From: Candidatus Nomurabacteria bacterium
GTDB lineage: Bacteria > Patescibacteriota > Minisyncoccia > Phycocordibacterales > UBA9973
Assembly (NCBI GenBank): GCA_021413905.1
Contig: JAIOPO010000001.1
Coordinates: 201,159 to 265,158 of the forward strand
DNA length: 64,000 nucleotides
Direction of reading: 5' to 3'
Made by a program: the position numbers and the translations under genes
In this document: one piece after another, positions 1 through 64,000 of the stretch
Layout: every line of letters starts with the position of its first letter
How positions within the stretch are numbered: position 1 is the first letter of the stretch
Notes under the pieces: generated by a model
What the model was told of the DNA's origin: nothing
What the model saw: the letters and a program-made list of their open reading frames with translations, nothing else
Databases searched by the model: none

Positions 1-793
1 CTTTTCCTTGTAAACTGTCCGCTACAAGGCTATAAAGCCCTTTTACAGTGCCTTTTGTCACAAATATATCAAGTTTCAAACCCTCCCAAAAAGCCTTATA
101 AACAGGCAATTTTGCAATACCTATCTCGTCCATAGATATCCCTATAACAAATTTTTGACTTAAGGAATTTTTCTTTGGAAATACTTCCGTATTTTTTAAC
201 TCATTACCACGCATATAATTTATTCCCAATTTTTCAGATGACCCGACAAAGTTTTGAAACGTTTCTATACTAGGTGCTGCCTCTTCCACATCATCTCCGA
301 TAATTATAGACATTATTTTATCTCCGGCCTTAAGCCCTGCCAGTTCGGCGGGAGAAGCAGGCACAACAGACAAGACAACCAAATGCTGATCTTGAATTAT
401 GTAATCTTTTTGTTGAGTGCTTGCAGAAGTCGGAAGTCCAGACATAAAACCAAAAGAAAACAAAACCCAAGCCAAAATAAAATTCATAAATACTCCGGCG
501 AAAAGCACGAGAGCTTGCTGATATGCGGGCTTGTTTACAAAACTTCTTTTTGCATCCGGACCATTTGTATTTTCATCATTAGGATCTTCTCCAAAAATTT
601 TCACAAAGCCACCAAAAGGCAAAGCATTGAAACTATATTTTGTTTCTCCTTTTTTAATACTGAATAATTTTGGAGGAAAACCAAAGCCAAATTCATCCAC
701 TCGTATGCCGAAAAATTTAGCCACAAAAAAATGCCCAGCTTCATGGACTAAAACCAGTACCAATAAAATTATTAAAAATATAAGTATATTCAT
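1..793 (-). CDS. rseP: Site-2 protease RseP (M50 family intramembrane zinc metalloprotease); 3' end lies beyond window start
   Basis: The minus-strand frame is open from the ATG (complement of 791-793) to the window edge, so it is absent from the ORF track. The N-terminus is MNILIFLIILLVLVLVHEAGHFFVAKFFGIRVDEF, with the HExxH motif and hydrophobic context typical of RseP. The overlapping plus-strand ORFs 254-667 and 531-800 are antisense artefacts. Confidence 0.8.
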   Translation of the reverse strand, partial: MNILIFLIILLVLVLVHEAGHFFVAKFFGIRVDEFGFGFPPKLFSIKKGETKYSFNALPFGGFVKIFGEDPNDENTNGPDAKRSFVNKPAYQQALVLFAGVFMNFILAWVLFSFGFMSGLPTSASTQQKDYIIQDQHLVVLSVVPASPAELAGLKAGDKIMSIIIGDDVEEAAPSIETFQNFVGSSEKLGINYMRGNELKNTEVFPKKNSLSQKFVIGISMDEIGIAKLPVYKAFWEGLKLDIFVTKGTVKGLYSLVADSLQGK

Positions 794-796
794 AAA

Positions 797-1348
797 TTAA
801 CCCAAAACTTCTTTTTCTTTTTTTTCAAAAATCGCCTCTAAATTATTATTCACTTCGTCTATGACTTTTTGTAATTCTTCTTTCGCGCGGAATTTTTCAT
901 CTTCTGTCAGAGTGCCTTCTTTTTCCTGATCTTGAATTTCATTCCAAACGCGCTCGCGCTCTTGGCGAACTGTGATTCTGGATTCTTCGAGTTTTTGTTT
1001 TAGAACTTTCACAAGATTTTGCCTCGTCTCTGTCGTAAGCTGTGGAAAAATAACACGAATGCCTGCTTCATCAGTCGCCACAGACAAGCCTAAGTTCGCA
1101 GCCATAATAGCTTTCTCAATGCCTTTTATTTGTGTCTTGTCCCAAGGGGCAATGCGCAAAGTCTTTGGGTCTTCAATAGCCACTGAAGCCACATTTTTAA
1201 TAGCCTGATATTGACCATAAGACTCCACAGAAATACCGTCCAAAACCATCGGCGAAGCACGTCCAGTGTTCAGCTGTGTGTATTCTTTGCTCAAAAATTC
1301 CTCCACCTTTTTTAATTCTGTTTTAAAATTTGAAAAATTGTATGCCAT
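797..1348 (-). CDS. frr: Ribosome recycling factor
   Basis: The 183-aa product has the typical RRF length and sequence (ASPMVLDGISVESYGQ...PWDKTQIKGIEKAIMAANLGL...). The stop is TAA. Confidence 0.9.
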   Translation of the reverse strand: MAYNFSNFKTELKKVEEFLSKEYTQLNTGRASPMVLDGISVESYGQYQAIKNVASVAIEDPKTLRIAPWDKTQIKGIEKAIMAANLGLSVATDEAGIRVIFPQLTTETRQNLVKVLKQKLEESRITVRQERERVWNEIQDQEKEGTLTEDEKFRAKEELQKVIDEVNNNLEAIFEKKEKEVLG

Positions 1349-1377
1349 ATGATTATTATAACACTTACTAATAAAAA

Positions 1378-2094
1378 TTAAAACTTGGGTAAAATTAATG
1401 CCACGGATTCCATCATCATTTTTGCGGAAGAACCCGGCTGGCGCAAAAATTCACGGACTTTGAAAATATGCTCGAAGGAGCTCGCCGAAGAATCCTTTAG
1501 TGAACTGCTAATGACAACCTCCAGCGCATTTAAAAATTTTAAAGCTTTTGCGCGAGTTGAATCTAAAGAAACAACTTCCTCACTTTCTTCTTCATCATCT
1601 TCTTTATCTGGACTTACCAACATTTCTTTCAAGAAATTGATTCGCGCCGTCATAGGCATAGCTATGAATTTCTCTGCTTCTTTTATTTCATTTTTCAAAT
1701 TCAAATCTGAACGAATTAAATAAAATCTTGAGATTAATGTTTTCAAAAGTGAATCAGTGGACGGCACGATAATAAAAAAATGCGTATTCTCTATAGGTTC
1801 TTCAAACATTTTTAACAAAAGATTTTGCGCTTCTATGATAAAACTATTGGCATACACGACAAATATTTTTTTACCTGTGGTAAAACTTTTCTGTCCCCCC
1901 ATATCACGTAAAACCAAAGCGTCTTTTACTTTAAAAGTGTCGACTGATATGGATGTAAAATCCGGATTGTTCGAAGTTTTCACTTCGATACTTTCCACAA
2001 AATCCAAAACTATTTGCATTGTCTCTTCACGAGAACCTTCTATTAAATACGCATGATGTAAATTATTTTTATCAATATTTTCAAAAATATTCAT
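1378..2094 (-). CDS. holB: DNA polymerase III delta-prime (clamp-loader) subunit-like protein
   Basis: An N-terminal HHAYLIEG matches the HAYLF motif of delta-prime. LLKMFEEPIENTHFFIIVPSTDSLLKTLISRFYLI matches the clamp-loader LLKTLEEPP...SRC box. There is no Walker A, as is usual for delta-prime. The product is 238 aa. Confidence 0.5.
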   Translation of the reverse strand: MNIFENIDKNNLHHAYLIEGSREETMQIVLDFVESIEVKTSNNPDFTSISVDTFKVKDALVLRDMGGQKSFTTGKKIFVVYANSFIIEAQNLLLKMFEEPIENTHFFIIVPSTDSLLKTLISRFYLIRSDLNLKNEIKEAEKFIAMPMTARINFLKEMLVSPDKEDDEEESEEVVSLDSTRAKALKFLNALEVVISSSLKDSSASSFEHIFKVREFLRQPGSSAKMMMESVALILPKF

Positions 2095-2103
2095 AGATAT
2101 AAA

Positions 2104-3117
2104 TTATCTTTTACTTAAAATAGTTTTTTTGTATACATCCAAGTGATTCAGTGCTATTCCTGTACCCTTAGCTACACAATACAAAGCATCATCTGCAATA
2201 GTAGCTTTGACTCCAGTTTTCCTATAAACCAAATCAGCCAAATTGCGAAGCAATGAAGAACCGCCAGTCATAATAATGCCGTGGTCTATAATATCCGAAG
2301 CGAGCTCTGGAGGAGTTTCTTGCAAAACAACTTTGATAGCTTTTACAATTTGTTTTAATTCATTATCTATAGCTTTTACAATTTCATTTGTGCCGACTTG
2401 AGCAGAACGAGGAAGACCTTGGATAAAATCACGCCCCTTTATTGTGACACGAAGTTCTTCTTCGAGTGGCACTGCTGCGCCAATTTTTATTTTTACTTCT
2501 TCGGCAGTTTTATCTCCAATTGCCAAATTAAAAGTTTTTTTTATATAATCTGCAATCGCTTGATCTATTTTATTTCCGGCACATTTCACAGAAGTACAAG
2601 CTACGATACCACCGAGAGATATCACAGCAACATCAGTAGTACCTCCACCTATATCTACTATCATATGACCTTTTGATTGATGAATCGGAATACCGGCACC
2701 GATTGCAGCCAAGATAGGTTCTTTTACGACATATGCATTACGAGCTCCAGCACGAATAGCAGCTTCAACGACAGCACGACGTTCGGTAGAAGTTACTCCT
2801 GCTGGCACAGAGACCATAACATCTGGTTTAATTAAATTAAATTTACCCATTGCTTTATTTATAAAATATCTAAGCATTGCTTCTGTGACTCTGTAATCTG
2901 CTATCACACCATCTTTCATTGGTCTGTATGCAATTATAGAATCTGGGGTTTTCCCGATCATGTCTTTCGCCTCAGCTCCTATTGCTAATATTTTATTGTC
3001 TTGTTCAGAAACAGCAACAACGGAAGGTTCATTTAAAACAATGCCTTTTCCAGGTAAAAACACTAAAGTATTTGCTGTTCCCAGATCTATGCCCAATTTT
3101 TTTGAAAATAATCCCAT
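2104..3117 (-). CDS. mreB: Rod shape-determining protein MreB (actin-like ATPase)
   Basis: The sequence is GIDLGTANTLVF...MIVDIGGGTTDVAVISLGG...IIMTGGSSLLRNLADL, with canonical MreB phosphate and adenosine motifs. The product is 337 aa. Confidence 0.92.
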   Translation of the reverse strand: MGLFSKKLGIDLGTANTLVFLPGKGIVLNEPSVVAVSEQDNKILAIGAEAKDMIGKTPDSIIAYRPMKDGVIADYRVTEAMLRYFINKAMGKFNLIKPDVMVSVPAGVTSTERRAVVEAAIRAGARNAYVVKEPILAAIGAGIPIHQSKGHMIVDIGGGTTDVAVISLGGIVACTSVKCAGNKIDQAIADYIKKTFNLAIGDKTAEEVKIKIGAAVPLEEELRVTIKGRDFIQGLPRSAQVGTNEIVKAIDNELKQIVKAIKVVLQETPPELASDIIDHGIIMTGGSSLLRNLADLVYRKTGVKATIADDALYCVAKGTGIALNHLDVYKKTILSKR

Positions 3118-3155
3118 AGGGCTAAATATAGCATAAATATGCTAGAATAAAAAGA

Positions 3156-5087
3156 ATGAAAATAGTCACCGTAATACCACTAGCAAAGGGCGCTTTTAAA
3201 GAAGATTTGACGTATTTTACAGCTCATGAAATACCAAATGGCAATATAGTCAGCATACCAATTCGTAATAAAAACATACTAGGATTAGTGGTATCTTCCG
3301 AGGAAGTTACTGGAGCAAAAGGAGACATTAAAAACATGTCCTTTAATTTAAAAAAAATTACCGAGACAAAAGAGCAATCAGTTTTCAAAAAAGAATTTTT
3401 GGAATCCGCATTTGAAGTCAGCGATTATTTCGCTTGCAGAAAAAATAATCTTATCACGCATTTATTGCCGTCTGCATTTCAAAATGATTATGATAAAATT
3501 TCTAAAATCAACATCACTCCTGACTTATCCTCTGAAATACGAGGAACAGAATTAAAATCAGAAAAATTACTTTTTCAAAATTCTTTTACAGATAGAATTT
3601 CTTTTTATAAAACAATGATTCGTGAATCTTTTGCTCAAAAAAAATCAATATATATAGTTTTGCCTACAGAAAATGATATAAATAATTTTAATATTTTATT
3701 AAGCAAAGGTGTGGAGAATTTTACCTTTTCTATTCATGGAGGATTGAGTGTAAAAAAACAAATAGAATTATTTAAACAAATAACAATGTCTGAGCATCCA
3801 GTACTTGTTTTAGGAACTGCTCCGTATTTATGCATACCAAGAAATGATTTCGAAACAATAATATTGGAACATGAAAATTCAAATACTTATAAAACAATGA
3901 ATAGGCCTAGTTTAGATCTGAGAATTTTTGTCGAATTATTTGCGGTAAAAACAAAAGCTAAATTTATTTTAGCTGATACTGTATTGCGTTTTGAAAGTAT
4001 TGCTCGTAAAAAAGACAATGATATTGAAGAAATTCGCCCTTTATCATTTATAATGAATAATAATAATGCTGAAATTGTAACTATTTTAAGAGAAAAAAAC
4101 ATGAAATTTACAATATTCTCTGAAGATATTTTAAAAGAAATAAAACAAAATATAGACAAAAAACAAAATGTTTTCATATTTGCATTAAGAAAAGGACTTG
4201 CCACAGAGACTATTTGTAGAGATTGTAATCAATCGATAAATTGTGAAAAATGTCATTCCCCTGTAGTGCTTTATTTATCCAAAGATGGTACAAAAAGAAG
4301 ATTTGCTTGCAATAGATGTAATACTGAAAAAAATCCAGAAATGCTTTGTCCTAGATGTGGAAGCTGGAATTTGATACCTCTTGGTATAGGCACAGACACT
4401 GTTTCAGAAGAATTAAAAAATATTTTTCCGGATATAAAAATTTTTAAATTGGATAAAGAATCGATAAAAAATACAAAAGAAGCAGAAGAAATGATTCAGG
4501 ATTTTGAAAATATGCATGGAGCAATATTAATAGGCACAGAAATGGCTTTTTTCTATTTACAAAAACCAGTCACTTTTTCAGTGGTCGCTTCTTTTGATTC
4601 ACTTTGGAGTATACCGAATTTCCGAATGAGTGAGAAAATAATACAAATCATAATTTCTTTAATTCTTTTTACAAAAGACAAATTAATAATACAAACAAAA
4701 AATGAAAATGATTCTTCTATTATTGCTCTTAGAAATGAAAACCTTCATTCATTTGTTAGAGAAGAAATTGAAATTAGAAAAAATCTAGGATATCCGCCAT
4801 TTAAAAAATTTATAAAAGTAACACATTTCGGCCAAAAAGAAGAAGTCGCTCATGTTAAAAAATATCTATTAGAAATTTTCAAAGAATATGAACCGGAAAT
4901 TTTTAGTGGTTTTGTATCAAAATTAAAAGATAAATATGTAACAAATATGCTTATTAAACTTGATCCAAAAAATTGGTCTTTACCTGAACTTCACCCTGAC
5001 TCGAAATTAAATAAAAACCTCCTCACCAAGCTCCTCTCCCTCCCGCCATCATTTTCTGTATCAGTTGACCCAGAAGATTTGTTGTAA
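3156..5087 (+). CDS. priA: Primosomal protein N' (PriA)-like protein with an intact Cys-rich zinc-binding region but degenerate helicase motifs I/II
   Basis: The Cys cluster CRDCNQSINCEKCHSPVVLYL...FACNRCNTEKNPEMLCPRCGSWNLIPLGIGTDTVSEEL..FPDIKI matches the PriA pattern CxxC..CxxC..H..CHxCG..PxxCPxCGS..GxGTE. The downstream ILIGTEMAFFYLQ resembles PriA ILIGTQM. At the Walker A position the sequence is LPTENDINNF instead of GSGKT, and the DEEH box reads LEHENS. Confidence 0.65.
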   Translation: MKIVTVIPLAKGAFKEDLTYFTAHEIPNGNIVSIPIRNKNILGLVVSSEEVTGAKGDIKNMSFNLKKITETKEQSVFKKEFLESAFEVSDYFACRKNNLITHLLPSAFQNDYDKISKINITPDLSSEIRGTELKSEKLLFQNSFTDRISFYKTMIRESFAQKKSIYIVLPTENDINNFNILLSKGVENFTFSIHGGLSVKKQIELFKQITMSEHPVLVLGTAPYLCIPRNDFETIILEHENSNTYKTMNRPSLDLRIFVELFAVKTKAKFILADTVLRFESIARKKDNDIEEIRPLSFIMNNNNAEIVTILREKNMKFTIFSEDILKEIKQNIDKKQNVFIFALRKGLATETICRDCNQSINCEKCHSPVVLYLSKDGTKRRFACNRCNTEKNPEMLCPRCGSWNLIPLGIGTDTVSEELKNIFPDIKIFKLDKESIKNTKEAEEMIQDFENMHGAILIGTEMAFFYLQKPVTFSVVASFDSLWSIPNFRMSEKIIQIIISLILFTKDKLIIQTKNENDSSIIALRNENLHSFVREEIEIRKNLGYPPFKKFIKVTHFGQKEEVAHVKKYLLEIFKEYEPEIFSGFVSKLKDKYVTNMLIKLDPKNWSLPELHPDSKLNKNLLTKLLSLPPSFSVSVDPEDLL

Positions 5088-5088
5088 A

Positions 5089-5766
5089 TTAATTAGAAAC
5101 CAACACAGTAAACTCCCCTTTTTGTTTGACGGGATTTTTTGTGAAATATTCCAAAAGTTCGGCGGGTTTGCCTGTTTTAAATTCTTCAAAAATTTTAGTG
5201 ATTTCGCGAGCAACACAAACTTTTTTGTCTGGGCAGAATTTTGCTAAAGATTCCAAAGTTTTTAAAATGCGATGCGAAGATTCGTAAAAAATCATCGTGC
5301 GTTCTGCATTTGCAATTTCTTTAAATAAAGTCTCTCTGCCTTTTTTGTGTGGAAGAAAACCAAGAAATGTGAATTCGTGCGTGGGCAAGCCTGACGCAGA
5401 AAGTGCAGAAATGATGGCTGATGCACCCGGAATAGGTATGACTTGCACGTCATCATTAAACTTTTCTTTAATCTGAGAAATAAGCAATGCGCCCGGGTCT
5501 GAGATGGTCGGCGTGCCGGCATCAGAAACCAATGCAATATTTTTACCTTCTTCTAGGAGTGCAAAAATCTTGTCTGTCTTTGTTAATTTACTCTGAGCAT
5601 GAAAACTCATTGTAGAATTTTTTATTTCATATTTATTTAAAAGTTTTTGCGTGGTTCTTGTATCTTCACATAAAATTAAATCCACCTCACCTAAAATACG
5701 AATCGCTCGTAAAGTTATATCTTCCATATTACCTATCGGTGTAGCTATAACGTAAAATTTAACCAT
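5089..5766 (-). CDS. rsmI: 16S rRNA (cytidine1402-2'-O)-methyltransferase RsmI
   Basis: The N-terminus is YVIATPIGNMEDITLRAIRILGEVDLILCEDTRTTQKLL. The tetrapyrrole-methylase fold motifs LVSDAGTPTISDPG and FLGFLP are typical of RsmI. The product is 225 aa. Confidence 0.85.
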   Translation of the reverse strand: MVKFYVIATPIGNMEDITLRAIRILGEVDLILCEDTRTTQKLLNKYEIKNSTMSFHAQSKLTKTDKIFALLEEGKNIALVSDAGTPTISDPGALLISQIKEKFNDDVQVIPIPGASAIISALSASGLPTHEFTFLGFLPHKKGRETLFKEIANAERTMIFYESSHRILKTLESLAKFCPDKKVCVAREITKIFEEFKTGKPAELLEYFTKNPVKQKGEFTVLVSN

Positions 5767-5775
5767 TTGAATAAA

Positions 5776-6105
5776 TTAAAGTAAAAATAATTTATGAATA
5801 CCGTAATGATTAAACAATTGAAACATAATAAATAAATACAAAATTGAAAATGCTAAAGAAAAAATAAATAGAACAATATAACTGATATGTGTAGTATTTT
5901 TTAATTTATATAAATTTAAAATAGATATAATTAAAGAAAATAAACAAAAAACAAAAAAAATAAAAGGTAGATAATTAACAAAGACATGTCCTCCATTTTT
6001 AAAAGACATTCCAGCTAGAAAATTAAAAGGAGTAGCTAAAACACAAGCAATCTCTAAAAGTAATAAGACCCAGGGAACGAGTTTTCTATCTTCTTCATTT
6101 TTCAT
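5776..6105 (-). CDS. Hypothetical small integral membrane protein
   Basis: The 109-aa ORF has 3-4 predicted hydrophobic helices. No recognisable family was found. Confidence 0.3.
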   Translation of the reverse strand: MKNEEDRKLVPWVLLLLEIACVLATPFNFLAGMSFKNGGHVFVNYLPFIFFVFCLFSLIISILNLYKLKNTTHISYIVLFIFSLAFSILYLFIMFQLFNHYGIHKLFLL

Positions 6106-6149
6106 AACTTATTGATTATATCATACTATATAATATAAATGTAAATAAA

Positions 6150-6596
6150 TTATTTTCTGTATTTTCGAGTACGCCATTTATCGGCTATTTTTACGCGAGT
6201 GAGTGAGCGTTCGAGTTCTGTGGCAAAATGTTCGAAGTCTACTACTTCTTTATTTTCTGCTTGTTTACGTAATTCTTCAGCTTTTGCTTTTGCTTTATTT
6301 ACTTCTTCTTCAGAAATATCAGTCACAAATTCCACAAAGTCTGCCAAAATGATGACATTGGTAATTTTATTTTCGTCTTCTTTGACTTCCACAAAACCTC
6401 CTACCACAGCCATAGGAATATGTTCACCTTTTACAATACCGACAATATCTCCAGATCTTAATCCTCCAATAAGAGGAATATGTTCTGGTAAAATTGTAAT
6501 TTCTCCTTCAATAGTCGGCACGACAACAGCATCCATCATTTCTTCAAGGATTAGTTTTTCCGGCGTTATTATTTTTAATTTTAATTGTTTTGACAT
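6150..6596 (-). CDS. atpC: F1 ATP synthase epsilon subunit
   Basis: It is the last gene of the atp operon. The N-terminal beta-sandwich sequence is LKIITPEKLILEEMMDAVVVPTIEGEITILPEHIPLIGGL and the C-terminal helical region is rich in A, K and E. Confidence 0.85.
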   Translation of the reverse strand: MSKQLKLKIITPEKLILEEMMDAVVVPTIEGEITILPEHIPLIGGLRSGDIVGIVKGEHIPMAVVGGFVEVKEDENKITNVIILADFVEFVTDISEEEVNKAKAKAEELRKQAENKEVVDFEHFATELERSLTRVKIADKWRTRKYRK

Positions 6597-6667
6597 AAAT
6601 TTATTTACTTAAAAATTTAAAATAGTTCTTGAGAAAAGCCTTGTTAGGAGCGACGGCGACGGACAGA

Positions 6668-6696
6668 GAAAATTTTTAGCAAAAAATTTTCGTGCT
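6668..6696. promoter_or_regulatory. Conserved intergenic hairpin element, copy 1 (between atpD and atpC)
   Basis: GAAAATTTTT-AGCA-AAAAATTTTC is a 10-bp stem with a 4-nt loop (6668-6691), followed by CGTGCT. A near-identical core with compensatory flank changes occurs at 14892-14929. Confidence 0.4.
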
Positions 6697-6721
6697 TTTC
6701 GAGAGAAGCTATTTTTAATTT

Positions 6722-9081
<2,360 letters not shown>

Positions 9082-9086
9082 GAAAT

Positions 9087-10586
9087 TTATTTTACAAATC
9101 CACTTTTATAATCCCCTATCGCTTGTTTTAATTCCGCTTCGCCGTCGTCTTCCCACATTTTCTTTTCACGAACTTGGGAAAGGAATTTCTTTGCATTATT
9201 TTCCGCATATTCTACAAGACCAATTTCAAATGCCTTGATTTTATCAATCGCAACATCATCCATAAAACCTTTGACTAAAGCATAAAGCCCGATGATTTGA
9301 TGTTCGACGACGACAGGAGAATATTGAGGTTGTTTCAATAGTTCGACTGCTCTTTTACCGCGTTCAAGCTGGCGTTTTGTGGCATCATCTAGGTCAGAAC
9401 CGAATTGAGAAAAAGCTTCTAGTTCACGGAATTGCGCAAGATCGAGCTTTAAAGTTCCCGCGACTTTTTTCATACCTTTTATTTGCGCAGACCCTCCCAC
9501 GCGAGAAACAGAAAGCCCGACGTTCACCGCAGGACGCACGCCTTTATAAAATAAATCCGTCTCCAAGAAAATTTGTCCGTCGGTGATGGAAATAACATTC
9601 GTAGGAATATATGCAGATACGTCGCCAGCTTGAGTTTCAATTATGGGCAATGCTGTGATACTTCCTCCTCCATAATCTTTATTTTTTCGGCAAGCGCGTT
9701 CGAGTAAACGAGAATGTAAATAGAAAACGTCTCCAGGATATGCTTCACGACCAGGTGGACGACGAAGCAAAAGAGAAATTTCTCGGTATGCCACAGCGTG
9801 CTTGGAAAGATCATCATAAATAATCAAAACATCTTTGCCTTGATCCATAAAATATTCAGAAATAGCGACTCCGGTATAAGGCGCGATGTATGACATAGAC
9901 GCAGGCTCGGAAGAACCGGCAGATACGATGACAGTGTATTCCATCGCTCCGCCTTCTTTCAAACGAGTTTCCAATTTGCGAAGTTTAGAATCTTTTTGTC
10001 CGATTGAAACATAAACACAAATCATATTTTGGCCTTTTTGGTTTAAGATTGCATCGATAGCGATAGCAGTCTTACCTGTCTGTCTGTCGCCAATAATGAG
10101 CTCACGCTGACCACGACCGATAGGAATAAGCGCGTCAATTGCCTTGATACCTGTCTGTACTGGCTGGTCCACGGATTGACGACTCATCACACCACTTGCC
10201 ACTCGCTCCACAGGGTTTGTCTTTTCAGTTTTTATAGCTCCGCGTCCGTCGATGGCTTGGCCCAAAGCATTTACAACTCTACCCACCATGGCATCACCCA
10301 CGGGGACTTCGAGTATTTTACCGGTATTTTTGACTTCATCGCCTTCGCGAATTTTAGAGAAATCTCCTAAAACAATTGCGCCCACGGAATCTTCTTCGAG
10401 GTTTAAAGCCACGCCCATCACACCACTGGAAAAAGAAAGCATTTCAGAAGCCTTCACATTTGAAAGACCGGAAATCTTTGCAATGCCGTCGAAAACTTCC
10501 ATCACATAGCCGACTTTTTGCGTCTTGATGTCTGCCTTAAATCCTTCTATTTCTTTTCTTAAACTTTCTATTATTTGATTTGCCAT
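9087..10586 (-). CDS. atpA: F1 ATP synthase alpha subunit
   Basis: The P-loop is [20 protein letters not shown]. The product is 499 aa. Confidence 0.95.
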
Positions 10587-10592
10587 ATATTT

Positions 10593-11000
10593 TTATTTAT
10601 TAATTAAATGTTTTTCCAATTGTTTTAAATTATTTCTGTAAGTCATATCCAGCACATCCTCACCGACCTGTATTTTCATTCCACCCAAAAGATTTTTATC
10701 TTCAAAATATTCGCTCTCAATGTGTTTCGATCCGTATCTTTCTTTCATCTCATGCTCTAAACTTTTTTTCTTTTCTTCTGTTAAAACTTTTGCAGTTTTG
10801 ACTTTCATCCGCACTATTCCCTTTTTCCTATCAATTACTTTTTGTAATTCTTTTAAAATTTCTTCGGATTGTGACAGGAGTTTTTTATTTTTCAAAAAAA
10901 TGGCAAAATTCTTGCCGAGCATTTCCAGCTCTTTTACATTCTTGCATTCTGTCATATTTTCTAGAGTTTCCGCCAGATTTTTAATTGAAATTTTTGCCAT
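10593..11000 (-). CDS. atpH: F1 ATP synthase delta (OSCP) subunit, short form
   Basis: It sits at the operon position between atpF and atpA. The product is 135 aa and helical, with a C-terminal LLGGMKIQVGEDVLDMTYRNNL resembling the OSCP C-terminus. Confidence 0.7.
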   Translation of the reverse strand: MAKISIKNLAETLENMTECKNVKELEMLGKNFAIFLKNKKLLSQSEEILKELQKVIDRKKGIVRMKVKTAKVLTEEKKKSLEHEMKERYGSKHIESEYFEDKNLLGGMKIQVGEDVLDMTYRNNLKQLEKHLINK

Positions 11001-11006
11001 ATTTAT

Positions 11007-11456
11007 TTATTTATTCTTTTCTGCCAAAACTTTTTCTGTAGCTTGCAACACAAGTCCAGCTACTTCATTTTTAACTTCACCTAACATTTTAACTCTCTCG
11101 GCTTCTATAATCTTCTTGCCATTTTCTATTGTTTCAATCATTTCTTTTTGAGCTTGCTCAAGTATTTCAGCTTTTTTCTTTTCAGCTTCTTTTTTATTTT
11201 TATCAAAAATTTCATTTGCTTCGATGCGAGCTTTTGCAATAGCTTTTTCATATTCTTCTGTTGTAGCTTTCAATAAATCTGCATTTGTCTTAGCATCATC
11301 AATGCCTTTTTCTATTTTTGTAGATCTTTCTTGCATTAATTTATGCAAAGGTTTGATAGCAAAATAAAACAAAACAGCAAAAACAATACCAAAGTTTAAT
11401 GCTTGGGCAATGACTATTTTCCAATCTATATGAAATGTTGTAATTATTGAATCCAT
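11007..11456 (-). CDS. atpF: Fo ATP synthase subunit b
   Basis: There is one N-terminal TM helix followed by a long charged helix (KIEKGIDDAKTNADLLKATTEEYEKAIAKARIEA...). The product is 149 aa. Confidence 0.8.
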   Translation of the reverse strand: MDSIITTFHIDWKIVIAQALNFGIVFAVLFYFAIKPLHKLMQERSTKIEKGIDDAKTNADLLKATTEEYEKAIAKARIEANEIFDKNKKEAEKKKAEILEQAQKEMIETIENGKKIIEAERVKMLGEVKNEVAGLVLQATEKVLAEKNK

Positions 11457-11535
11457 GTTAAATAAAAATTATTATAAATAATATCCTGAAAGCGATGCCA
11501 ATATTTCTGTAAATACGGCACCGAAATTCAAAATA

Positions 11536-11784
<249 letters not shown>

Positions 11785-11794
11785 TTATTATTAA

Positions 11795-12685
11795 TTATGC
11801 ATGAGCGTGACCGCGCTCATTGCTTTCATCATGTTCTTCATGATCTTGTGAAGCTATACTAAAATATACCAACACCAAGATCGCAAAGATAAAAGCCTGA
11901 ATAAGTCCCACGAAAACTTCCAAGAAAAGAAAAGGGACAGGTAAACCATATGCGAGAATAGCACTCATCGCAAGCAATAAAACTTCTCCAGCAAATACAT
12001 TTCCGAATAGACGAAAAGAAAGCGAAGCGACTTTTGCGAATTCTCCTATTAATTCCAAAATACCAACAAAGAACGTTATCGGCCCGACTATGACTACTGA
12101 TTTATCTTTACGGAATTTCGTAGCGACACTGCCAAGCGCTTTAATATTAACATACTTATTGAAAGTTTTCCAAATACCGATAGATAAAATTCCAAAAATA
12201 TTTGCTCCGATAACTGATATGACAGACATTGCTAAAGTGGTATTTACATCTGCTGTACCACTACGAATAAAAGGTATGAAAGATTTACCATGTTCGCCGA
12301 TTTCAATCAAACCGAAACCACCCAAAGGTAATATACCAAGCCAATTATTTATTAAAACAAAAAAGAATATCGCAAAAGCAAGAGGAAATAATTTCAAAGT
12401 TAATTTTCTACTGCCTGTCACCTGATCACACAAAGAAAAAGCTCCATCTAAAATCATTTCAAAAAAATTCTGAAAACCTTTTGGTCTTTCACAAAGTTTT
12501 CTGTTTAAAATAAAAACAACAGAAACAATAATCAAAACAGCAATCCAGGAAGTAAGCAAAGCATTTGTAATCGGAAAATTACCAATATGTCCTATTGGTT
12601 CAGCATATATAGTTGCTTCATGAGAAATTTCTCCATGATCTGCATTTATTGTATTCTCAATATTTGTATTTTTAGTCTCTTCCAT
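11795..12685 (-). CDS. atpB: Fo ATP synthase subunit a
   Basis: The sequence contains LSFRLFGNVFAGEVLLL with the conserved Arg. The start was chosen at the ATG at 12685 (MEETKNT...) to minimise overlap with the upstream gene; the ORF-track start is 12733. There is an unusual C-terminal tail, SQDHEEHDESNERGHAHA. Confidence 0.8.
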   Translation of the reverse strand: MEETKNTNIENTINADHGEISHEATIYAEPIGHIGNFPITNALLTSWIAVLIIVSVVFILNRKLCERPKGFQNFFEMILDGAFSLCDQVTGSRKLTLKLFPLAFAIFFFVLINNWLGILPLGGFGLIEIGEHGKSFIPFIRSGTADVNTTLAMSVISVIGANIFGILSIGIWKTFNKYVNIKALGSVATKFRKDKSVVIVGPITFFVGILELIGEFAKVASLSFRLFGNVFAGEVLLLAMSAILAYGLPVPFLFLEVFVGLIQAFIFAILVLVYFSIASQDHEEHDESNERGHAHA

Positions 12686-13001
12686 AATATTTATCTTCTT
12701 TTCTTTCGTAATCATCCTTATCGTTATATCCATACTTCTTAATGTTTGTTAGACTTTTTTTTGCATCTTCGGCAATCTCTTTCACATATTTCATTGAAAT
12801 TCTCGCAACAGCAATCATAGACACAACAAAAGAAATGAACATTATTCCTAACATTATCCAAGGAGCAGTATTAAAGCGATTATCCAAATATTTACCCAAA
12901 TAAACAGCAATAATTAATGGTATAGCTATCCAAACTGAAATTCTGGTAAATAAAAATAAAACTGGTCTCCACCATTTTTGACTGTTTTCTTTTTCTTGCA
13001 T
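12672..13001 (-). CDS. AtpZ/AtpI-like small membrane protein preceding the atp operon
   Basis: The 109-aa product has two TM helices. AIPLIIAVYLGKYLDNRFNTAPWIMLGIMFISFVVSM resembles the AtpZ pattern (G..LD.....P.f.l.g...G). Its position immediately upstream of atpB supports the call. Confidence 0.45.
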   Translation of the reverse strand: MQEKENSQKWWRPVLFLFTRISVWIAIPLIIAVYLGKYLDNRFNTAPWIMLGIMFISFVVSMIAVARISMKYVKEIAEDAKKSLTNIKKYGYNDKDDYERKEDKYYGRD

Positions 13002-13189
13002 AATACTATTGCAGTATACAAGAATAAAAAATGTAAATCAACCACAAAAATACATTGAAAAATAAAGCTTTTCCATATGTCAGACATATGGGGGAAAAGT
13101 TTATTTAGAAAAAAACATTAGATAAATTTGAATAATGCAAAGAATCAAAACAAAACCAATCGTAAGATATTCTTTTCTTATATTCATAG

Positions 13190-13261
13190 TGAGTGTGGAT
13201 GGAATCGGACCATCGACCTCTGTCTTATCAGGACAGCGTTCTACCACTGAACTACACACTC
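13190..13261 (-). tRNA. tRNA-Ile (anticodon GAU)
   Basis: The reverse complement is GAGTGTGTAGTTCAGTGGTAGAACGCTGTCCTGATAAGACAGAGGTCGATGGTTCGATTCCATCCACACTCA. The 7-bp acceptor stem is GAGTGTG/CACACTC, the anticodon arm is CTGTC-CTGATAA-GACAG and the T-loop is TTCGATT. CCA is not encoded. Confidence 0.85.
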
Positions 13262-13389
13262 AAATAAATTATTATTTATTAATAAAAATATAACAGAAAA
13301 AAACATTTTAAGCAAACACTTAAACTATTTTCTATTAAAAAACAAAAATCACCCTTTCGAGTGATTTTTGTTTTAAATTTATAGAGAAA

Positions 13390-13734
13390 TTAGTATTCTC
13401 GGCGTCCACCGCGGTTTCCACCACCGTAACCACCATTACCTCCTCCGTATCCGCCTCCTGAACCACCTGTTCTTGGTGGACGAGCTTCCATAGGACGAGC
13501 TTCATTTACTGTAAGCTTACGGCCTTCGAATTCTTGACCATTAAACATAGAGACAGCACTTTGTGCTTCTTCATCTGTTGACATTTCAACGAATCCAAAA
13601 CCTTTTGAGCGACCAGACATTTTGTCCATGATAATCACAGCAGATGTAACATTACCTGCTTGTGCGAAGTGTTCTTTAAGAGCATCTTCTTGTGTACTGT
13701 AAGGTAAACCCCCTACATATAGCTTTGTAGCCAT
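13390..13734 (-). CDS. RRM-domain RNA-binding protein with glycine-rich C-terminal tail
   Basis: The RNP2 motif is LYVGGL and the RNP1 motif is KGFGFVEM. The C-terminus is RPPRTGGSGGGYGGGNGGYGGGNRGGRREY. The start was taken at ATG 13734 (MATKLYVGG) rather than the 13770 start in the ORF track. Confidence 0.8.
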   Translation of the reverse strand: MATKLYVGGLPYSTQEDALKEHFAQAGNVTSAVIIMDKMSGRSKGFGFVEMSTDEEAQSAVSMFNGQEFEGRKLTVNEARPMEARPPRTGGSGGGYGGGNGGYGGGNRGGRREY

Positions 13735-13864
13735 TCTATTATTTCTTCCTTTTTTTACTAAAAAGGACAAAAACTATTTATAATATGTAGATACATTTAC
13801 CTACATTTTAATAATAACATATAAAAATATTTAAAACAATACCATTGTGAATAAATATTAAAAC

Positions 13865-14839
13865 TTAATCTTCATCACTTTCATCCCCTGTTTCACCGGA
13901 GTTTATAGCTTCTATTATTTCATCTATTTCGCCTTCCATTATTTTCGGTAAATTGTGCCAAGATTTTTTAATACGATGATCTGTAACACGATCTTGAGGG
14001 AAATTATATGTGCGAATTTTTTCTGAGCGGTCACCGGTGCCGATTTGGTTTTTTCTATCTCCTGAATATTTCTTTGCTTCTTCCTCTTCTTTTATCTGTT
14101 GCAATTTCGCAGTCAAAATCTGCATCGCTTTTTCACGGTTTCCTAGCTGTGTACGCTCTGAAGTACAACGTACATCTATACCTGTAGGCTTATGAATAAG
14201 ACGCACAGCAGTTTCAACCTTGTTCACATTTTGCCCTCCGGCACCACCAGAACGAGAATACTCCATATCGAGATCAGCAGGATTTATTTCAAATAATACT
14301 TTTTTGCGAATAGGTAAAATAGCCACAGACGCAGTAGATGTATGAACACGGCCGTTCTTCTCTGTACTTGGAATTCTTTGCACACGATGCACTCCTGTCT
14401 CATAACGAAGCATTTCATAGATTCCTTTTCCTTTTATTTCAAAACTTGCTTCTTTGTATCCACCAACGTCACTTTTAGATTCATAGTTTGTTTTCCAATC
14501 AAATTTTTTCCCTTCACAGAAAATCTCATACATATGTGCGAGCCTCCATGCAAAAAGAGAAGCTTCATCTCCTCCTGCACCAGCACGAACTTCGAGTACT
14601 ATTTCATTCACGAATTCTTCTTCTATTTTTTCTTTATCTAAAATATCTTGAATTTGTTTTTCTGTAGACTCTCTTTGTTCTTGGATTGATTTCAATTCTA
14701 CAGAAGCCATCTCATGTAGAGATTCATCACCATCCAACATCTCTCTAACTTCAGTTTCTTCTTTATTTAAACGTTCTAAAACACTCGCCAAATAGCTAGT
14801 CTTGTGATTTTTCTTTAGTTCGTCTAGATCTAGTTCCAT
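13865..14839 (-). CDS. prfA: Peptide chain release factor 1
   Basis: The GGQ motif ([18 protein letters not shown]) is present. The tripeptide anticodon is PST in [17 protein letters not shown], which is the RF1-type PxT motif rather than the RF2 SPF motif. The product is 324 aa and has an acidic C-terminal tail. Confidence 0.8.
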
Positions 14840-14891
14840 AAAAAATAATTGCGAACTATGCTTGTGTGGAGACTTGCGAGCGCGACTGGCG

Positions 14892-14929
14892 CGAGCACGA
14901 GGAATTTTTTAGCAAAAAAAATCCGTGCT
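14892..14929. promoter_or_regulatory. Conserved intergenic hairpin element, copy 2 (between rpmE and prfA)
   Basis: GAGCACG-AGGAATTTTTT-AGC-AAAAAAAATCC-GTGCTC shares the same A/T stem and AGC loop core as copy 1, plus an outer 7-bp GC stem (gagcacg/cgtgctc). It is nested in a longer imperfect inverted repeat, atgcttgtgtggag...ctccacaggagcat (14859-14940). Confidence 0.4.
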
Positions 14930-14954
14930 CCACAGGAGCATGTTCGCAATAATG

Positions 14955-15176
14955 TTACTTCTTAGCTTTTACAGGAGCTGCAGCACGGCGCTTGTTAAAG
15001 CGGTCTACACGTCCAGCAGTATCCATTATCTTTTCGTTTCCAGTGTAAAAAGGATGACATTGACTACAGATTTCAACAGTAATATCTTTCAAAGTTGAGC
15101 CAACTTCAAAAACCGCTCCGCAAGCGCAAGTAGCCTTTGTTTTTATATCATATTTTGGGTGTATATCTTTTTTCAT
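14955..15176 (-). CDS. rpmE: 50S ribosomal protein L31
   Basis: The N-terminus is MKKDIHPKY. The zinc ribbon is the four-Cys arrangement CxC...CxxC (CACG...[10 protein letters not shown]). The product is 73 aa. Confidence 0.9.
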
Positions 15177-15205
15177 AACTTTTTTATCTTATCATATTAT
15201 TAAAT

Positions 15206-15964
15206 TTAAGGCAAATCAGGCACTCTTTTCTCTGAAAAAGGGTTTGGATTATTCACCACTTCTTGCGAAGTTAATTCATAAATATGGTCAGCGGAATTTT
15301 TAAACTTTGCCCAACCACCACGAGCGCCAAGATAACCCGCAGATTTTACGGCACTGCGAACAGTTTCATTTTGCATATAATTCGGATATGCAAGAGTAGT
15401 AACTTTAATGCCGAGTTTATCTTCCAAAGTTTTTTTACTACCTTCTACTTCCTTTTTTAATTTAACAGCATCTAATTTTGTAAGCATTGGATGAGTTTCG
15501 GTATGAGAAGCAATTTCAAAACCTTTTGTCGTTAAGTCTTTCAAATTATCCCAATTCATATATGAACCATTTGTATTTTTTGAAATAATAAAAAAAGTTC
15601 CTGTGAAATGATATTTTTCTAAAATAGGCACTGCATAAGTATATTGTGTTTTCCAACCATCATCAAAAGTCAGTATCACTGCTTTTTCAGGCAATTCTGT
15701 ATTATTTTTTAGACTGTTTATATATGAATAAAAAGTAATTGGATGATAACCATTATCAGATAAATATTTCATTTGTTGTTCAAAAACTTTTTCAGTAACA
15801 CGATAATGTTTTTGCATAGCTGATTCTTTTTTAGAATGCGCAGGTCCAAATGAATGATATACAAGTATCGGAACATTATAAGGTTTTTTTATTTCTTTTG
15901 CAGACGCATTTAAAAAAGAAAAACAAAAAATAAATATTATTAAAAAGTAAAATGTTTTATTCAT
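15206..15964 (-). CDS. Secreted polysaccharide deacetylase (NodB/CE4 family)
   Basis: There is a signal peptide (MNKTFYFLIIFIFCFSFLNASA). ILTFDDGW carries the DD and W of NodB motif 1, and the His motif is HTETHP. The product is 252 aa. Confidence 0.8.
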   Translation of the reverse strand: MNKTFYFLIIFIFCFSFLNASAKEIKKPYNVPILVYHSFGPAHSKKESAMQKHYRVTEKVFEQQMKYLSDNGYHPITFYSYINSLKNNTELPEKAVILTFDDGWKTQYTYAVPILEKYHFTGTFFIISKNTNGSYMNWDNLKDLTTKGFEIASHTETHPMLTKLDAVKLKKEVEGSKKTLEDKLGIKVTTLAYPNYMQNETVRSAVKSAGYLGARGGWAKFKNSADHIYELTSQEVVNNPNPFSEKRVPDLP

Positions 15965-15972
15965 AATTTTAA

Positions 15973-17343
15973 TTATTGTGTTGATAAGAAATCTATGTTT
16001 GTTTGTATATCTGTGGCTTTTTTCATAACACTTACGCCATACGGTGTGGTAACACTAGTACAAGATTTGCCTCCGCCATAATACCTACAAGCTGCTGTCT
16101 TTTCACTGGTATATGTGCCAGCATCAGCACCCAAATCTGCCAAGAAAACAGCGGAAGCCATAAATGCATCACGAGGTTCCCATGGATCTGGATTTGCAAC
16201 ATCTAAATATCTGGCGATTTTACTTTCAAGTCCGCTCCAAGTACTGGCAATGAATTGTGCAGGACCCATCGCTCCACCATAACCATATCCGCCAATAGGA
16301 CATGACACGAGAGTTTTATATGGATCACGCCCCAAGTCTTTTGTAATAGAAATAAATGGTGGTATGTCACGAGTTGGGTGCATAACATTTTTAAATATTT
16401 TTCCACTCTTTGAAGAAGCTCCTTCGCCTGTATCAAAATTGGTTAAATAACAAGAACCTTGATCTGTTCCCAGGTTACTCTCTTGTGTAAGTATAGCTAA
16501 AATAAATGCTGGGCGAACACCTGTCTTTTGTGAAGCTAAATTTGCATAATTCAACGCTGTACCGAAAGGAATTGCTTTTGTATCACGCAATTGGAAAAGA
16601 GCGGCGCGAATCTTGTCTGCTCTAACTTTTTTCTCAGCAGCCAACTTAGCATATTCGGATTCTTTTTGTTTTGAAATAGACAAAAGTTGCTTCTTTTCTG
16701 TTTCAGATTGCGCAACTTTCTTTTGAGCAGTTTCTAATTCTACTTTTGCATTTGTTTCAGCATCTTGTTTTGTTTGTAAATCTTTCTTCTGAACTTCAGT
16801 TTCAACCTTTACTCCAGTGATCAACTCAACTGATTTTTTTATTGCTTTTTTTATTGAAACATACGATTCTAAATCTGAATAAAAACTAGACATATTTTTA
16901 TCCGACAAAACTAAATGTACTAAATTTTCATTATCAAATTCATTTGTGTTGCGTAAAAGTTGAGCCAATGATTCATGTTCTCTGTCTATTTTGTCTGATA
17001 AAGCTACTATCTTTGTAGTTTTTTCTTTAATTGAAACTTTTAATTGAGCGATAACCAAAGCCCGCGCTTTTATTTTTGTTTTTAAAGCATTGATTTGACT
17101 GGTTAAATAATCAACATCGCCTTTTAGTGTACCAGTTTGTTTTTTTTGTTCATCTTGTTTTTTTAACAAGTCAGCAAGCTGTGCTTCTATTTGACTAAGT
17201 TCATTCCTACAAAAATCTTTATCGGATTGATTTGAAGAAGATGTCAAAGTGAGACAGTCAAAATCCGCAGATACTTTTTGTCCGGTAAAATAAAAACTTA
17301 TTAAAAATAATAAAATAAAAACTATGACTTTTTTGGATGTCAT
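15973..17343 (-). CDS. Secreted coiled-coil protein with C-terminal MltB-like lytic transglycosylase domain
   Basis: The start was chosen at ATG 17343 (MTSKKVIVFILLFLISFYFTG, a signal peptide); the longer ORF-track start would overlap rplY. A long Q/K/E-rich coiled coil is followed by ILTQESNLG and MGPAQFIASTW, which match the family-3 lytic transglycosylase ES catalytic motif and the QFMPSTW box. Confidence 0.6.
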   Translation of the reverse strand: MTSKKVIVFILLFLISFYFTGQKVSADFDCLTLTSSSNQSDKDFCRNELSQIEAQLADLLKKQDEQKKQTGTLKGDVDYLTSQINALKTKIKARALVIAQLKVSIKEKTTKIVALSDKIDREHESLAQLLRNTNEFDNENLVHLVLSDKNMSSFYSDLESYVSIKKAIKKSVELITGVKVETEVQKKDLQTKQDAETNAKVELETAQKKVAQSETEKKQLLSISKQKESEYAKLAAEKKVRADKIRAALFQLRDTKAIPFGTALNYANLASQKTGVRPAFILAILTQESNLGTDQGSCYLTNFDTGEGASSKSGKIFKNVMHPTRDIPPFISITKDLGRDPYKTLVSCPIGGYGYGGAMGPAQFIASTWSGLESKIARYLDVANPDPWEPRDAFMASAVFLADLGADAGTYTSEKTAACRYYGGGKSCTSVTTPYGVSVMKKATDIQTNIDFLSTQ

Positions 17344-17374
17344 AGTTTTTATTATAGCACAAATTTTTTTATTT

Positions 17375-18013
17375 TTATTCAGTAGCTGGAGCTTCTTCTT
17401 CTTTCTTACCTTTCTTTTCAACTTCAATTTTTGACAAGTCGATAGGCTCATTTGTAGTTTCTTTTTCTTCTTTTTGTTCAGCGATAGAAGCCACAACTTC
17501 ATTGTTTTTTGTAACCATTGTTACACCAGAAGGCAATGAAATATCAGAAACTAATACTTGACTGTGTAATTCTGCCAATTTTGATATATCAACAACCAAA
17601 TCATGAGGTAAGTCTTTTGGTAAAGCTTCTACTTCAACTTCATGAAGAACTTTTACCAAAGTACCAGAACCTCCTTTCACCGCTGGAGATACACCTTCAA
17701 AAACAAGAGGAATACTGACTTTTATTTTCTTATTTTTATCAACAACCAAGAAATCAACATGTATAGGTTCGTCTGTAATAGGATGAGTCTGAACTTCATG
17801 TATTAAAACATCAACATCACCAGAAGGAGTAGACAAAACAACAGTAGAAGATTCTCCAGCTTTTTGCCAAACTTTCTTAAATTCAACCTTAGAAACAGAA
17901 ATAGAAATAGTATCCTTACCAAGACCATAAAAAACAGCTGGTAATTCTGTACCCTTTCTCATTTCAGCCAAATTCTCGTTGGCGTCTCGATTTTTCGCAA
18001 TTAATTTAAACAT
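17375..18013 (-). CDS. rplY: 50S ribosomal protein L25 / general stress protein Ctc form
   Basis: The product is 212 aa with an L25 N-domain (RKGTELPAVFYG...HPITDEPIHVDFL) and a Ctc-type C-terminal extension. Confidence 0.85.
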   Translation of the reverse strand: MFKLIAKNRDANENLAEMRKGTELPAVFYGLGKDTISISVSKVEFKKVWQKAGESSTVVLSTPSGDVDVLIHEVQTHPITDEPIHVDFLVVDKNKKIKVSIPLVFEGVSPAVKGGSGTLVKVLHEVEVEALPKDLPHDLVVDISKLAELHSQVLVSDISLPSGVTMVTKNNEVVASIAEQKEEKETTNEPIDLSKIEVEKKGKKEEEAPATE

Positions 18014-18048
18014 TTCAATATTATATACAAATTTATAAAAAATGCAAC

Positions 18049-19764
18049 TTATTGAGTTATGTGCTTTTCAACATATTCCTTGGTACCAATCTGACCCTTT
18101 AATAAAGGGACTTTTTTGCCGGGATTAAAGATATATTTTGGATCAAAGATTTCTTTTGTTTGTTTAAATAATTCCAATATTTTAGAATTATACATTTTAT
18201 TCAAAAATGGAGTACGGATAATACCATCATTATGTTCAGCAGTAATAGACCCACCTAAACTAGAAACCAAATCATAAACTTTTTCTGAAACATCCATAAC
18301 AATACTTTTGGTCATTGAGTCTTTTGTATCAAGTAATGTATAAATATGCATATTACCATCTCCAGCGTGACCGCCTACAGCAAAAGTCATTTTGTTTTTA
18401 TATTCACCCAATATTTTATAAAGAGATGGTAAAAATTCTGGTAAATACTCGGGACGAACTATGACATCATCTATAAATGCCTCAGACTTTTGTTTTTTCA
18501 GATGATAACGAATAAGATTAAAAGCTTCATGACGAATAGTCCAATATTTCTTTGCTTCAAATTCGTTCTTTGCCAAATGAACTCCGATTTTTTTTATATT
18601 TTTCAATTCAGTCAAAATATTATTTGTGTTTTTATTAGTTTCTTCTATTGTGTCACCTGTAAACTCTACAAGCATTATGAGTCGAGGGAAACCGTGACGC
18701 AAAGTCATCTTCGTTTCCGGACCAAAACTAAGTACAAGTTTAAAAAAGTTTTTAAATCCAAGTAATTTTATAAAACTATAAATATATTTTAAAACAAGCA
18801 AAAAAGTTTTGTCATCGTATGTTTCAATAGTCTGTGGATCATATTTTAAAATTTTATTAACTAAGTCTGGTAAAATACTAATATCTCGCAGAAAAATCAC
18901 GACTAAATTTGTATAAGGTTTTGGTTTCACTAATCTAAAAGTTATTTCTGTCACTATACCAAGTGTCCCCTGTGAACCAACGAGCAATTTATTTAAATCA
19001 AAATTATTTTCCTTTACTAGATTCCACAAATAATATCCTGCAGAATTTTTGTGTACATTTGGTTTTGCCTTTTTTATTTCTTCTTCATTATTTTTTAAAA
19101 TTTCATAAACTTTTTTAGAATATTCATCTTGTGTTGAAATTTCAGAAATAGGAACAGATTTTATAATTCTCTCTACTCCATCTGCAAAAACAATTTTTGC
19201 TTCTATTACATAGTCTTCAGTCTTTCCATATTGCAAAGTTCTTTCTCCTGCAGAATTATTGCCATACATACCACCCATGGCATTTAAACTTTTAGATGCA
19301 GTATAACAAGGCAAAATAAAACCTTTTTCTAAAGTTATTTTTTCAAAATCTCTGTAAAACATGCCGGGTTGAACGGTTATTAAAGCTTCGCCTATGTGCT
19401 TTTGCGAATGGTCTGGTTGAGACGAAGGCGACCCGAGGACCTGAGTAAAAGTACTAGGCGAAGCGGAAAAATTAATCAACTTATTCATATACTTAGTAAA
19501 ATCCAAAATTATAGATTCACCGATAGCACCTCCTGACATATCTGTGCCGGCACAACGAGGAGTTATAGATAAGTCTGGATATTTTTCTTTATTTTCACTT
19601 ACCCATTTCACTAAATTTTGCACATCTTCTGAATCTTTTGGAAAACAAACTACTTGCGGTCGCACTGTAAAAATACTCGCATCATGAGAATATTTCGAAA
19701 GCACTTCATCGTTATTCTCGATTTCTCCTTTGAAAATTTTTTGTAACTCGGATTTTAAATCCAT
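18049..19764 (-). CDS. FAD-linked oxidase (GlcD / D-lactate dehydrogenase family)
   Basis: The FAD-binding PCMH-type motif is PRCAGTDMSGGAIGESIILDF. The C-terminal FAVGGHAGDGNMHIYTLLD is typical of FAD-linked oxidase C-domains. The product is 571 aa. Confidence 0.75.
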   Translation of the reverse strand: MDLKSELQKIFKGEIENNDEVLSKYSHDASIFTVRPQVVCFPKDSEDVQNLVKWVSENKEKYPDLSITPRCAGTDMSGGAIGESIILDFTKYMNKLINFSASPSTFTQVLGSPSSQPDHSQKHIGEALITVQPGMFYRDFEKITLEKGFILPCYTASKSLNAMGGMYGNNSAGERTLQYGKTEDYVIEAKIVFADGVERIIKSVPISEISTQDEYSKKVYEILKNNEEEIKKAKPNVHKNSAGYYLWNLVKENNFDLNKLLVGSQGTLGIVTEITFRLVKPKPYTNLVVIFLRDISILPDLVNKILKYDPQTIETYDDKTFLLVLKYIYSFIKLLGFKNFFKLVLSFGPETKMTLRHGFPRLIMLVEFTGDTIEETNKNTNNILTELKNIKKIGVHLAKNEFEAKKYWTIRHEAFNLIRYHLKKQKSEAFIDDVIVRPEYLPEFLPSLYKILGEYKNKMTFAVGGHAGDGNMHIYTLLDTKDSMTKSIVMDVSEKVYDLVSSLGGSITAEHNDGIIRTPFLNKMYNSKILELFKQTKEIFDPKYIFNPGKKVPLLKGQIGTKEYVEKHITQ

Positions 19765-20630
19765 TAATTTATTCCATTAAAAAGTTTTAATCTTGCTTCA
19801 ACGACTTTTTCAATAGCATCCACTGCCGGCTGTAAAATCTTTGCCGGAGTTATTTCGGAAGGATTATCTTTCAAGGCCTGCTCGAGGGCTTCTCTGTATG
19901 CCAAACGAATTTCACTATTTATATGCACAATTGAAACACCTGCTTTGATAGCATTTGTAAAATCTTCATTACGAAGCCCTGAACCGCCATGAAGCACTAG
20001 TGGTATACCTGTCGCTTTTTTAATTTCTGCCACGAGCAGAGCATCAATGTGAGGCTTGCCAGTTTTTATAAGTCCATGAATACTGCCCACGGACGGAGCA
20101 AATAGATCAATACCTGTCATTTCCACGAATTTCTTTGCATCTTCGGGCTTGGTTAGAACTCCTGCGCCTTCTGGTATTTCATCGCGAATCACAGAACCAG
20201 AACCGATAAAACCGAGCTCAGCTTCTACTAAAATATCTCGTCCTGTATTTTTTGAAATTTCACGAGCATAATCCACACATTGTTTTGTTACTTTTGCATT
20301 TTCTTCAAAAGATAATTTTGCATTATCTATTATCACCATATCGAAACCCTCATCAATGCAAGCTTTCACAGATTCAAAACTCGCATGATGATCTGCATTT
20401 AAAAATATCGGATAACTATCCTTTTCACGCAAAGTTTTTACGAGCGTTGCTACTTCTTCAAGTCCGGCAAATTTTTCTTCTCCTTCTGATACACCAATAA
20501 TTACCGGTAAATTTAATTTCTTCGCCGCATTATAAATACCATGCAAAGCTTCTAAATTTGAAATATTAAAATGCCCAATCGCAACGTGCTTTTCCTCTGC
20601 TTCTTTTATACACTCTCGTAAAGTTTTCAT
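19764..20630 (-). CDS. fba: Class II fructose/tagatose-bisphosphate aldolase
   Basis: The sequence is HFNISNLEALHGIYNAAKKLNLPVIIGVSEGE...LVLHGGSG. The product is 288 aa. The stop overlaps the start of the downstream gene (TAATG). Confidence 0.85.
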   Translation of the reverse strand: MKTLRECIKEAEEKHVAIGHFNISNLEALHGIYNAAKKLNLPVIIGVSEGEEKFAGLEEVATLVKTLREKDSYPIFLNADHHASFESVKACIDEGFDMVIIDNAKLSFEENAKVTKQCVDYAREISKNTGRDILVEAELGFIGSGSVIRDEIPEGAGVLTKPEDAKKFVEMTGIDLFAPSVGSIHGLIKTGKPHIDALLVAEIKKATGIPLVLHGGSGLRNEDFTNAIKAGVSIVHINSEIRLAYREALEQALKDNPSEITPAKILQPAVDAIEKVVEARLKLFNGIN

Positions 20631-20637
20631 GATTAAA

Positions 20638-22113
20638 TTATAACATCTCTTTCAAAAGTTTTATAACTACCTGAGGATTTGCAGAACCTTTTGATTCTTT
20701 AATTATTTTACCAACCAAAGACATAATCGCATTTTCTTTACCTCCTTTATAAATAGCTACGACTTCAGGATTTTCATCAATCACTTTTTGAACAATTATT
20801 TTCAATTCACCCTCATCATTCTTTTGTAATAAATCTTTTTCGGTGGCGATTTTTAGCGGGCTCTCGTCGTTTAAAACAATCATTGCCAAAATATCTTTCG
20901 CGGCACGAGAAGAAATTTTATTTTCAAAAACTAAATTAATAAGTTCAGCAAAATTATTTTCACTTGGAAGTTTAGCATTTGGGTTAGATTTTTTTATACC
21001 TAGATAATCTGAAGTTATATAGTTTGATGCGGTTTTTATTTTCTCTTTATCGCTCAAAATTTTTGCCACACATTCAAACCATTTACCCAATTCCAGATCA
21101 TTTATATAAACTTCAATATCCTCATCTTTTATTCCGTAATCATTTTTATATCTTGCGCGTTTTTGAATAGGGGTTTCCGGCAATTCTTTTTTAATTTTTT
21201 CCAAATCAAAAGATTCATGGAGTTTCATTTTTGGTAAATCCGGATCCGGAAAATATCTGTAGTCTTGGCTACTTTCTTTTTTTCTCTGAGAAATAGTTTT
21301 TTGTTTATTTTCATCCCAACCGCGAGTCTCTTTTACTATTTCACCTTCCTTGCCTTCTTCAAAAAGTTCTATCATTCTATCCACTTCATATTTTATAGCC
21401 TTCTCAACGCTCTTAAATGAATTCAAATTTTTCACTTCCACATACGCAGTCCATTTTTTATCTTTATCTGGAGATACGGAAACATTCGCCTCTACACGCA
21501 TCTCGCCTTTTTCCATATTCGCTTCCGAAGCTCCCAAATACCAAAGCAACAACTGATATTCTTTTGCAAAATTACTCGCAGTTTTTGACGCATCTTCAGG
21601 ATTCTCAAATGTATGCGCTTCTGTCACGAGCTCCATCAACGGCACTCCCGCGCGATTGAAATCTACAAGGGAATATCCGCCCCCGATGTCGGACATATGG
21701 GAACCATTTGTCCGAGCATCGGGAGCATTATGATGCTTCGAAGTCCCCGTATCTTCTTCCAAATGTATCCTAGTTATATCCATATCCGCCAACTTTCCGC
21801 CGGAAACTATTGGATATTTATATTGTGAAATTTGATAGCCTTTTGGTATGTCCGGATAAAAATAATTCTTTCTATCGAATTCTGAAAAGTCCGCAATATT
21901 TGCATCGAGCGCCAACCCGACTTTGATAACATTCTCAATAGCCTTTTTATTCGCCACAGGCAAAGTCCCCGGATGCGCCATACAAACCGGACAAATATTC
22001 ACATTTGGCATATCCACATCAGGGTCATTCTTGCAAGAGCAAAACATCTTTGTCTTTGTGCTCAATTCTGCATGAATTTCCAGTCCTATTGTCGTGTAAT
22101 ACTTTTTTGACAT
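20638..22113 (-). CDS. gatB: Asp-tRNA(Asn)/Glu-tRNA(Gln) amidotransferase subunit B
   Basis: The N-terminus is YTTIGLEIHAELSTKTKMFCSC...CPVCMAHPGTLP. The product is 491 aa with a C-terminal YqeY-like domain. Confidence 0.9.
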   Translation of the reverse strand: MSKKYYTTIGLEIHAELSTKTKMFCSCKNDPDVDMPNVNICPVCMAHPGTLPVANKKAIENVIKVGLALDANIADFSEFDRKNYFYPDIPKGYQISQYKYPIVSGGKLADMDITRIHLEEDTGTSKHHNAPDARTNGSHMSDIGGGYSLVDFNRAGVPLMELVTEAHTFENPEDASKTASNFAKEYQLLLWYLGASEANMEKGEMRVEANVSVSPDKDKKWTAYVEVKNLNSFKSVEKAIKYEVDRMIELFEEGKEGEIVKETRGWDENKQKTISQRKKESSQDYRYFPDPDLPKMKLHESFDLEKIKKELPETPIQKRARYKNDYGIKDEDIEVYINDLELGKWFECVAKILSDKEKIKTASNYITSDYLGIKKSNPNAKLPSENNFAELINLVFENKISSRAAKDILAMIVLNDESPLKIATEKDLLQKNDEGELKIIVQKVIDENPEVVAIYKGGKENAIMSLVGKIIKESKGSANPQVVIKLLKEML

Positions 22114-22134
22114 AATTTTAATTATACTATATTT

Positions 22135-23148
22135 TTATTTCTTCTTAAAAATCTTTGTCAGCTCTTTTGTAAAATCTTTTACAGACTTGTCGTCGTAGAG
22201 TGATAGTGTATAAACATTTTTATTTTTAAGTTTTGTGATAAATTCTTTTTTAATTTTATCTACAACTTTTATTTTTTTATTTGTGTCGTCTATTACATCT
22301 GTCTTTGTCAGAATAATTATTTCTTCTTTTGAAGTTAGACCGTCAGTGCCGAGTTTTAAATTCTTGTCGTATTTTTCCAACTCTTTGCGAACTTCTTTGT
22401 AAGTCTTCATCGGATTTTCATTTTCAAGAGACACGAGATGTGCAAGCATTTTCGTGCGTTTAATATGTCGCAAGAATTTTACACCAAGACCTTTACCTTC
22501 AGATGCGCCTTCGATAATACCCGGAATGTCCGCAATAATGTATCCATAAAAATCTCCAAGATTCGGATCAAGAGTCGTGAAAGCATAATCCCCGACTTTT
22601 GCATTTGCATTAGTCAAAGCATTCAAGAGCGATGATTTGCCCGCATTAGGAAGTCCTACGAGGCCCATATCAGCAAAAAGCTCTAACTCAATATGAAAGT
22701 CTCCAGTCTCTCCATCTTGCCCTTCATTGCGTTCTTCCGGAGTGGTATTTGTAGAACTTTTAAAATGCTCATTACCATATCCACCGTATCCGCCCTTAAG
22801 CAACATTATTTTTTCTCCTTCTTCGAGCAGACTCCATTTTTCATCGGTTGCGAGATTTGTAACAATAGAACCAAGTGGCAATTCCAAAAAAAAGTCTTCA
22901 CCATTTTTTCCGGTCAAACTTTTCTTGCCTCCATCTTCTCCGCGACCCGCTTCAAAATGTTTCTTTGCTTTATATTTTGCAAGAATATGCACATCACGCA
23001 CAGCCAAAACATAAAAATTTCCACCTCGTCCGCCGTCTCCACCAGCAGGTCCGCCTTTCGGTACGAATTTTTCTTGTCTCCAACGCACTACGCCGTCTCC
23101 ACCTCTTCCTGCTTTTGCTTGTATTTTTATTTCATCAATAAATGCCAT
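22135..23148 (-). CDS. obg: GTPase Obg/CgtA
   Basis: An Obg fold with a Gly-rich N-terminus (AGRGGDGVVRWRQEKFVPKGGPAGGDGGRGG) is followed by a G domain (GLVGLPNAGKSSLLNALT). The product is 337 aa. Confidence 0.9.
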   Translation of the reverse strand: MAFIDEIKIQAKAGRGGDGVVRWRQEKFVPKGGPAGGDGGRGGNFYVLAVRDVHILAKYKAKKHFEAGRGEDGGKKSLTGKNGEDFFLELPLGSIVTNLATDEKWSLLEEGEKIMLLKGGYGGYGNEHFKSSTNTTPEERNEGQDGETGDFHIELELFADMGLVGLPNAGKSSLLNALTNANAKVGDYAFTTLDPNLGDFYGYIIADIPGIIEGASEGKGLGVKFLRHIKRTKMLAHLVSLENENPMKTYKEVRKELEKYDKNLKLGTDGLTSKEEIIILTKTDVIDDTNKKIKVVDKIKKEFITKLKNKNVYTLSLYDDKSVKDFTKELTKIFKKK

Positions 23149-23159
23149 AAATTAATTCT

Positions 23160-24074
23160 TTAATTATTATTTTGTAATGCTAATTCTGCTAATTTTATCG
23201 CTCCTTCTTTTGATTTTGCTACAGCCAAAAATAAACCATTATGACAAAATATTGCATCATCCACTCCTGTAATTTCTGCTAAATCTTCTCTTTTGCCAGC
23301 CCATTCTTTTGGTAAATTTTTACGATTTTCAAAAGAAAATTTATCTTTACGAACACATTCTACTCTCCATAAATCGGCTTTTACAGAGATTACATACAAA
23401 GGTTCAATATACTTCTGCATAACTTCACCCCAAGGATAATGTCCGTCTAAAATTATCAATCTTTTGTCTACAGCCTGATCATAAGATTTTTCCACAAAAT
23501 CTTCAGCTACGATTACATCTTTCATTCTTTTTATTTCTCTCAAAAGAATTTTTTTTACAAAAGGTAAAAGTTCAAAAAATGGAATATCATAATCTTCTGT
23601 TTCTTGCCAAGTAGGACGAAAACTAAAAAGAATATCTTGTATTGTAAATGGTGTTATTTCTCCTTTTGTTTCATAAAGATTTATGCCGTTGTCATTTGCA
23701 TCAATAGCTTCAACAATTTTTTTTTCTAATCTTTCTGAAATTTCTTTTGATTCACAAATCTCTTCTCCAAACTTTTTCCAAACTAAACCAAAAGCAGCAT
23801 AAGGTATACCGTCCGCGTGAGTGCCGGCTCCACCAGTTTGATGATGGTCAAATCTATTTTTTTCAGGATCATAAATACCTCCAACATCAAAAACATAATC
23901 TGCTGAATTAATAATATCAATATCTCTGGTGCGAACTATCTCAAAATTTTCTCCTTTTTTTTCTAACAAAATAGATAAAACAGCAGAAGCAAAAAGATCA
24001 TCCGCGTGAAATGTACCATTATGAGTGACTATTTTTTTATTCAACATTTTCTCCATGTTCGTGAAATTCTTCAA
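23160..24074 (-). CDS. MYG1/UPF0160 family metal-dependent hydrolase
   Basis: The sequence is HNGTFHADDLFA...DHHQ with a conserved His/Asp metal-binding pattern. The product is 304 aa. Confidence 0.65.
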   Translation of the reverse strand: MKNFTNMEKMLNKKIVTHNGTFHADDLFASAVLSILLEKKGENFEIVRTRDIDIINSADYVFDVGGIYDPEKNRFDHHQTGGAGTHADGIPYAAFGLVWKKFGEEICESKEISERLEKKIVEAIDANDNGINLYETKGEITPFTIQDILFSFRPTWQETEDYDIPFFELLPFVKKILLREIKRMKDVIVAEDFVEKSYDQAVDKRLIILDGHYPWGEVMQKYIEPLYVISVKADLWRVECVRKDKFSFENRKNLPKEWAGKREDLAEITGVDDAIFCHNGLFLAVAKSKEGAIKLAELALQNNN

Positions 24075-24648
24075 AAATTTTATAAAGCCAAGCAGCTAAT
24101 TTATTCAATACAAAAAAGCTAATAACTAATAATAATAGCGTGGAAATGAATCTCCAGACCTCATGACTCACATGTAATGCAGTATAACTGAAAAAGTATC
24201 CTAAAGAAAGAAGACCTGGCAACCAAATCAAAGTGGACAATAATTCCGGTTTTAGAAAAGTCTTTAATTTTATTTTAGAATAACCACAAAAAAGGACAGT
24301 ATAAAAATTCAAATATATGAATTTTGAAATAAAAATAGACCAAAAAGGTTTTTCTTTGAAATGCGGAAGAAGTGTATTAACTTTCCTTTCAATATATTTT
24401 GCAAATTTGGTATGATTGAATTTTTTATGAACATATTGACCTATATAATATGAACAAAAAGTTTTTGACAAAGCGATAAAAAGTAAAAATGAAATCATGA
24501 AAGGAATATTGACAGCGCCCAAATGCATCAAAATACCGCTCGAAATCAAAACTATCTCTCCTTCAAAAATCATACCTAAAAGAATAAGTAGATACGCAAT
24601 TGTTTCATGATGCTCGACCAAAAGGGTTAGGAATTTAACAGTATGCAT
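24037..24648 (-). CDS. DedA/VTT-family-like integral membrane protein
   Basis: Multi-pass membrane protein. LLILLGMIFEGEIVLISSG resembles the DedA re-entrant motif. The start was taken at ATG 24648, because the upstream ORF-track start is a TTG. Confidence 0.4.
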   Translation of the reverse strand: MHTVKFLTLLVEHHETIAYLLILLGMIFEGEIVLISSGILMHLGAVNIPFMISFLLFIALSKTFCSYYIGQYVHKKFNHTKFAKYIERKVNTLLPHFKEKPFWSIFISKFIYLNFYTVLFCGYSKIKLKTFLKPELLSTLIWLPGLLSLGYFFSYTALHVSHEVWRFISTLLLLVISFFVLNKLAAWLYKIFEEFHEHGENVE

Positions 24649-24649
24649 G

Positions 24650-24991
24650 CTAATCAATAATTAGAAATTTTGATAAAATCCAATTTAAAACAGATACGAT
24701 CAAGGCTCCATAAAATGCCGACATAAAATCTGCAACATAAAAACCAGAAATGATATGACCTAAAAAATAAAAAATCAAACCATTTATAACTAAAGAAAAT
24801 AAACCTAATGTCAAAATATTTATCGGCAAAGTTATTATTTTTATAATTGGTTTTACTGTGTAATTTATCAACGTCAAAACAGCCCCTATGATAATAGCAG
24901 TATAAAAATAAGCCAAATTAATATCCGGTAAAAAATAAGCTGTTAAAAAAACTGCTAAAGATATCGCCAACCAATGTAAAATAATTTTCAT
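24650..24991 (-). CDS. YvlD/DUF360 (phage-holin-4_2-like) small membrane protein
   Basis: The product is 113 aa with 4 TM helices. ITLPINILTLGLFSLVINGLIF matches the family hallmark LTLPLTILTLGLFLLVINALM. Confidence 0.6.
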   Translation of the reverse strand: MKIILHWLAISLAVFLTAYFLPDINLAYFYTAIIIGAVLTLINYTVKPIIKIITLPINILTLGLFSLVINGLIFYFLGHIISGFYVADFMSAFYGALIVSVLNWILSKFLIID

Positions 24992-24997
24992 ATATTT

Positions 24998-25450
24998 TTA
25001 ATTAAATAAAGCATCTACAACTTCTTTGACCACCATGCCGTCAGCCTTACCTTTCAAATCTTTCATAATTGCAGACATCAGCATTCCTTTTTTTGTCGCA
25101 TCAGTAATGGACATTTCTTCTTTTTTAGCTTGAGCGATTTTTTCCACCTCACTCTTGTCCATCATTTTAGGCAAAAATACTTCGAGAATTGCGAGTTGAG
25201 CTTCTTCTTCTTTTACCAAATCTTCGCGACCGCCTTTTTTGAATTGTTCTATAGAGTCTTTTCTTTGTTTTGCAAGACGCGTAATAACAGCAAGCGCTTC
25301 TTCGTCTGTAAGCATGTCTTGAGGCTTGCGACCTTTTGCAACCAATTCATTTGTAAAAGCTGAAGCAATACCTCGCATGGTTTCCAAACGCACGGAATCT
25401 TTTGCCATCATTGCCTCTTTTATATTATTTTTTATTTGTTCTTGTAACAT
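24998..25450 (-). CDS. yqeY: GatB/YqeY domain protein
   Basis: The 150-aa product has a YqeY-like helical domain (MLQEQIKNNIKEAMMAKDSVRLETMRGIASAF...). Confidence 0.8.
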   Translation of the reverse strand: MLQEQIKNNIKEAMMAKDSVRLETMRGIASAFTNELVAKGRKPQDMLTDEEALAVITRLAKQRKDSIEQFKKGGREDLVKEEEAQLAILEVFLPKMMDKSEVEKIAQAKKEEMSITDATKKGMLMSAIMKDLKGKADGMVVKEVVDALFN

Positions 25451-25488
25451 AAGATAGATTATATCAAAAACTATGATAAAATGTAAGC

Positions 25489-26205
25489 ATGTCTAAAATA
25501 ATATTTTTTGATACTGAAACCACCGGCAACACTGCTGAAGATTTTATTTGCCAAATTGCTTATAAAAGTGCAGAAGAACAATTTTCTGCAATGTATAAAC
25601 CACCAAAGAGAATACCTCCCGAGGCTTCTGCTGTGCATCATATTTCAAATAAAATGGTAGAAGACAAAGTTTCATTTTCTGAAAGTCCGGACTATAAAAA
25701 AATAAAAGAACTTTTTGAAAATGAGCATCATGTGCCTGTCGCACACAATGCTGTTTTTGACCTGACAATGCTCGCAAGAGAAAATATAAATCCAAATAAA
25801 TTTATCTGCACTTTGCGTGTAGCAAGAGCTCTCGACCCAGAAGGAAAAATTGAAAAATATAATCTGCAATATTTACGTTATTTGCTCGGTATTGAAATAG
25901 AAGCTCAAGCGCATGATGCCTTGGGTGATGTATTGGTATTGGAAAAACTTTTTGAAAGATTAAAACATAAACTAATCGAACAAAATAACGTCAGCGAAGA
26001 TGAAGCAATATCTGAAATGATAGAGATATCCTCACATCCTAGTATCTTGCGCACATTTCCTTTTGGAAAATATGTAGGAAAAAATGTCGAAGAAGTTGCA
26101 AAAATTGACCGCGGATATATCGAATGGCTCCTTGCTCAAAAAAAGCAAAGTGAAGGTATGGAAGAAGATTGGATTTACACATTAGAACATTTTTTAAATA
26201 AATAA
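25489..26205 (+). CDS. DEDDh 3'-5' exonuclease (DnaQ/epsilon-like) with C-terminal extension
   Basis: Exo I is IIFFDTETTG, Exo II is HNAVFDLTML and Exo III is AHDALGDV. The product is 238 aa. Confidence 0.75.
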   Translation: MSKIIFFDTETTGNTAEDFICQIAYKSAEEQFSAMYKPPKRIPPEASAVHHISNKMVEDKVSFSESPDYKKIKELFENEHHVPVAHNAVFDLTMLARENINPNKFICTLRVARALDPEGKIEKYNLQYLRYLLGIEIEAQAHDALGDVLVLEKLFERLKHKLIEQNNVSEDEAISEMIEISSHPSILRTFPFGKYVGKNVEEVAKIDRGYIEWLLAQKKQSEGMEEDWIYTLEHFLNK

Positions 26206-26245
26206 AACTTAAATAATATGAAGGTTTTAAATTAAAACAATATTC

Positions 26246-26274
26246 TTGACAAAATACATAAAAATGTATATAAT
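26246..26274 (+). promoter_or_regulatory. Consensus sigma70-type promoter upstream of ABC transporter gene
   Basis: TTGACA (26246-26251), a 17-nt spacer and TATAAT (26269-26274) lie 26 nt upstream of the ATG at 26300. The spacer contains the inverted repeat atacat-aaaa-atgtat. Confidence 0.55.
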
Positions 26275-26299
26275 TTGAAAGTACTAAAGTTCTTAAAAA

Positions 26300-28078
26300 A
26301 TGAAAACTGTTTCTTTGATTCAAAGGATATTCTCCTTTGCTAAGCCTTTTCGTAAGGCTATTTTGCTAACCTTCTTGTCTGTTTTTATCTTTTCTATTTT
26401 AAATGCTCTTGCTGATTTTTTTATCAGTAAGATAGTAGATTTTATTCAACAAAACAAAGCTGAAACATTGCAAATTTTCTTGTTTCTTTTTTTAGCTGGA
26501 CTTTTTGTTCTTATCAGAATAATTCTTTCAGTTTACCAAGAAAGAAGAGAGGTAAACGAAATTGATCTAGGAATAACAAATCATAATACCTTTCATTCAG
26601 TTGAAAAATTTTTTAGTTTTTCAACTGGACAACATTTAAATGAACACTCTGGTGTTAAACAAAATATTGTAAACAAAGGAATTGGTTCAATTCAAAATCA
26701 AATAAATAGAGTGATTTATGAATTGTTTCCAAATTTTGCACAATTTTTTGTTTCAATTATTGTTATTTGTTATGCTGATTGGAGAATTGTAATAATTTTA
26801 CTTTTAGCAACTTTATTATATTTCTTAAGGATGAATAGTCTTGCAAAAGATTTATTACCAGGATTCAAAGAATTCCGTGATAAAACTAATTCAAGTTCTA
26901 GATTAACTTCTGAATTATATAGAATGGTTGGTTTAATAAAGTTTGAAACCCAAGAAGCAAAATCTCTTGAATTACTAAAACAATCTCAAGATGAAAATCA
27001 AAAAGCTTATGAAAAAGCTTGGAAACCTGGAATCTCTGGTTTTAGAGACTTACGTTTAATTGGTAATGGTACTCGATTTCTAGTTATTCTAATTCTAGTA
27101 ATAATTTTCTTTTATCAAAAAGGGACAACTACTGGAAATTTCTTTTTAGTTTTTATCTATTCAAAATCTTTTTCAGATAGCCTTTGGCAAATGGCATCTT
27201 GGTATAGAGGTTTTTTAATGGATAAAATGAATATAGAGAAATTTTTAGAATTACTTGAAATAAAACCAGAAATAACTAACGTGGAAAACCCGATCAAACC
27301 AGACAAATTTGAAGGTAAGATAGAATTTAAAAATGTATCTTTCCATTATCTTTGTCGCAAATCAGAACACGACGTTGAGGGATTAGAGATTTCAGATGAG
27401 CCCGTCTTGCATAATGTTTCTTTTATCATAGAAGCAGGACAAAAAGTCGGCATTGTAGGTGGGTCTGGATCTGGTAAATCAACATTAATCAATTTGATTC
27501 GCAGAGCTTTTGATCCAACGCATGGTCAAATTTTAGTTGATGGAAATGATTTACGATTACTAGATCTTCAGATTTATCTGAAAAATATCGGTTGTGTTGA
27601 TCAAGAAGTACAAATGTTTGATCGTTCGATTCGTGATAACATTCTTTTTGGTTCATCAAACGATATCTCTGAAGATAACATGAATGAATTATTGAAAATC
27701 GCCAGAATTGATGATTTTTTCGGAAAGTTAGAGCATGGACTGGATACTATCGTCGGTGAAAGAGGTGCAAAAATATCTGGTGGCGAACGCCAAAGATTAG
27801 GAATTGCTAGAGCTTTAGCAAAAAAACCAAGCATTTTAATTTTTGACGAAGCAACATCAGCATTAGATTCAACTTCTGAAAAATTAGTACAAGAATCAAT
27901 TGACGAAGCCAGTAAAGGCAAGACAGCTGTTGTTATAGCTCACCGCTTATCGACAATCAAAAATTGCGACAAGATTCTAGTTTTCCGAGAAGGCGTTTTA
28001 CTTGCTGAAGGAAGTCATGAATTTCTTTTAGAAAACTCTGAATACTATTCAGAGTTGGTAAAACATCAAACATTGTGA
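26300..28078 (+). CDS. ABC transporter, fused permease/ATPase (MsbA-like exporter)
   Basis: A six-TM N-terminal domain is followed by Walker A (GGSGSGKST), the ABC signature (LSGGERQR) and Walker B (ILIFDEATSALD). The product is 592 aa. Confidence 0.85.
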   Translation: MKTVSLIQRIFSFAKPFRKAILLTFLSVFIFSILNALADFFISKIVDFIQQNKAETLQIFLFLFLAGLFVLIRIILSVYQERREVNEIDLGITNHNTFHSVEKFFSFSTGQHLNEHSGVKQNIVNKGIGSIQNQINRVIYELFPNFAQFFVSIIVICYADWRIVIILLLATLLYFLRMNSLAKDLLPGFKEFRDKTNSSSRLTSELYRMVGLIKFETQEAKSLELLKQSQDENQKAYEKAWKPGISGFRDLRLIGNGTRFLVILILVIIFFYQKGTTTGNFFLVFIYSKSFSDSLWQMASWYRGFLMDKMNIEKFLELLEIKPEITNVENPIKPDKFEGKIEFKNVSFHYLCRKSEHDVEGLEISDEPVLHNVSFIIEAGQKVGIVGGSGSGKSTLINLIRRAFDPTHGQILVDGNDLRLLDLQIYLKNIGCVDQEVQMFDRSIRDNILFGSSNDISEDNMNELLKIARIDDFFGKLEHGLDTIVGERGAKISGGERQRLGIARALAKKPSILIFDEATSALDSTSEKLVQESIDEASKGKTAVVIAHRLSTIKNCDKILVFREGVLLAEGSHEFLLENSEYYSELVKHQTL

Positions 28079-28084
28079 AATTAC

Positions 28085-28112
28085 ACAAGCCCCTAATCCG
28101 GGGCTTGTTTTT
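28085..28112 (+). terminator. Rho-independent terminator after ABC transporter gene
   Basis: CAAGCCCC-taatcc-GGGGCTTG is an 8-bp GC-rich stem followed by TTTTT, and it lies 7 nt after the stop codon. Confidence 0.6.
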
Positions 28113-28143
28113 ATTTCAAAACTAAAAATGCTAAAATAAGTAT

Positions 28144-29202
28144 ATGCAAAATATTATTTGGATAATTTTAGGAGTTTTGGGAGGGGGCGTTATAGCTTAC
28201 TTTATTTTTAAACAGAAGGATGACAAAAGAGATAGTATAAATCAAGATATTGGACTAAATTTAATATTACAACAATTAAATGAACTCTCTCGTACTGTCG
28301 ACCATAAATTAGGTGAAAGCCACAAGCAAGTCAACGAAAGTTTACGTTTTCATTCAACGGAATCAAATAAAATAATTCGTGAAATAACTGAAGAGCTAGT
28401 ACGTGTCACTGAAGGACAAAAACAAGTCGTGGGCTTCGCAGACCAATTGCAAGATTTGCAAAATATTTTAAAAAATCCAAAACAACGCGGAATCCTCGGT
28501 GAATATTATTTAGAAACAGTTTTAAAAAATGTCTTACCTCCAGGAAGTTACCAAATGCAGTATCCTTTTACTGATAATACTATCGTAGACGCAGTGGTAT
28601 TCGTAAAAGATAAAATAATTCCAATAGATTCTAAATTCTCTCTCGAGAATTACAATCGAATGGCAGAAGCCGTAGATCCTGGAGATAAAAAAAGACTCGA
28701 AACTATCTTCGTAAATGATTTAAAAAATAGAATTGTGGAAACTTCAAAATACGTGCAACCAAATCAAGGCACGACTGATTTTGCATTTATGTTTATCCCG
28801 CATGAAGCTATTTATTACGATTTACTAACAAATAAAATCGGTGGATTGAAAGATGAAGAAAATGAAAATCTGATACAACGCGCAGCAGGAAAATATAAAG
28901 TCATAATCACCTCACCTACTTCATTTCTCGCATACCTGCAAACAGTTTTGCAAGGCTTAAAAGCTTTACAAATAGAAGAATCTGCAAAAGAAATAATCAA
29001 AAAAGTAAGCGATTTGGGTAAACATTTAAAATCATATGAAGAATATCATGGTAAACTCGGTAATGCTTTGAATACTGTCGTAAATCATTACATATCTTCA
29101 AACAAAGAACTAAAAAAAATAGACAAAGACGTAATGCGTATCACTGGCACATCCCCAGAACTTTCCACTCCGGAAATAGAAAAAATAAATTTAGAAGAAT
29201 AA
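28144..29202 (+). CDS. rmuC: DNA recombination protein RmuC
   Basis: There is an N-terminal TM helix, a coiled coil, and the conserved FAFMFIPHEAIY motif of RmuC. The product is 352 aa. Confidence 0.8.
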   Translation: MQNIIWIILGVLGGGVIAYFIFKQKDDKRDSINQDIGLNLILQQLNELSRTVDHKLGESHKQVNESLRFHSTESNKIIREITEELVRVTEGQKQVVGFADQLQDLQNILKNPKQRGILGEYYLETVLKNVLPPGSYQMQYPFTDNTIVDAVVFVKDKIIPIDSKFSLENYNRMAEAVDPGDKKRLETIFVNDLKNRIVETSKYVQPNQGTTDFAFMFIPHEAIYYDLLTNKIGGLKDEENENLIQRAAGKYKVIITSPTSFLAYLQTVLQGLKALQIEESAKEIIKKVSDLGKHLKSYEEYHGKLGNALNTVVNHYISSNKELKKIDKDVMRITGTSPELSTPEIEKINLEE

Positions 29203-29208
29203 AATATT

Positions 29209-29237
29209 TTGACTTAAGTCAATTTATTATATATTAT
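29209..29237 (+). promoter_or_regulatory. Putative tRNA-Glu promoter overlapping a 14-bp perfect palindrome
   Basis: TTGACT (29209-29214), a 17-nt spacer and TATTAT (29232-29237) lie about 25 nt upstream of the tRNA 5' end. The palindrome TTGACTTAAGTCAA is at 29209-29222. Confidence 0.4.
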
Positions 29238-29261
29238 GGAGATGGTAATTGCTTAATTTTT

Positions 29262-29333
29262 GGCTCTATCGTCTAACGGTTAGGACGGGTCCTTCTCAAG
29301 GATCAAATCAGAGTTCGATTCTCTGTAGAGTCA
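29262..29333 (+). tRNA. tRNA-Glu (anticodon CUC)
   Basis: The sequence is GGCTCTATCGTCTAACGGTTAGGACGGGTCCTTCTCAAGGATCAAATCAGAGTTCGATTCTCTGTAGAGTCA. The acceptor stem is GGCTCTA/TAGAGTC, the D-arm is Glu-like (TCGTCTAACGGTTAGGAC), the anticodon loop is TTCTCAA and the T-arm is CAGAG-TTCGATT-CTCTG. CCA is not encoded. Confidence 0.85.
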
Positions 29334-30079
29334 CATTTCGAAACTGCCTCGGCAGAAAGCGCAAAATCTTGGCGCGCCGAAGGCGCGCTGTATGGAGAGA
29401 GCAGGAATTCTGCATTGCGGGCGCGGGCGAATTCGGTGGGCGGGCAAAATGAGACAGAGACGGACTTGTCCCGCAATTGCGAGTTCGTTCCAATTTTTTT
29501 GAAATAGTCACGAATTTCAAAAAAATTATCGCTAGATTGCAATTGCGTGGCTTTTTTCATATCCAAAATCCATTCCCGCAAGGGTTCGACCCAATTCTTT
29601 TTCTCTGCTCGGGCGGAGTCCATTTTTTGAGCGAGAGAGACTTTTTGTTTCAAAAGCTCATTTTTCTTCAAAATATAATTTTCTTTCGGTATATCGCCGT
29701 CTAAATACAAACTCACTAACTCATCGAGCTTTTGTTCTGTCTCTCGCTCATTTTCCTTAATCCGCCCGAGCATACTTCCCGACGAGGATTTTTCACTTTT
29801 GTCCCATTCCTCAACTTTTCGTAACATAAAATCTGTCCACTCGTCGAGAAGTGCGATTTGTTGAAGCCGTTCTTTTAATTGCAAGACGACTACATCTTCT
29901 CGCAAATATTTTTGGTCACAATTTCCTTTCTTTTTCGTACAGCGATAATAGCGATATCGAACGCCCATTTTTCCTGTCGTCCATTGAGCAGTTATCATAC
30001 TGTCACATTCTCCACAACGAAAAAGTCCAGTGAAAGGAAAATTGTGACTTTTCTTTGATTTGCGAGGATGAATACGCAA
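29303..30079 (-). pseudogene. Truncated large serine recombinase (zinc-ribbon and coiled-coil C-terminal half only); remnant of an integrated element next to tRNA-Glu
   Basis: The frame starts directly with the recombinase zinc-ribbon motif FPFTGLFRCGECDSMITAQ...YRYYRCTKKKGNC. The catalytic resolvase domain is absent and murJ lies immediately upstream. The 3' end reads through the unusually GC-rich patch 29340-29470 into the tRNA gene. Confidence 0.65.
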
Positions 30080-30093
30080 AAATTTATGTCAAA

Positions 30094-31773
30094 CTATAAT
30101 TCTTCTTGAGAAGGGGCTATTATTTTTGCTTTCCAAAATTTACTTTTTAGAGTTTTAAATAATTCTTGCAACTCTTCATTTTTAAGCAAAAGAAGCACTA
30201 TAATACCAGCCATAATACCTAAAATTCCAGAAATAAAACCTTGCAAAAATACTCCCCAGAAAGTTATTGTACCTAAAATAGGAGATAAAAAATTTAAAGA
30301 AATATAAGAAATTAAACCTATAAAAAACGAAGATCCTAAACTCTGGAAAAAAGTTTTTGATATAAAAGGTTCTTTACCTAAAAAATCTTTCTTAACAAAA
30401 ATCAAATGCAAAATAAAATTAAATATTGTTCCGACAGAATAAGCTAAAGGTAGCATAAGGACCTCTGTTCCAGGAATATCATTCACTTTCAATATTGATT
30501 CTATGAAATATCTAAAATAAGCAAAATTTTCAAATAAATTAATAAATAAATAAGAAAAAATAATTATTAAAATTGAACAAATTAAATTAACAATCAAGGG
30601 GCGTTTCGTATCACCTCTTGCATAATAAGATCTTGATAAAAGAGCTATCATTCCTTGAGCCAATACTGATACAGAAAATATGGCGAGAGAAGCCGCCACT
30701 AAACGAGTATTTTCCCATGAAAAAGATCCTGAACCTAAAATCACACGCACTATTTGAGCACGTAAAACTATAAATAAAAATGTGACAGGTAAAGACCAAA
30801 AAATAATCTGTCTAGAAGCAGAACGTAAATGATTTTTAAATTCTTCATTTTTTCCAGCAGAAAATGAACGTGCCAAGGTCGGAAATGTTGCCACAGCATA
30901 CGAAACACCTATTATATTCAAAGGTACTGATTGTAAATTTAAAGAAAAATTAAAAATAGAAATGGAGCCACCTTTTAAAAATGAAGCCAAAGATACTATA
31001 ACAATCAAAGCTATATTATTAAAAGAAAGACCTAATGTACGAGGTAAAGAAACTAAAATAGCTTGTTTAATATCTTTAAAATTAATATGAAAAGAAAATT
31101 TTGGCGCAAAACCACAACCACTAGAAGCTATAGCTTGAATTACAAAATGCATAAATGCTCCTATTGCCACACCATAAGCTAAACCATAAATACCAAAAAT
31201 CGGATAAAAGAAAATAACACCGATAATAATTCCAAAATTATAAAAAATTGGACTCAGGGAATACAAAAAGAATTTTCTAAAAAGCTGAGTAACAGTGCCG
31301 AATAAATTGGATAAACCCAAAAGAATCGGTGATATCAACATTACTCTAGATAAAATCACAACTTTATTTTGTAATATAATAGGAAAACCTGGAGCCACAA
31401 AATGCGCCAAATAAGGCATCAATAAAAATGCCAATCCTGAAACAAAAATCATTACAAAAAAGAAAACCGTAAAAATATCATTCAAAAATTTACGAGCCTT
31501 TTCTGTAACTTGCTCTCCGTTCATTCTACTAGCTATAAAAGGTACCAACACAGTAATAGAAGCCAATGAAGCAATAGATATAAATATTAAATCAGGAATA
31601 CGAAATGCAGCATAATACGCGTCTAGTTCCGGAGTCGGACCTATAAAATGTGCAATAGAACGATCTCGTAACAATCCTAAAATTTGTGAAAGAAAAGTAA
31701 AAATTCCTAAAAGTAAAGCGGCTTGGTTTACACTTCTGAATTCTTTATTAAAAAATTTTAAAATTTTTTCCAT
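30094..31773 (-). CDS. murJ: Lipid II flippase MurJ/MviN
   Basis: The 559-aa product is a polytopic membrane protein. LGLLRDRSIAHFIGPTPELDAYYAAFRIPDLIF matches the conserved MurJ N-terminal region. Confidence 0.85.
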   Translation of the reverse strand: MEKILKFFNKEFRSVNQAALLLGIFTFLSQILGLLRDRSIAHFIGPTPELDAYYAAFRIPDLIFISIASLASITVLVPFIASRMNGEQVTEKARKFLNDIFTVFFFVMIFVSGLAFLLMPYLAHFVAPGFPIILQNKVVILSRVMLISPILLGLSNLFGTVTQLFRKFFLYSLSPIFYNFGIIIGVIFFYPIFGIYGLAYGVAIGAFMHFVIQAIASSGCGFAPKFSFHINFKDIKQAILVSLPRTLGLSFNNIALIVIVSLASFLKGGSISIFNFSLNLQSVPLNIIGVSYAVATFPTLARSFSAGKNEEFKNHLRSASRQIIFWSLPVTFLFIVLRAQIVRVILGSGSFSWENTRLVAASLAIFSVSVLAQGMIALLSRSYYARGDTKRPLIVNLICSILIIIFSYLFINLFENFAYFRYFIESILKVNDIPGTEVLMLPLAYSVGTIFNFILHLIFVKKDFLGKEPFISKTFFQSLGSSFFIGLISYISLNFLSPILGTITFWGVFLQGFISGILGIMAGIIVLLLLKNEELQELFKTLKSKFWKAKIIAPSQEEL

Positions 31774-31821
31774 TTATATTTATGGATTTTATTATACTAT
31801 TACATAATATATAAAGCAAAA

Positions 31822-34638
31822 TTAAACTATTATATTCAAAAGTTTATTTTTTACATAAACTACCCTTTTTATTTCTTTGCCTTCTAGATGTTTCAAAATT
31901 GCTTCATTCTTTAAAGCTTTTTGTTTTATTTCTTCTTCTGTTTCTTCTATATTTATCAAAATTTCTGCACGCACTTTGCTATTTACCTGCAAAGCAATAG
32001 TTATTTCATCATCTTTCGTCAAAGCTTCGTCGTATTTCGGCCATAGGGAAAGATGTATGCTTTCTTTTTCGCCAAGATCCGCCCAAAGTTCTTCTGTTGT
32101 ATGTGGGGCAAAAGGAGCCAATAATTGCAAAAGAGTTTTATAAATTTCTTCTGAGATTTTTTCTTGTTTATCTAAACCATTTAAAAGAATCATCATTTTT
32201 GAAATACAAGTATTGTATTTATGTTCTTTGATATCTTGGTCTATGCCTTTGATTGTTTTGTGTAATAAATTACTTTGTTCTGTAAAATTTTTATCAATTT
32301 TTTCTTGCAATTTCCAAACTCGCTCCAAAAATCTACGCACACCGACGACGCCATTTGGATCCCAAGGATAGTTTACCGTCACTCCATACGGACCCATAAA
32401 TGCCAAATACAAACGCACTGTGTCTGCGCCAAGTCTTTCCACTATTTCATCAGGGTCTATCACATTGCCTTTTGATTTGGACATTTTATTTCCATCCGGA
32501 CCTAAAATAAGTCCCCTGTTGCGACGCATTGTGTAAGCCTCAGAATCTTTTACCAAACCTAAATCAAACAAAGCCTTTACCCAAAAACGAGAATAAAGTA
32601 AATGCATCGTAGTGTGCTCCGCCCCGCCCATATATAAATCCACCGGCATCCAAGAATTTATTTTTTCTTTATCTGCAAATTCTGTATCATTATTATTGTC
32701 CAAGTATCTGTAAAAATACCAAGAAGAATCTACAAATGTATCCATCGTTTCCACTTCCGGTTTCCATCCTTTTCCAAATATTTTTTCTGTTCTTTCTAGG
32801 AGTTCCTTGCTTCGTGCCAATGGTGCTGTGCCATCGGGCTTATAATCCACATCAGTCGGCAAAAGCCAAGGCAAGTGTTCGTCCGGCACCGGATGCGCCT
32901 TGCCTTCAATATCGTAAACTATCGGTATCGGCACACCCCAATATCTCTGCCGAGAAATCCCCCAGTCGCGTAGTCTATAAGTATTCACCAATTTCCCACC
33001 GACAAATTCTGTGATTTTTTTACGAGCTTCTTCGGAAGCTAAGCCATTAAATTTGGAAGAATTTATAAGTTCTCCATTTCCATCATAAAATAAATCTTTA
33101 CTTGCTAAGTATTTTTCTAAAATTTTTGCCTGACATAAATTATCTACTTTTTTAAAATTTTTAATGGCTTCATGAATATCCACCCAAATTAATTTTGCTT
33201 CTTTTGTATTTTCTTTAATTTGAGTAATATCAATATTCACCACATAAGCATGATGAAGCATTGTTCTAAAACATTTCCTTCTTTCAGAATACCAACTTGA
33301 TCTTAAGGTTTGAATCTTTTTAAATTTAGTGATATCTATATTTAAACCGACTTCTTCTCTGACTTCTCTTATTAAAGCATCTTCTGGTGTTTCACCTTCT
33401 TCGATACCACCTCCAACTAAAACATAATTTCCTCCAAACTTTGTCTGGTTTTCATTAGTTTCATCACATAAAACTTTTCCATTATTTTCAATAATAGCAC
33501 ATACCCTATTCCTTTCTATTGCATCTTTATTTCTATCTCCGACTATTTCTGCAATAACTTCTTTTATTGGCAAATTATATTTCTTTGCAAATTCAAAATC
33601 CCTTTCATCGTGGGCTGGCACTGCCATCACTGCTCCTGTGCCATAGCCTGCTAAAACATAATCCGCAATCCATACCGGCACTTCTTCATTATTCGCCGGG
33701 TTAATAGCTTTTATGCCTTTTAATTCAACTCCTGTTTTTTCTTTGGACTGCTGTCGGTCAAGTTCAGATTTCTTTTTTGTATCAGAAATATATTTTTCTA
33801 CTTCATTCCAATTTTCAATTTTATCTTTTAATTTTGAAATCAATTCATGTTCCGGCGCAAGTACTACATAAGTCACGCCAAACAAAGTATCCGCGCGAGT
33901 GGTAAATACTTTTATCTTTTCTTCAACATTTTTTATTCCAAATTCAATCTCACTCCCTTCACTCCTTCCTATCCAATTCTTCTGTGCGGATTTTATTTCG
34001 TGAGGCCAATCAAGCGTATCAAGATCGTCAATCAATCTGTCCGCATATTTTGAAATACGAAGCATCCATTGCTCTTGATCTCTTTGTTCCACTTCCGCTC
34101 CACAACGCTCGCATTTACCATCCACTACTTGCTCATTGGCAAGTATAGTCATATCTTTTGGACACCAATTTACTTTTGTAACATCGCGATATGCCAAATC
34201 ATTTTTCAAAAATTGATTAAACATCCATTGCGTCCATTTGTAATATTTCGGATCACAAGTCACCACCTCTCTGTCCCAATCAAAAGACGCGCCCATAGAA
34301 CGGAGCTGCAAGCGCATTTTATCCATATGTTCATAAGTCCAAATTTTTGGATCTGCGCCGAGTTTTATAGCTGCATTTTCTGCAGGCAAACCAAAAGCAT
34401 CAAAGCCCATCGGATACAAAACATTATACCCGCTCATTCTTTTATATCGCGCAAAAATATCCGGCACAGAAAAAGCATACCAGTGTCCCACGTGCAGATT
34501 GCCCGAAGGATAAGTGAATTCCACAAGTTGATAAAAATTTTCTTTACCTTTTACTGTATCATCTACCTTGTAAAGTTTATTCTTCTCCCATTCCTCCTGC
34601 CATTTTTTTTCAATTATTTTATGATCGTAATTTTTCAT
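31822..34638 (-). CDS. leuS: Leucyl-tRNA synthetase with an inserted Nudix-hydrolase-like domain
   Basis: The HIGH-type motif is HVGHWY, the CP1 editing domain is present (TTRADTLFGVTYVVLAPEH), and KMSKS and LRDWGISRQRYWG are present. An extra segment of about 150 aa (nt 33075-33550) carries a perfect Nudix box, GGGIEEGETPEDALIREVREEVGL. The product is 938 aa. Confidence 0.93.
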   Translation of the reverse strand: MKNYDHKIIEKKWQEEWEKNKLYKVDDTVKGKENFYQLVEFTYPSGNLHVGHWYAFSVPDIFARYKRMSGYNVLYPMGFDAFGLPAENAAIKLGADPKIWTYEHMDKMRLQLRSMGASFDWDREVVTCDPKYYKWTQWMFNQFLKNDLAYRDVTKVNWCPKDMTILANEQVVDGKCERCGAEVEQRDQEQWMLRISKYADRLIDDLDTLDWPHEIKSAQKNWIGRSEGSEIEFGIKNVEEKIKVFTTRADTLFGVTYVVLAPEHELISKLKDKIENWNEVEKYISDTKKKSELDRQQSKEKTGVELKGIKAINPANNEEVPVWIADYVLAGYGTGAVMAVPAHDERDFEFAKKYNLPIKEVIAEIVGDRNKDAIERNRVCAIIENNGKVLCDETNENQTKFGGNYVLVGGGIEEGETPEDALIREVREEVGLNIDITKFKKIQTLRSSWYSERRKCFRTMLHHAYVVNIDITQIKENTKEAKLIWVDIHEAIKNFKKVDNLCQAKILEKYLASKDLFYDGNGELINSSKFNGLASEEARKKITEFVGGKLVNTYRLRDWGISRQRYWGVPIPIVYDIEGKAHPVPDEHLPWLLPTDVDYKPDGTAPLARSKELLERTEKIFGKGWKPEVETMDTFVDSSWYFYRYLDNNNDTEFADKEKINSWMPVDLYMGGAEHTTMHLLYSRFWVKALFDLGLVKDSEAYTMRRNRGLILGPDGNKMSKSKGNVIDPDEIVERLGADTVRLYLAFMGPYGVTVNYPWDPNGVVGVRRFLERVWKLQEKIDKNFTEQSNLLHKTIKGIDQDIKEHKYNTCISKMMILLNGLDKQEKISEEIYKTLLQLLAPFAPHTTEELWADLGEKESIHLSLWPKYDEALTKDDEITIALQVNSKVRAEILINIEETEEEIKQKALKNEAILKHLEGKEIKRVVYVKNKLLNIIV

Positions 34639-34641
34639 TTT

Positions 34642-35661
34642 TTATAACGCTTTCGGATAAGGTGGATACATATCTTTATCTATTGTTCTTTCAAAACAAG
34701 TTCTACCAGCTTGATGATCCCAAGAATTATTTACACCATTTGTTCCCGGATATGGATAAGTTTCTACATTTGTTGTAGTTATATCACGCACAGCCACAGG
34801 CATCACTCCTCCACTGTAACTCTGATTCTCTTGCCAACCTTTTGGCATAGGTAAAGAAAAGTTTGCACAAATTTCAAAAGTTAATTTTTCTTTTGGAATA
34901 TATTCATACACTTTTCCTTTTTCAAATTCAGGATCTACTGGTAAAGAATACCCAGACAAAGGATTTGCAAGATCAGTTATCTTTGCAGGTAATTTTTGTT
35001 TTTGTTGATAAAAGTTAGTAACTTGAGATTGAATACTTTGCAAATCTTGCATACGTTTATCATCAAGACGCAAATCTCTTTGTTGCATAGGGCTACCTAT
35101 AACCATAAAACTCCACACAATGAGAGCAAGCACTATGAACATACTAAAATAAGTCGCTATTTTTTTAAATACATTGACCCATTTTGTCTGCCACACTTCA
35201 GGCAAGAAATAAAACAAAACCATTTTTGCTGCTCCAGCAACAAATAAAATTTTAAAAATAAAACGAATAGTGATTTCTCCAGAAACAAAATATCTTACTA
35301 AAACTATCAAATCAGTTAATACAATAATACCAGAAAGAAAAATAATTATATAAGTGAGCCATTTATGCGCAGTAACATCATAACCTTGCAAACCTTTATT
35401 TTGAATTTTTTTCCACAAATAAACCAACACTAAAAGTGCAGGGAAAACAATTATAAGTGTAGCCAAAGCTGTGCGGGCATTATCAAATTGATAAGAATTA
35501 TAACCATATTGATAAACAGCATTCAATACATCCGGGAATTTTTTATCTAAAATTTCAAAAGCTAGATTTAAAAAAGAAACGACAGATGCAATCAAAGAAG
35601 CCAAAACACCTAATGATAAAAAGAAATAACCGGCACTCAATTTATTTTTTATATTTTCCAT
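34642..35661 (-). CDS. Hypothetical integral membrane protein
   Basis: The 339-aa product has multiple TM helices in the N-terminal two thirds and a polar C-terminal domain. No confident family assignment was made. Confidence 0.3.
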   Translation of the reverse strand: MENIKNKLSAGYFFLSLGVLASLIASVVSFLNLAFEILDKKFPDVLNAVYQYGYNSYQFDNARTALATLIIVFPALLVLVYLWKKIQNKGLQGYDVTAHKWLTYIIIFLSGIIVLTDLIVLVRYFVSGEITIRFIFKILFVAGAAKMVLFYFLPEVWQTKWVNVFKKIATYFSMFIVLALIVWSFMVIGSPMQQRDLRLDDKRMQDLQSIQSQVTNFYQQKQKLPAKITDLANPLSGYSLPVDPEFEKGKVYEYIPKEKLTFEICANFSLPMPKGWQENQSYSGGVMPVAVRDITTTNVETYPYPGTNGVNNSWDHQAGRTCFERTIDKDMYPPYPKAL

Positions 35662-35726
35662 ATTGACTTATTATATCAAAAATATGCTATAATGAAAAGT
35701 ATATTTTATAAGTTTTCATATACACT

Positions 35727-36242
35727 ATGAGTCCCAAAAATCGTCAAAAAAGAATAGAAAGTGCTTCAGACAAATTAATTCGTTGGATTGGTTCACCTTC
35801 TTCGTTGGTATTACATACTGTATTTTTTATAGTTATGCTTTCTTTGGCTGTTTCTGGTGTTAATTTTGACCAAGTAATGCTCGTATTAACTACAATAGTT
35901 TCTTTGGAAGCCATTTATTTATCTATCTTTATTCAAATGACAGTAAATAGACAAGGTAAAGAGCTTGAAGAAGTCGCTGAAGATTTGGAAGAAGTATCAG
36001 AAGATATCGAAGAAATTCAAGAAGACGTGGAAGAAATTCAAAAAGATGTGGATGAGATTCAAACCGATGTCGATGAAATCCAAGAAAATGTGGATGAAAT
36101 TCAAGAAGACGTGGAAGAAATAGAAGAAGCTAGCGCGGAAGAACAAAAAGAAGAAGCTCAACAAAAAGAAATTTTTGCTAAAATTGAAAATAGTTTGCGT
36201 GACCTGATGCAAGAAATATCAGATCTAAAAGCTAAAAAATAA
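35727..36242 (+). CDS. DUF1003-like membrane protein with tandem acidic heptad repeats
   Basis: Two TM helices with LVLTTIVSLEAIYLSIFIQMTVNRQ resemble the DUF1003 core. The C-terminus is (E/D)V(E/D)EIQ(E/K/T/N)D repeated about 8 times. Confidence 0.5.
   Translation: MSPKNRQKRIESASDKLIRWIGSPSSLVLHTVFFIVMLSLAVSGVNFDQVMLVLTTIVSLEAIYLSIFIQMTVNRQGKELEEVAEDLEEVSEDIEEIQEDVEEIQKDVDEIQTDVDEIQENVDEIQEDVEEIEEASAEEQKEEAQQKEIFAKIENSLRDLMQEISDLKAKK
35960..36130 (+). repeat. 21-bp in-frame tandem repeat (about 8 copies) inside the DUF1003-like gene
   Basis: The nucleotide repeats are gaagaaattcaagaagacgtg, gaagaaattcaaaaagatgtg, gatgagattcaaaccgatgtc and so on. They encode EEIQEDV, EEIQKDV, DEIQTDV and similar heptads. 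Confidence 0.7.
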
Positions 36243-37136
36243 TTATTTTATTTCCCAAATAGCTGTATTTGAAAGAGGAATATTTCTGTCTTTTGATTTT
36301 TCTTTCAAGCATAATTCACCACAAGAAACTTCCCCTTTCATTTCAATCATAGCATTTTCTAATGCATAACCAAGAGATAATGCTGATGCATCTATTGAAT
36401 AAGAATTTAAAATTACAAATAAAGGATTATCGGACAAAACTCTTTTTACATTATTTAAAAGTTTAGGTAAATTTTCTTCTATTTTCCATGTCTCACCTTT
36501 TGGTCCCCTGCCAAATTTGGGTGGATCCATAATAACTGCATCGTATTTATTTCCACGTTTTATTTCACGTTCTAAGAATTTCATTACATCTTCTAAAATT
36601 ATTTTCATTGGCATATTACTCATTCCAGCCAAATTTTGATTATCTTTTGCCCAAGAGAGAGAGCTTTTTGAAGCATCAACATGCGTAATATCCGCCCCTG
36701 CACGCAAAGCGAATAAACTAGCAACTCCAGTATAGCCAAATAAATTCAAAAATTTAACTGGCTTTTTTGCTCCACGAATCTTTTCTTCAATAAAATCCCA
36801 ATGACTAGCCTGCTCTGGAAAAAATCCTAAATGTCTAAAAGGTGTAGGCATTGCCCAAAATTTTAAGCCATTGTAAGACATTTCAAATTTTTCATTTATT
36901 TTTTTATCCATCCGCCAACCAGCTTTTGATCCACCTTTTGAACTGTAAAATTTACCATCATTTTTATCCCAATCTTTTACAGATAAAGTTTTACCCCAAA
37001 CAGCATCTTCATAAGGACGTACAAAAATACGAGACCCAAATCTCTCGATTTTTTCCCTTTCTCCAGTATCAAGCATTTCATAGTCAGATGATGCTGACCA
37101 ATTTTTTGCTGTAAAAATTTTAATTTCTTTTATCAT
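36243..37136 (-). CDS. Class I SAM-dependent RNA methyltransferase (RlmI/YccW-like)
   Basis: The Rossmann motif is LNLFGYTGVASLFA and the catalytic motif IV is DPPKF. The product is 297 aa. Confidence 0.7.
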   Translation of the reverse strand: MIKEIKIFTAKNWSASSDYEMLDTGEREKIERFGSRIFVRPYEDAVWGKTLSVKDWDKNDGKFYSSKGGSKAGWRMDKKINEKFEMSYNGLKFWAMPTPFRHLGFFPEQASHWDFIEEKIRGAKKPVKFLNLFGYTGVASLFALRAGADITHVDASKSSLSWAKDNQNLAGMSNMPMKIILEDVMKFLEREIKRGNKYDAVIMDPPKFGRGPKGETWKIEENLPKLLNNVKRVLSDNPLFVILNSYSIDASALSLGYALENAMIEMKGEVSCGELCLKEKSKDRNIPLSNTAIWEIK

Positions 37137-37137
37137 A

Positions 37138-37701
37138 TTATTTATTCAGTATACCACGTAAAACTTTTATTTCTCCATTTTTTTGTATTTCAATCAAATT
37201 AGAAGGATTCGCATTCCATTTTCCTCCGGATAAGAAAAAATCAACTTCATTCATAAAATATTCTTTTGCTTGTTTCATATTTTGCGCTTGCATCAAACCT
37301 TGAGGATTCACAGAAGTCGCCACCACAGGGCCTGTCTTTTTTAATATATTTAAAATAAATTTGTTATCGGGCAAACGAAAAGCCAAATTATCCGCATCAC
37401 GATTTAAATATTTAAATTTTTGAGATGATTTTTTATTTGTATGTTTTAAAATTACAGAAGTTTTTTTGGGCCATTTTTCCTCAAAAAAAGAATCTATCTT
37501 ATGTATTCCGAAATTTTCTAAATCTTTAATACTTGAAATTAAAATTATAAAAGGTTTATGGCTGTCTCTTTTTTTAATTTTATAAATTCTCTCTACTGCT
37601 TTTCTAGAATATGCACTGCCTACTATGCCGTAAATTGTATCAGTAGGCATTATTCCAATACCATCATTTTTCAATATTTTAATAATATTTTTATCTTGCA
37701 T
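37138..37701 (-). CDS. tsaC: L-threonylcarbamoyladenylate synthase TsaC/YrdC
   Basis: MPTDTIYGI and the YrdC fold are present. The product is 187 aa. Confidence 0.8.
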   Translation of the reverse strand: MQDKNIIKILKNDGIGIMPTDTIYGIVGSAYSRKAVERIYKIKKRDSHKPFIILISSIKDLENFGIHKIDSFFEEKWPKKTSVILKHTNKKSSQKFKYLNRDADNLAFRLPDNKFILNILKKTGPVVATSVNPQGLMQAQNMKQAKEYFMNEVDFFLSGGKWNANPSNLIEIQKNGEIKVLRGILNK

Positions 37702-37709
37702 TATTTATA

Positions 37710-38123
37710 TTATTTATATAAATGGTTATCGGATCCACATTTACAACCTTTTGGTTTTATAAATTCTTTAAAAAAATCTTTACCATAATCATAACCCAGT
37801 TCTTCGCCTTTTTTAATATCTTTTTTTGTAAAAATAAAAATTCTTTCTTTTTTAATTTCAACTTCGCAATTCGGACGACAATTATGATTAATATATCTGG
37901 CTATATTTTTTCTATCCTTTCCATCGATAGTCAAACTATCTCTAATCTCAAAAAGATACATACCTCCCACATTATCAGCTTCTTCTCTATTCAGTCTTTT
38001 CCCGACATATTCAATTACAAAATCTCCCTTTTTAAAATCCTGATCAGCAAAAAGTCCAAATCCTGCTTTTGTTTTTCTAATTTTAACTTTCGCTTTTTTT
38101 AATTTTTCTGTATCAAATTTCAT
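37710..38123 (-). CDS. SET-domain protein (putative protein-lysine methyltransferase)
   Basis: The core is GFGLFADQDFKKGDFVIEYVGKRL. INHNCRPNCEV matches NHSCxPN, and ELGYDYG is the SET-C tyrosine motif. A Cys-rich post-SET sequence is present (KGCKCGSDNH). The product is 137 aa. Confidence 0.75.
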   Translation of the reverse strand: MKFDTEKLKKAKVKIRKTKAGFGLFADQDFKKGDFVIEYVGKRLNREEADNVGGMYLFEIRDSLTIDGKDRKNIARYINHNCRPNCEVEIKKERIFIFTKKDIKKGEELGYDYGKDFFKEFIKPKGCKCGSDNHLYK

Positions 38124-38128
38124 TTAAT

Positions 38129-39130
38129 TTAAATTTTAAATTCTATAACATCACCATCTTTCACTATATATTCCTTGCCTTCAGTGCGGACTTTGCCTTT
38201 GGAACGGGCTTCTGAGTATGACCCTGCTTCAAGTAAATCTTTCCAAAACACCACTTCGGCACGAATAAATTTATCTTTGAAATCCGTATGGATTGCAGTG
38301 CCTGCTATCGGAGCAGTCGAACCTTTTTGTATTGTCCACGCACGAGTCTCTTCGACACCAGTCGTAAAATAAGTCTCAAGCCCTAAAAGGTCATAACTCG
38401 CACGTATCATTTCATCAAAACCTTTTTCAAATACAGCATCGATAACAACATGTTTCCCTGGAATATTTTGTGCTACTTTTTCTATTACATTCTCAGCGAC
38501 TTCCGACGCATTGAGTGCGTAAAGTATCGGCTTCATAGAAAGCAAATGCATACTTTTTATTATCTCACTTTCTTTTTCATCTAAAATTGTTTCATTTGCC
38601 AAATGCGAATCAGATAAAACTTTTTCCACTTTTTTCAAGACTACTTCTTCCGCAATAGCGAGCTTGTCTCCCCTTTTTACATCTTTTTGCAAATTGGCAA
38701 TTCTTTTTGTGACAGTTTCCAAATCAGCCAAAATGAGTTCTAGATTTATCACAGAAATATCTTGCAATGGGTCCACCTTGTTTGCCACATGAATAATATC
38801 TTTATCTTCAAACACACGCACGACTTCCAAAATAGCATCAACCTCGCGAATATTTGAAAGAAACTTGTTACCCAATCCTTCACCCTTTGATGCCCCTGCT
38901 ACAAGCCCCGCTATGTCCACGAATTCTATAACAGCTGGAATAGTCCTGTTTGTTTTAGAAAAATCAGCGAGTTTATAAAGCCTATCATCCGGCACAGGCA
39001 CAATACCTACTGACGGATCAATAGTACAAAAAGGATAATTTTCCGCCGGCACTCCCTTTTTCGTCAACGCATTAAAAAGCGTGGATTTACCGACATTTGG
39101 CAGACCTACAATTCCGATACTTAATGACAT
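38129..39130 (-). CDS. ychF: Ribosome-binding ATPase YchF
   Basis: The start was taken at ATG 39130 (MSLSIGIVGLPNVGKSTLFNALT). The G1 motif, TGS domain and C-terminal KDGDVIEFKI are present. The ORF-track start at 39202 adds an unlikely 24-aa extension. Confidence 0.9.
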   Translation of the reverse strand: MSLSIGIVGLPNVGKSTLFNALTKKGVPAENYPFCTIDPSVGIVPVPDDRLYKLADFSKTNRTIPAVIEFVDIAGLVAGASKGEGLGNKFLSNIREVDAILEVVRVFEDKDIIHVANKVDPLQDISVINLELILADLETVTKRIANLQKDVKRGDKLAIAEEVVLKKVEKVLSDSHLANETILDEKESEIIKSMHLLSMKPILYALNASEVAENVIEKVAQNIPGKHVVIDAVFEKGFDEMIRASYDLLGLETYFTTGVEETRAWTIQKGSTAPIAGTAIHTDFKDKFIRAEVVFWKDLLEAGSYSEARSKGKVRTEGKEYIVKDGDVIEFKI

Positions 39131-39210
39131 TGTTAAAATATAGCAGAAATAAAGTTTTTTGTCATTCAGTAATTTTTTTATTTCTAGAAAACTATATGAC
39201 AAAAAAATAA

Positions 39211-39460
39211 TTAATTATTTGCCATAAGCCATGCATTTAATATTTTACGAGTGTAAGGACCCAAAACACCAGTTCCTTTTTTTAGACCCTGAGGAATAAG
39301 AATTTCTTTTGCATGAGCTTCTTGGAATTTTATTAATTGTTGTTTTGTTTTTTTACCAAAGAAATTATTTTCTTTACCTTTAGAACCAACCCCATTAAGA
39401 GCAATAGTGAAACCGTTATTATTCAAGAAAATTTGAAGTAATTTTACGTCGTTATTTGTA
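39211..39460 (-). other. C-terminal peptidoglycan-binding (PG_binding_1-like) domain of the giant protein
   Basis: DVKLLQIFLNNNGFTIALNGVGSKGKENNFFGKKTKQQLIKFQEAHAKEILIPQGLKKGTGVLGPYTRKIL fits the PG_binding_1 pattern (V..LQ..L...G.....DG.FG..T..A...FQ.....DG..GP.T...L). A poly-Gly linker precedes it at 39605-39650. Confidence 0.6.
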
Positions 39461-42400
39461 TTTGATTGTTTTAGATTCTTTTTAAATTGAAAACCATCTG
39501 GCAAACCTGTTTTTATGATTTTAAAATCACTTGAAATATTATTTATTTTCTCTTCAAGATTTTTAACATCTTTTTGTGTAGTATCTTGAGTTGATGAATA
39601 TCCTCCATATCCTCCGCCTCCACCGCCGCCACCAGAAGCAACCAAACAAGCACTAGTTGAAAATACTCTATCTGTATCTGAAACACCTGTACCAGAGCTA
39701 TTTATAGCATATGCTTTAAAATGATAAGTTGTACCACAAGACAGATTTGAAATAACTGTTGAAAATGAACCTTCGTCATACGAACCAATATTCTGTAAAA
39801 TTGTATTACCATAATTAGTCGTAGAGCCCCAATAAAAACCTCTAACAGAAGCTAATTCTCCTCCGGTAGACACTATGGTACCATTCAAAGTCCCCTGACT
39901 TCGAGAGACAGAAGAAGCAGAAGATGTTGTAACTATTGGATTCTCAACAGAATCATTTGAATCTGAAACAGAAACATTTACAAAATCAGTATTGAGAGAA
40001 TGGTGTATTCCTGGTGTAGCGACAGATTCATCTGTACCCCAATTTATTTCACGAGTATTGTATTCAGCTTGATACGCATTATGCTCTGTATCTGTTGGGT
40101 AGTGTTCCAAATTTTCATGATATGGATAATTTGTCATTTCATTAAATGGTAATGGGAAAATTGTATCTCCTAATGCATTATGGAATGATTTATGATAATC
40201 CCATGTGTCATAAATGAAATCACGTTCTGTTCCATTTGCTTGCACAGGAACTTCGTAACGAAGAGAAATTTCATCACCTTGTGTTGTTATAACAAATTTA
40301 TTATCAACATTCGCAAGTAAATCTTTTACATCACCATATTTTGTAGCCATACCGGTAAGAGTATTTCCTTTTCCTTTCTTTGAAATCAAATCAGCATAAT
40401 CTGGTATTTCCAAATCGCCCATATGTGCATCATTTGCATTCAAAGGAATCATATTTGAAATTCCACGAAAATGTAAATTTGCATAATAAGGTGATAAAAC
40501 TGATTTTGAAATCTCTTCATCGGGACTTGTGTCTACAGCAATCCAATCTATATCAGTTTGAATTTGACGATTTGTCATAACAAAACGAATTTCATTATCT
40601 TTTATTGTAAGACCTGAAAGATCAATAACTTTTGTATCAACACCATAACTATTACTTAAAATTCTATTTGTAACTGATTGACCTGAACGTTTACCGATAG
40701 ATGGATTCATATTCTCAGGAACGTTTACAAAAACCCCAGAGCTATTTTTATATTGAAGCGCATCAGATTGTTTATTTCCTTGGAACAATCCTTCTTTGCC
40801 TTTTTTAACAACAATTTTCAAATTAGCAGGAGTTACGGTATCATTAGAAAGTTTCATTGTTAAATATGAACTAGTGTCTTCTTTTCTTGTATGATAATAA
40901 TTATTATCATCATAAGCAATTAAACTTTTTACATCCTTACCATTTTGATCTTTTATCCAAATTGGAGCTTGTGCATTTTTTGCAATAGTATGTATTTGTT
41001 TATTTTGACGAGCATCAGGGAAAATATTTACATTTGAACTATGGTCAATAACCTCAAGGTTAGCTTGATCATAATAATTTACTTCATTTAATTCAAATGT
41101 AGTTTTTATATCATAGTATGTTCCATTATTATTTGTCGTAGGTGCCATATAACCACTTGGAATTTTTACAAAAGATTCAGGATTTGGATAAGTTGGTGCT
41201 TTGTAAAAAGGTGTAGATTTCCATTGTTCTCTGTCTAGGCCTTGTCCCATTGTTCCAGAACTTGAAGCATCAATAATAAATTTATATTCTTCACCATTCC
41301 ATGTAAATATAAAAGGACAAGAGGAAGAAATACCATAAAGAATTGTTTGTTCTGGACTTGTTTTACAAACACCCTCTGCATCACAAGAACGTACACGATA
41401 ATAATAAGCATTTCCAGTTACATTTAACCAATTTTCTCCACCATCATTAGATGTCCACAAAGCTCCACTGCCAACAGACATTATAAGTTTTGAACCATTA
41501 TAATTTGATGCAGCACCAATACCGAAACATTGATTAGGTCCTTTTCTAGACCAAGACCATATACCACTTTGTGAATTATAAATTCCAACTCCGATTTGAC
41601 CGCAATTTTCACCAAGAATAATTTTACTACCATCTGGACTCATATTTACTGAATACCAATAAGGAGTTCCTAAATCTTGATTCTCTGTCCAATCCCAAGT
41701 TTCACCAGATTTAACTGTATAGATATATCCACCCTCTTTTGCAACTACAAATTTACTACCATTTTCATTTGTTGATATGTATGAATCTCCCCACGACATA
41801 TTATTTGGATAACCAGTAGAAATTTGAGAAAGATCTGTCCAAGTCCAACCACCATCATTAACTCCAGACCAAACACTTCCATTAGCATTATTTTCTACAT
41901 CATAAGAACTCACAGCGAATATTTTATCACCTGTATAATCCATAGCGATAGATCTCCAATTTTGTAAACCTGTACTTGTATTTTCTGTCCAAATCCATGT
42001 AAGACCAGAATCATTTGATTGAGCTGTATAAATATAACTATAATCATCTATTATTGCACTTATACTATATCCATCTGCACTAGAAACAACCTTGAGCCAA
42101 TCTTGTGTTCCTGGATAATCAGTAGAAACACTTGAAAGATTTGTCCATACCCAAGTAGCACCTCCGTTATTAGTCACACCACGATAAATATTTCCACTAT
42201 CTACAGTCGCAAATATTATTGTTCCATTTGAATTAGATGAAACAGAACGCCAATTTTTTACACCAAGAGATGCTGATATATTATTCCATGTAAGTCCAGA
42301 ATTATTTGATGCCCAAATATCTCCACCATTTACAACTCCAAATAATCTTTGACCATCATAAGACGAAGCAACTTCTCTCCAAGATTTCTCTGTTGTATCT

Positions 42401-45400
42401 ATCAAAGAAGGAGATGTTTCGTGGCTTGTTACCAAATTATCATCTGTTGTATGGCTTGCATAAGAATCCCAACCATCGTTTAAGTGTGAGATTGTGTCAT
42501 ATGCAAGTTCTGTTGTAGATTCATTATTTGTTATCCAAGATATTGGAAGTGTTTGTGTATTAGTAAGAGATAATTCCAAATCAGTACTTACACTATTTTC
42601 TGCTTTTACCCAAATCCAAACATTATCATTGTTGTCATAATAATCAGAACCGGTTTTACTTCCAGAAATATCACAATCCTCTGCACAATGTTCTGTAGAA
42701 ATTTGTTCCCATTCTGAAGTATTAAAATTCCAAATTGAAACAATAACATTTTTTTCATCCGGCACAGCACCATGTCCTTTCCAATTTATTGTAAAAGTTG
42801 GAGTATTTATTTCATTTAAGTTTTGATGAATTTTAAATATTTGAGAATCATAGCCACTATCTGATTGTGAGATATCAGTAACAAGATATCTCTGATCTTC
42901 AGTAAGAGTTTTTAAATAACCATTATAAGAAACCAAAGTTCCTGGATTACTAGGCGATACAGCTCCATGAGTTTCATCGCTTTCATAATATTCATAAGAA
43001 ATAACTGGTAAGAATTTTACAATTGTTTTATTCTGAAGTGAATTATCATGGTATGCAACATATGGAATATTATTTGAATCAAGGGCCAATGAAAAATGTT
43101 CAATTGAACCAGTAGAAAATCCAGCATTACCAACATAAATCCAAGATTCACCATTCCATTTCATAACAGTAGCAGCACAAGCATTAGAACAATCTTCAAA
43201 TCCAACATATATTACATTATTACTATCTACTAAGATTTTATTGTAAGATACTCCACCTGTGCCAGAAAATTCTGGATCTCCGACATTTACCCAAGTATCA
43301 TTATCTAATGTCATTACACTTATTGAACAATTTTGATTACAATCACTATATGTAACGTAAGGAATATTATTACTATCTAGTACCATCGAAACATGCCAAG
43401 CATAATTAGAAGTAAAATAAGGATTTCCTAATGTAGACCAATCACCATTTACAAGTTTTTTTACAGTAGCACTGTAACTATGAGAACTATCGCTGTATAT
43501 GATATATGGAATATTATTTGAATCTGTAGCAATTTGATTTCTATATATTTGTCCATCAGTAAAACCAGCATTTCCTATTATATTCCAATTATTACCATCA
43601 AAAGACATTACTGTTCCTTTATAACCATAATTACTATCTTCAAAAGCAACAAAAGGTGTGCCATTTGCAGAAATTGCGGAACTTAATTCATAAGCATAAC
43701 CTGTATTAAATCTAGGATCTCCTACATTTTCCCAAGTATCATTTACAAATCTTTTAACAGTTATTTTATATTCATTATTAACTTCTACATAAAAAACATA
43801 AGGAATATCTTGATACATTTGCATTGATAAATAATCAACTTGAGTTCCAGAAAAATTTGGTTCACCGACTAATTCCCAATCAGAACCATTATTTTTTTTG
43901 ACACTAACACCATAACCATTTGAAGAATCTACATATGCAACATAAGCAACATTTTGACTGTTAAGTTTTAATGATTGATTATATTCATAATTGTTAAAAT
44001 TATCTTGATCTCCCACATCTTGCCATTTTGCATTTGTAGCAATAAATGTTCTATCTTCTCCAAAAGTAGTACCATCATTATTCACAATAAATGCACGATA
44101 ATGATATGTTTGATTAGCAGAAAGACTATAAATAGTTTTTGAAAAAATACTTTCACTATATGGACCACTTGATTCACTCCAAGATTCACCATAAGAATCT
44201 GTAAGTCCCCATTCAAAACCTCTTTCTGAAATTTCTAAATTACCTGCTTCCACTATTTGAGCATTCAAGTTTACAGAATTATCACTTGTATTTGAAGGAA
44301 CAAGAGTTTCAACTATTGGTATATTTGATTGCCAAACAAAAAACGGATAACCTTGATTCTTCATTGAAGAAATATCCCAAATATCATTATTATTTTCATC
44401 ATCAACTGGATTGTTTATAAAATCCCAAACATTACTAATTCCAGAACTTTCTATATTAGTAAATGTATCGACATTTTTCATTTCAGCGTCAGTTTTACTT
44501 GTACCATCATTGCCATTTATCTGATTTGAAGTATTTAAATCCCAAAAAGAATTTGTAACAGTATTATTAATATTAGTTTGAAGTCCAATCAAACCACCAT
44601 AATCTTCAACACCAATTACTAAACCGATTGAATAAGCATTATTAAGATTTACATTGGATTCCAACTGACCAATAAGTCCACCAACATTTGTATTTCCACT
44701 CACATTACCTTTTGAATAAACATTAGATATTGTTGCATTGTAAGTACTTCCAACAAAACCTCCAACATTATAAGAAAGTTGATTTGACCCATCACCATTA
44801 CCATCCACATCTCCTGTTGAATAAGATTGTTCAATACTTGCATCTTGAACATGTCCAGCAAAACCTCCGATGTTAGAACCATCAACTATATTTACATTTC
44901 CAGTTGCATAAGAATTTGAAATATCACCTGAATCTATTTCACCTACAAGTCCTCCGGCATATCCACTATTTGCACCCATAGTTACATCTCCAGTTGCATA
45001 AGAATTTGAAATATCACCGGAATTAACACCGACCAAACCTCCGGCATGTGAACTATTTGTATTTGAAACAGAAACATCTCCTGTTGCATGAGAATTTGAA
45101 ATATCACCGGAATTAACACCGACCAAACCTCCGGCATTGCTAGAAATAGCTGAAACATTTGCACTAGAATCAGAAGCATCAACATAATAAGAATAAAGAA
45201 AACCTACAAGTCCTCCGACATTTGAATCACCGGAAACATTTCCAGAAGAATGAACATCTAATATTTGACCATAATTAGCACCTACAACCATACCAACAAC
45301 ATTTTGACCAACAACTGATCCATTTACAGTAAGATGTTGTATTTTTGAACCATTACCAACAACAGAAAACAAACCTGCATTGCTTTCAGAAGGAGCATTT

Positions 45401-48400
45401 ATATCTACAGTTATAGTATGACCATTTCCATCAAAATTCCCAGAAAATTCTCTATTAATTCCAATCACAACACCATTACCAAGAGAAGTACAATCTAAAT
45501 CATTCATCAAAATATATGAACTATTAGTACTATTGTTCATTGATGTAAATTCTGAACATGATGAAATTTGATATGGATCACTTTCATTACCACTACCATT
45601 AAAGATAGAAGCTGATTCAGAAATAAAAGGATAACCATCGTTTGTAAAACCATCAATATCCCAAAGAGTATCGAAATTCCAACCAGCATCAGTGAAAGTT
45701 GATTCTGTTTTCATTGTTGAAGTATCTTCTCCTGTACCACCAGCACTAGTAGATTGATTTGAATTTTCATTATCCCAAAAAGAATTATAAATATTTCCTG
45801 TTTCACTATTATATCCAACTAGACCTCCTGTGTTTTCTGTATTATTACCTGTCACTAAACCTTTAGAATAAACTTTATTTATTAAAGATAAATTGGAAAT
45901 TGAACCAGTAAAACCTCCAACGTAATCATCTCCATTTACAGAACCCAATGAAAAAGAATTATCAACGACTGAATAACCATCAAGATTTCCAACGAAACCT
46001 CCAACATAGGAACCTGTAGTTGTTACATCTCCAGTTGCATAAGACATTGTAATATTTGAACCAGAATACATAGCTCCAACAAAACCCCCAACGTAATTTG
46101 GATTATATGTATTGTATTCATTTGTTTCTTGATTTCCAGTTACATTACCAGTAGCATAGTCATTCATCAAATTTGAATAATTAACAACTCCAGCAAAACC
46201 TCCAGCAGCATCTCCGGTTGAATTCACATTTTCAGTTGAATATGAATCTGATATATTGGAGCCATAAAGATATCCAACAAAACCTCCAGCAGCGTAACCT
46301 GTTTTCATTAATAAATACTCTGAACGATTTGAAGTCACTGTTCCACCTGATGCATAAGTATTTGTAATTTCTCCATTATTGGCAGATCCAACAACACCTC
46401 CAATAGAAGCTCCACCATCCACATCAGCTGATGAAGATGAATTACTTATTGAAGCACTATCTAACTCTCCGACAAGTCCTCCGATAATATCTCCACTTCC
46501 ATGCACAACTCCATTATTATTTATAATATGATTAATACTTGCACCTTCTTCCATCATACCGACAAGTCCTCCTCCATGATAATCCAAATATGTTCTTATC
46601 ATATTGTTTGTTAAGTTAACGTCTGTAATAGTACCACCATACATATAACCAACAAGTCCTCCTGTATTCTGAGCTCCAACTATATTTGAATTTTCAATGT
46701 TTACATCATGAATATTTGCATTTTGTGTTTTACCAAAAACACCATTGTTATCTGAATCTTTTCTAAAAATCCACAAATTATTTATTGTATATCCATCACC
46801 ATCAAAAGTACCCAAAAATGGAGTACTATCATTACCTACTGGCTCAAAACCATAGTAACCATTATTTTCGACAATAATATCTGTATGCGTTACTTCAGAA
46901 TATGAATCAGGAATCAATTCTCCATCAACAATTCCATCTACCCATTCACTAGCATTAGCATTCCAAGATAAAGTATCAGAACAATCTATATTATCAACAA
47001 GTATATAATGTGCACTTAAATCATTATTCATTAGCTGTAACTGAGGACAACTACTTATTTGATATGGATCACCTTCACTTCCATCACCACCATCGAAGTC
47101 TGAGGCTTTAGTGAAAGATCTTTCTTCTGTAGAAGATTTTACACCAGAAGTATTCACAGCATATCCTGTAAATGAATGAGAACCATTCGAAAAATCTTCA
47201 TTCGTATAATCATACTGATTAATATGAGCATTATAAAGTGAAGCTATTTCATTACTATTTAATGCACGAGAAAATAATAAAGTATCGTCCATTTTTCCAT
47301 TTATATAAACACCATCAGTCCTTCTACCAATATTTATTGTTTGTCCAATATTTCTAGACGCTCCTCCACTAGCAGCAATTTCACCATTTACATAAAGAGT
47401 TTCTGTACCATTATTTTCGACTGCCACAAGATGTGTCCAAGCACCAATATCAGCGGGTGCAAAAGTAGCATATTCATCAAATTGCCATTGACCGCCACCA
47501 CCAATTTGTATTAAATGACCATTTTCATCAGAAAAAATAGATTGACCAGCATAACGATTATTTAAATAAACCCATGAGGAAAAAGTAAAATCTCCGGTTA
47601 TTGTACTTGGTAAAGTTGTACTAATATAACTATTACCATTAAAATTAGCCGCTTTACCAAATTTTCCTGTTGAATATGTTTCAGTACCATGCCAAATACC
47701 ATTAGAAGAAGATGTGTCATCATTTGCATTATTTTCAAATCTCCAAAAAGCAACTAGGGAATTATCGATATCTGTAAATGCATAATGATTTGCACCAATA
47801 CTAGAACTATCCATATTTATTTCTGCAACTGAACTAGATTGAGAACTATTATTTTCTGGAGTTGGATTTACAAAAGAAATACCACTGATTGTATTTCCAT
47901 GAAGTAAAGGATAAGAAGTTGAAGTATCCCAAATATTAGTATCATTAAAATCCCAGCTAGCGAGCGGTTCATTTGTATTATTGTTTTTAAAATAATTTGT
48001 ATCTGGGTTTCCAATAGTATTAACAGCAGAACAACCACTAATATCAGAACCCTGAGAACAACCAGATTGTTCTGTTCTTATTTGATCGTAAAAATTATTT
48101 ATAAGTGCACCATTAACATATTCACCAATAAGACCTCCTGACAAAGAAGAAAAATTAGAAACACGACCAACAGCAAAAGAATCTGTAATCTCTCCATTTA
48201 AATATCCAGTCAAACCTCCTCCATGGGTTGATCCATTTCCAAAAACAGAACCAGTTGCATAAGAACTTGAAATAATATAAAAGTTAATTCCTGTTAGACC
48301 ACCAACATATTGACCACCTGAGACAGAACCAGTTGCATAAGAATCAGAAATAGTTCCATGGTTTTCACCAATAAGACCTCCTGAAGCTACAGCTCCCACC

Positions 48401-51400
48401 ACAGTAACATTTGAAAATGATTTATCAATTGTTGTTAAACCATCATTAACTCCAACAAGTCCTCCTGTATAAGTACCTTCTGAAGTAACCCTACCTGTCG
48501 TATACACATTTCTTATTGTTCCTTCATTATAACCAACAAGACCTCCTGTATAAGATGAAGCATTTGTAATATTTTCATTTTCCACCCCAAGATTTTCAAT
48601 TACAGCAGATGAATTTGTTTCACCGAACAAACCGACACCTAAACTAGAATTTATATTTATAAATAAATTTATTATTTTATAACCTGCTCCATTGAAATTA
48701 CCATTAAATAAATAATCATCATTTCCAAGTGGCTCGAACCCTTGCCCAGAATTCCAGTTTATAGTATCTGAACAATCTATGTTTTGTGTAAGTATATATG
48801 ATGCATTTAAATCATTGTTAACATTTTGAAGTCCTGTGCAAGAATTTATTTGATAAGGATTCTCGGGAGAACCATCACCTTGAGTATAATAAACATTCGG
48901 ATCATCAGAAGAAAGATTAGCAAGTGTAGGATAATAATTTTCAGTAAAAACCCAATTAGTATTATTAAAACTATTTAAAGGTGCATTTGAATTATCATTT
49001 TTAAAATAATTTTCATTAGGAGTTTCTATTGTATTTACAGGATTACAATCAGAATTACTAGATCCATTTTGTCCACCAGGAGTATTATCTCCAATACATT
49101 GATTCACACCAGTATTTATCTGATCATAAGAGTTATTGATTATTTCATTTAAACCTAAATTAGAATTTTCTTGTCCGACAATACCTCCAATATATGTATC
49201 ATTAACTCCTGGTGTATTTGTTATTTCATTTCCATTCCAAAAAGTAACAGAACCCACTGAAAAGTTCCCTTCTATATGAGACGCATTTAAAGCTTGACCA
49301 ATAAAAGAAGAAATATGAGAATTAAAACTAGATGATATACCCACGATAGTACTCGAAGAATAACTATTAAAAACATTAGAATTAGCAACTACTCCAATAA
49401 GGCCACCACAAACATCATTACAAGACACAGTACCAGTAGAATAACTATCATAAACTTCACTATCAATAACATCACCCATAAGCCCTCCGACATATGCACC
49501 GATAGAATAAATATCACCTGTTGCATATGTTCTATATATAGATGAATTTTCACTCTGACCGACAAGTCCTCCTGTATTATTAGAATAAGACAAAGAACTT
49601 ATATTTGTATTAGAATAAGAATCTTCTATTATTGCATAAGTTGCCCAGCCTACAAGTCCTCCGACAGCATAACCAACATTAGCACCAGAAAGAATTGAAA
49701 TATCACCTTCAGAATAACTACCGTCAGAGATAGTTGTATCCTCATCTTCATATCCAACTAAACCTCCAACAGACCAAACTGAATCAGCTACAGAAATATT
49801 TCCATGATAATTATCATTTGATAATGAAGAAGAAACGGTATAACCTGCAATACCACCTATCAGCGGATTCCATCCATCATTTGCTGTACTAGTAATATTT
49901 ACATAAGAAGAGCTATCTTGAATAGCACTATTATTAATCTCTGAAACAATTCCACCTACATTATATGGACTCAAAATATCACCTGTTACAGTTAGATTTT
50001 CTATCAGAGCATTTTGATTTAAAGATACAAAAAGTCCAACATCATGATAAGTTCCATCTGTATTATCAATATCAATATTAATACTATAACCATTTCCATC
50101 AAAATGTCCGGTAAAAGGAATAATATTCCCAACCATAATTTGAGTTCCATCATCTGCACAATCTAAATCTGCATCCAATAAAAAGCTTGAATCAAGCAAA
50201 GCAAAATTATTTATTTCTTTAAATTGAGAACAAGATGTCACAACATAAGGATCTATATCTGTACCAGAACCTGTTCCTGAAAAAAGATTACCTTGTCTAA
50301 GTGTTGGATAACCAGAAATATTTGTTGACCATGCTGAAGAAAAATCCCATTTATCAAGAGGTGAATTTACAGAATTATTAGAATAATATGTTTGAATATC
50401 ATTAACAGAAACACAAGAAGGAGCCCAATCACCGAATATACCAACACAATAATTATGACCACTGGCAACCTGATCATAATAATCTAAACCAGTGAGATAA
50501 TCATCTCCTGAGCCAGCAAAGCCTCCGACATAATCAGTATTTAATCCTTGGTCAACATTACCAGATGAAAATGAATTTAAAATATCAAGACTTGCATAAT
50601 ATCCCACAAAACCTCCAGTAAAAAAACCTTCACTTGAAACATTTCCAGTTGCATAAGAATTTTTTATAACTCCATCGTACTCATTATATCCCACAAAACC
50701 TCCAGTAAAATTATCGCCTCCAATTTCAGAAACATTTCCAGTTGCATAAGAATTCATAATTTGACCCACATTTTGTCCAACAAAACCTCCGACATTACTA
50801 CTTCCAGTTACATTTGCACCAGAATAAGAATTTACAATAAAATTAGAATAATCATTATTACTTCCAACAACACCTCCGACTACATCTACACCATGGACGT
50901 TTCCATTTACATATACATTATAAATTTTTCCAAGATAATTTTCTCCAGCAAGTCCTCCTGTAAAATCAGCTCCAGTAATGTCTACATTTTCTAATCCTAC
51001 ATTTTTAATAATAGCTCCTTGTTGTACATAAGAGAAAAGTCCAATATTATTACTACTTGAATTATTGATATACAAATCATTTATTGTATATCCATCACCA
51101 TCAAAAATACCAGAAAATTGATCAATCGGTGTAAAACCATATCCTATATTATACAATGGTCCACCTTCATGCGTATCAGAATTACAATCTATATTGTCAG
51201 TTAAAATATAATTTGCACTTTGATTTTGATTTATATTTTGTAATTGTATACAAGAAGAAATTTGATACGGATCTTCTACTGTTCCAGAACCACCATCAAA
51301 TAAAGCAATATCATCACCTGAAACATTAATTAAAGTTGGAAATGAACCAGCAACAAAAGACCACACATCTACATCGAAAAAATTTAAAGGAAAATTTGCA

Positions 51401-54400
51401 TTATTACCAACAAAATAATAAGGATTATCATTTACATTTACTCCGTTACAATCATCATTGGGACCTTGATTAGAACAATAGACTTCTGGTGTTGAATCAT
51501 TATAAAAAGTATTAATTGTATTTAATGTTCCAACATAATCACCTACTATATTACCAATATACCCCGCACCAAAATTTGAAAATTGAACAGAAGCAAAAGA
51601 ATTTTGAATATTTATAATTCCTGTTCCTGGGCCAAACCCTTCCCCTTCATAACCGATCAAACCTCCAGCAGTTCCAGAACTAGAAAAACCAGTACCATTT
51701 AAATTTACTTTTGAATAAGAGTTAACAACACTTATTTCTGGATAATTATACCCAACAAGACCTCCGACAATAGCCCAACCTGAAATATTTGTATTTACAT
51801 ATGAATCTATAATCGTAAAAGGAGTATCGTTCGTATTAGAAAAACCAACCAAGCCTCCTGCAAAAAATCCATCAAACATATTTTGAGCAAGACCTGTAGA
51901 ATTAACACTTGAATTTTCTCCACCAAAAAAGTTTTCTCTGAAATCTATATCTACATGAGAACCAGTTGTGTCTAAAAAACCAATAAGTCCACCAGTATTT
52001 GAATTACCAGAGATGACACCATTTGAATAATTATACTTAAATTGATTTGTTAAATCGTAAGAACTATTGTCAAAAAGATAATAATACCCGACAAGACCTC
52101 CAACAGAATTAGAAGTACCTGTCACAGATCCTGCTGTGTAAGAATTATTATTAAATTGAAAATCTAAATTATTATTTCCAAAAATTTCAGCATCAATTTC
52201 TCCTGCAATACCTCCGATATACGAATCACCACTTATATCTCCGGTTACATTATTATTTAATATATAAAAATTAGTAGTATCATTATTGCTATTATTGTTA
52301 ACATAAGAATACCCTATCAAACCTCCAGTATACTGAGAACCTCCTAGAATATCATCATTTGATTCATTGTCATGAATAGTAGTAACTATTACACCAGAAC
52401 CACTATCATCATAAACATCAATCTCACCTAAAAGTCCACCGACAGAAAAAGCACCATTAGAACCATCGATTAATCCATTTTCTATGGTATTAGAAAAAAT
52501 CTCTATATTGATATTACCATTTCCTGTTGAATATCCTTCAACAAAACCTATCAAACCTCCAAGATAATAACTTGAACTAGAAAGTGTAACATCTCCAGTA
52601 ATTGTATTGCCATGAACATCTAAATTTCCAGCATCATAAACATCTGAATAACCAATCAATCCTCCAACTTGAGAACCATCAGCATTTACATCTCCTGAAA
52701 CATTTGAATTTAAAATATTTGATTCAATATCTGTGCTTAAATATCCGACAACGCCTCCAGTACAGTAACTACCATTTACTATTCCAGAAAAAGTCACATC
52801 ACTTATAGTGACATTTGATGCATAACCTGCAACACCTCCAATATTACTATTTCCATTAATTGTTCCGTTAAATTCACCGCCACTGATAGTAGTTCCATAT
52901 GCTACACCCACAAGTCCACCGATATTATTTCCAGAACCAGCTGAAACATCAACAGAAGAATATACATCTGTAATTGTCGCGCCATTAGCAATAGCAGCAA
53001 GAGCACCAATTGTCGAACCATTTATACTTTGAACATTTCCAGCAAGATGTAAATCTTGAATATTAGCAGTATCACTGAGTTCAGAAAAAAGACCGATATT
53101 TGGATCACCCTCACCGTCAAGATTTATAGTAATAGTATAACCATTTCCATCAAGACTTCCTGAAAAAACACCCGAATTTATCATCATTGAATTTCCTTCT
53201 CCTGCACAAGAAAGATTGCCGTCCAAAACAAAACTTTCATCTAAAAGATTATTTATATTTTCAAAATCACTACAACTAGAAATATGAATAACAGGACGAT
53301 CATTTACGGGACCTTCATCATTTAACACATTGTGTAATGTTGGATATTCATTACTAGCAGAATCCCAAATTGGTTCTGAACTAAAATCCCAATGTCCTAA
53401 AAAGGGAAAAACAGATGAAGTGTTTTTAAAATAATCCATTTCAGATCCAATAGAGTTTTTATTTTCACAAGTAGCCAAATCCCCCAAATAAGGATCTCCA
53501 GAATTCGTATTTCCACAAGCCGACTGTGTACTTCTTAAGGTATCCCAAAAAACATTAGAAAGCATAGAGCCAACACTGTCTGATGTTTGATTAATACCAA
53601 ATATTGCTCCATGATAACTACCAGAATTCACACTAGCAACACTAAAACTATTTTGTATAACTGCCCCTGATTGAATAACACCAACAAGACCTCCTGTATT
53701 CGTTTGTTCAGAAAATACTGTCCCTCTTGAATAACTATTTACAACACTAGATAAAGAAACAGTACCGGCAATTCCTCCGACGTTACCAAAATTAGAAATA
53801 ATATTTCCTATATTGTATGAATTTGTAATCTGAGAATTATTTCCCAAACTACCGACAATTCCTCCGACATGACTATCTCCAGTTATATTTGCCTTATTAA
53901 TAACCTGATCAATAATAGAATTATTGGAAAAACCGGTTAAACCTCCAAGACCGGATCCTATATTTTGAACAGAACCAGATATGCTCAATTTAGAAACTGT
54001 AGCATTATGTAAAAAAGAAAACAGACCGGCATTGTCTCCTTCATAGTTTATAGACACATCAATATTATGACCATTTCCATCAAAATTTCCCTGGAAACCA
54101 CCATACATCGATCCTGGATCTATGATTATATTATTATGTTCTCCTGCACATTCCAAATCTCTCATCAAAATAAAATAACTAGAAAGATGAGAATTAATAT
54201 GTTCAAACTGAGCACAAGAATTTATTTGATAAGGATTCCCGGAACTTCCATCACCATCTAAAAATTCAGCATTTGGATCATAATGAAAATTAAAATCTTC
54301 TGTTAGATTACTTCTGACGATAGTTACATATTGATCAGATAAATCATCTAAAAGTGTCCAAGTATTACCATCCATACTACCGTACAATTTCCAACTTATA

Positions 54401-55740
54401 GGATCTCTTCCTATTTCATCGTTTCCTGTTTTAAAACGATAACCATTAAATAAAATTGAATGACCAACACCAGTATCTATGACTACAGTAGAATTCCCCA
54501 ATTGAGGATCTCCTCCGTCATTATCAAAATTTTGATCCAACCATTTACTAGAAGAATCTACTCCGTCAATAATTTTCATTGCTCCTTCTGAATCATTTGG
54601 ATTATTACTACCACCTGGATTAGTAGCTGTAGTTCCTTCTGGCCAAACTGCGACTTCACCATTATACAAAGGAATAAATTCTTTCACTTGAACACAACAA
54701 ACAGCATCTCTTCTTTTTGTAATTTCCCATTTTACATAACGATAATTCGCATTAGTATTAGCTTTACTATATGTAAAATTTACGCTTGTTTCAGTTTGAT
54801 TAGTATTACCATCAATACCTTTTACATATAATGTATGTTCACCTGTTGATGGTTCTGGAATATCATTACCGCAAGAAATGCTAGAATATTCATCTGTATC
54901 AAATTTATAACTGCAAGTAACAGCTGTATCCCAAGAAATAGAAGGATTCCATACTGAAATAGTATCGGAAATCGGTGAATTTATCACAACACTCGGGGCT
55001 AAAGCAACCAATAAAGCCTGACTTTCCAAAGCTTGACTATTTGTACTCAAAGCACGATCATTCAAAATAGTATTAGCACTTGAATATCCAGAAGCAGAGA
55101 CAGTCACAAATGCATCATTATCATCCTCGCTCAAACCAATAGGACAAAGATAATCTCCTGGTGTTGATGATTCCACACAAACAGCCGGGCCAGCATTGAT
55201 ACTAGCACCAGATATTGGATTACTTGTATCAGAATCAGTTACTGTAATTTTATGAGAAAAAAGAAGGGCGTCCGAATTTGTAAAATTCGCAGTATGTGTT
55301 GAACTTGAAGTCCAAGTATCTAATGTGTCTGGATTATCAAAATTAACCAAAAAAAGATTATCCATTTCATGTGTGACATATCCATCGAGACTTACTCTCA
55401 CATCAACATAAGTCCCACTAATACAAGAAGCAGAAGCAGACAAGTAACTTGAAAAAGAAAAAGAGTTAATACTAATATTACCACTAGAAATAACACCGAT
55501 ATTCTGCCAAGTTCCACTATTACAACGAACATCCACTGAAGCATTATCTAAACTTGTGTTATCAAACTCTCTTTGTACAGTGACATACAAACCACCAACA
55601 GGAACAGCGTTGGCTATTTTTATACCGAGTATTGGAATAATAGGTGAAATAGGTGCGACAATAAAACTAAAAATAAACAAACTAAACAAAAAAGTTTTTG
55701 ATATCTTTTTTAATAACTTAAAAAAATGATGTGGTGACAT
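39211..55740 (-). CDS. Giant (5509 aa) multidomain cell-surface protein with N-terminal signal anchor and C-terminal peptidoglycan-binding domain
   Basis: A single uninterrupted ORF of 16,530 nt. The N-terminus is MSPHHFFKLLKKISKTFLFSLFIFSFIVAPI. Domains in order are a discoidin-like domain, seven GLUG-repeat modules (each opening with DPYQISSC.QL.NIN...Y.L..DIDC...GF.PIG...F.G.FDG.GY.I.NL), a LamG domain, Fn3-like domains, a 7-blade propeller, an Asp-box/BNR propeller, a Gly run (GGGGGGGGYGGY) and a PG_binding_1-like C-terminus. Confidence 0.9.
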   Translation of the reverse strand: MSPHHFFKLLKKISKTFLFSLFIFSFIVAPISPIIPILGIKIANAVPVGGLYVTVQREFDNTSLDNASVDVRCNSGTWQNIGVISSGNISINSFSFSSYLSASASCISGTYVDVRVSLDGYVTHEMDNLFLVNFDNPDTLDTWTSSSTHTANFTNSDALLFSHKITVTDSDTSNPISGASINAGPAVCVESSTPGDYLCPIGLSEDDNDAFVTVSASGYSSANTILNDRALSTNSQALESQALLVALAPSVVINSPISDTISVWNPSISWDTAVTCSYKFDTDEYSSISCGNDIPEPSTGEHTLYVKGIDGNTNQTETSVNFTYSKANTNANYRYVKWEITKRRDAVCCVQVKEFIPLYNGEVAVWPEGTTATNPGGSNNPNDSEGAMKIIDGVDSSSKWLDQNFDNDGGDPQLGNSTVVIDTGVGHSILFNGYRFKTGNDEIGRDPISWKLYGSMDGNTWTLLDDLSDQYVTIVRSNLTEDFNFHYDPNAEFLDGDGSSGNPYQINSCAQFEHINSHLSSYFILMRDLECAGEHNNIIIDPGSMYGGFQGNFDGNGHNIDVSINYEGDNAGLFSFLHNATVSKLSISGSVQNIGSGLGGLTGFSNNSIIDQVINKANITGDSHVGGIVGSLGNNSQITNSYNIGNIISNFGNVGGIAGTVSLSSVVNSYSRGTVFSEQTNTGGLVGVIQSGAVIQNSFSVASVNSGSYHGAIFGINQTSDSVGSMLSNVFWDTLRSTQSACGNTNSGDPYLGDLATCENKNSIGSEMDYFKNTSSVFPFLGHWDFSSEPIWDSASNEYPTLHNVLNDEGPVNDRPVIHISSCSDFENINNLLDESFVLDGNLSCAGEGNSMMINSGVFSGSLDGNGYTITINLDGEGDPNIGLFSELSDTANIQDLHLAGNVQSINGSTIGALAAIANGATITDVYSSVDVSAGSGNNIGGLVGVAYGTTISGGEFNGTINGNSNIGGVAGYASNVTISDVTFSGIVNGSYCTGGVVGYLSTDIESNILNSNVSGDVNADGSQVGGLIGYSDVYDAGNLDVHGNTITGDVTLSSSSYYLGGLIGFVEGYSTGNGNINIEIFSNTIENGLIDGSNGAFSVGGLLGEIDVYDDSGSGVIVTTIHDNESNDDILGGSQYTGGLIGYSYVNNNSNNDTTNFYILNNNVTGDISGDSYIGGIAGEIDAEIFGNNNLDFQFNNNSYTAGSVTGTSNSVGGLVGYYYLFDNSSYDLTNQFKYNYSNGVISGNSNTGGLIGFLDTTGSHVDIDFRENFFGGENSSVNSTGLAQNMFDGFFAGGLVGFSNTNDTPFTIIDSYVNTNISGWAIVGGLVGYNYPEISVVNSYSKVNLNGTGFSSSGTAGGLIGYEGEGFGPGTGIINIQNSFASVQFSNFGAGYIGNIVGDYVGTLNTINTFYNDSTPEVYCSNQGPNDDCNGVNVNDNPYYFVGNNANFPLNFFDVDVWSFVAGSFPTLINVSGDDIALFDGGSGTVEDPYQISSCIQLQNINQNQSANYILTDNIDCNSDTHEGGPLYNIGYGFTPIDQFSGIFDGDGYTINDLYINNSSSNNIGLFSYVQQGAIIKNVGLENVDITGADFTGGLAGENYLGKIYNVYVNGNVHGVDVVGGVVGSNNDYSNFIVNSYSGANVTGSSNVGGFVGQNVGQIMNSYATGNVSEIGGDNFTGGFVGYNEYDGVIKNSYATGNVSSEGFFTGGFVGYYASLDILNSFSSGNVDQGLNTDYVGGFAGSGDDYLTGLDYYDQVASGHNYCVGIFGDWAPSCVSVNDIQTYYSNNSVNSPLDKWDFSSAWSTNISGYPTLRQGNLFSGTGSGTDIDPYVVTSCSQFKEINNFALLDSSFLLDADLDCADDGTQIMVGNIIPFTGHFDGNGYSINIDIDNTDGTYHDVGLFVSLNQNALIENLTVTGDILSPYNVGGIVSEINNSAIQDSSSYVNITSTANDGWNPLIGGIAGYTVSSSLSNDNYHGNISVADSVWSVGGLVGYEDEDTTISDGSYSEGDISILSGANVGYAVGGLVGWATYAIIEDSYSNTNISSLSYSNNTGGLVGQSENSSIYRTYATGDIYSIGAYVGGLMGDVIDSEVYDSYSTGTVSCNDVCGGLIGVVANSNVFNSYSSSTIVGISSSFNSHISSFIGQALNASHIEGNFSVGSVTFWNGNEITNTPGVNDTYIGGIVGQENSNLGLNEIINNSYDQINTGVNQCIGDNTPGGQNGSSNSDCNPVNTIETPNENYFKNDNSNAPLNSFNNTNWVFTENYYPTLANLSSDDPNVYYTQGDGSPENPYQINSCTGLQNVNNDLNASYILTQNIDCSDTINWNSGQGFEPLGNDDYLFNGNFNGAGYKIINLFININSSLGVGLFGETNSSAVIENLGVENENITNASSYTGGLVGYNEGTIRNVYTTGRVTSEGTYTGGLVGVNDGLTTIDKSFSNVTVVGAVASGGLIGENHGTISDSYATGSVSGGQYVGGLTGINFYIISSSYATGSVFGNGSTHGGGLTGYLNGEITDSFAVGRVSNFSSLSGGLIGEYVNGALINNFYDQIRTEQSGCSQGSDISGCSAVNTIGNPDTNYFKNNNTNEPLASWDFNDTNIWDTSTSYPLLHGNTISGISFVNPTPENNSSQSSSVAEINMDSSSIGANHYAFTDIDNSLVAFWRFENNANDDTSSSNGIWHGTETYSTGKFGKAANFNGNSYISTTLPSTITGDFTFSSWVYLNNRYAGQSIFSDENGHLIQIGGGGQWQFDEYATFAPADIGAWTHLVAVENNGTETLYVNGEIAASGGASRNIGQTINIGRRTDGVYINGKMDDTLLFSRALNSNEIASLYNAHINQYDYTNEDFSNGSHSFTGYAVNTSGVKSSTEERSFTKASDFDGGDGSEGDPYQISSCPQLQLMNNDLSAHYILVDNIDCSDTLSWNANASEWVDGIVDGELIPDSYSEVTHTDIIVENNGYYGFEPVGNDSTPFLGTFDGDGYTINNLWIFRKDSDNNGVFGKTQNANIHDVNIENSNIVGAQNTGGLVGYMYGGTITDVNLTNNMIRTYLDYHGGGLVGMMEEGASINHIINNNGVVHGSGDIIGGLVGELDSASISNSSSSADVDGGASIGGVVGSANNGEITNTYASGGTVTSNRSEYLLMKTGYAAGGFVGYLYGSNISDSYSTENVNSTGDAAGGFAGVVNYSNLMNDYATGNVTGNQETNEYNTYNPNYVGGFVGAMYSGSNITMSYATGDVTTTGSYVGGFVGNLDGYSVVDNSFSLGSVNGDDYVGGFTGSISNLSLINKVYSKGLVTGNNTENTGGLVGYNSETGNIYNSFWDNENSNQSTSAGGTGEDTSTMKTESTFTDAGWNFDTLWDIDGFTNDGYPFISESASIFNGSGNESDPYQISSCSEFTSMNNSTNSSYILMNDLDCTSLGNGVVIGINREFSGNFDGNGHTITVDINAPSESNAGLFSVVGNGSKIQHLTVNGSVVGQNVVGMVVGANYGQILDVHSSGNVSGDSNVGGLVGFLYSYYVDASDSSANVSAISSNAGGLVGVNSGDISNSHATGDVSVSNTNSSHAGGLVGVNSGDISNSYATGDVTMGANSGYAGGLVGEIDSGDISNSYATGNVNIVDGSNIGGFAGHVQDASIEQSYSTGDVDGNGDGSNQLSYNVGGFVGSTYNATISNVYSKGNVSGNTNVGGLIGQLESNVNLNNAYSIGLVIGVEDYGGLIGLQTNINNTVTNSFWDLNTSNQINGNDGTSKTDAEMKNVDTFTNIESSGISNVWDFINNPVDDENNNDIWDISSMKNQGYPFFVWQSNIPIVETLVPSNTSDNSVNLNAQIVEAGNLEISERGFEWGLTDSYGESWSESSGPYSESIFSKTIYSLSANQTYHYRAFIVNNDGTTFGEDRTFIATNAKWQDVGDQDNFNNYEYNQSLKLNSQNVAYVAYVDSSNGYGVSVKKNNGSDWELVGEPNFSGTQVDYLSMQMYQDIPYVFYVEVNNEYKITVKRFVNDTWENVGDPRFNTGYAYELSSAISANGTPFVAFEDSNYGYKGTVMSFDGNNWNIIGNAGFTDGQIYRNQIATDSNNIPYIIYSDSSHSYSATVKKLVNGDWSTLGNPYFTSNYAWHVSMVLDSNNIPYVTYSDCNQNCSISVMTLDNDTWVNVGDPEFSGTGGVSYNKILVDSNNVIYVGFEDCSNACAATVMKWNGESWIYVGNAGFSTGSIEHFSLALDSNNIPYVAYHDNSLQNKTIVKFLPVISYEYYESDETHGAVSPSNPGTLVSYNGYLKTLTEDQRYLVTDISQSDSGYDSQIFKIHQNLNEINTPTFTINWKGHGAVPDEKNVIVSIWNFNTSEWEQISTEHCAEDCDISGSKTGSDYYDNNDNVWIWVKAENSVSTDLELSLTNTQTLPISWITNNESTTELAYDTISHLNDGWDSYASHTTDDNLVTSHETSPSLIDTTEKSWREVASSYDGQRLFGVVNGGDIWASNNSGLTWNNISASLGVKNWRSVSSNSNGTIIFATVDSGNIYRGVTNNGGATWVWTNLSSVSTDYPGTQDWLKVVSSADGYSISAIIDDYSYIYTAQSNDSGLTWIWTENTSTGLQNWRSIAMDYTGDKIFAVSSYDVENNANGSVWSGVNDGGWTWTDLSQISTGYPNNMSWGDSYISTNENGSKFVVAKEGGYIYTVKSGETWDWTENQDLGTPYWYSVNMSPDGSKIILGENCGQIGVGIYNSQSGIWSWSRKGPNQCFGIGAASNYNGSKLIMSVGSGALWTSNDGGENWLNVTGNAYYYRVRSCDAEGVCKTSPEQTILYGISSSCPFIFTWNGEEYKFIIDASSSGTMGQGLDREQWKSTPFYKAPTYPNPESFVKIPSGYMAPTTNNNGTYYDIKTTFELNEVNYYDQANLEVIDHSSNVNIFPDARQNKQIHTIAKNAQAPIWIKDQNGKDVKSLIAYDDNNYYHTRKEDTSSYLTMKLSNDTVTPANLKIVVKKGKEGLFQGNKQSDALQYKNSSGVFVNVPENMNPSIGKRSGQSVTNRILSNSYGVDTKVIDLSGLTIKDNEIRFVMTNRQIQTDIDWIAVDTSPDEEISKSVLSPYYANLHFRGISNMIPLNANDAHMGDLEIPDYADLISKKGKGNTLTGMATKYGDVKDLLANVDNKFVITTQGDEISLRYEVPVQANGTERDFIYDTWDYHKSFHNALGDTIFPLPFNEMTNYPYHENLEHYPTDTEHNAYQAEYNTREINWGTDESVATPGIHHSLNTDFVNVSVSDSNDSVENPIVTTSSASSVSRSQGTLNGTIVSTGGELASVRGFYWGSTTNYGNTILQNIGSYDEGSFSTVISNLSCGTTYHFKAYAINSSGTGVSDTDRVFSTSACLVASGGGGGGGGYGGYSSTQDTTQKDVKNLEEKINNISSDFKIIKTGLPDGFQFKKNLKQSNTNNDVKLLQIFLNNNGFTIALNGVGSKGKENNFFGKKTKQQLIKFQEAHAKEILIPQGLKKGTGVLGPYTRKILNAWLMANN
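41420..42400 (-). other. BNR/Asp-box beta-propeller domain of the giant protein
   Basis: Five Asp-box motifs are present: SNNSGLTW, TNNGGATW, SNDSGLTW, VNDGGWTW and SNDGGENW (S.D.G.TW). Confidence 0.65.
42960..44030 (-). other. Seven-blade beta-propeller-like repeat domain of the giant protein
   Basis: There are seven repeats of about 48 aa, W..VG...FS.G......LA.DSNN.PYVAY.D......TVMK, running from WQDVGDQDNF to NKTIVKFL. Confidence 0.5.
44960..45150 (-). repeat. Near-perfect 90-bp in-frame tandem duplication inside the giant gene
   Basis: agaatttgaaatatcaccggaattaacaccgaccaaacctccggcat recurs at 45001 and 45091. It encodes two consecutive copies of HAGGLVGVNSGDISNS(H/Y)ATGDV, with a third diverged copy adjacent. 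Confidence 0.75.
47240..47770 (-). other. LamG/concanavalin-A-like lectin domain of the giant protein
   Basis: The segment runs from LVAFWRFENNANDDTSSSNGIWHGT...GDFTFSSWVYLN to LYVNGE and ends DDTLLFSRALNSNEIASLYN, a classic Laminin-G_3 pattern. Confidence 0.7.
54300..54750 (-). other. Discoidin (F5/8 type C)-like carbohydrate-binding domain of the giant protein
   Basis: The segment runs from NYRYVKWEITKRRDAVCCVQVKEFIP to ISWKLYGSMDGNTWTLLDD, a galactose-binding-like fold pattern. Confidence 0.5.
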
Positions 55741-55751
55741 ATAAGATAAAA

Positions 55752-56270
55752 TTATTTTTTAGTTTTTATCTTTTTAAGAGAACCATTTTTTTTACTATTA
55801 AAAAAATTGTTTGCATTTTTCATTTCAATAATATTTTTAACTTTTGATACAATATATGCATTATTGTTTTCTTTGGAAAATACAGTGACATTGTCTCCTA
55901 CCTTAAAATCTGAAATTGAAGGATTTTGGATACCCTTAACTAAAAACTCTGTTTTGTCATTTAATGAGAAAGTACTAACTAGTAGATCTTTATTCTTTAT
56001 ATTTTTTTTATTATTTGTATTTTTCTTATTTTCTTTTTTATTTTTATTAATTTTTGAAATATGAGATTCCGTGACAGTGATAGTACCATTGTCTATACTG
56101 GAAATAACTCCTCTGAAAATATTACTTTTAGGTATTGTAGTTGAAATATTTTTTATTTTGGATAAATTTTTAGAAACTGGAGCATTATCAACTGCAAAAA
56201 CATTACCAACAAAGAGACTAAAGAAAAAAACTGACAACAGACTTACGATATAAATATATTTTTTGTACAT
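55752..56270 (-). CDS. Secreted Lys/Asn-rich small protein encoded immediately upstream of the giant gene
   Basis: The start was taken at ATG 56270 (MYKKYIYIVSLLSVFFFSLFVGNVFA, a signal peptide). There is a low-complexity K/N stretch (NKNKKENKKNTNNKKNIKNK). It is on the same strand and ends 11 nt before the giant ORF start. Confidence 0.4.
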   Translation of the reverse strand: MYKKYIYIVSLLSVFFFSLFVGNVFAVDNAPVSKNLSKIKNISTTIPKSNIFRGVISSIDNGTITVTESHISKINKNKKENKKNTNNKKNIKNKDLLVSTFSLNDKTEFLVKGIQNPSISDFKVGDNVTVFSKENNNAYIVSKVKNIIEMKNANNFFNSKKNGSLKKIKTKK

Positions 56271-56361
56271 TTTTTGAAAAATTAAAATAATAAAAGAATA
56301 ATGTAGATTAATTATATCAAAACAAAATATTAAACACAAACAAAAAGAGTTTTTTTGACAA

Positions 56362-56928
56362 TTACCCTAAAACTTCATTTATTATTTCTTTCAGTCCCTT
56401 TTTTTCTTTTGAGGAGAAAGGCAAGAGTTTGTGTTCGCCGACTGTTTTTTTAATTTCTTTGATGCTGTTGTGATATTGTGATTGATTCAATTTGTCTATT
56501 TTAGACAACGCAATTACGAAGTCTTTATGCTGATTCACCAGCTCTTGATACATTGCGATGTCTTTATCCGTCATCCCCACAGAAGCATCCACGATAAACA
56601 CCACTTTCTTTTGGTCAAAATTTGTATTAAATAAATATGAATCTATCAAATCATAAATCTTTTCTTTGCCTCGTCCGGAAGCTTGCGCGTATCCATAGCC
56701 CGGCAAATCCACGAAATATAGATTGCTATTTACAAGGAAAATATTTATCTCTTGCGTGCTCCCTGGCAAAGAACTGGTGCGAGATACCGTGCTATGCGTC
56801 AAAGCATTTATGAGGCTGGACTTGCCCACATTGGAGCGCCCAATAAAAGCCACTTGTGGCACGCCGTCCGTCAATATTGCGTCATCCTCCACAATCCCCT
56901 TTAAAAATTTTACAGAATTTATCTTCAT
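56362..56928 (-). CDS. engB: Ribosome biogenesis GTPase EngB/YsxC/YihA
   Basis: The G1 motif is AFIGRSNVGKSSLINALT and the product (188 aa) has a typical EngB layout. Confidence 0.85.
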   Translation of the reverse strand: MKINSVKFLKGIVEDDAILTDGVPQVAFIGRSNVGKSSLINALTHSTVSRTSSLPGSTQEINIFLVNSNLYFVDLPGYGYAQASGRGKEKIYDLIDSYLFNTNFDQKKVVFIVDASVGMTDKDIAMYQELVNQHKDFVIALSKIDKLNQSQYHNSIKEIKKTVGEHKLLPFSSKEKKGLKEIINEVLG

Positions 56929-56964
56929 AATTTTATATTAGCAAATTAAAATTTTTTAAGCGAC

Positions 56965-57513
56965 TTAATACAATTGTATAGCTTTTCTTTTTTGCTTGTG
57001 GTCAGAGATTTGTTGTGCTACGAGTGCCCAAAACCTTGCTGAATGATTCATCTCTTTTAAATGGCACAGCTCGTGCACGATGATATAGTCTGCGAGTTCC
57101 GCGGGCAAGAAAACTATTTTATAATTAAAATTCAAATTGCCTTTCCCTGAACAGCTTCCCCATCGGGATTTTTGATTTCGTATGTAAACTTTCTTAAAAT
57201 TAAATTTGTAAAAATTATTAAAATGCTCCAGTCGCCCGCTCGCAAGCTCGCGGGCTCTCTCCTTATTCTCACTAAAATCCTTTATCGAACAATGCGCCAA
57301 GATTTTCTGCGGTTTAGCTTTCTGCTCCGCTATTTTACTCTGCACCCAATCCCATTTCTCCCGCATTATTTTCTCCACACTACCCAAACTCACCCGCGCA
57401 CCTTTCGAGACATATACCGCCCCATCCGCCCCCACACTTATCAAAACCTTCCTCCCCCGCACCGTATTTCGCACCCGATAATTAAGTCCGTTTAGATGTT
57501 TGATGGTTGGCAT
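56965..57513 (-). CDS. YgjP-like (DUF45/M48-type) zinc metallopeptidase, last gene of the hsd operon
   Basis: The sequence is WGSCSGKGNLNFNYKIVFLP...IIVHELCHLKEMNHSARFW, with the HExxH motif of YgjP/WLM-like proteins. The product is 182 aa. Confidence 0.75.
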   Translation of the reverse strand: MPTIKHLNGLNYRVRNTVRGRKVLISVGADGAVYVSKGARVSLGSVEKIMREKWDWVQSKIAEQKAKPQKILAHCSIKDFSENKERARELASGRLEHFNNFYKFNFKKVYIRNQKSRWGSCSGKGNLNFNYKIVFLPAELADYIIVHELCHLKEMNHSARFWALVAQQISDHKQKRKAIQLY

Positions 57514-57521
57514 GACTTTAT

Positions 57522-58706
57522 CTACACCAATTCCCCATTAAAAGCTTCACGGAGATATGATTTTTCTAATTTTTTAAAATCTTCAAGTTGTGATTTTTGT
57601 AATTCTACCATTTGACGAATTTTTTCTGAAAGTGTATCCAATCGTTCAACAATTTTCTTCTGTTCTGAGAATGGTGGAATTATGAGTTTTATGTCATCTA
57701 GCATGTATTTAGTTATTTGATTTATCATTGGACCCCCACCAGCACTAAACTGATCAAAAAATAACTTAGACTTAAAGAAATAATAAAGGTAAGCATTATT
57801 TTCACTTCTAATAATTGTCATGAACGTACCGAATGTCATTTTCTCAGTAAGATTTTTAATCATTGCAGTTTTCCCAATTAGTCTTTTACTTCCATTTCTA
57901 CTACACATTAAAATATCTCCGTCTTTCACAAAGAGTTCTTCTTTTATTTTCTTTTCAACTCTAACCAAACTAGATAAATCAATTAAGTCCTTTTGCACAT
58001 TGGAGGATCTTAAAACTATAGTTCCTTTTGAACCAACATCACTAGGAGAGTAAGTTAAACCTATAGAATATTTTGCAATATCTTTTAAAAATACTTCCTC
58101 CCAGCCTTTTTCTTTACCCTCTTCAAAAATTTCACGGAGGGTTTGGGAGAGGATTTTTTCTGTTTCAGCGATTGATTGTTCGCGCAAACTTTTCACCTCC
58201 CGAATCTTTGCAAATTTCTCATCCAAAATCTCCACAATTTTCTTTTGAATTTCAAGTGGTGGAAGTGGGATTTCAATTTCTTTTAATCGTGAACCTGAAA
58301 CCTCTAAAAATGTTGAGCCACTACCTAAAGAATTTAATAACTCTGTATTTGAAAATAAAAAATAATATAAATATTTATTAAATATCTCTGAACCACAAAT
58401 AAAACTACGGCAACCCTGATTTGTTGCCATTGGTACTGTATTTATAACGACATAACCAATCGGTGCGCGAGATGATAATATAACGGACCCAATAGGTAAT
58501 TTTTGAGCTGAAGAATTTTTGAGTCCTGATTCAGAAATTTTTCGTTCAGTTTCAGAAATCTGAAAACTATCAAGTCGTCCAAGATCTTTTGGTGTTACCC
58601 AACACAAATCACCACCCCAATATTTTGAAATACCAGTTTTTGGAGTACCTCCGCCAACGATTTCACAAATCTCACTTAGTTTTTTTATTTGCCAGTTAGT
58701 TTTCAT
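57522..58706 (-). CDS. hsdS: Type I restriction-modification specificity subunit HsdS
   Basis: There are two target-recognition domains with conserved central and C-terminal coiled repeats. The N-terminus is WQIKKLSEICEIVGGGTPKTGISKYWGGDLCWVTPKDL. The product is 394 aa. Confidence 0.85.
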   Translation of the reverse strand: MKTNWQIKKLSEICEIVGGGTPKTGISKYWGGDLCWVTPKDLGRLDSFQISETERKISESGLKNSSAQKLPIGSVILSSRAPIGYVVINTVPMATNQGCRSFICGSEIFNKYLYYFLFSNTELLNSLGSGSTFLEVSGSRLKEIEIPLPPLEIQKKIVEILDEKFAKIREVKSLREQSIAETEKILSQTLREIFEEGKEKGWEEVFLKDIAKYSIGLTYSPSDVGSKGTIVLRSSNVQKDLIDLSSLVRVEKKIKEELFVKDGDILMCSRNGSKRLIGKTAMIKNLTEKMTFGTFMTIIRSENNAYLYYFFKSKLFFDQFSAGGGPMINQITKYMLDDIKLIIPPFSEQKKIVERLDTLSEKIRQMVELQKSQLEDFKKLEKSYLREAFNGELV

Positions 58707-59677
58707 ATTTTTGTGTAATGTTTATCCATTTCCTTATATACTTCTGAAGAGAAAAAGGCTCTTTTAATACCACTCTTTTTTACAGGATCTAAATAACTGA
58801 ATTTACAAAATACATCTTTGCTTTTTATTTCCTCAATAATTTTATTAAATACACTATTTTGCTTAAAATCACTATATCTATTTTTTAAAGAAGAAACTAA
58901 ATCTTTTTTATTAATTGTATATTTAGTTTTAAATAGACTTTCTTCACTAATAAAAACTGATGCTCCTTTTTTTCCAACCCTGACTGTATTTATTCCAGAT
59001 GACCCTTTTTCAAACTTTGTAACTAAATTTAATGAAAAATTATGTGGGGAGTTTTCAGTATAAGGATTTTTTCTCTCTTTTAATTTAAAATATTTTAGTA
59101 GATTTTTCTCTTGAACTGTTTGTTTGTTCACAGAAAAACTTTCAATTTCGTATGGATGAAAAAAAGAGATTGGCATTAGATAAAAATTATATTTGCTCAT
59201 ATCGTAACTAAACCAATCAGAAGTAAATTCTAGGTAACTTTTTAAAGAAGCTGTGCATATTTCTTGTATTTTTTTTGATAAATATTTATCACTATTATAG
59301 AAATGTATACTATTATCTCTAATTTCAATTATTGCTTCTAAATTATCTTTTACTACTTTTGGTAACTTTAAAAGTTCTATTAGTTTAAATATCTCCAAAG
59401 TATACGGGTTACCGCTCCTATTTTCCTTTGGATAAAACCTTTTAACTGGATCACCTTTCTTCGTCTTTGTTTTGGACTGAACTTGAATACTTGAAACTTT
59501 ATTTTTGTTGTCTTTTAAAACTTTTGCTTTAAGTAATAGTTCCCAAGCATTAACTAGTAATATAGAAAATATTTCTTCTCTATACGCAAAATCTGGCTTA
59601 TTATAAATCTCTATTGCTGAAATAATAGAAGCAACTGATTTGTCAAGTAATTTACTTTGTAAATTTTGTTTTGCCAT
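58703..59677 (-). CDS. HEPN-motif protein embedded in the type I RM operon (candidate RNase/abortive-infection effector)
   Basis: An Rx4HxY motif (IEIRDNSIHFY, Arg120/His125, nt 59302-59328) follows the N-terminal helical region SAIEIYNKPDFAYREEIFSILLVNAWELLLKA. Its start overlaps the hsdS gene's 5' end by 4 nt (ATGA) and its stop is 2 nt from the TIR gene start. The family assignment (DUF3644/DUF4145-like) is from memory, not searched. Confidence 0.5.
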   Translation of the reverse strand: MAKQNLQSKLLDKSVASIISAIEIYNKPDFAYREEIFSILLVNAWELLLKAKVLKDNKNKVSSIQVQSKTKTKKGDPVKRFYPKENRSGNPYTLEIFKLIELLKLPKVVKDNLEAIIEIRDNSIHFYNSDKYLSKKIQEICTASLKSYLEFTSDWFSYDMSKYNFYLMPISFFHPYEIESFSVNKQTVQEKNLLKYFKLKERKNPYTENSPHNFSLNLVTKFEKGSSGINTVRVGKKGASVFISEESLFKTKYTINKKDLVSSLKNRYSDFKQNSVFNKIIEEIKSKDVFCKFSYLDPVKKSGIKRAFFSSEVYKEMDKHYTKI

Positions 59678-59679
59678 GA

Positions 59680-60753
59680 TTATCTTTTAGATTCTAAAAT
59701 TGTTTTTAATTCTAAAATTATCTCATTTATATTATCAGATTTTTTTGCAATTCGATCTGCAAAAGTAAGACTATATTGAGAAATATCCTCACGAGTAATA
59801 TTATGCCAAATTGGTAAAATAACATTCTTACCATTTTTCTCTTTAGAAAAAAGTCCATTTAATTCGTATTCAGTCCATTTTTTCTTTGAAAGAAATGCTT
59901 TCGAAAAAATAACGATTCCGTAGCGGGAATTCTTAAGACCATTATCAATGGTAGGTCTTAAATCATCTCCCCAACCAACAACAAAAGAATCGTACCAAAC
60001 AGAAAAACCTGCATCTTTTAAAGATTGAGCTAAAATATTTACAAAATCTTTATCTTCACTTGCGTGACAAATAAAGACATCAAACTCAGTTAACTTTTTT
60101 TCAGTAAGATTAGAAGACTTTTCAATTACTTGAGAGTTGTTTTTAAATTCTTCTTTTTTAGGAATTCCTAACTGTTTAAAAAAATCTTCATCTTTTGATA
60201 TTTCAATATTTGTTTTTTGTTCTGCCTCCGAGATAGCTTTATCTATATTACTATTATATTGTTCAATTTGCCGATTTAAATACTCAGATTGACTTAATAA
60301 AAATTTGATAACTTTTTCTTTCTCTTGAGTAATAGGGCCCGTTTCATCGGAAAATTTTATCACCTCAAAAACAATATCATTATCAATGATATCAATCTCT
60401 TCAGTTTGAAGAATTCTTGGAGAGGGCGCGCACTTCAAAAGACTCTTATCACCTGAGAATGGTAAATGAAATCTTATAACATCTTTTTTGTAATGTTCTC
60501 CTCGCTCAACCCAGTATGATTGAGGAAAATATTCAGCTGGAATTTCAGCGGATTCAATTGTAAGAGTTATTTGTTCTGGATAGAAAGTTAAGGGTAAGAT
60601 TTTATATTTATCTGAAAGTTTAGAAATATCAGCGCTATTTCCACTTTTTATGATTAAACCAACTTCATCTTGTATTTTTTTTATCTGAGCAGCTAATGTC
60701 GATGAAAAATCATATTCATTAAATGCTCTAAATCCTTGAGTAGTAATTAACAT
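59680..60753 (-). CDS. TIR-domain protein (N-terminal uncharacterised domain plus C-terminal TIR) embedded in the type I RM operon
   Basis: The C-terminal roughly 135 aa (nt 59680-60090) are EFDVFICHASEDKDFV...GFSVWYD...RYGIVIFSKAFLSKKKWTEYELNGL...ILPIWHNITRED. These match the bacterial TIR hallmarks (the DVFISH box, a conserved Glu, and the W.K.EL motif). The N-terminal 220 aa have no recognisable family. Confidence 0.75.
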   Translation of the reverse strand: MLITTQGFRAFNEYDFSSTLAAQIKKIQDEVGLIIKSGNSADISKLSDKYKILPLTFYPEQITLTIESAEIPAEYFPQSYWVERGEHYKKDVIRFHLPFSGDKSLLKCAPSPRILQTEEIDIIDNDIVFEVIKFSDETGPITQEKEKVIKFLLSQSEYLNRQIEQYNSNIDKAISEAEQKTNIEISKDEDFFKQLGIPKKEEFKNNSQVIEKSSNLTEKKLTEFDVFICHASEDKDFVNILAQSLKDAGFSVWYDSFVVGWGDDLRPTIDNGLKNSRYGIVIFSKAFLSKKKWTEYELNGLFSKEKNGKNVILPIWHNITREDISQYSLTFADRIAKKSDNINEIILELKTILESKR

Positions 60754-60759
60754 AATTTA

Positions 60760-60933
60760 TATATTCTTTAAAATCTTTTTAATCTCCTCTTCCTTCCCTA
60801 AAATCCTCTCGACCTTATTTTTTATCTTCGGTTTCTTTAAATCAACCTGAAAAATCTGTCCGGATTTTTCAGGTTTTGTTTTTCTGTATTCAAGAAAAGA
60901 TATTTTATAGAACGGATTTATAATTTTTGCCAT
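60760..60933 (-). pseudogene. Remnant of an HsdM C-terminus (57-codon ORF) downstream of rhuM
   Basis: It encodes ...KVERILGKEEEIKKILKNI*, matching the true HsdM C-terminus LVERILGKEEEIKRIISNL. It contains a 36-bp repeat identical at 35 of 36 positions to the hsdM 3' end. Confidence 0.5.
60779..60814. repeat. 36-bp direct repeat, copy A (matches the hsdM 3' end)
   Basis: ttaatctcctcttccttccctaaaatcctctcgacc differs at one position from copy B at 62018-62052. Together the two copies bracket rhuM. Confidence 0.8.
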
Positions 60934-60944
60934 AAATAATTTAA

Positions 60945-61967
60945 TTATTCCTCTTTATTTTTATCTAAAATCTTTTTGACTTCTTTTTCAAAATCAGACT
61001 CTATTTTTTGATATTTATTAAATTCTTTATATTCATCTAGGGCTTTTTCTTTTGCTTGTTCTGCAGAAATACGTCCTTTGCCGTCTAGAATCTTGTACTC
61101 ATTGAAAGTTAAAAACTTATTTACACTCTCTGCAAATTCAGCCATAGTAAATGTTTCCTTTCGTTCAATAATACCTTCAATGTAATCAAAAAAACTGCTC
61201 ACGCTACGCTCGAGACTTTTGATTTGATCTTCTTGTAAATAATTTTTTGCAATTGTGACATCGGATTGCAATATCCTGCCGGGAGAATTTTTCCAAGTTG
61301 TAAGGTTCATATTTGGCTGAGTTGCATCAGCTTTTGTATAAATAATTTCTGCCGCAGTTTGCCCTGTAATAGCATAATGGAATTTATTTTGCACCATTGC
61401 ATAAAAATCTTTTGCTTGTTGTGTGTCCTTTTCATAATCAATGCTACATTCAGCAAAAATATCTGTTATCTGAAGCCAAATGCGTCGCTCGCTGGCACGA
61501 ATAGAACGTACACGCTCCAAAAGTTCACGAAAATAATCGACACCAAAGAATTTTTTACCGTTCTTTAAACGTTCATCGTCTAAAGCAAAACCTTTAATAA
61601 TAAAATCACGCAATATTTGAGTTGCCCAAATACGAAAATCTGTTGCTCTTTTTGAGTTAACACGATACCCAACAGCAATAACTACGTCAAGATTATAATG
61701 CATCGTATCATACTCTTTACCATCAGTAGCAGTTATTCGGAAATTCCTAATAACTGAATCTTCTTTTAATTCAAGGGTTTCAAAGATATTTTTTAAATGT
61801 TCATTTATAGTTGGTATTGACACATCAAAAAGCTCTGCCATTATTTTTTGAGTAAGCCATACCATTTCATCTTCAACGCGGACTTCTACTTGCGGTTTCC
61901 CGGATTCTGCGGTGAAAATCAAAAATTGAGTAGTTGCATTTTTTTGTTTTAACTTGTTATCTTTCAT
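60945..61967 (-). CDS. rhuM: RhuM-family protein (virulence-associated RhuM/Fic-DOC-like), inserted between hsdM and downstream genes
   Basis: NATTQFLIFTAESGKPQVEVRVEDEMVWLTQKIMAELFDVSIPTINEHLKNIF is a typical RhuM N-terminus. The product is 340 aa. This family is a frequent passenger between hsdM and hsdS. Confidence 0.7.
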   Translation of the reverse strand: MKDNKLKQKNATTQFLIFTAESGKPQVEVRVEDEMVWLTQKIMAELFDVSIPTINEHLKNIFETLELKEDSVIRNFRITATDGKEYDTMHYNLDVVIAVGYRVNSKRATDFRIWATQILRDFIIKGFALDDERLKNGKKFFGVDYFRELLERVRSIRASERRIWLQITDIFAECSIDYEKDTQQAKDFYAMVQNKFHYAITGQTAAEIIYTKADATQPNMNLTTWKNSPGRILQSDVTIAKNYLQEDQIKSLERSVSSFFDYIEGIIERKETFTMAEFAESVNKFLTFNEYKILDGKGRISAEQAKEKALDEYKEFNKYQKIESDFEKEVKKILDKNKEE

Positions 61968-61971
61968 ATAA

Positions 61972-63414
61972 TCATTTTAGCATTAAAATCTTATATTTTA
62001 AATTACTAATAATTCTCTTAATCTCCTCTTCCTTTCCTAAAATCCTCTCGACCAATTCTTTCGACCCGAATTCTTCTTCTACCTCAGCACCCTTTGGATT
62101 CTTGAAATCCAAATTAAAATTCTTTGCACGAATATCCGCGATTGAAACCTTCCATGCATTATCACTCGCTTTTTTATTTTTAAACCATTTTATTACTGGT
62201 TCAAACTCCGCATCGGTGATACCTCTATTCTTCGTATATTGTTTCAACCCCGCAGGCAATGGCATCTGATAATACCAAACTTCTTTTGTTGGTTGGCCTT
62301 TTGTAAAAAATACAAGATTCGTATTTACCCCAGCATACGGCTGAAAAACACCTGCTGGCAAGCGGACAATGGTATGTACATTACATTCCTCAAGAAGCTT
62401 TTCTTTAATACGAGATTTTACACCTTCGCCAAAAAGAGAACCATCAGGTAAAACTATTCCACATTTTCCACCAGGCTTCAAAAGACTCATAAATAATACA
62501 AGGAAAAGATCTGCAGTTTCTTTTGTGCGAAAATCCGCAGGAAAATTTGCCTCTGTGCCGTCTTTGACACTTCCACCGAAAGGAGGATTGGCAATAATAA
62601 TATCTACACGATCTTTTGGACCATAATCACGAAGTGGAGTAGAAAGCATATCACCACGACGAATTTGCTGAGGAATTTCTACGCCGTGCAAAATCATATT
62701 GGTAATAGCAAGCAAATGCGGAAGCGGTTTTAATTCTACTCCACGAATTTGTTGTTGAACTTTAGTTTCATCTTTTTTTGTTTTTACTTCTCCACTACTT
62801 CTGACATACTCAAGTGCACTAATAAGGAATCCTCCAGTACCACATGCAGGGTCAAGAATACTTTCACCTAATTTTGGATCAAGAGTACTGACAATAAAAT
62901 TCGTAAGTGGTCTCGGTGTATAGTACTCACCAGCATTACCTGCATTTTGAAGTCCTTTCAATAAATGTTCATAAATTTCGTTGAAATGATGACGATCGTC
63001 TTTACTATTGAAATCTATTTCATTTATTTTATTTACCACTTGACGAATGAGAGTACCAGACTTCATGTAGTTGTAAGTATCTTCAAAAACTTCTTTAACA
63101 ATAAGACCTCTAGGATCATCATTTTCATTGAATTTCAAACTCTTGAGTTGTTTAAATAGCTTATTGTTTATAAAATCAAGCATTTCGTCACCAGTAATCC
63201 CCTCGGCATTACTAGCCCAATTACGCCAGCGAAGAACTTCAGGAATCGGAGAATGATACTTGAGATCAAGAAGTTCATACTCTTTTTCTTTATCATCAAA
63301 AATCTTCAAAAATAAAAGCCACACGAGCTGTGAAAGTCGCTGTGCGTCGCCGTCTACCCCAGCGTCTTTACGCATGATATCTTGAATATTTTTTATGATT
63401 GATTGAATGGCCAT
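61972..63414 (-). CDS. hsdM: Type I restriction-modification DNA methyltransferase subunit HsdM (N6-adenine)
   Basis: The HsdM N-domain is QRLSQLVWLLFLKIFDD, the AdoMet motif I is LDPACGTGGFL and the catalytic motif IV is IIANPPFGG. The product is 480 aa. Confidence 0.92.
   Translation of the reverse strand: MAIQSIIKNIQDIMRKDAGVDGDAQRLSQLVWLLFLKIFDDKEKEYELLDLKYHSPIPEVLRWRNWASNAEGITGDEMLDFINNKLFKQLKSLKFNENDDPRGLIVKEVFEDTYNYMKSGTLIRQVVNKINEIDFNSKDDRHHFNEIYEHLLKGLQNAGNAGEYYTPRPLTNFIVSTLDPKLGESILDPACGTGGFLISALEYVRSSGEVKTKKDETKVQQQIRGVELKPLPHLLAITNMILHGVEIPQQIRRGDMLSTPLRDYGPKDRVDIIIANPPFGGSVKDGTEANFPADFRTKETADLFLVLFMSLLKPGGKCGIVLPDGSLFGEGVKSRIKEKLLEECNVHTIVRLPAGVFQPYAGVNTNLVFFTKGQPTKEVWYYQMPLPAGLKQYTKNRGITDAEFEPVIKWFKNKKASDNAWKVSIADIRAKNFNLDFKNPKGAEVEEEFGSKELVERILGKEEEIKRIISNLKYKILMLK
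62018..62052. repeat. 36-bp direct repeat, copy B (native hsdM 3' end)
   Basis: ttaatctcctcttcctttcctaaaatcctctcgacc lies in the last codons of hsdM. Confidence 0.8.
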
Positions 63415-63418
63415 AAAT

Positions 63419-64000
63419 TTATACGTACAAAGCTAACTGTATTTGATTAATAATTTCTAAATAATTTTCTCGTCCACCAAAAATGTCATTCACAATTTGT
63501 ATTGGGGTTCCAAAATTTGTAAATGGAGAAACTTGCAAGTCACCAATGTCGTCAATAGCTGTGATACCAGTATCTGCATATTTTTCTAAAAGCGCATCAA
63601 TAACTTCACGTGCCTTGCCTTCATATTTTGCAAAATAATTATTTTTCTTTACATTATTTGCACGTTCTGTTCGAGTTAACGGTTTCTTTCCGTAAGCAAC
63701 ATGACAAATTAAATCAAAAGGATCTAATTCTTTCCCTATTTCTTTTGCTAACTCTTCAAAAAATACACCTCTACTTTTTAACTCTTCAATAATAGCTTCC
63801 TTTTTATCACTCTGTTTCCATGCTTGTAGAAATGAATCGAGTGACGCATACTCACTCAAAATATTTTTCTTAGAATAGTCTTTTAAGGATTCCGTAATGA
63901 GCTTACCGTCTTCACCGATATATTGAACTCGCTCGTTAATAACTTTTATATCCACACCATTTATATATAGTTTTGTTCTAGGTTCGCCAATAGTAATAGG
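63419..64000 (-). CDS. hsdR: Type I restriction enzyme HsdR, C-terminal part only (N-terminus beyond window end)
   Basis: The frame is open to nt 64000. ...[42 protein letters not shown] matches the conserved EcoEI-R C-terminal domain. The stop is 4 nt before the hsdM start. Confidence 0.7.
   Translation of the reverse strand, partial: [193 protein letters not shown]

Follow-up and report, generated by a model that had tools for sequence, protein, structure and literature searches.

A Nudix hydrolase domain nested in the editing domain of a Paceibacteria-type leucyl-tRNA synthetase, at a loop whose contents differ between strains

Bacterial aminoacyl-tRNA synthetases are usually held to be architecturally fixed, yet the editing domain of the leucyl-tRNA synthetase (LeuRS) examined here hosts a second enzyme. 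This raises the question of what the guest domain is, whether it takes part in the chemistry of the synthetase, and why it should be found at this place. The window analyzed is a stretch of 64,000 nucleotides from a Candidatus Nomurabacteria assembly (GCA_021413905.1, contig JAIOPO010000001.1). An earlier note, made from the sequence of the window alone, had proposed that a Nudix-like module of about 150 residues with a perfect Nudix box is inserted into a 938-aa LeuRS, and that it might add proofreading or alarmone control.

A Nudix domain inside CP1

The window LeuRS retains the HIGH, KMSKS and editing motifs and the overall fold of the enzyme. The protein, identical to an NCBI protein from 'Candidatus Nomurabacteria bacterium' (P0001), scores 959 bits against the TIGR00396 leuS_bact model (cut-off 548) in a match broken into two stretches, and equivalog score, HIGH/KMSKS and CP1 editing motifs all identify it as a LeuRS. 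The HIGH-type motif reads HVGH (aa 49-52), and KMSKS lies at aa 718-722. An AF2 model of the protein can be superposed on LeuRS-tRNA complexes of E. coli (target-normalized TM score 0.84-0.85); alignment to LeuRS sequences from the PDB shows that the leucine-specific domain is absent. In the editing domain, T246, T247, R248, T251 and G254 do not change among relatives with and without the insert, and D344, R346 and D347 are invariant across 81 LeuRS sequences. Among relatives that carry a name at NCBI, the insert-bearing proteins are called 'class I tRNA ligase family protein' and most of the insert-free ones 'leucine--tRNA ligase'.

Table 1. Positions of the LeuRS gene, its conserved motifs and its insertion sites in the window
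Feature	Residues (aa)	Coordinates	Strand	Basis
leuS, 938-aa leucyl-tRNA synthetase with nested Nudix cassette		31822..34638	minus	uninterrupted ORF, TIGR00396, AF2 superposition, motifs
Site-B hairpin loop, empty here, domain host in relatives	235-243	33910..33936	minus	insertion mapping
Thr-rich editing motif FTTRADTLFG, intact	245-254	33877..33906	minus	conserved columns
Conserved GTGAVMAVPAHDERDFEFA motif, editing-site Asp residues, left homology anchor	333-351	33586..33642	minus	81-sequence alignment, strain pairs
Site-A cassette, full insertion relative to canonical LeuRS	363-520	33079..33552	minus	PDB alignment
Nudix hydrolase domain (Pfam envelope; AF2 fold about aa 374-512)	378-495	33154..33507	minus	PF00293
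Nudix box GGIEEGETPEDALIREVREEVGL, predicted loop-helix (helix aa 418-430)	410-432	33343..33411	minus	sequence reading
Conserved YRLRDWGISRQRYWGVPIP segment, CP1 exit, right homology anchor	554-572	32923..32979	minus	invariant columns L556-G568, strain pairs

The architecture is that of a domain within CP1, in turn an insertion in the Rossmann fold. Aligned with the LeuRS of T. thermophilus, query residues 368-517 are extra sequence within the editing domain, flanked by Tt residues 367 and 376, and the CP1 editing-domain model PF13603 is interrupted at about position 150 of its 185. The cassette follows directly on the C-terminal side of the VPAHDERDFEFA helix, at a position (site A) where cassette-free relatives have only 1-40 aa. 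Pfam NUDIX (PF00293) matches the protein with 60.6 bits (E 2.1e-16), well above its gathering threshold of 21.1, and GGIEEGETPEDALIREVREEVGL fits the pattern GX5EX7REUXEEXGU exactly. The cassette is modeled by AlphaFold with a pLDDT of about 89, and a Foldseek search with this prediction returned Nudix hydrolases only (probability 1.0, target-normalized TM up to 0.77), led by 2azw, NudI, NudG, the Aquifex Ap4A hydrolase and MutT, with RppH also high. Among sequence matches, the MutT/NUDIX family phrog_1198 scores 80 bits and the nearest solved structure is NudI (3n77, E 1.4e-10). In the model, the Nudix fold occupies almost the whole of the 158-aa insert and is predicted to fold independently. 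Profile scan, structural alignment and fold search thus bear out the insertion that the earlier note had described at 33075-33550, as well as its perfect box, and the boundaries agree with those in Table 1. The insert is a complete and apparently active MutT/NudI-like Nudix domain that lies in frame within a loop on the CP1 surface.

The cassette shares its fold, its complete box and a size of about 130-150 aa with NudI/YfaO, NudG/ORF135 and MutT of E. coli and Salmonella, which are its best matches among PDB sequences, NCBIfam models and Foldseek structures. Those enzymes are free, single-domain proteins, whereas the cassette is nested in LeuRS and scores under every equivalog cut-off (52 against 95 bits for NudI, NF012016; 46 against 156 for NudG, NF007834; 43 against 98 for MutT, TIGR00586). 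The Nudix fold is also common to RppH/NudH and the ApnA hydrolases, including the Aquifex Ap4A hydrolase aq_158, again with scores below threshold. Like CP1 (PF13603) and the other LeuRS insertions, the cassette is an insertion on the surface of a class I synthetase, but here CP1 is the host and the insert is an unrelated enzyme rather than an RNA-binding or editing extension. In a 2026 survey of domain insertions (PMC13114784), PF13603 was insertion-exclusive, with 0 host events in 213 cases. A curated precedent for an enzyme domain added to a bacterial class I synthetase is NCBIfam NF040702 ('ileS_w_GNAT'), which concerns another synthetase (IleRS) and another domain (an N-acetyltransferase). 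In the literature searched, we found no published account of a LeuRS that bears a Nudix domain.

The cassette recalls inteins and other homing elements in that it interrupts an essential gene in frame at a conserved position, is patchily distributed and is present or absent between close strains. An intein was ruled out by the lack of a Hint domain or splice-junction signature, and no Hint/intein or transposase family appeared in a Pfam scan of the window LeuRS down to E 0.1. The cassette further differs from inteins in bearing its own conserved enzymatic motif, in evidently staying in the mature protein, and in an exchange that looks like ordinary homologous recombination.

Distribution and conservation of the cassette

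Site-A Nudix cassettes are found in many Paceibacteria/Parcubacteria-type (CPR) lineages, in many deep subtypes. The earlier note had proposed to look for the insertion in related genomes. Among GTDB species genomes, a Nudix-homologous cassette at site A is present in each of the 80 loci that match the window LeuRS best, every one of them from a genome with a Paceibacteria/Parcubacteria-type lineage name. In a metagenome sample gathered without regard to the cassette, 17 of 74 LeuRS loci (about 23%) carried it. Among complete Paceibacteria genomes, CP064958.1 is one that has no cassette. A search with the cassette against the representatives of 1.84 billion clusters (50% identity) gave only 18 matches below 1e-10, a number blind to distribution because most representatives of the clusters into which LeuRS relatives merge have no insert. 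A profile built from 36 cassettes matched only free-standing Nudix proteins of about 145 aa and no LeuRS-embedded ones, making it unusable for counts. A scan of viral contigs found no viral relatives.

The cassettes, which form 36 clusters at 45% identity, are only about 28% identical to each other, yet their catalytic G/E/RE/EE residues are nearly invariant, and across 36 diverse cassettes the box positions are the only columns that are invariant or at least 90% conserved. The earlier note had allowed that the segment might lack a Nudix fold or that its box glutamates might vary among orthologues; instead the predicted fold is that of a Nudix hydrolase and the glutamates are conserved. Of 75 site-A inserts at least 100 aa long, 55 contain 'GEREEEG', and a strict box is present in 55 of the best 80 GTDB loci; between about a fifth and a quarter of the cassettes show an altered box. 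Among 25 pairs of the same subtype, cassette dN ranged from 0.04 to 0.37, with dS saturated or above 1.4; as saturation of dS affects every one of the 25 pairs, the bound used is low dN with saturated dS and not a proper dN/dS. Cassette dN is lower than that of the LeuRS core in some pairs (0.037 against 0.108 in L010/L054) and higher in others. The metal-binding and catalytic residues E416, R424, E425, E428 and E429 are kept by purifying selection. Purifying selection also acts on one subfamily with an altered box (R to A/M, E to Q), whose role may therefore not depend on catalysis.

Exchange between near-identical strains

The site-A loop is a cassette site whose contents can be swapped between almost identical strains, as seen in near-identical backbones with differing cassettes. 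Some LeuRS pairs with 96-97% core identity are wholly different at site A. In one pair of syntenic loci (L001/L002), the DNA is 100% identical over most of 14.8 kb, and one strain has a Nudix cassette where the other has a 34-aa linker, within a diverged tract. In another (L083/L084), the DNA is 100% identical up to the region encoding PAHDERDFEFA, after which one strain has a Nudix domain with an intact box and the other an unrelated 119-aa domain; the box in the first pair is degenerate. Across such pairs the proteins are fully identical as far as GTGAVMAVPAHDERDFEFA, beyond which identity collapses, recovering from about YRLRDWGISRQRYWGVPIP onward. Divergence that stays within the cassette and the sequence directly around it is the mark of homologous recombination anchored in conserved LeuRS motifs on either side. 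Because strains with 100% identical flanks carry a Nudix domain, a 34-aa linker or an unrelated domain, the Nudix module is dispensable for LeuRS function; this conclusion comes from other subtypes, as the metagenome scan found no near-identical strain of the window organism.

Core and cassette identity are uncorrelated across 2775 pairs (Spearman 0.02). Fitch parsimony on a neighbor-joining tree of the LeuRS core gave 29 changes of cassette state, only a hint given that the tree, with core identities of 0.73 +/- 0.03, has a star-like shape. One candidate for cassette transfer (P0012/P0116, cassette 94% and core 76% identical) was dropped when a sliding window showed the cassette to be merely as conserved as the best core segments.

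Insertions are not limited to Nudix domains or to site A. In 14 relatives, insertions of 43-149 aa occur at query residues 235-243 (site B), containing DUF559/REase, ASCH, Ser_hydrolase/abhydrolase, Ham1 or NUDIX domains; a Vsr-like or REase-like endonuclease domain is among those seen there. The same or adjacent LeuRS loops of relatives hold Ham1/ITPase, HAD, Ser_hydrolase (alpha/beta-hydrolase), ASCH, DUF559 and NTase-like domains, the last represented by an aminoglycoside-nucleotidyltransferase-like cassette in P0094, and some LeuRS proteins have three Nudix domains. Searches of the non-Nudix cassettes against Pfam, PADLOC and PHROGs gave no matches. The nearest relatives of the Nudix cassette include Nudix-Nudix-GrpE fusions and free multi-Nudix proteins.

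Such turnover could reflect conflict, with the cassette serving as a resistance module that protects LeuRS or the cell from nucleotide-like toxins, antibiotics that mimic adenylates or effectors of phages, and being replaced under diversifying or frequency-dependent selection. The replacement of cassettes by unrelated domains between strains, the number of cassette clusters, the NTase-like cassette and the Vsr/REase-like domain at site B fit this explanation, as does the best PADLOC match of the cassette (PDC-S07, a candidate single-gene defense Nudix; 55 bits, E 1.1e-15). That match is no better than the one to generic Pfam NUDIX, however, and leuS has plain housekeeping neighbors (murJ, DUF5671, tsaC, ychF) instead of a defense island. 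Selection within subtypes is purifying rather than positive, viral relatives did not turn up among viral contigs, and further recombination tracts are scattered across the L001/L002 loci, so the exchange need not be driven by selection. We regard a conflict module as improbable.

We judge it no less improbable that the cassette is a passenger of little or no benefit to the host, whether a selfish or neutral, non-splicing in-frame insertion that an essential gene tolerates in a permissive loop or, for some lineages, a structural appendage with no catalytic role. Loss and replacement are frequent, a sizable minority of boxes are degenerate, endonuclease-like domains occur at site B, and the GC3 of the cassette (0.14) is like the genome background and unlike the remainder of leuS (0.32); its GC is 0.285, against 0.37 in the remainder. 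Against this, the catalytic residues are the sole invariant columns over very deep divergence, dN is low with dS saturated and in places falls below that of the core, the box in the window is perfect, and Hint/intein or transposase signatures are absent. Separately, a foreign origin of the cassette on the grounds of its low GC3 was rejected, as 28% of same-size segments of the window are equally low.

What the nested domain may do

The reading we favor, and give about an even chance, is that the cassette works as an autonomous hydrolase, of a nucleotide house-cleaning or ApnA type, that is carried on LeuRS and exchanged by homologous recombination. The Nudix domain would hydrolyze a nucleoside-diphosphate-X compound by itself, standing outside the aminoacylation and editing chemistry of its host, and LeuRS would serve only to carry it, being abundant and constitutively expressed in an organism whose genome is very small. 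The likeliest substrates would be non-canonical or excess (d)NTPs, or dinucleoside polyphosphates; the former are suggested by the window subtype being nearest to NudI, NudG and MutT. That almost identical strains lack the cassette or bear another module argues for an exchangeable accessory enzyme over added proofreading. The persistence of Nudix domains at precisely this LeuRS loop throughout a whole class runs counter to a mere carrier, arguing that the location is not arbitrary.

The earlier note's proposal that the module hydrolyzes Leu-AMP or mischarged adenylates, which would add a step of pre-transfer proofreading, is not supported. Its placement inside the editing domain is the sole point in its favor. 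Nudix enzymes cleave the pyrophosphate bond of nucleoside-diphosphate-X compounds, whereas aminoacyl-adenylates are acyl-phosphate anhydrides without a pyrophosphate linkage that a Nudix enzyme could cleave, and their hydrolysis is carried out by HIT-family enzymes. With or without a cassette, LeuRS keeps its canonical editing site intact and unchanged. It can also dispense with the module, in whose place unrelated domains occur; the same and neighboring loops host ITPase, HAD, alpha/beta-hydrolase, ASCH and endonuclease-like domains, and related Nudix domains sit on GrpE elsewhere. We consider this function very improbable.

A coupling to LeuRS in cis is unlikely, though it has more in its favor. 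The domain might degrade Ap4A, Ap3A or related by-products formed when ATP attacks Leu-AMP bound to the enzyme, or act as an RppH-like pyrophosphohydrolase or decapping enzyme on the 5' end of an RNA bound by the synthetase, linking translation to alarmone or RNA-end control. RppH models match 33 of the 36 cassettes and NudE models 22 of 36, both more than MutT or NudI, with scores far below cut-offs: the best E-value to NF001936 (RppH) is only 2.8e-9, and the window cassette reaches 27.9 bits against a curated cut-off of 118. Most cassette subtypes other than that of the window lean weakly toward such RppH/ApnA-type models. The Aquifex Ap4A hydrolase and RppH stand high among the matches to the predicted structure, and Nudix domains recur at site A over many Paceibacteria/Parcubacteria-type lineages. 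A further lead is an aromatic pair (F/Y449 and Y/F450) about 17-18 residues past the box in most cassettes (Y450 is 18 residues past L432), although such aromatics are not specific; ApnA hydrolases presumably have a marker tyrosine about 16-18 residues after the box, which is where this pair lies. Telling against the coupling are the affinity of the window subtype to NudI/NudG/MutT, the near-identical strains with no cassette or a non-Nudix replacement, and the occurrence of Nudix domains fused to GrpE and at site B. LeuRS is also not known as a major producer of Ap4A.

A broader proposal, which we think rather unlikely, is that CP1 of Paceibacteria LeuRS is a dedicated display platform for horizontally exchanged, strain-variable enzyme cassettes inserted in frame, which act in cis on ligands of the synthetase (Ap4A-type alarmones, adenylate-mimic toxins or RNA ends), with turnover maintained by selection rather than tolerance. 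The cassettes to be accommodated are Nudix, ITPase, HAD, alpha/beta-hydrolase, ASCH, Vsr-like nuclease and NTase-like domains and domains of unknown fold. If true, this would amount to an accessory genome inside an essential gene.

The nested enzyme combines catalytic residues that are conserved across many CPR lineages with polymorphism between strains of identical flanks. Since one LeuRS backbone occurs in versions that bear a Nudix domain, another domain or just a short linker, it offers a natural and experimentally tractable system, which would allow tests of crosstalk between a nested domain and its synthetase, of the permissiveness of CP1 loops, of use in engineering, and of how nucleotide house-cleaning is packaged in ultra-small genomes.

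A Nudix domain nested in the leucyl-tRNA synthetase editing domain

We identified the leuS ORF, by its sequence, as a bacterial leucyl-tRNA synthetase (LeuRS). Its product is a 100% match to an NCBI protein from Candidatus Nomurabacteria bacterium (P0001), scores 959 bits with TIGR00396 (cut-off 548) in a match broken into two stretches, and contains both the HVGH and KMSKS motifs. The editing-domain model PF13603 is interrupted by the NUDIX domain at about position 150 of 185. Query residues 368-517 fall between residues 367 and 376 of the solved T. thermophilus LeuRS, placing about 150 inserted residues in the C-terminal part of the CP1 editing domain, roughly 20 residues past the conserved PAHDERDFEFA helix. 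The earlier note had described, from the sequence alone, a gap of this length holding a perfect Nudix box in a 938-aa enzyme, and the alignment and the exact fit of the box to the consensus bear this out. None of the editing residues T246/T247/T251 and D344/D347 varies among 81 relatives, whether insert-bearing or insert-free. T. thermophilus residues ~580-637 align to no counterpart in the window LeuRS, and the leucine-specific domain is absent (aa ~714-718, window 32473-32500 region).

Features of the window, with residue numbers referring to LeuRS unless a length is given
Feature	Window position	Strand	Residues	Evidence or content
leuS ORF, uninterrupted	31822-34638	minus	938 aa	ORF list; TIGR00396
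Cassette extent (site A), corresponding to 33075-33550 of the earlier note	33079-33552	minus	363-520	
NUDIX domain PF00293		minus	378-495	Pfam 60.6 bits (cut-off 21.1), E 2.1e-16
Nudix box GGIEEGETPEDALIREVREEVGL	33343-33411	minus	410-432	Exact fit to Nudix consensus
Site B, second insertion hot spot, empty here	33910-33936		235-243	CP1 hairpin directly before Thr-rich editing motif
ORF with TTG start	29303-30079	minus	258 aa	Serine recombinase Zn-ribbon only
Giant ORF	39211-55740	minus	5509 aa	Many GLUG motifs; Laminin_G_3 (concanavalin-like) domain
HsdM methylase gene, type I restriction-modification	61972-63414	minus		Close to window end

The AlphaFold2 model of the whole LeuRS has a mean pLDDT of 88.4 with no segment below 50, insert included, and a target-normalised TM of 0.84-0.85 against E. 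coli LeuRS-tRNA complexes. Modelled separately (pLDDT 89), the cassette has exclusively Nudix enzymes as its top PDB neighbours (an Enterococcus MutT/nudix protein, NudI/YfaO, NudG/ORF135, Aquifex Ap4A hydrolase, MutT and RppH); its closest solved relative by sequence is NudI (E 1.4e-10). The proposed Nudix domain is thus upheld by both the Pfam score and the predicted fold. GC3 is 0.14 in the cassette vs 0.32 in the remainder of leuS, where most 50-codon blocks lie at 0.3-0.5; the cassette resembles the genome background, and the LeuRS core is similar to other strongly conserved genes, ATP synthase among them.

Elsewhere in the window, the giant ORF probably encodes a very large surface protein or adhesin, of a type seen in CPR bacteria. 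The 258-aa ORF, with a local GC content of 0.43-0.45 vs 0.33 for the window, looks like a truncated leftover of an integrated element adjoining murJ. The remaining genes are housekeeping genes (ATP synthase, GatB, PriA-like, TsaC, YchF, MurJ).

Distribution and exchange of the cassette

The Nudix cassette recurs at site A in Paceibacteria-type relatives; the earlier note had suggested a check of related genomes. Among the matches listed from a 5.8-billion-sequence collection, 75 of the 120 closest LeuRS proteins have at least 100 residues at site A, most of them with PF00293, and the named insert-bearing proteins come from Nomurabacteria, Paceibacterota or the Patescibacteria group. Clade-specific LeuRS patterns, scanned against the species genomes of GTDB, yielded at least 478 relatives, of which the best 80 all carry a Nudix-homologous cassette at site A, 55 with the strict box; these are labelled Nomura-, Kaiser-, Giovannoni- or Adlerbacteria, Paceibacter, Parcubacteria or more generically. 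Since this ranking is biased toward insert-bearing genes, we took a cassette-independent sample by searching metagenomes with LeuRS residues 150-362 only. Among the matches listed, 17 of 74 LeuRS loci (23%) have Nudix at site A; a further three hold large inserts of other kinds, and short linkers occupy the site in the remaining loci. Among listed LeuRS matches with an NCBI name, every insert-bearing protein is labelled 'class I tRNA ligase family protein' and insert-free ones mostly 'leucine--tRNA ligase', P0098 and P0117 being the exceptions; the nested domain appears to lower the level of automatic annotation.

Core and cassette identity are uncorrelated (Spearman 0.02, 2775 pairs), and LeuRS pairs with 96-97% identical cores have entirely different content at site A. 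In P0004 the site is filled by a Nudix-homologous cassette whose box is degenerate, in its near-identical relative P0019 by a 34-aa linker; P0012 has Nudix where near-identical P0096 has four residues; and three near-identical cores carry Nudix (P0008), an unrelated 119-aa domain (P0048) and a single residue (P0088). The syntenic loci L001 and L002 share DNA of 100% identity along most of 14.8 kb, broken by a few diverged tracts, one of which covers the cassette; L002 comes from CP064958.1, a complete genome of 808 kb. Between L083 and L084, identity is 100% for ~3.4 kb as far as the PAHDERDFEFA coding region, falls to 51-61% over the cassette and then returns to 84-99%. Each variant is found on several contigs, making assembly chimeras unlikely. 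This pattern is the apparent footprint of homologous recombination anchored in the highly conserved LeuRS segments on either side. Both locus pairs are near-clonal (100% identical in most 150-nt windows), and short tracts of 83-97% identity also lie outside leuS (in L001, 3751-4050, 4351-4650, 4951-5250 and 11101-12150); recombination appears frequent in these populations.

That near-identical LeuRS carry different cassettes or none shows that LeuRS would work without the module, a dispensability drawn from other subtypes, not from the window organism's own allele. For this reason and on chemical grounds, the main idea of the earlier note, Leu-AMP hydrolysis as extra proofreading, is highly improbable. 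The strain-level turnover, together with a PADLOC match (PDC-S07, 55 bits), would fit a role in conflict or resistance, which we nevertheless regard as improbable.

Cassette subtypes and other inserted domains

Mean pairwise identity is 24-29% for cassettes and ~73-75% for LeuRS cores. Across an alignment of 36 diverse cassettes, three columns alone (G48, E63 and E67) never vary, and just three more (E54, R62 and E66) reach at least 90% conservation; these six are exactly the box residues G410, E416, R424, E425, E428 and E429, so the box glutamates are conserved among orthologues. Across 25 same-subtype pairs, dS is saturated or >1.4 and cassette dN is 0.04-0.37, which is less than the core value for some pairs (0.037 vs 0.108 for L010/L054) and more for others, and 150 unique cassettes form 36 clusters at 45% identity. 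Low dN at saturated dS and the many clusters point to old subtypes, not decay, as the source of the low mean identity. Of the 150, 142 match some other LeuRS cassette subtype better than any free Nudix retrieved, suggesting a shared pool; the window subtype (P0001, P0002, P0013) departs from this pattern and could be a separate capture.

One subfamily (L031, L059, L032, L035, L042, L053, P0004 (L001), P0060) has a degenerate box, GGIEEGQTPEEAA-[LI]AE/ME-..-[EQ]E, in which Arg is lost (R to A/M) and Glu becomes Gln; dN is still low and dS saturated. These cassettes are probably pseudo-enzymes with a retained role. It is improbable that the cassette is in general a largely selfish or non-catalytic passenger, and none of the explanations offered fully covers the constraint on this subfamily.

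Further inserts in relatives map to site B, aa ~271 and aa 524-528 (adjoining site A). Site B holds DUF559/REase-like, ASCH, Ser_hydrolase/alpha-beta-hydrolase, Ham1 (ITPase) or NUDIX domains (P0011, P0018, P0031, P0046, P0052, P0059, P0075, P0094, P0102, P0267). HAD also occurs among LeuRS inserts: the 1376-aa P0102 unites Ham1, NUDIX and HAD. Three Nudix stretches occur in each of the LeuRS fragments P0242 and P0269. Site A can instead hold an NTase-like domain or domains without a Pfam match (P0048/P0062/P0099, ~115 aa; P0041/P0061, ~132 aa; P0103; P0068; loci L084, L098, L108, L126). None of the cassettes just listed had a match in Pfam, PADLOC or PHROG, and at least two conserved families without a recognised fold stand in for Nudix in near-identical LeuRS. 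Outside LeuRS, the cassette's closest relatives (P0129, 450 aa; P0137, 652 aa; P0122, 403 aa) include proteins built of three or four Nudix domains in tandem, as well as one with a Nudix-Nudix-GrpE fusion. Nudix, ITPase, HAD and ASCH represent nucleotide or nucleoside clean-up chemistry, which would make this a theme among LeuRS inserts.

Predicted function and significance

From the nested architecture, intact LeuRS, conserved catalytic box, purifying selection and recombinational exchange established here, we infer, at about even chances, that the cassette is an autonomous Mg2+-dependent pyrophosphohydrolase that would have LeuRS, expressed constitutively, as its carrier in a small genome. 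Being nearest NudI, NudG and MutT, the window subtype would probably act on a (d)NTP-type compound. The majority of other subtypes incline weakly to RppH/NudE models, making LeuRS-coupled hydrolysis of ApnA or RNA ends a serious though less likely rival reading; no cassette family score reached an equivalog threshold of the NCBIfam models.

Nudix hydrolases and domain-fused synthetases are known kinds, and an NCBIfam model for IleRS with a GNAT domain shows that bacterial class I synthetases can bear additional enzyme domains. Our full-text literature search found no description of a Nudix-bearing LeuRS. The unusual property, which is well supported, is strain-level exchange of a cassette within an essential gene. 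A 2026 survey of domain insertions classed the LeuRS editing domain as insertion-exclusive, with 0 host events in 213 cases (PMC13114784); a Nudix domain nested in that editing domain contradicts this generalisation.

Follow-up and report, generated by a model that had tools for sequence, protein, structure and literature searches.

A giant adhesin-like protein of a Candidatus Nomurabacteria bacterium ends in a predicted peptidoglycan-binding tag that recurs among Patescibacteria surface proteins

The 64-kb stretch of DNA analyzed here (the window), from an ultrasmall Candidatus Nomurabacteria bacterium (Patescibacteria, class Paceibacteria), contains a giant gene for an adhesin-like surface protein (39211..55740, minus strand, as are all of the features described below), which ends in a PG_binding_1 domain preceded by a poly-Gly spacer. 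The reading that we favor, and consider reasonably probable, is that the protein is a Sec-secreted, adhesin-like fiber held non-covalently in the wall of its own cell by this C-terminal tag. Comparison with related sequences suggests that the spacer plus PG_binding_1 tail is a phylum-wide C-terminal retention tag in Patescibacteria, and the architecture of the giant is an ordinary instance of this rule.

The gene forms one open reading frame from 55740 down to 39211, i.e. 5,509 codons plus a stop codon, encoding 5,509 aa. We looked for long near-identical DNA repeats in the gene and found none, and a contig from an independent assembly (Logan, SRR15633504) was identical over 22,817 nt, covering the 3' 5.4 kb of the gene; the absence of such repeats and the identical assembly together rule out an assembly chimera or artefact. 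The gene order at the 3' end (giant C-terminus, YchF, Sua5, DUF5671, LeuRS) is also found as orthologous synteny in a second metagenome, and a search for a terminator-like site directly 3' of the giant gene found none. The LeuRS encoded here is 100% identical to an NCBI protein of 'Candidatus Nomurabacteria bacterium', and an exact look-up of the YchF matched no record. The window also encodes MurJ, MreB and a polysaccharide deacetylase, i.e. the source organism has peptidoglycan machinery of its own.

The C-terminal domain (aa 5420-5509; 39214..39483) was delimited using Pfam, an AlphaFold2 model, Foldseek and invariant alignment columns. A first-pass annotation of this DNA had proposed that the tail is a PG_binding_1 domain with a three-helix pattern, and both parts of this proposal were borne out; the tail has exactly the sequence given there plus five further residues (LMANN) ahead of the stop codon. 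When the last 199 aa were searched, aa 5429-5476 matched PF01471 with 29.5 bits (E = 8.7e-7) against a gathering cutoff of 23, and when the last 1,309 aa were scanned the score was 23.7 bits. Helices 2 and 3 are preceded by insertions in this subfamily, and the HMM alignment is therefore confined to profile positions 2-41 of 57. The alignment identifies the domain as a Patescibacteria subtype characterized by a G-x-G-S-x-G-x-E insert and a P-x-G-L-K-K-G-T-G insert. PF01471 was also matched by 34 of the 39 full-length relatives (best E = 1.4e-31), whereas a profile search of the window for further copies of the domain found none.

Solved PG_binding_1 domains are only 18-28% identical in sequence to that of the giant, and a phmmer search of the last 129 aa against PDB sequences returned only chance matches to ribosomal L14 (E >= 0.2), so the solved domains are out of reach of sequence alone. 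AlphaFold2 modeled the last 99 aa with three main helices (model residues 20-31, 53-65 and 85-98) at a pLDDT of 81 and a pTM of 0.72. Foldseek gave 29 matches to this model in the PDB, and the best 20 of these 29 are all cell-wall proteins; among these 20, titles naming a peptidoglycan-binding or N-terminal domain include CtpB, phiKZ gp144, the SleB N-terminal domain and 5TV7, as well as YcbB, the AP3 endolysin and the 1LBU Zn DD-peptidase. The best matches all come from proteins that bear PG_binding_1. The top eight have a probability of 1.00 and query-normalized TM-scores of 0.57-0.61, although the E-values are weak (best 2.7e-3, none below 1e-3). On this model the terminal domain is a member of the PG_binding_1 family with a predicted three-helix bundle fold, and is predicted to bind peptidoglycan.

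Upstream of the domain by about 50 aa lies the Gly-rich hinge or spacer GGGGGGGGYGGY (G8YGGY; aa 5370-5381; 39598..39633), which is the sole run of at least five Gly in the whole protein. The first-pass annotation had correctly noted a poly-Gly linker, although its coordinates, 39605-39650, were slightly off. The run is coded by mixed GGN codons, so the tract is no slippery homopolymer, and phase variation at this site can therefore be ruled out. Between the Gly run and the domain is a polar linker (aa 5382-5419; 39484..39597) made up of a short charged stretch, KDVKNLEEKINNISSDF, and a GLPDGFQFKK lead-in; the charged stretch is probably helical judging from its sequence, and an amphipathic, helix-like stretch occupies the equivalent position in many relatives. 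In 22 of 80 relatives, the 90 aa that precede the domain include a run of at least four Gly. We infer that the Gly run of the giant acts as a spacer.

At the other end of the protein is a putative Sec-type signal sequence (aa 1-45; 55606..55740), which reads MSPHHFFKLLKKISK, TFLFSLFIFSFIVA and PISPIIPILGIKIANA and is followed by VP. It contains the sole hydrophobic segment of the giant (aa 12-40), with no TM-like window after it, which agrees with the earlier suggestion that the protein is extracytoplasmic. A 14-residue hydrophobic core is followed by a Pro/Gly-rich stretch and then by KIANA-VP, a signal-peptidase-type A-x-A site. The IANA motif is kept at the equivalent position in a relative of 4,310 aa (L003full, YIANA-DD), which downstream of the motif is otherwise different from the giant, and two other relatives (L004 and L058) have VANA. 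The motif shared by the giant and the 4,310-aa relative suggests that the N-terminus is a cleavable signal peptide, probably cut after A45, rather than a proven membrane anchor, and the recurrence of this A-x-A site in relatives speaks against the permanent N-terminal anchor that had been assumed previously. However, the uncharged stretch T16-I40 has 25 residues, long enough for a membrane span, so it could also serve as an uncleaved signal anchor. In L003full a long Pro/Thr-rich stalk lies directly behind the IANA site, which is also compatible with an N-terminal anchor followed by a stalk that spans the wall. Of the features of a sortase (LPXTG) substrate, neither an LP.[TSA]G motif in the whole protein nor a C-terminal hydrophobic window was found.

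Evidence on how the tail is used comes from its relatives. A genome scan for the tail identified 80 loci; the records that name a lineage are nearly all Patescibacteria MAGs. At 58 of these 80 loci, in ORFs of which the longest exceed 3,400 aa, no more than 15 aa separate the end of the domain from the stop codon. An exhaustive profile search across 1.84 billion representative proteins returned 900 matches at E <= 1e-30. The best 150 of these 900 include 79 proteins of at least 600 aa, and in 71 of these 79 the match lies within the last 130 aa (near the N-terminus in three). A hydrophobic core is present at the N-terminus of 38 of the 42 complete relatives with a terminal domain, 36 of the 42 lack any other TM-like segment, and clear A-x-A sites are present in most such relatives. 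For the signal-peptide relatives without another membrane segment, the tail would be the only possible retention device. The passengers carried by the tail are mutually unrelated (fn3, Laminin_G_3, Big_x, Beta_helix, PA14, FG-GAP and GDSL lipase, with GLUG domains and Ig-like and lectin folds also represented), i.e. the tail behaves as a sorting or anchoring tag. One relative (L024) consists of a signal peptide, a Peptidase_S11 domain (D-Ala-D-Ala carboxypeptidase) and the same PG_binding_1 subtype, and so an enzyme of the cell's own wall uses the tag. The DD-carboxypeptidase with the tag is a single case.

The passenger of the giant includes a GLUG-repeat region (aa ~503-3900; 44041..54234), defined by Pfam Glug (PF07581) and motif positions and built of five modules, each headed by a strict P-Y-x-I-x-S-C motif (aa 503, 1491, 2295, 2892 and 3389); the whole protein has 52 GG[LFIV][VAIT]G motifs. 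Glug was matched in three overlapping pieces (E = 1.8e-11, 4.5e-38 and 6.5e-45), above the cutoff and with 8 stretches (E = 4.5e-38) and 11 stretches (E = 6.5e-45) matched in two overlapping pieces of 1,600 aa, and the modules are probably beta-helical. Matches to Peptidase_M26_N were sub-threshold (13.7-19.9 bits against a cutoff of 27.7), and Pfam found neither the M26 catalytic domain nor a catalytic domain of any other kind in the giant. A concanavalin-A-like lectin domain, Laminin_G_3 (PF13385, E = 8.5e-19, 68.6 bits), occupies aa 2701-2833 (47242..47640). Further towards the C-terminus, a repeat region (aa ~4450-4800; 41341..42393) contains four Asp-box-like (S-x-D-x-G-x-x-W) motifs, at aa 4478, 4523, 4575 and 4764. 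This region gave no direct Pfam match, and it aligns with a part of a relative (L001) that matches Pfam Sortilin-Vps10; it is probably a beta-propeller.

The next domain (aa 4805-5270; 39931..41328) is beta-rich and was recognized through homologs as related to the archaeal AF_1625_C family (PF27237). Three homologs (P0011-P0013) with a precomputed PF27237 annotation are 32-34% identical to it over 95% of the query; the copy of Pfam used here, which lacks PF27237, gave no match for the domain or its archaeal homologs, and an AlphaFold2 model of aa 4795-5270 built from a 6-sequence alignment was poor (pLDDT 46). The archaeal homologs end in an S/T linker, a TM helix and an RKIRK tail, which is a cell-anchoring device at the point where the Patescibacteria proteins have the Gly run and PG_binding_1. 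Adjoining the linker is an fn3-like beta-sandwich domain (aa ~5270-5368; 39637..39933), assigned by homology and by a Pfam fn3 match below threshold (E = 0.056); it is 38-51% identical to its counterpart in five relatives (L046, L045, L049, L067 and L074), and in L046 and L078 the counterpart directly precedes a Gly run.

The mechanism that we propose is as follows. Residues 1-45 would serve as a signal peptide, probably cut after IANA, and the chain would be exported N-terminus first, so that the C-terminus would emerge last, beside the membrane. There the terminal PG_binding_1 domain would bind the cell's own peptidoglycan non-covalently, while G8YGGY and the polar linker of ~40 aa would be a flexible spacer that passes through the wall or over it. 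The passenger of ~5,300 aa would then point outward and make contacts through its GLUG, ConA-like lectin, propeller-like, AF_1625_C-like and fn3-like domains. By the same mechanism, a poly-Gly or low-complexity spacer plus PG_binding_1 would work as a general C-terminal wall retention tag. Binding of the tail to the cell's own wall is what we infer from the tag on signal-peptide relatives together with the organism's own peptidoglycan machinery, which favor own-wall anchoring as the most likely reading; a grip on a host wall is possible but less likely.

Such a grip had been the proposal of the first-pass annotation, which placed the peptidoglycan-binding module at the distal tip of the protein. 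Here the N-terminal signal anchor would stay uncleaved, the chain would extend, and the distal PG_binding_1 domain would grip host peptidoglycan with the Gly run as a swivel. The 25-residue uncharged N-terminal stretch and the Pro/Thr stalk behind the equivalent segment of the 4,310-aa relative are consistent with this, although the conserved IANA resembles a signal-peptidase site. PG_binding_1 domains of phage endolysins bind foreign walls, and phage-lysin structures are among the fold matches (3bkh and 5nm7); however, dozens of proteins with the same tail have short classical A-x-A signal peptides and no other means of retention on the cell, and the same tag is borne by a DD-carboxypeptidase, and both observations weigh against the distal-tip proposal. 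A further point against it is that the peptidoglycan of a Gram-negative host sits beneath an outer membrane. Methanogenic archaea have no murein, which makes a host-peptidoglycan ligand implausible where they are the hosts. They are the hosts in a study of parasitic Paceibacteria in which extracellular proteins with peptidoglycan-binding domains (PGBDs) were highly expressed and a role in attachment was proposed by the authors (PMC10936435), and all cultivated Patescibacteria are episymbionts according to a further source (PMC12206443); the proposed attachment role and the episymbiotic habit speak for a host grip. We regard the host grip as unlikely, and rate slightly lower its more specific form, a membrane-anchored fiber with its distal domain hooked into exposed Gram-positive host peptidoglycan, in which the cassette would be a host-capture device; if true, the fiber would possibly be hundreds of nanometers long. 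The first-pass annotation had set anchoring in the organism's own wall against its proposal, and this is now the favored reading.

Two further readings concern what the terminal domain holds on to. The protein may be tethered at both ends to form a looped surface layer, or be shed and re-bind exposed peptidoglycan of its own or of foreign cells. Non-covalent wall-binding modules such as LysM and GW bind from outside as well as inside, and the single copy of the domain suggests a modest affinity. A review lists PGB1 among such non-covalent peptidoglycan modules (PMC5817068). However, no sequence feature of the giant calls for double tethering or release, which need more assumptions and explain no extra data, and we consider this reading doubtful, below both forms of the host grip. 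Lower still, and in our view improbable, is that the terminal bundle is a protein-protein or intramolecular module, or has another envelope polymer, for instance an S-layer glycan, as its ligand. The same three-helix fold occurs in the pro-domain of matrix metalloproteinases, Pfam labels the family 'putative', and compared with the Pfam model the Patescibacteria subtype carries two insertions, with only profile positions 2-41 aligning. Against this, all of the best structural matches are cell-wall proteins of bacteria or phages, a relative combines the domain with a peptidoglycan DD-carboxypeptidase in one protein, and the producing lineage makes peptidoglycan.

The own-wall anchoring that we favor has counterparts in known systems. 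Monoderm bacteria have non-covalent wall anchors such as the GW modules of Listeria InlB, the LysM of AcmA, the CWB2 of Clostridioides Cwp proteins and SLH domains (PMC5817068). The giant shares with these its layout, in which a putative Sec signal and a variable passenger are followed by a spacer and, at the terminus, a predicted wall-binding module, with one tag serving many passengers; it differs in having a single PG_binding_1 domain of the Patescibacteria subtype, a spacer that is often a pure Gly run and an exceptionally long passenger (5,300 aa), and in that binding is here predicted from sequence. Bacillus CtpB, SleB, phiKZ gp144, the Streptomyces Zn DD-peptidase (1LBU) and YcbB/LdtD have the same three-helix fold (query TM-score 0.55-0.61) in a terminal position, but these carry a catalytic domain acting on peptidoglycan whereas the giant has no detected catalytic domain. 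The GLUG repeats and weak Peptidase_M26_N similarity recall the N-terminal regions of the streptococcal M26 IgA1/Zmp metalloproteases, although the giant has neither the M26 catalytic domain nor LPXTG.

A parallel from the same class is the set of highly expressed extracellular PGBD proteins reported for Ca. Yanofskyibacterium and Ca. Minisyncoccus (Kuroda et al. 2024, mBio; PMC10936435). Compared by description, these are likewise extracellular proteins of Paceibacteria that combine a peptidoglycan-binding domain with Ig-like or other adhesion folds, but no giant size or poly-Gly cassette is described for them, and the authors read the PGBD as a host-attachment device even though the hosts are archaeal (PMC10936435). 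The giants of Omnitrophota ('Archaeovorins', Dockerin-type), which have SecA-like, HEAT/TPR/Dockerin-repeat and glycosyl-transferase features and a C-proximal TM (West-Roberts et al. 2023, bioRxiv; 10.1101/2023.11.21.568195), are also very long extracytoplasmic proteins of small-celled, possibly host-dependent bacteria. We searched the giant for SecA-like helicase domains (Pfam) and internal TM-like windows and found none, and kinship with the Omnitrophota genes is ruled out, as their SecA-like, TM, HEAT/TPR/Dockerin and glycosyl-transferase features were not found in it.

A large part of bacterial diversity belongs to the Patescibacteria, which seem to live attached to other cells; to our knowledge the surface biology of these bacteria is almost unstudied. 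The relatives described above carry a caution, i.e. that a peptidoglycan-binding domain in an episymbiont need not mean a host-binding device. The 16.5-kb gene is a good candidate for an adhesin gene, and the spacer plus PG_binding_1 tail provides a simple sequence rule with which to list the displayed surface proteome of Patescibacteria, and it is among these displayed proteins that candidates for host contact would be expected.

The C-terminal sequence quoted for the giant protein in the first-pass annotation was correct, and its assignment to PG_binding_1 was confirmed by a PF01471 match at residues 5429-5476 (29.5 bits, cutoff 23; E 8.7e-7), in an alignment covering profile positions 2-41 only. 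Two insertions mark the subtype to which the domain belongs, G-x-G-S-x-G-x-E ahead of helix 2 and P-x-G-L-K-K-G-T-G ahead of helix 3; both are kept in an alignment of relatives. The proposed three-helix structure was also recovered when AlphaFold2 was run on the last 99 residues with a 10-sequence alignment (pLDDT 81, three main helices). The best twenty Foldseek matches to this model in the PDB were all cell-wall proteins with the same fold, including CtpB, phiKZ gp144, the SleB N-terminal domain, 5TV7, YcbB, the AP3 endolysin, SleC, 1LBU and LdtA; the top eight had a probability of 1.00 and a query TM-score of ∼0.6, with modest E-values (best 2.7e-3). The reported glycine linker is present, but lies a few bases from where it had been placed, i.e. 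as a G8YGGY run at residues 5370-5381 (nt 39598-39633, minus strand) that uses mixed GGN codons and is the sole run of at least five glycines in the whole protein.

The giant gene is a single minus-strand ORF of 5,509 codons (39211-55740); its start is well defined, as the ATG has an in-frame stop just 18 nt upstream. The possibility of an assembly artefact was rejected following a repeat check of the gene and comparison with an independent assembly. The Logan assembly of run SRR15633504 contains 22,817 nt identical to the window, and in a second metagenome the gene order around the orthologous C-terminus is the same. The window (33% G+C) is a piece of cellular chromosome with densely packed housekeeping genes, encoding RRF, MreB, F1Fo ATP synthase, an RF-1/RF-2-family release factor, bL25, GatB, Obg, LeuRS, MurJ, YchF and Sua5. 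LeuRS shows 100% identity to an NCBI protein of 'Candidatus Nomurabacteria bacterium' encoded on a 274-kb contig; the source organism is thus a member of the Paceibacteria, within Patescibacteria (CPR).

Several neighboring features were recorded. The giant gene is preceded at a distance of 12 nt, on its own strand, by a gene with which it may share a transcript (55752-56339). The product, a small secreted protein rich in Lys and Asn, had no match in a Pfam search; when read from an internal Met, it starts with a signal peptide whose end is VFA↓VDN. Just upstream of these is a defense-like minus-strand island (57522-63955) encoding type I R-M HsdS and HsdM as well as an EcoEI-type HsdR (its C-terminal part), with genes for DUF3644, TIR-domain and RhuM-family proteins embedded between hsdS and hsdM. 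LeuRS (31822-34638, minus strand) has a NUDIX hydrolase domain (residues 378-495) inserted after the editing domain, as do most of its full-length close Paceibacteria relatives, while some relatives have other inserted domains (e.g. abhydrolase, PF04266 or PF04480). A 137-residue SET-domain (lysine methyltransferase-like) protein is encoded between YchF and Sua5 (37710-38123, minus strand) and is missing from the syntenic locus L081 of a relative. An RRM_1 RNA-recognition-motif protein (13390-13770, minus strand) and a Phage_holin_4_2 family membrane protein (24650-24991, minus strand) lie amid the housekeeping genes.

Judged from its sequence, the giant protein looks like an adhesin or contact fiber. 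Its sole hydrophobic segment lies within the first 45 residues and is followed by a long GLUG-repeat region (Pfam Glug scores as good as E 6.5e-45) containing five modules, each with a strict P-Y-x-I-x-S-C head; Pfam similarity to the M26 IgA1 protease N-terminal region was sub-threshold only. A ConA-like Laminin_G_3 domain (residues 2701-2833, Pfam) precedes two propeller-like repeat regions, one with DSNNIPYV repeats and the second with Asp-box-like motifs and aligning to a Sortilin-Vps10-matching stretch of a relative. The C-terminal part then runs from a beta-rich domain of ∼460 residues (39931-41328, minus strand) through an fn3-like domain, the glycine run and a ∼40-residue polar linker to PG_binding_1. 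No catalytic domain was detected with Pfam, and a motif scan of the whole protein found no LPXTG motif. Relatives of the beta-rich domain carry the archaeal family PF27237 (AF_1625_C). Standalone homologs of this type (e.g. at L082, 6001-7986) are 650-667 residues long, close with an S/T linker followed by a TM helix and the tail RKIRK, and have ATP-synt_F and Fae/DHDPS genes nearby, a neighborhood that looks archaeal; the surface-protein module may have passed between domains of life.

The tail recurs widely as a C-terminal cassette. The last 129 residues, used as the query in a word-indexed search, retrieved nine close relatives, all annotated PF01471. Scanning genomes at one per GTDB species yielded 99 confirmed loci, and 80 of them were retained. 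Nearly all records whose titles name a lineage are Patescibacteria MAGs (Yanofsky-, Nealson-, Nomura-, Taylor-, Kaiser-, Lloyd-, Lipton-, Magasanik-, Buchanan- and Staskawiczbacteria, or 'Paceibacterota'); automatic labelling is suspected for the many co-assembly records assigned to Saccharibacteria or Gammaproteobacteria. When the enclosing ORFs were reconstructed, the domain ended at most 15 residues from the stop in 58/80 loci, in proteins whose lengths run from some hundreds of residues to over 3,400. A run of at least four glycines lay within 90 residues upstream in 22 of the 80, the other spacers being G/S-rich or P/T-rich, and two loci (L046 and L078) match the window layout exactly (fn3-like domain, ...C, glycine run, linker, domain). 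When 1.84 billion cluster representatives were searched exhaustively with HMMER, 14,697 proteins passed E <= 1e-3 and 900 passed E <= 1e-30; the match fell inside the last 130 residues in 135 of the best 150, and among the 79 of these with at least 600 residues it was C-terminal in 71 and N-terminal in 3. In 39 complete relatives the passenger domains are of many kinds (fn3, Laminin_G_3, several Big_x families, Beta_helix, PA14, FG-GAP, SdrD_B, Chlam_PMP, GDSL lipase and GLUG). Several genomes contain two or more tail loci; e.g. contig CAITGV010000002.1 has GLUG genes for proteins of 2,288 and 4,310 residues in tandem, 113 nt apart (L078 3383-10249, and from L078 10366 on into L003), both terminating in a glycine run and PG_binding_1. 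Many relatives (L004, L005, L010, L040, L049, L065, L069 and L079) also have an amphipathic Leu/Gln-rich stretch of 20-30 residues between spacer and domain, e.g. SLQEQLNALLVKLYALQKQAREQG, of which residues 5390-5406 of the giant protein are a shorter, charged version; it could be a helix or coiled-coil oligomerization element.

By heuristic, an N-terminal hydrophobic core is present in 38 of the 42 complete relatives that end in the domain, and 36 of the 42 show no further TM-like segment. Inspected by eye, most N-termini are textbook signal peptides with an A-x-A end (e.g. VANA↓A, VFA↓Q, VYA↓T, AFA↓G, AYA↓A). If these are cleaved, the C-terminal domain would be the sole way for the proteins to stay on the cell. 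The giant protein begins MSPHHFFKLLKKISK-TFLFSLFIFSFIVA-PISPIIPILGIKIANA↓VP, i.e. a basic n-region and a hydrophobic core of 14 residues, followed by a Pro/Gly-rich extension with an A-N-A site after it. The same design is seen in the 4,310-residue relative (…FLLLNLLIVIFTVA-PVSQALIYIANA↓DD) despite a different sequence beyond, which argues that the shared IANA motif is functional; most simply it would be a signal peptidase I site. The N-terminal membrane anchor proposed in the first-pass annotation was not supported, although a signal-anchor role is possible for the uncharged stretch, which is 25 residues long.

That annotation placed the domain at the distal tip of the protein, where it would be expected if it grips the wall of a host. 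PG_binding_1 domains of phage lysins do bind foreign walls, and the long Pro/Thr-rich stalk that directly follows the signal sequence in the 4,310-residue relative could span the wall behind an N-terminal anchor. However, such a grip requires that the anchor be uncleaved, and leaves unexplained a tag that is common on ordinary secreted proteins; we consider it unlikely. Host attachment has been suggested by Kuroda et al. for extracellular PGBD-containing proteins, which are among the most highly expressed Paceibacteria genes during growth on methanogenic archaea (PMC10936435).

Attachment to the producer's own wall is favored by genes within the window itself for MurJ (the lipid II flippase), MreB and a polysaccharide deacetylase. 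To our knowledge the archaeal hosts of Kuroda et al. lack murein, so their data fit self-anchoring better. D-Ala-D-Ala carboxypeptidases trim the producer's own nascent peptidoglycan, and one patescibacterial protein of this class (L024; signal peptide and Peptidase_S11) bears the same domain subtype (51% identity over query residues 3-95), which also argues for the own wall. So does the presence of a cell anchor in archaeal AF_1625_C-like homologs at the position where the giant protein and another patescibacterial protein (P0010) have the glycine run and PG_binding_1. On Sec export the C-terminus would emerge last, nearest the membrane, which would suit an anchor. We therefore think it probable that the giant protein is a Sec-secreted, adhesin-like protein held on its producer's own wall by the C-terminal spacer and PG_binding_1 tag.

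In the terms of a review of non-covalent wall anchors (PMC5817068), the tail is predicted to be of the PGB1 type. Such an anchor is a known kind of device, carried here by a passenger of unusual size in a phylum that has been little studied. Relatives are already named 'peptidoglycan-binding domain-containing protein' (NCBI) or 'peptidoglycan hydrolase-like protein with peptidoglycan-binding domain' (JGI), and we found no description of the glycine-run/PG_binding_1 cassette as a C-terminal tag in open-access papers and preprints. The only new point, and a mildly new one, is the generality of this cassette as a C-terminal tag across Patescibacteria.

What the first reader, a model, noticed from the sequence alone, without database searches (positions are those of the whole stretch)
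56965..64000. Type I RM defense island with three passenger genes (rhuM, TIR, HEPN) between hsdM and hsdS
The minus-strand order is hsdR (partial), hsdM, rhuM, an hsdM 3' remnant, the TIR-domain gene, the HEPN-motif gene, hsdS and ygjP-like. Intergenic gaps are 2-10 nt or overlaps, which fits a single operon. The hsdM-hsdS junction is a known hotspot for latent toxins such as PrrC, which are held in check by the RM complex. Here it carries a TIR protein and an Rx4H protein together. To my knowledge this is not a described named system.
Basis: partly seen in the sequence, partly recalled or inferred. Interest (0 to 1): 0.75.

Follow-up and report, generated by a model that had tools for sequence, protein, structure and literature searches.

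The report
Type I restriction operon with three embedded defence genes
A restriction-modification operon in an uncultivated Candidatus Nomurabacteria genome has picked up three separate single-gene defence cassettes (RhuM, a TIR NAD-cleaving enzyme and a HEPN RNase) between its methylase and specificity genes, which is a real but already catalogued kind of arrangement and not a new TIR+HEPN system.

Summary
On the minus strand the order is hsdR (cut by the window end), hsdM, rhuM, an hsdM 3' remnant, a TIR gene, a DUF3644/HEPN gene, hsdS and a YgjP-like gene. Gaps run from -4 to +11 nt. HMMs support every call.

The proposed new TIR+HEPN system does not hold.
- All three passengers match PADLOC phage-defence candidates: RhuM is PDC-S05, the TIR gene is PDC-S66 with a PDC-S54 N-domain, and DUF3644 is PDC-S19. 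Those candidates were defined by embedding in Type I RM, BREX or DISARM loci.
- TIR and DUF3644 never co-occur elsewhere. There were no TIR hits in 84 DUF3644 loci and no DUF3644 hits in 91 TIR loci.
- DUF3644 copies 80-89% identical sit in four other Type I RM operons with different hsdM genes and different upstream neighbours.
- The closest TIR relative follows hsdM directly, without rhuM or DUF3644.
- rhuM is flanked by a 58-nt duplication of the hsdM 3' end, so it arrived later.

Most likely this is a stack of independent, co-transcribed effectors: an AbTir-like NADase with its catalytic Glu conserved, an Rx4H HEPN RNase, and RhuM. Whether they depend on the RM complex is untested. This is a new member of a known kind and of modest interest.

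The parts
63419..64000 (-). hsdR, C-terminal part only (EcoAI/EcoEI-type Type I restriction subunit). The reading frame runs off the window end.
   Evidence: Pfam EcoEI_R_C 1.5e-35. PADLOC REase_I 4.5e-67, matching profile positions 625-800 of 807. NCBIfam EcoAI/FtnUII family 2.3e-60. No in-frame stop up to base 64000.
61972..63414 (-). hsdM, Type I methyltransferase subunit, 480 aa, intact. Compared with relatives and with the remnant, its C-terminus carries 8 extra codons.
   Evidence: N6_Mtase 9.5e-71 and HsdM_N 4.9e-14. PADLOC MTase_I 3.2e-195. 3'-end alignment.
61996..62053 (-). Copy A of the 58-nt direct repeat, inside the 3' end of the working hsdM.
   Evidence: the repeat finder family D1, 83% identity to 60757-60814.
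60945..61967 (-). rhuM, 340 aa, a single-gene defence candidate (PADLOC PDC-S05). It is a later insertion into an older hsdM-TIR junction.
   Evidence: PF13310 1.5e-103. PDC-S05 6.5e-148, full length. It is absent at the orthologous hsdM-TIR junction in L176. A PDC-S05 representative cut plating of T7 and T5 about 1000-fold (bioRxiv 10.1101/2024.09.26.614923).
60757..60933 (-). 58-aa ORF that is a relic of an hsdM 3' end, probably not a working gene. Its last 58 nt (60757-60814) are copy B of the direct repeat.
   Evidence: No Pfam or PADLOC family. Nucleotide homology to L176 runs unbroken from 60814 to 59695, that is, hsdM end plus TIR.
60844..60875 (.). Perfect 14-bp hairpin with a 4-nt loop, between rhuM and the hsdM-like repeat. 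Role unknown; it could be a cassette end or a junction scar.
   Evidence: Terminator-like hit. Unique in the window, 0 expected by chance. It is the only stem kept in the centroid RNA fold.
59680..60753 (-). TIR-domain protein, 357 aa. Layout: N-terminal module (aa 1-205, nt 60139-60753), long helix, disordered linker, then an AbTir-like TIR domain (aa 222-354, nt 59692-60090). The predicted catalytic Glu is E297 (nt 59863-59865).
58703..59677 (-). DUF3644 protein, 324 aa. It has an N-terminal HEPN domain with RDNSIH (aa 120-125, nt 59303-59320) and a C-terminal alpha/beta domain (aa ~245-324) that may be winged-helix-like. PADLOC PDC-S19. Its stop overlaps the hsdS start by 4 nt.
57522..58706 (-). 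hsdS, specificity subunit, 394 aa, with two target-recognition domains.
   Evidence: Methylase_S 5.1e-52 in 2 stretches. PADLOC Specificity_I 4.5e-68.
56965..57513 (-). YgjP-like (DUF45) HExxH metallopeptidase, last gene of the cluster. GC is 42.6%, against 25-29% for the TIR and DUF3644 genes.
   Evidence: PF01863 3.1e-37. HELCH motif read. GC. The same trailing gene occurs in the multi-passenger RM locus L141.

Best explanation
This is a chromosomal EcoAI-type (HsdR with an EcoEI_R_C end) Type I restriction-modification operon of a Candidatus Nomurabacteria (Patescibacteria) genome. The gap between hsdM and hsdS has collected three independent single-gene defence cassettes, each packed tightly enough to be read with the RM genes as one transcript.

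Inferred history:
1. An older hsdM-TIR junction existed, as still seen in the nearest relative.
2. The DUF3644 gene sits directly upstream of hsdS as an ORF-sized cassette that also occurs in unrelated Type I operons.
3. rhuM arrived last, by recombination in the last 58 nt of hsdM. That event duplicated this stretch and left a dead hsdM tail.

Inferred function: layered defence.
- The RM enzyme cuts unmodified incoming DNA.
- The passengers are stand-alone effectors that act when infection proceeds.
- The TIR protein is an AbTir-type NAD+ hydrolase or cyclase. Its N-terminal module probably senses a trigger or drives oligomerisation, and it would deplete NAD+ or make a cADPR isomer.
- The DUF3644 protein is a HEPN RNase with an Rx4H active site.
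- RhuM is a probable toxin or effector of unknown chemistry.

Shown here: gene content, domain identities, conserved catalytic residues, lack of TIR-DUF3644 linkage, cassette boundaries and the insertion scar.

Inferred only: co-transcription, enzymatic activities, the triggers, and independence from the RM complex.
For: Organism: proteins identical to the window's are named Candidatus Nomurabacteria on a 274-kb contig. The rest of the window is housekeeping: RRF, ATP synthase, MreB, GatB, LeuRS, MurJ.

Independence of TIR and DUF3644:
- HMM searches found 0 TIR hits in 84 DUF3644 loci and 0 DUF3644 hits in 91 TIR loci.
- Nine TIR orthologue contexts were read. Three follow EcoRI-methylase and GmrSD/HNH directly. 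A fourth (L090) has a DUF3800 gene between the GmrSD gene and TIR. One follows HTH-Fic. One follows a methylase and a DndB/EVE gene, with no sequence downstream of TIR. Two are solitary. One is hsdR-hsdM-TIR-hsdS with an hsdM only 36% identical to the window's.
- The closest relative (73% aa) is hsdM-TIR followed by an unknown 171-aa gene.

DUF3644 as a mobile cassette:
- Relatives at 87-89% aa (80-83% nt) lie in three other distinct Type I operons (four contigs; L093 and L094 are the same locus). Their hsdM genes are 68%, 27% and 29% identical to the window's. Their upstream neighbours are a WYL-like 105-aa gene, a DUF4145 gene and a Bro-N gene.
- A fourth, L096 (80% aa), has hsdM directly upstream.
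- Homology starts exactly at the ATG and ends about 12 nt past the TGA.
- More distant relatives sit next to Eco57I, N6_Mtase, ResIII, Mrr, MmeI, Type ISP and GmrSD genes.

rhuM as a late insertion: the 58-nt direct repeat and the L176 synteny.

Active sites:

Stand-alone activity of relatives:
- PDC-S05.
- HEC-08, where mutating the HEPN histidine abolished defence.
- Ishtar.

Another multi-passenger locus exists: L141 has hsdS-hsdM-rhuM-hsdS-trypsin-like-DUF3644-hsdR-YgjP.
Against: - No expression, activity or phage data exist for this organism.
- The promoter and terminator scans say nothing useful in this AT-rich DNA: 34 promoter-like sites against 31 expected. The single-operon claim therefore rests on spacing alone.
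- The 4-nt DUF3644/hsdS overlap is seen in the window, L092, L093/L094 and L096. It could mean a functional tie to the RM complex rather than independence.
The negative co-occurrence result on the TIR side therefore rests mainly on nine orthologue contexts.
- The fold and role of the TIR N-terminal module are unknown.
Confidence: 0.7

Rival explanations
1. RM-guardian model. One or more passengers, most plausibly DUF3644, are latent toxins bound and silenced by the HsdM/HsdS/HsdR complex. They are released when a phage anti-restriction protein disables the enzyme, as PrrC is in EcoprrI.
For: - Tight operon packing.
- The DUF3644 stop overlaps the hsdS start by 4 nt here and in L092, L093/L094 and L096.
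- The DUF3644 family is persistently found next to RM genes of several types (PMC3710099).
- The PrrC precedent (PMC12707154).
Against: - DUF3644 lacks the ABC-ATPase domain of PrrC.
- The same 80-89% identical DUF3644 cassette sits with hsdM genes only 27-68% identical to the window's, and the one full hsdS compared (L092) is 37% identical. A specific protein-protein lock is therefore hard to keep.
- Relatives also occur away from RM genes, for example on a Methylobacter plasmid.
- TIR orthologues are mostly outside Type I loci.
- HEC-08 and PDC-S05 representatives protected E. coli strains that lack the native partner systems.
Confidence: 0.18
2. Thoeris-like signalling pair. The TIR enzyme makes a cADPR-type signal on infection, and that signal switches on the neighbouring HEPN RNase. 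This would make TIR+DUF3644 a new two-gene system.
For: - The two genes are adjacent with a 2-nt gap.
- The TIR domain belongs to the AbTir clade, which makes 2'cADPR.
- PADLOC ThsB models hit the TIR domain.
Against: - No co-occurrence in 175 loci.
- Close relatives of each gene lack the other.
- The DUF3644 protein matches only PF12358 and shows no SLOG, Macro, SAVED or CARF-type ligand-binding domain in Pfam. Its model's C-terminus gave only weak winged-helix-like matches.
- No ThsA-like gene anywhere in the window.
Confidence: 0.04
3. The passengers are decaying hitch-hikers or plain addiction toxins with no defence role, and the locus is a scar-laden recombination hotspot.
For: - A dead hsdM tail and a junction hairpin are present.
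- GC content is patchy, from 25% to 43%.
Against: - All three ORFs are full length against their family profiles.
- Catalytic residues are intact and invariant across homologues.
- Related family members have measured anti-phage or anti-plasmid activity.
Confidence: 0.06

Closest known systems
Defence genes embedded in Type I RM, BREX and DISARM loci ('guilt-by-embedding', PADLOC PDC candidates; Payne et al., bioRxiv 10.1101/2024.01.29.577857)
   Same: - Same architecture: extra genes in the same orientation nested between core RM genes.
- All three passengers hit PDC models. RhuM hits PDC-S05 at 6.5e-148. DUF3644 hits PDC-S19 at 1.6e-105. The TIR gene hits PDC-S66 at 4.3e-60 and PDC-S54 at 7.8e-28.
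   Different: - Three different candidates are stacked in one hsdM-hsdS gap, in a Patescibacteria genome.
- The TIR protein joins the PDC-S54 N-terminal module to a PDC-S66-type TIR end, so it fits neither model over its full length.
PrrC anticodon nuclease in the EcoprrI Type IC locus
   Same: A HEPN-superfamily RNase gene nested in a Type I RM operon, giving a second line of defence behind restriction (PMC12707154; PMC3710099).
   Different: - PrrC has an N-terminal ABC-ATPase domain and is known to be held by EcoprrI and released by T4 Stp.
- The DUF3644 protein has no ATPase domain.
- No RM dependence has been shown for it.
- The DUF3644 cassette sits with very different RM partners.
HEC-08 (Payne et al.) and Ishtar (bioRxiv 10.64898/2026.07.06.735840)
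   Same: - Single proteins with an N-terminal DUF3644-type HEPN domain plus a C-terminal domain.
- HEC-08 needs the HEPN histidine for phage defence.
- Ishtar drives loss of plasmid RP4.
   Different: - HEC-08 has zinc-finger-like C-terminal domains. The window protein has a single Cys after residue 200 and hits only PDC-S19 models.
- Ishtar's C-terminal domain (five or seven strands, three helices) could not be compared directly, because no sequence was available.
AbTir / PdTIR / TcpB bacterial TIR NADases, and Thoeris ThsB
   Same: - The catalytic Glu and the W/T of the WTxYE motif are present.
- A long helix precedes the TIR domain, as in coiled-coil-TIR proteins.
   Different: - The N-terminal alpha/beta module (aa 1-205) has no Pfam family. 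It is shared with PDC-S54 proteins that carry other C-terminal domains.
- No ThsA partner is present, so this is not Thoeris.
RhuM family (PF13310) in R-M loci
   Same: - RhuM genes lying between Type I core genes are documented (PMC9881135).
- They were proposed as toxins in multilevel defence (PMC3710099).
- A PDC-S05 representative is antiviral.
   Different: Here the insertion event itself can be read, from the 58-nt hsdM duplication and a relative that lacks rhuM.

Membership tests
Type I restriction-modification system | HsdR helicase-nuclease, HsdM N6-adenine methyltransferase and HsdS with two target-recognition domains, encoded together. | tested here: met
   HsdR C-terminus: EcoEI_R_C 1.5e-35, REase_I 4.5e-67. 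HsdM: N6_Mtase 9.5e-71 plus HsdM_N. HsdS: Methylase_S 5.1e-52 in 2 stretches. The N-terminal part of HsdR lies outside the window.
PADLOC PDC-S05 (RhuM single-gene candidate) | Full-length match to a PDC-S05 HMM and a Virulence_RhuM domain. | tested here: met
   PDLC04868 6.5e-148 over aa 11-338, matching profile positions 4-334 of 335. PF13310 1.5e-103.
PADLOC PDC-S19 (DUF3644 single-gene candidate) | Full-length match to a PDC-S19 HMM. | tested here: met
   PDLC04954 1.6e-105 over aa 4-323, matching profile positions 3-327 of 330.
HEPN superfamily | Conserved Rx4-6H motif. | tested here: met
   RDNSIH at aa 120-125. R120 and H125 are invariant in 41 sequences.
HEPN superfamily | Four-helix up-and-down HEPN fold. 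| tested here: met
   [not shown]
HEPN superfamily | Metal-independent RNase activity. | not testable with these tools
   Needs biochemistry.
PADLOC PDC-S66 (TIR single-gene candidate) | Full-length match to the PDC-S66 HMM. | tested here: inconclusive
   4.3e-60, but only aa 158-354 match, to profile positions 84-281 of 282. The N-terminal 157 aa instead match PDC-S54.
TIR-domain NADase (AbTir/PdTIR/TcpB clade) | TIR fold with the catalytic glutamate in the alpha-C helix. | tested here: met
   [not shown]
TIR-domain NADase (AbTir/PdTIR/TcpB clade) | NAD+ cleavage or cADPR-isomer production. | not testable with these tools
   Needs an enzyme assay or LC-MS.
Thoeris | ThsB (TIR) together with a ThsA effector (SIR2, Macro or TM domain plus SLOG). 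| tested here: not met
   ThsB-type models hit the TIR domain. No ThsA model hit among the locus proteins or among 37 other window ORFs.
PrrC/RloC-type RM-embedded anticodon nuclease | N-terminal ABC-ATPase fused to a C-terminal HEPN nuclease. | tested here: not met
   The DUF3644 protein shows only PF12358 and no ATPase domain. Its HEPN domain is N-terminal.
HEC-08 | [quoted passage not shown] | tested here: not met
   The HEPN part is shared. The C-terminal 125 aa contain a single Cys (sequence). Only PDC-S19 models hit in PADLOC.
   0 of 84 DUF3644 loci have a TIR hit. 0 of 91 TIR loci have a DUF3644 hit. Contexts agree.

The most novel reading that the evidence does not exclude
The hsdM-hsdS gap of Type I operons in Patescibacteria behaves like a cassette array. 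Single ORFs are swapped in and out with start-codon-to-stop-codon precision and become translationally coupled to hsdS, by a recombination route not yet described. The 58-nt hsdM-tail duplication and the junction hairpin would be traces of that route. In addition, at least the DUF3644 RNase would be a true guardian, switched on when the RM complex is inhibited.
Probability: 0.12. Interest if true: 0.6.

Novelty: new member of a known kind. Interest (0 to 1): 0.25.

Why it matters
- It is a clean, readable example of how defence genes stack inside a restriction operon. The order of arrival can be inferred from a relative that still has the older junction and from a duplication scar.
- It shows that AbTir-type TIR enzymes and DUF3644 HEPN RNases are part of the defence kit of the small-genome, uncultivated Patescibacteria.
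- The ORF-exact boundaries of the DUF3644 cassette across unrelated operons raise a small open question about how embedding happens.
- It does not reveal a new defence system.

Tried and rejected
It returned no close orthologues, so it served only as a negative set for co-occurrence.
3. The supplements of the Payne preprint held no PDC-S identifiers, so embedding rates for these PDCs could not be read.
4. Promoter and terminator scans were uninformative: 34 promoter-like sites against 31.2 expected.
6. The Thoeris-like TIR-to-HEPN signalling idea was considered and dropped, because there is no co-occurrence and no sensor domain.
7. A MADS system was considered because mad2 and mad5 models hit HsdM and HsdS. 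It was dropped because the Type I models score far higher.
8. My phmmer labelling of RM genes around DUF3644 relatives is a lower bound (14 of 83 loci). The Pfam neighbour counts give the better picture.

Full report
**Observation**

- hsdR C-terminus, 63419 to the window edge, with the frame still open at base 64000
- hsdM, 61972-63414
- rhuM, 60945-61967
- a 58-aa ORF, 60757-60933
- a TIR gene, 59680-60753
- a DUF3644 gene, 58703-59677
- hsdS, 57522-58706
- a YgjP-like gene, 56965-57513

Intergenic distances are 4, 4, 11, 3, 2, -4 and 8 nt.

Pfam, PADLOC and NCBIfam support every assignment with strong E-values: EcoEI_R_C 1.5e-35, N6_Mtase 9.5e-71, Virulence_RhuM 1.5e-103, TIR_2 9.7e-19, DUF3644 9e-49, Methylase_S 5.1e-52 and YgjP-like 3.1e-37.

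Downstream lies the ribosome-biogenesis GTPase gene ysxC/engB. The rest of the window is housekeeping. The locus is therefore a chromosomal insertion in a core region, not a large island.

Proteins identical to the TIR and DUF3644 products are recorded from a 274-kb Candidatus Nomurabacteria contig.

**The HEPN call**

- DUF3644 was classed as a HEPN family that occurs in R-M operons by Anantharaman et al. 2013 (PMC3710099).
- In an alignment of 41 homologues, the motif EIRDNxIHF has R120 and H125 invariant.
- Foldseek found the same proteins, but without significance.
- The C-terminal 80 residues form three helices plus short strands, with weak winged-helix-like matches. This part remains uncertain.

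**The TIR call**

- W293/T294/E297 align with AbTir W204/T205/E208. AbTir E208A is inactive and W204 and T205 mutants are impaired.
- E297 is invariant in 35 homologues.
- The N-terminal 205 residues form a separate alpha/beta module followed by a long helix.
- That module has 335 representatives in the library. It is always N-terminal. It is fused either to TIR or to other C-terminal domains with no Pfam family.
- The roughly 410-aa versions are PADLOC PDC-S54. The window protein is thus a PDC-S54-type N-module joined to a PDC-S66-type TIR end.

**Are TIR and HEPN a pair?**

No.
- Profile HMMs built from the two families found no TIR hit in 84 DUF3644 loci and no DUF3644 hit in 91 TIR loci.
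- Nine contexts of full-length TIR orthologues (48-73% identity) were read:
  - three directly after EcoRI-methylase plus GmrSD/HNH
  - one (L090) after the same pair, but with a DUF3800 gene in between
  - one after HTH-Fic
  - one after a methylase plus a DndB/EVE gene, with no sequence downstream of TIR
  - two solitary
  - one as hsdR-hsdM-TIR-hsdS in a different Type I system, whose hsdM is 36% identical to the window's
- The closest relative (73% aa, 75% nt; L176) follows an hsdM 3' end directly. It is followed by an unknown 171-aa gene, not by DUF3644.
- Conversely, DUF3644 relatives at 87-89% aa (80-83% nt) lie in three other distinct Type I operons (four contigs; L093 and L094 are the same locus). 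Their hsdM genes are 68%, 27% and 29% identical to the window's. Their upstream neighbours are a WYL-like 105-aa gene, a DUF4145 HEPN gene and a Bro-N gene.
- In a fourth locus, L096 (80% aa), DUF3644 follows hsdM directly.
- Nucleotide homology among these copies begins exactly at the ATG and stops about 12 nt after the TGA that overlaps the hsdS start.
- More distant family members sit beside Type I, Type IIG/Eco57I, MmeI, Type ISP, Mrr and GmrSD genes. Some lie away from RM genes altogether.

**History of the locus**

- The last 58 nt of the 58-aa ORF repeat the hsdM 3' end at 83% identity.
- The ORF aligns with the HsdM C-terminus.
- The homology between L176 and the window runs unbroken from this relic through the TIR gene (60814..59695). 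L176's hsdM tail also matches the window's real hsdM end.
- The relic stops where the hsdM genes of L176 and L092 stop. The window's working hsdM carries 8 extra codons.
- The simplest reading is an older hsdM-TIR junction into which rhuM was inserted by recombination within the hsdM tail, together with about 130 nt carrying a perfect 14-bp hairpin at 60844-60875. That event duplicated the 58 nt. A single crossover of a circular piece carrying an hsdM tail would give exactly this structure. This step is inference.
- GC content is patchy: DUF3644 25%, TIR 29%, rhuM 33%, hsdM 36.5% and YgjP 43%, against 33% for the window.

**Comparison with what is known**

- Genes nested in Type I RM, BREX, DISARM and Hma systems have been surveyed systematically. 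The resulting 145 PDC candidates were added to PADLOC (bioRxiv 10.1101/2024.01.29.577857).
- All three passengers hit PDC models.
- A PDC-S05 (RhuM) representative reduced plating of T7 and T5 about 1000-fold.
- HEC-08, a DUF3644 HEPN protein with a different C-terminus, protects against phage and needs its HEPN histidine.
- Ishtar proteins with DUF4145 or DUF3644 HEPN domains drive plasmid loss.
- RhuM inside R-M loci, and the idea of multilevel defence, date from 2013. RhuM between Type I core genes is also noted in PMC9881135.
- Another metagenomic locus, L141, combines rhuM, a trypsin-like gene, DUF3644 and YgjP within a Type I operon.
- PrrC remains the model for an RM-dependent guardian. 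However, the DUF3644 protein lacks PrrC's ATPase domain, and its cassette sits with very divergent RM partners.

**Verdict**

The locus is best read as a Type I operon carrying three independent, already catalogued defence cassettes, not as a new TIR+HEPN system.

What remains open:
- whether any passenger depends on the RM complex
- what the TIR N-terminal module senses
- how ORF-exact embedding is achieved

Interest is modest.

Noticed in passing
window 60844-60875: A perfect 14-bp hairpin (AACCTGAAAAATC-TGTCCG-GATTTTTCAGGTT) lies between rhuM and the hsdM-tail repeat. It is unique in the window. One arm overlaps sequence that still resembles hsdM coding sequence (FQVDLKKPK), so it may be a recombination-junction scar or the end of a cassette.
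   Followed up: partly
window 58695-59687; L092 5462-6467; L093 7997-8983; L095 7991-8982: The DUF3644 gene is 80-83% identical at the DNA level in operons whose flanking genes are unrelated or much more divergent (hsdM 27-68% aa identity). Homology starts at the ATG and ends about 12 nt after the stop. This is ORF-exact cassette exchange with no visible flanking homology or recombinase.
   Followed up: partly
L093 7313-8975 (also L094): Two different HEPN genes, DUF4145 and DUF3644, sit side by side between hsdM and hsdS. These are the same two HEPN families reported for Ishtar1 and Ishtar2.
   Followed up: no
L141 1877-11671: Another multi-passenger Type I operon: hsdS-hsdM-rhuM-hsdS-trypsin-like-DUF3644-hsdR-YgjP. 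RhuM, DUF3644 and YgjP therefore recur together in RM loci.
   Followed up: partly
L081 5816-9793; L082 506-3396; L091 435-2900: In three contigs the TIR orthologue follows an EcoRI-like methylase and a GmrSD/HNH gene. The next gene, of unknown family, overlaps it by 4 nt. This may be a different recurrent neighbourhood for this TIR family.
   Followed up: no
window 39211-55740: A single 5509-aa ORF on the minus strand with many repeated Gly/Ser-rich modules and a signal-like N-terminus. It is probably a giant surface protein.
   Followed up: no
window 56965-57513: The YgjP-like metallopeptidase gene has 42.6% GC, against 33% for the window and 25-29% for the TIR and DUF3644 genes. This suggests a different origin or different constraints.
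   Followed up: no
window 61972-62000: The working hsdM has 8 extra C-terminal codons (KYKILMLK) compared with the relic copy and with the hsdM genes of L176 and L092. The extension lies next to the rhuM junction and may have arisen with the insertion.
   Followed up: partly

Follow-up and report, generated by a model that had tools for sequence, protein, structure and literature searches.

The family DUF3644 corresponds to the HEPN family EC042_2821, which occurs in restriction-modification (R-M) operons and whose fusions carry wHTH, REase or Zn-ribbon domains (Anantharaman et al. 2013, PMC3710099). The PDC systems, PDC-S19 included, are candidates, the families of which were defined by single-gene embedding in BREX, DISARM or type I R-M (Payne et al., bioRxiv 10.1101/2024.01.29.577857). 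In the case of HEC-08, a DUF3644 protein, phage defence was lost when the motif histidine was mutated (bioRxiv 10.1101/2024.01.29.577857). PrrC is embedded in type I R-M almost without exception. The loci of PrrC and RloC have been found to hold RhuM or Fic/Doc genes as well (PMC3710099).

The gene considered here lies in the window, the whole stretch of 64,000 nt that was analysed, in which its 324-aa open reading frame was confirmed to be present (Table 1). The product matched Pfam DUF3644 (PF12358) over aa 9–199 and profile positions 1–178 of 183 with 166 bits (E = 9e-49), the gathering threshold of the family being 27.6 bits. The PADLOC model PDLC04954 of PDC-S19 was matched over its full length (E = 1.6e-105, positions 3–327 of 330), and none of the other PADLOC models gave a match; NCBIfam yielded no model for the protein. 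A 100% identical protein is held at NCBI as [quoted passage not shown]. The DUF3644 match was common to all 38 aligned homologues, and a Pfam scan of these 38 at E ≤ 10 returned neither a recurrent second family nor a weak match to other HEPN families. As judged from these profile matches, the protein is a member of the known DUF3644 family of predicted HEPN RNases and a PDC-S19 candidate. The HEPN assignment of the initial annotation, made from the sequence, is thereby borne out, DUF3644 being a HEPN family (PMC3710099), and the alignment to HEPN families that it proposed gave the DUF3644 match together with conservation of Rx4H in the homologues. The subfamily, in which HEPN is joined to a basic winged-helix-like domain, comprises about 200 clusters at 50% identity (E ≤ 1e-30).

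Table 1. Features of the type I R-M operon and of the embedded DUF3644 gene (positions in the window).
Feature	Coordinates	Strand	Basis or remark
hsdS, type I R-M specificity subunit	57522..58706	(-)	Pfam Methylase_S, E 5e-52
ATGA stop/start overlap, DUF3644 gene and hsdS	58703..58706	(-)	Same 4-nt overlap in other loci
DUF3644 / PDC-S19 gene	58703..59677	(-)	HEPN domain and winged-helix-like C-terminal domain; Pfam, PADLOC and NCBI matches
C-terminal alpha/beta domain, aa 245-324	58706..58945	(-)	Winged-helix-like, basic; pLDDT 86-91
HEPN domain, aa 1-203	59069..59677	(-)	AlphaFold2 model; Foldseek matches
Predicted catalytic R120-D-N-S-I-H125 (Rx4H), C-terminal end of helix 3	59303..59320	(-)	Conservation and model
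E46-x3-K50, second HEPN signature, helix 2	59528..59542	(-)	Invariant in all aligned homologues
TIR-domain gene, PADLOC PDC-S66, ThsB-like TIR	59680..60753	(-)	Pfam TIR_2, E 1e-18; PDLC05062, E 4e-60
RhuM-family gene, PADLOC PDC-S05	60945..61967	(-)	Virulence_RhuM, E 1.5e-103; PDLC04868, E 6.5e-148
hsdM, type I R-M methyltransferase	61972..63414	(-)	Pfam N6_Mtase, E 9.5e-71, and HsdM_N
hsdR, 3' part	63419..64000	(-)	Pfam EcoEI_R_C, E 1.5e-35

From Table 1 it is evident that three independent cassettes (RhuM, TIR and HEPN) occupy one hsdM-hsdS gap. The hsdR gene runs off the end of the window, its reading frame being open to the edge.

The motif on which the initial annotation was built, IEIRDNSIHFY, is present as aa 117–127 at nt 59297–59329 of the minus strand, a few nt from where it had been placed. 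In a protein of such composition one Rx4H is expected about 0.1 times by chance, and therefore the motif alone is weak evidence. Conservation of the motif in 80 genome loci is partly circular because the patterns used for the retrieval of those loci included the motif; homologue sets retrieved without motif patterns were used instead. R120 and H125 were found to be invariant in 38 of 38 and in 112 of 112 homologues and were kept in 149 of 150 cluster representatives with 28–66% identity, while residue 121, the polar residue following the arginine, is D or N in 149 of these 150. The only invariant columns in the 112 homologues (28–50% identity) are N26, E46, K50, R120 and H125. The stretch E46-L-L-L-K50 lies in helix 2, for which an Ex3[KR] motif has been described in HEPN, and the position of Rx4H likewise matches the description (PMC3710099). 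In these alignments, the conservation of R120 and H125 is far beyond chance. The longer motif originally proposed, Rx4HxY, has to be shortened as the tyrosine is present in only 13 of 79 and 31 of 151 sequences; the conserved pattern reads E-I-R-D-N-x-x-H-F-x-N.

An AlphaFold2 model of the 324-aa protein was obtained with a mean pLDDT of 79.4, the core helices being mostly above 88. Four helices (H1, 6–26; H2, 33–56; H3, 107–125; H4, 131–156) are predicted to form a bundle with R120 to H125 at the end of helix 3; a 50-residue insert (aa 57–106) separates H2 from H3 and an extra helix spans 186–203. [quoted passage not shown] Beyond a poorly modelled linker (aa 220–244), the C-terminal domain shows the topology H-S-H-H-S-S. 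Its top Foldseek matches in the PDB are mostly winged-helix proteins (forkhead, PadR/LmrR, MarR, TFIIE, RTP and RQC) at E 0.4–2, and from these many weak matches the domain is described as winged-helix-like. The net charge of the domain is +6.2 ± 2.6 and is positive in 97% of 112 homologues. The protein had been called largely helical from the letters, which applies to the N-terminal ~200 aa and fails for the C-terminal 80 aa, modelled as alpha/beta. Since Ex3K and Rx4H are invariant and Rx4H ends helix 3 of the modelled four-helix bundle, the HEPN reading is supported by alignments and model; Rx4H was neither unconserved among homologues nor outside a four-helix HEPN fold, the two outcomes that the initial annotation had named as fatal to it.

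The junctions of the gene are tight on both sides. Two nt separate the stop codon of the TIR gene (59680–59682) from the ATG of the DUF3644 gene (59675–59677), just as the initial annotation had it. The 4-nt overlap with hsdS that it reported is also real; nevertheless, it is the 3′ stop codon (TGA, 58703–58705), and not the start of the gene, that overlaps the ATG of hsdS (58704–58706) as ATGA. No terminator-like sites were found between the TIR gene, the DUF3644 gene and the hsdS start. The promoter scan, with 40 sites versus 33 ± 6 expected, is uninformative because the DNA is AT-rich, and an Rfam scan of 56000–64000 found no RNA family. The hsdS gene has no obvious Shine-Dalgarno sequence, because of which it may need translational coupling. 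The tight junctions thus reflect co-transcription in an operon and possibly translational coupling of hsdS; they are no sign of a dedicated complex with HsdS. This ATGA overlap recurs for the DUF3644 homologues of four other loci (L082, L083, L090 and L009), and it is present where a TIR homologue lies alone between hsdM and hsdS (L093). As a lone embedded TIR homologue shows the same overlap, the overlap is generic.

The neighbourhoods of the homologues reveal how the gene is distributed. R-M genes were present within four genes in at least 34 of 78 species-level loci. The R-M loci with full-length homologues were of type I, type III and type IIG/ISP, and the gene could precede or follow hsdM, hsdS or hsdR; other settings were a type II locus, plasmids without adjacent R-M genes and a place beside SIR2 and other genes. 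Embedding in R-M is therefore recurrent but non-exclusive. In operons holding DUF3644 homologues of 80–89% identity, HsdM is only 27–68% identical, which makes the DUF3644 gene a mobile embedded cassette that moves between unrelated R-M operons. The differing upstream partners of these homologues and the low GC of the gene (25.2%, with 36.5% for hsdM and 32.2% for hsdS) agree with a standalone, mobile gene.

Taken together, the protein is probably a single-gene, self-contained HEPN-type defence module, inserted as a mobile cassette in the hsdM-hsdS gap of a type I R-M operon in a Candidatus Nomurabacteria (Patescibacteria) genome. By analogy with the HEPN literature, such a protein would dimerise and act as a metal-independent RNase leaving 2′,3′-cyclic phosphate ends, and it would stay inactive until the cell is infected or foreign DNA enters. 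The C-terminal domain might then serve as a nucleic-acid-binding sensor or targeting module, and RNA cleavage would lead to growth arrest or to loss of the invader transcripts, as a backup to the R-M system transcribed with it. What triggers the protein, which RNA it targets and whether the outcome is abortive infection or selective clearance are points that we infer only.

The initial annotation had invoked PrrC, that is, a latent nuclease held by the type I R-M complex, dosed by coupling to HsdS and released as an anticodon nuclease when a phage inhibits R-M. The position of the gene between hsdM and hsdS, 2 nt from one neighbour and overlapping the other by 4 nt, would suit this proposition, as would the recurrence of the ATGA junction in the four loci named above, the missing Shine-Dalgarno sequence of hsdS, and the company of RhuM here and of a Fic gene in L090, both of which recall the PrrC/RloC loci. 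Nevertheless, Pfam and NCBIfam reveal no ABC-ATPase or AAA_13 domain, and the PADLOC match is to PDC-S19 only. Homologues with 36–63% identity occur on plasmids, without recognised R-M genes, or in R-M loci of type II, type III and type IIG/ISP, and their position within type I operons is variable. Near-identical copies sit with unrelated HsdM (27–36% identity), which disfavours a co-evolved protein-protein interface, and an unrelated TIR gene shows the same overlap with hsdS. A PrrC-like role is therefore unlikely, and the PrrC paradigm of the initial annotation is not supported, the ABC-ATPase domain being absent and homologues lying in varied R-M types or outside R-M. Its suggestion of stoichiometric co-expression with HsdS is not supported either, the overlap being generic, the positions of the homologues variable and the TIR gene no conserved neighbour. 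Nothing found points to physical masking by the R-M complex, which is indirectly disfavoured by the divergence of HsdM (27–36% identity) around cassettes of 80–89% identity.

The presence of a basic, winged-helix-like domain in a gene inside an R-M operon and directly before hsdS could also suggest a non-catalytic regulator or addiction element, which would bind DNA through the winged helix and control the expression or stability of the R-M operon in the manner of a C protein or a stabilising toxin, and not as defence. Strict invariance of the HEPN residues over 28–66% identity is unexpected in a regulator that does no more than bind DNA, many homologues adjoin no R-M gene, and the related DUF3644 protein HEC-08 needs its motif histidine for defence. 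We regard such a role as very unlikely. It is just as doubtful that the HEPN protein is wired to its neighbours, being activated by the product of the TIR protein or restrained by the R-M complex without the ATPase domain of PrrC, so that RhuM, TIR, HEPN and R-M would form one layered, cross-regulated defence unit of a Patescibacteria cell with a small genome.

In a two-gene signalling system, the TIR protein would make a nucleotide signal sensed by the C-terminal domain of the HEPN protein, similar to Thoeris or to Csm6 of type III CRISPR. The TIR domain resembles ThsB (PADLOC PDLC00417, E = 5.6e-31), its gene ends 2 nt before the DUF3644 gene, and the GC content of both genes is the lowest in the operon (25.2% for the DUF3644 gene and 28.9% for the TIR gene, with 36.5% for hsdM and 32.2% for hsdS); one TIR homologue has a gene of the HEPN-family Ymh two genes downstream. 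Against these stand the surveys of both genes. With an HMM built from 120 TIR homologues, a TIR open reading frame was found in one of 92 loci of DUF3644 homologues, about 5 kb away and thus non-adjacent, and phmmer with the TIR protein of the window found no conserved TIR neighbour of DUF3644. The closest DUF3644 homologues (80–89% identity) are preceded by Bro-N, by a 105-aa WYL-like open reading frame, by DUF4145 or by no partner, whereas the three TIR homologue loci examined (about 55–59% identity) hold no DUF3644 gene. PADLOC treats both genes as single-gene candidates, and the C-terminal domain is winged-helix-like rather than a CARF, SAVED or SLOG sensor. With no conserved TIR neighbour in either search, the two-gene idea was rejected as very unlikely.

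The gene is thus a defence cassette of a fairly ordinary sort rather than a new system of the PrrC kind, as the protein belongs to a known predicted HEPN defence family common in R-M operons. Little of this is new: the HEPN assignment dates from 2013 and PDC-S19 is already part of defence-annotation software. The locus nevertheless offers a clean example of "guilt-by-embedding", with three independent candidates for single-gene defence stacked in the same hsdM-hsdS gap in Patescibacteria. The evidence is clear that the HEPN cassette has moved from one R-M operon to another, unrelated one and has retained its stop/start overlap with hsdS.

Among the known systems, anti-plasmid Ishtar shares with this protein a single gene, an N-terminal HEPN followed by a small C-terminal alpha/beta domain, and a location near defence genes. 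The Ishtar proteins have 170–260 aa and an RNxxEH motif (bioRxiv 10.64898/2026.07.06.735840). Comparison with 18 Ishtar homologues by hhalign gave non-significant probabilities of 0.15% and 0.05% for the 38- and 112-sequence profiles, respectively; the Rx4H motifs were aligned in register at an E of 0.8, again not significant, so that the comparison adds no independent proof that the protein is homologous to HEPN. The hallmark motifs of the family studied here, YNKP, NAWE and RDNAIH, do not occur in the table of Ishtar homologues (Table S3). Membership of Ishtar was rejected on both grounds, the lack of significant profile similarity and the hallmark motifs missing from that table.

With PrrC and RloC, the common features are a HEPN-type Rx4-6H gene in a type I R-M operon and RhuM or Fic nearby. 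PrrC and RloC consist of an N-terminal ABC-ATPase and a C-terminal nuclease, whereas the protein here has no ATPase and carries its HEPN domain at the N-terminus; moreover, the DUF3644 family extends beyond type I R-M, in which the embedding of PrrC/RloC is near-exclusive. The HepT/SO_3166 toxins (PDB 5YEP and 6M6U) are the best structural matches, weak as these are (E ≥ 0.19), and place Rx4H in the same way. They are paired with an MNT antitoxin, whereas no MNT gene is present here, the nucleotidyltransferase domain being absent from all proteins of the operon by Pfam and from the neighbours in the homologue loci; the H2–H3 insert of 50 residues and the additional C-terminal domain are further differences.

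HEC-08, a candidate embedded in Hma, is closer, as it shares the N-terminal DUF3644 HEPN domain, the embedding in a defence system and SO_3166/HepT as best PDB match. The C-terminal domains of HEC-08 are zinc-ribbon-like, whereas the protein here has only two cysteines (C141 and C291) and hence no cysteine clusters, with a winged-helix-like C-terminus, and no HEC-08 model is among its PADLOC matches. No difference was found from PDC-S19, with which it has in common the full-length match and the single gene embedded in a type I R-M operon. Likewise, nothing essential differs from EC042_2821/DUF3644; EC042_2821 itself bears a C-terminal REase where the protein here bears the winged-helix-like domain, and the two have in common the HMM match over aa 9–199, Rx4H together with Ex3K, the occurrence in R-M operons and a fusion of the wHTH type.

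The DUF3644 gene belongs to a minus-strand operon with the order hsdR, hsdM, RhuM, a spacer, the TIR gene, the DUF3644 gene, hsdS, and a YgjP-like peptidase gene. As reported in the initial annotation, two nucleotides separate the TAA of the TIR-domain gene (59680-59682) from the ATG of the DUF3644 gene (59675-59677). The overlap with hsdS had been assigned to the start of the gene, but it is the 3′ end that is involved, with the TGA (58703-58705) and the hsdS ATG (58704-58706) overlapping as ATGA. The motif IEIRDNSIHFY corresponds to aa 117-127 (nt 59297-59329) and contains the sole Rx4-6H match in the protein, R120 to H125. For a protein with this amino-acid composition, chance would give about 0.1 such matches and, therefore, the match is meaningful only when conserved. 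With these minor corrections, the observation of the ORF, junctions, and motif is confirmed.

Features of the operon (window coordinates) and of the DUF3644 protein (residues)
Feature	Position	Strand	Remarks
hsdR		-	incomplete, past window end
RhuM gene		-	PDC-S05
rhuM-TIR spacer	60754-60944		190 nt, 25.7% GC
TIR gene	59680-60753	-	PDC-S66
DUF3644 gene	58703..59677	-	324 aa
YgjP-like (DUF45) metallopeptidase gene	56965-57513	-	downstream of hsdS
Helices	aa 6-26, 33-56		AlphaFold2 model; followed by 50-residue insert
Helix bearing R120 to H125 at its end	aa 107-125		AlphaFold2 model
Later helices	aa 131-156, 186-203		AlphaFold2 model
Linker	aa 220-244		AlphaFold2 model, poorly modelled
C-terminal alpha/beta domain	aa 245-324		AlphaFold2 model, confident

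The protein matches Pfam DUF3644 (PF12358) over aa 9-199 (E 9e-49; 166 bits, with the gathering score at 27.6) and, over its full length, the PADLOC candidate defence family PDC-S19 (PDLC04954, E 1.6e-105). No NCBIfam model was found, and PHROGs gave a weak match to a family of unknown function. NCBI lists a 100% identical protein, encoded on a 274-kb contig, under the name [quoted passage not shown]. Anantharaman et al. 2013 (PMC3710099) classed DUF3644 within the HEPN superfamily, naming it EC042_2821, and described its occurrence in R-M operons and its fusions with wHTH, REase, and Zn-ribbon domains. The protein is an uncharacterised new member of a known, already catalogued family. No relationship to the Ishtar anti-plasmid proteins was detectable.

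In 38 full-length homologues (43-87% identity), there is no variation at R120, H125, E46, or K50, and D121 is conserved at ≥90%. When 1.84 billion cluster representatives were searched exhaustively with HMMER, 1273 clusters matched at E ≤ 1e-3; the number falls to 590 at E ≤ 1e-10 and to 204 at E ≤ 1e-30. In the majority of clusters the match spans aa ~8-323, and the two-domain architecture is therefore conserved. Of the best 150 representatives (28-66% identity), 149 retain R120 and 149 retain H125; E46 and K50 are present in all 146 that align there, and 149 have D or N at position 121. The only invariant columns of a 112-sequence alignment (28-50% identity) are N26, E46, K50, R120, and H125, a set containing both Ex3[KR] and Rx4-6H, the defining signatures of catalytically competent HEPN domains (PMC3710099). 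The proposed HEPN identity is supported by these signatures together with the DUF3644 match and the published assignment. The tyrosine of the “Rx4HxY” motif is not conserved among homologues.

The AlphaFold2 model has a mean pLDDT of 79.4. Modelled alone, the C-terminal domain adopts an H-S-H-H-S-S topology, and its top structural matches are mostly winged-helix proteins (forkhead, PadR/LmrR, MarR, TFIIE, RTP, RQC), each weak (E 0.4-2). The domain carries a net charge of +6.2 ± 2.6, and in 97% of 112 homologues the value is positive. A basic, winged-helix-like domain, as predicted, would be compatible with a putative nucleic-acid-binding role and would agree with the wHTH fusions known for the family. 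Some homologues of 404-444 aa (P0243, P0246, P0247, P0262, P0265, P0286, P0291) carry a ~90-125-aa extension N-terminal to the HEPN domain, which may be the N-terminal wHTH of Anantharaman et al.

The hsdM-hsdS gap of the window holds three different single-gene PADLOC candidates, RhuM, TIR, and DUF3644. The GC contents of the DUF3644 gene (25.2%) and TIR gene (28.9%) compare with 36.5% for hsdM and 32.2% for hsdS. No terminator-like sites were found between the TIR gene, the DUF3644 gene, and the hsdS start; a promoter scan was uninformative, and an Rfam scan gave no match. The rhuM-TIR spacer contains a hairpin with a perfect 14-bp stem (60844-60875, AACCTGAAAAATC...GATTTTTCAGGTT), whose T-run lies on the plus strand, antisense to the operon; it may mark a cassette boundary or act as an antisense or partial terminator. 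The TIR protein is bipartite, its N-terminal ~200 aa matching PDC-S54 and its C-terminal TIR domain PDC-S66 and ThsB. Most of its full-length homologues (45-73% identity) come from Patescibacteria; the homologues are embedded singly in type I R-M operons or adjoin EcoRI-methylase/GmrSD genes. In one homologue locus (L096, 5001-7917), the genes after the TIR gene encode an unknown protein of 227 aa, a DUF559/Vsr-like protein, and a Ymh (HEPN-family) protein, a TIR-plus-HEPN neighbourhood different from that of the window. The YgjP-like family also occurs beside R-M genes in loci L009, L049, and L068. A quarter of the window (39211-55740, minus strand) is one 5509-aa ORF for a repeat-rich secreted or surface protein.

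The closest DUF3644 homologues (80-89% identity) likewise lie between hsdM and hsdS, and their upstream neighbour varies: Bro-N, a 105-aa WYL-like ORF, a DUF4145 HEPN gene, or none. The HsdM of these operons is only 27-68% identical to that of the window; near-identical cassettes have therefore moved between unrelated R-M operons. At 61-63% identity, one homologue follows an HpaII-type type II system and another lies beside a ParB-methyltransferase and a SIR2 gene. R-M genes of type I, type III, or type IIG/ISP lie within four genes of the homologue in at least 34 of 78 species-level genome loci (adjacent in 27), and the gene may precede or follow hsdM, hsdS, or hsdR. Full-length copies occur on three plasmids; on the two inspected, no R-M genes adjoin. 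Versions with the N-terminal domain only are carried by Streptococcus and Staphylococcus prophages and satellites. In 40 Streptococcus, Staphylococcus, and Listeria prophage/satellite records (e.g. MK448886, MK448326), similarity is limited to aa 4-172 at ~30% identity, and in the ten records listed the HEPN-only match lies ~2 kb from one element end.

Other genes recur beside the homologues. Tandem HEPN genes, DUF4145 and then an 87%-identical DUF3644 homologue, lie between hsdM and hsdS in L083 (6313-7975), as also in L084 and L085. A DUF488 gene and an unannotated ~270-aa gene form a recurrent adjoining pair (L005, L010, L013, L015, L024, L073), which may be a further embedded cassette or a partner. 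An ~88-aa ORF without Pfam match lies directly 3′ of the homologue in L008, L011, L014, L016, L027, and L044, overlapping its 3′ end in L016, the sole locus checked; the window has no equivalent.

The ATGA overlap with hsdS is also present in L082, L083, L090, and L009, and between hsdS and a singly embedded TIR homologue. The hsdS 5′ end (ATGAAAACTAACTGGCAAA, encoding MKTNWQ) is near-identical in L082, L083, L090, L093, and the window (58680-58742), although the accompanying HsdM proteins are only 27-68% identical, and in every case it overlaps the preceding cassette's stop codon, whichever cassette that is. It could be a recombination junction for cassette exchange.

Taken together, the results support a HEPN-type defence cassette that is self-contained and presumably an RNase, with a putative nucleic-acid-binding C-terminal domain; the gene would be co-transcribed with the type I R-M genes, to which it would add a second defence layer. 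Its RNase activity, dimerisation, trigger, and target we infer from the HEPN literature. A signalling pair, running from the TIR protein to its HEPN neighbour, is disfavoured because the two do not co-occur: a TIR ORF (TIR HMM) is present in only one of 92 DUF3644 loci, non-adjacent, and the three TIR homologue loci examined contain no DUF3644 gene. The PrrC paradigm proposed initially, an R-M-masked anticodon nuclease co-expressed stoichiometrically with HsdS, is not supported and is improbable; it fails its defining tests, since the protein lacks an ABC-ATPase domain, the family is not confined to type I R-M, and the HsdM partners of near-identical cassettes are unrelated.

Payne et al. (bioRxiv 10.1101/2024.01.29.577857), who compiled the PDC families from genes lying within BREX, DISARM, or type I R-M systems, described these systems as untested. 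In the same work, the related DUF3644 protein HEC-08 provided phage defence, which was lost on mutation of the motif histidine. HEC-08 has a zinc-ribbon tail, whereas the C-terminal domain of the present protein is not of that type, as only two cysteines are available.
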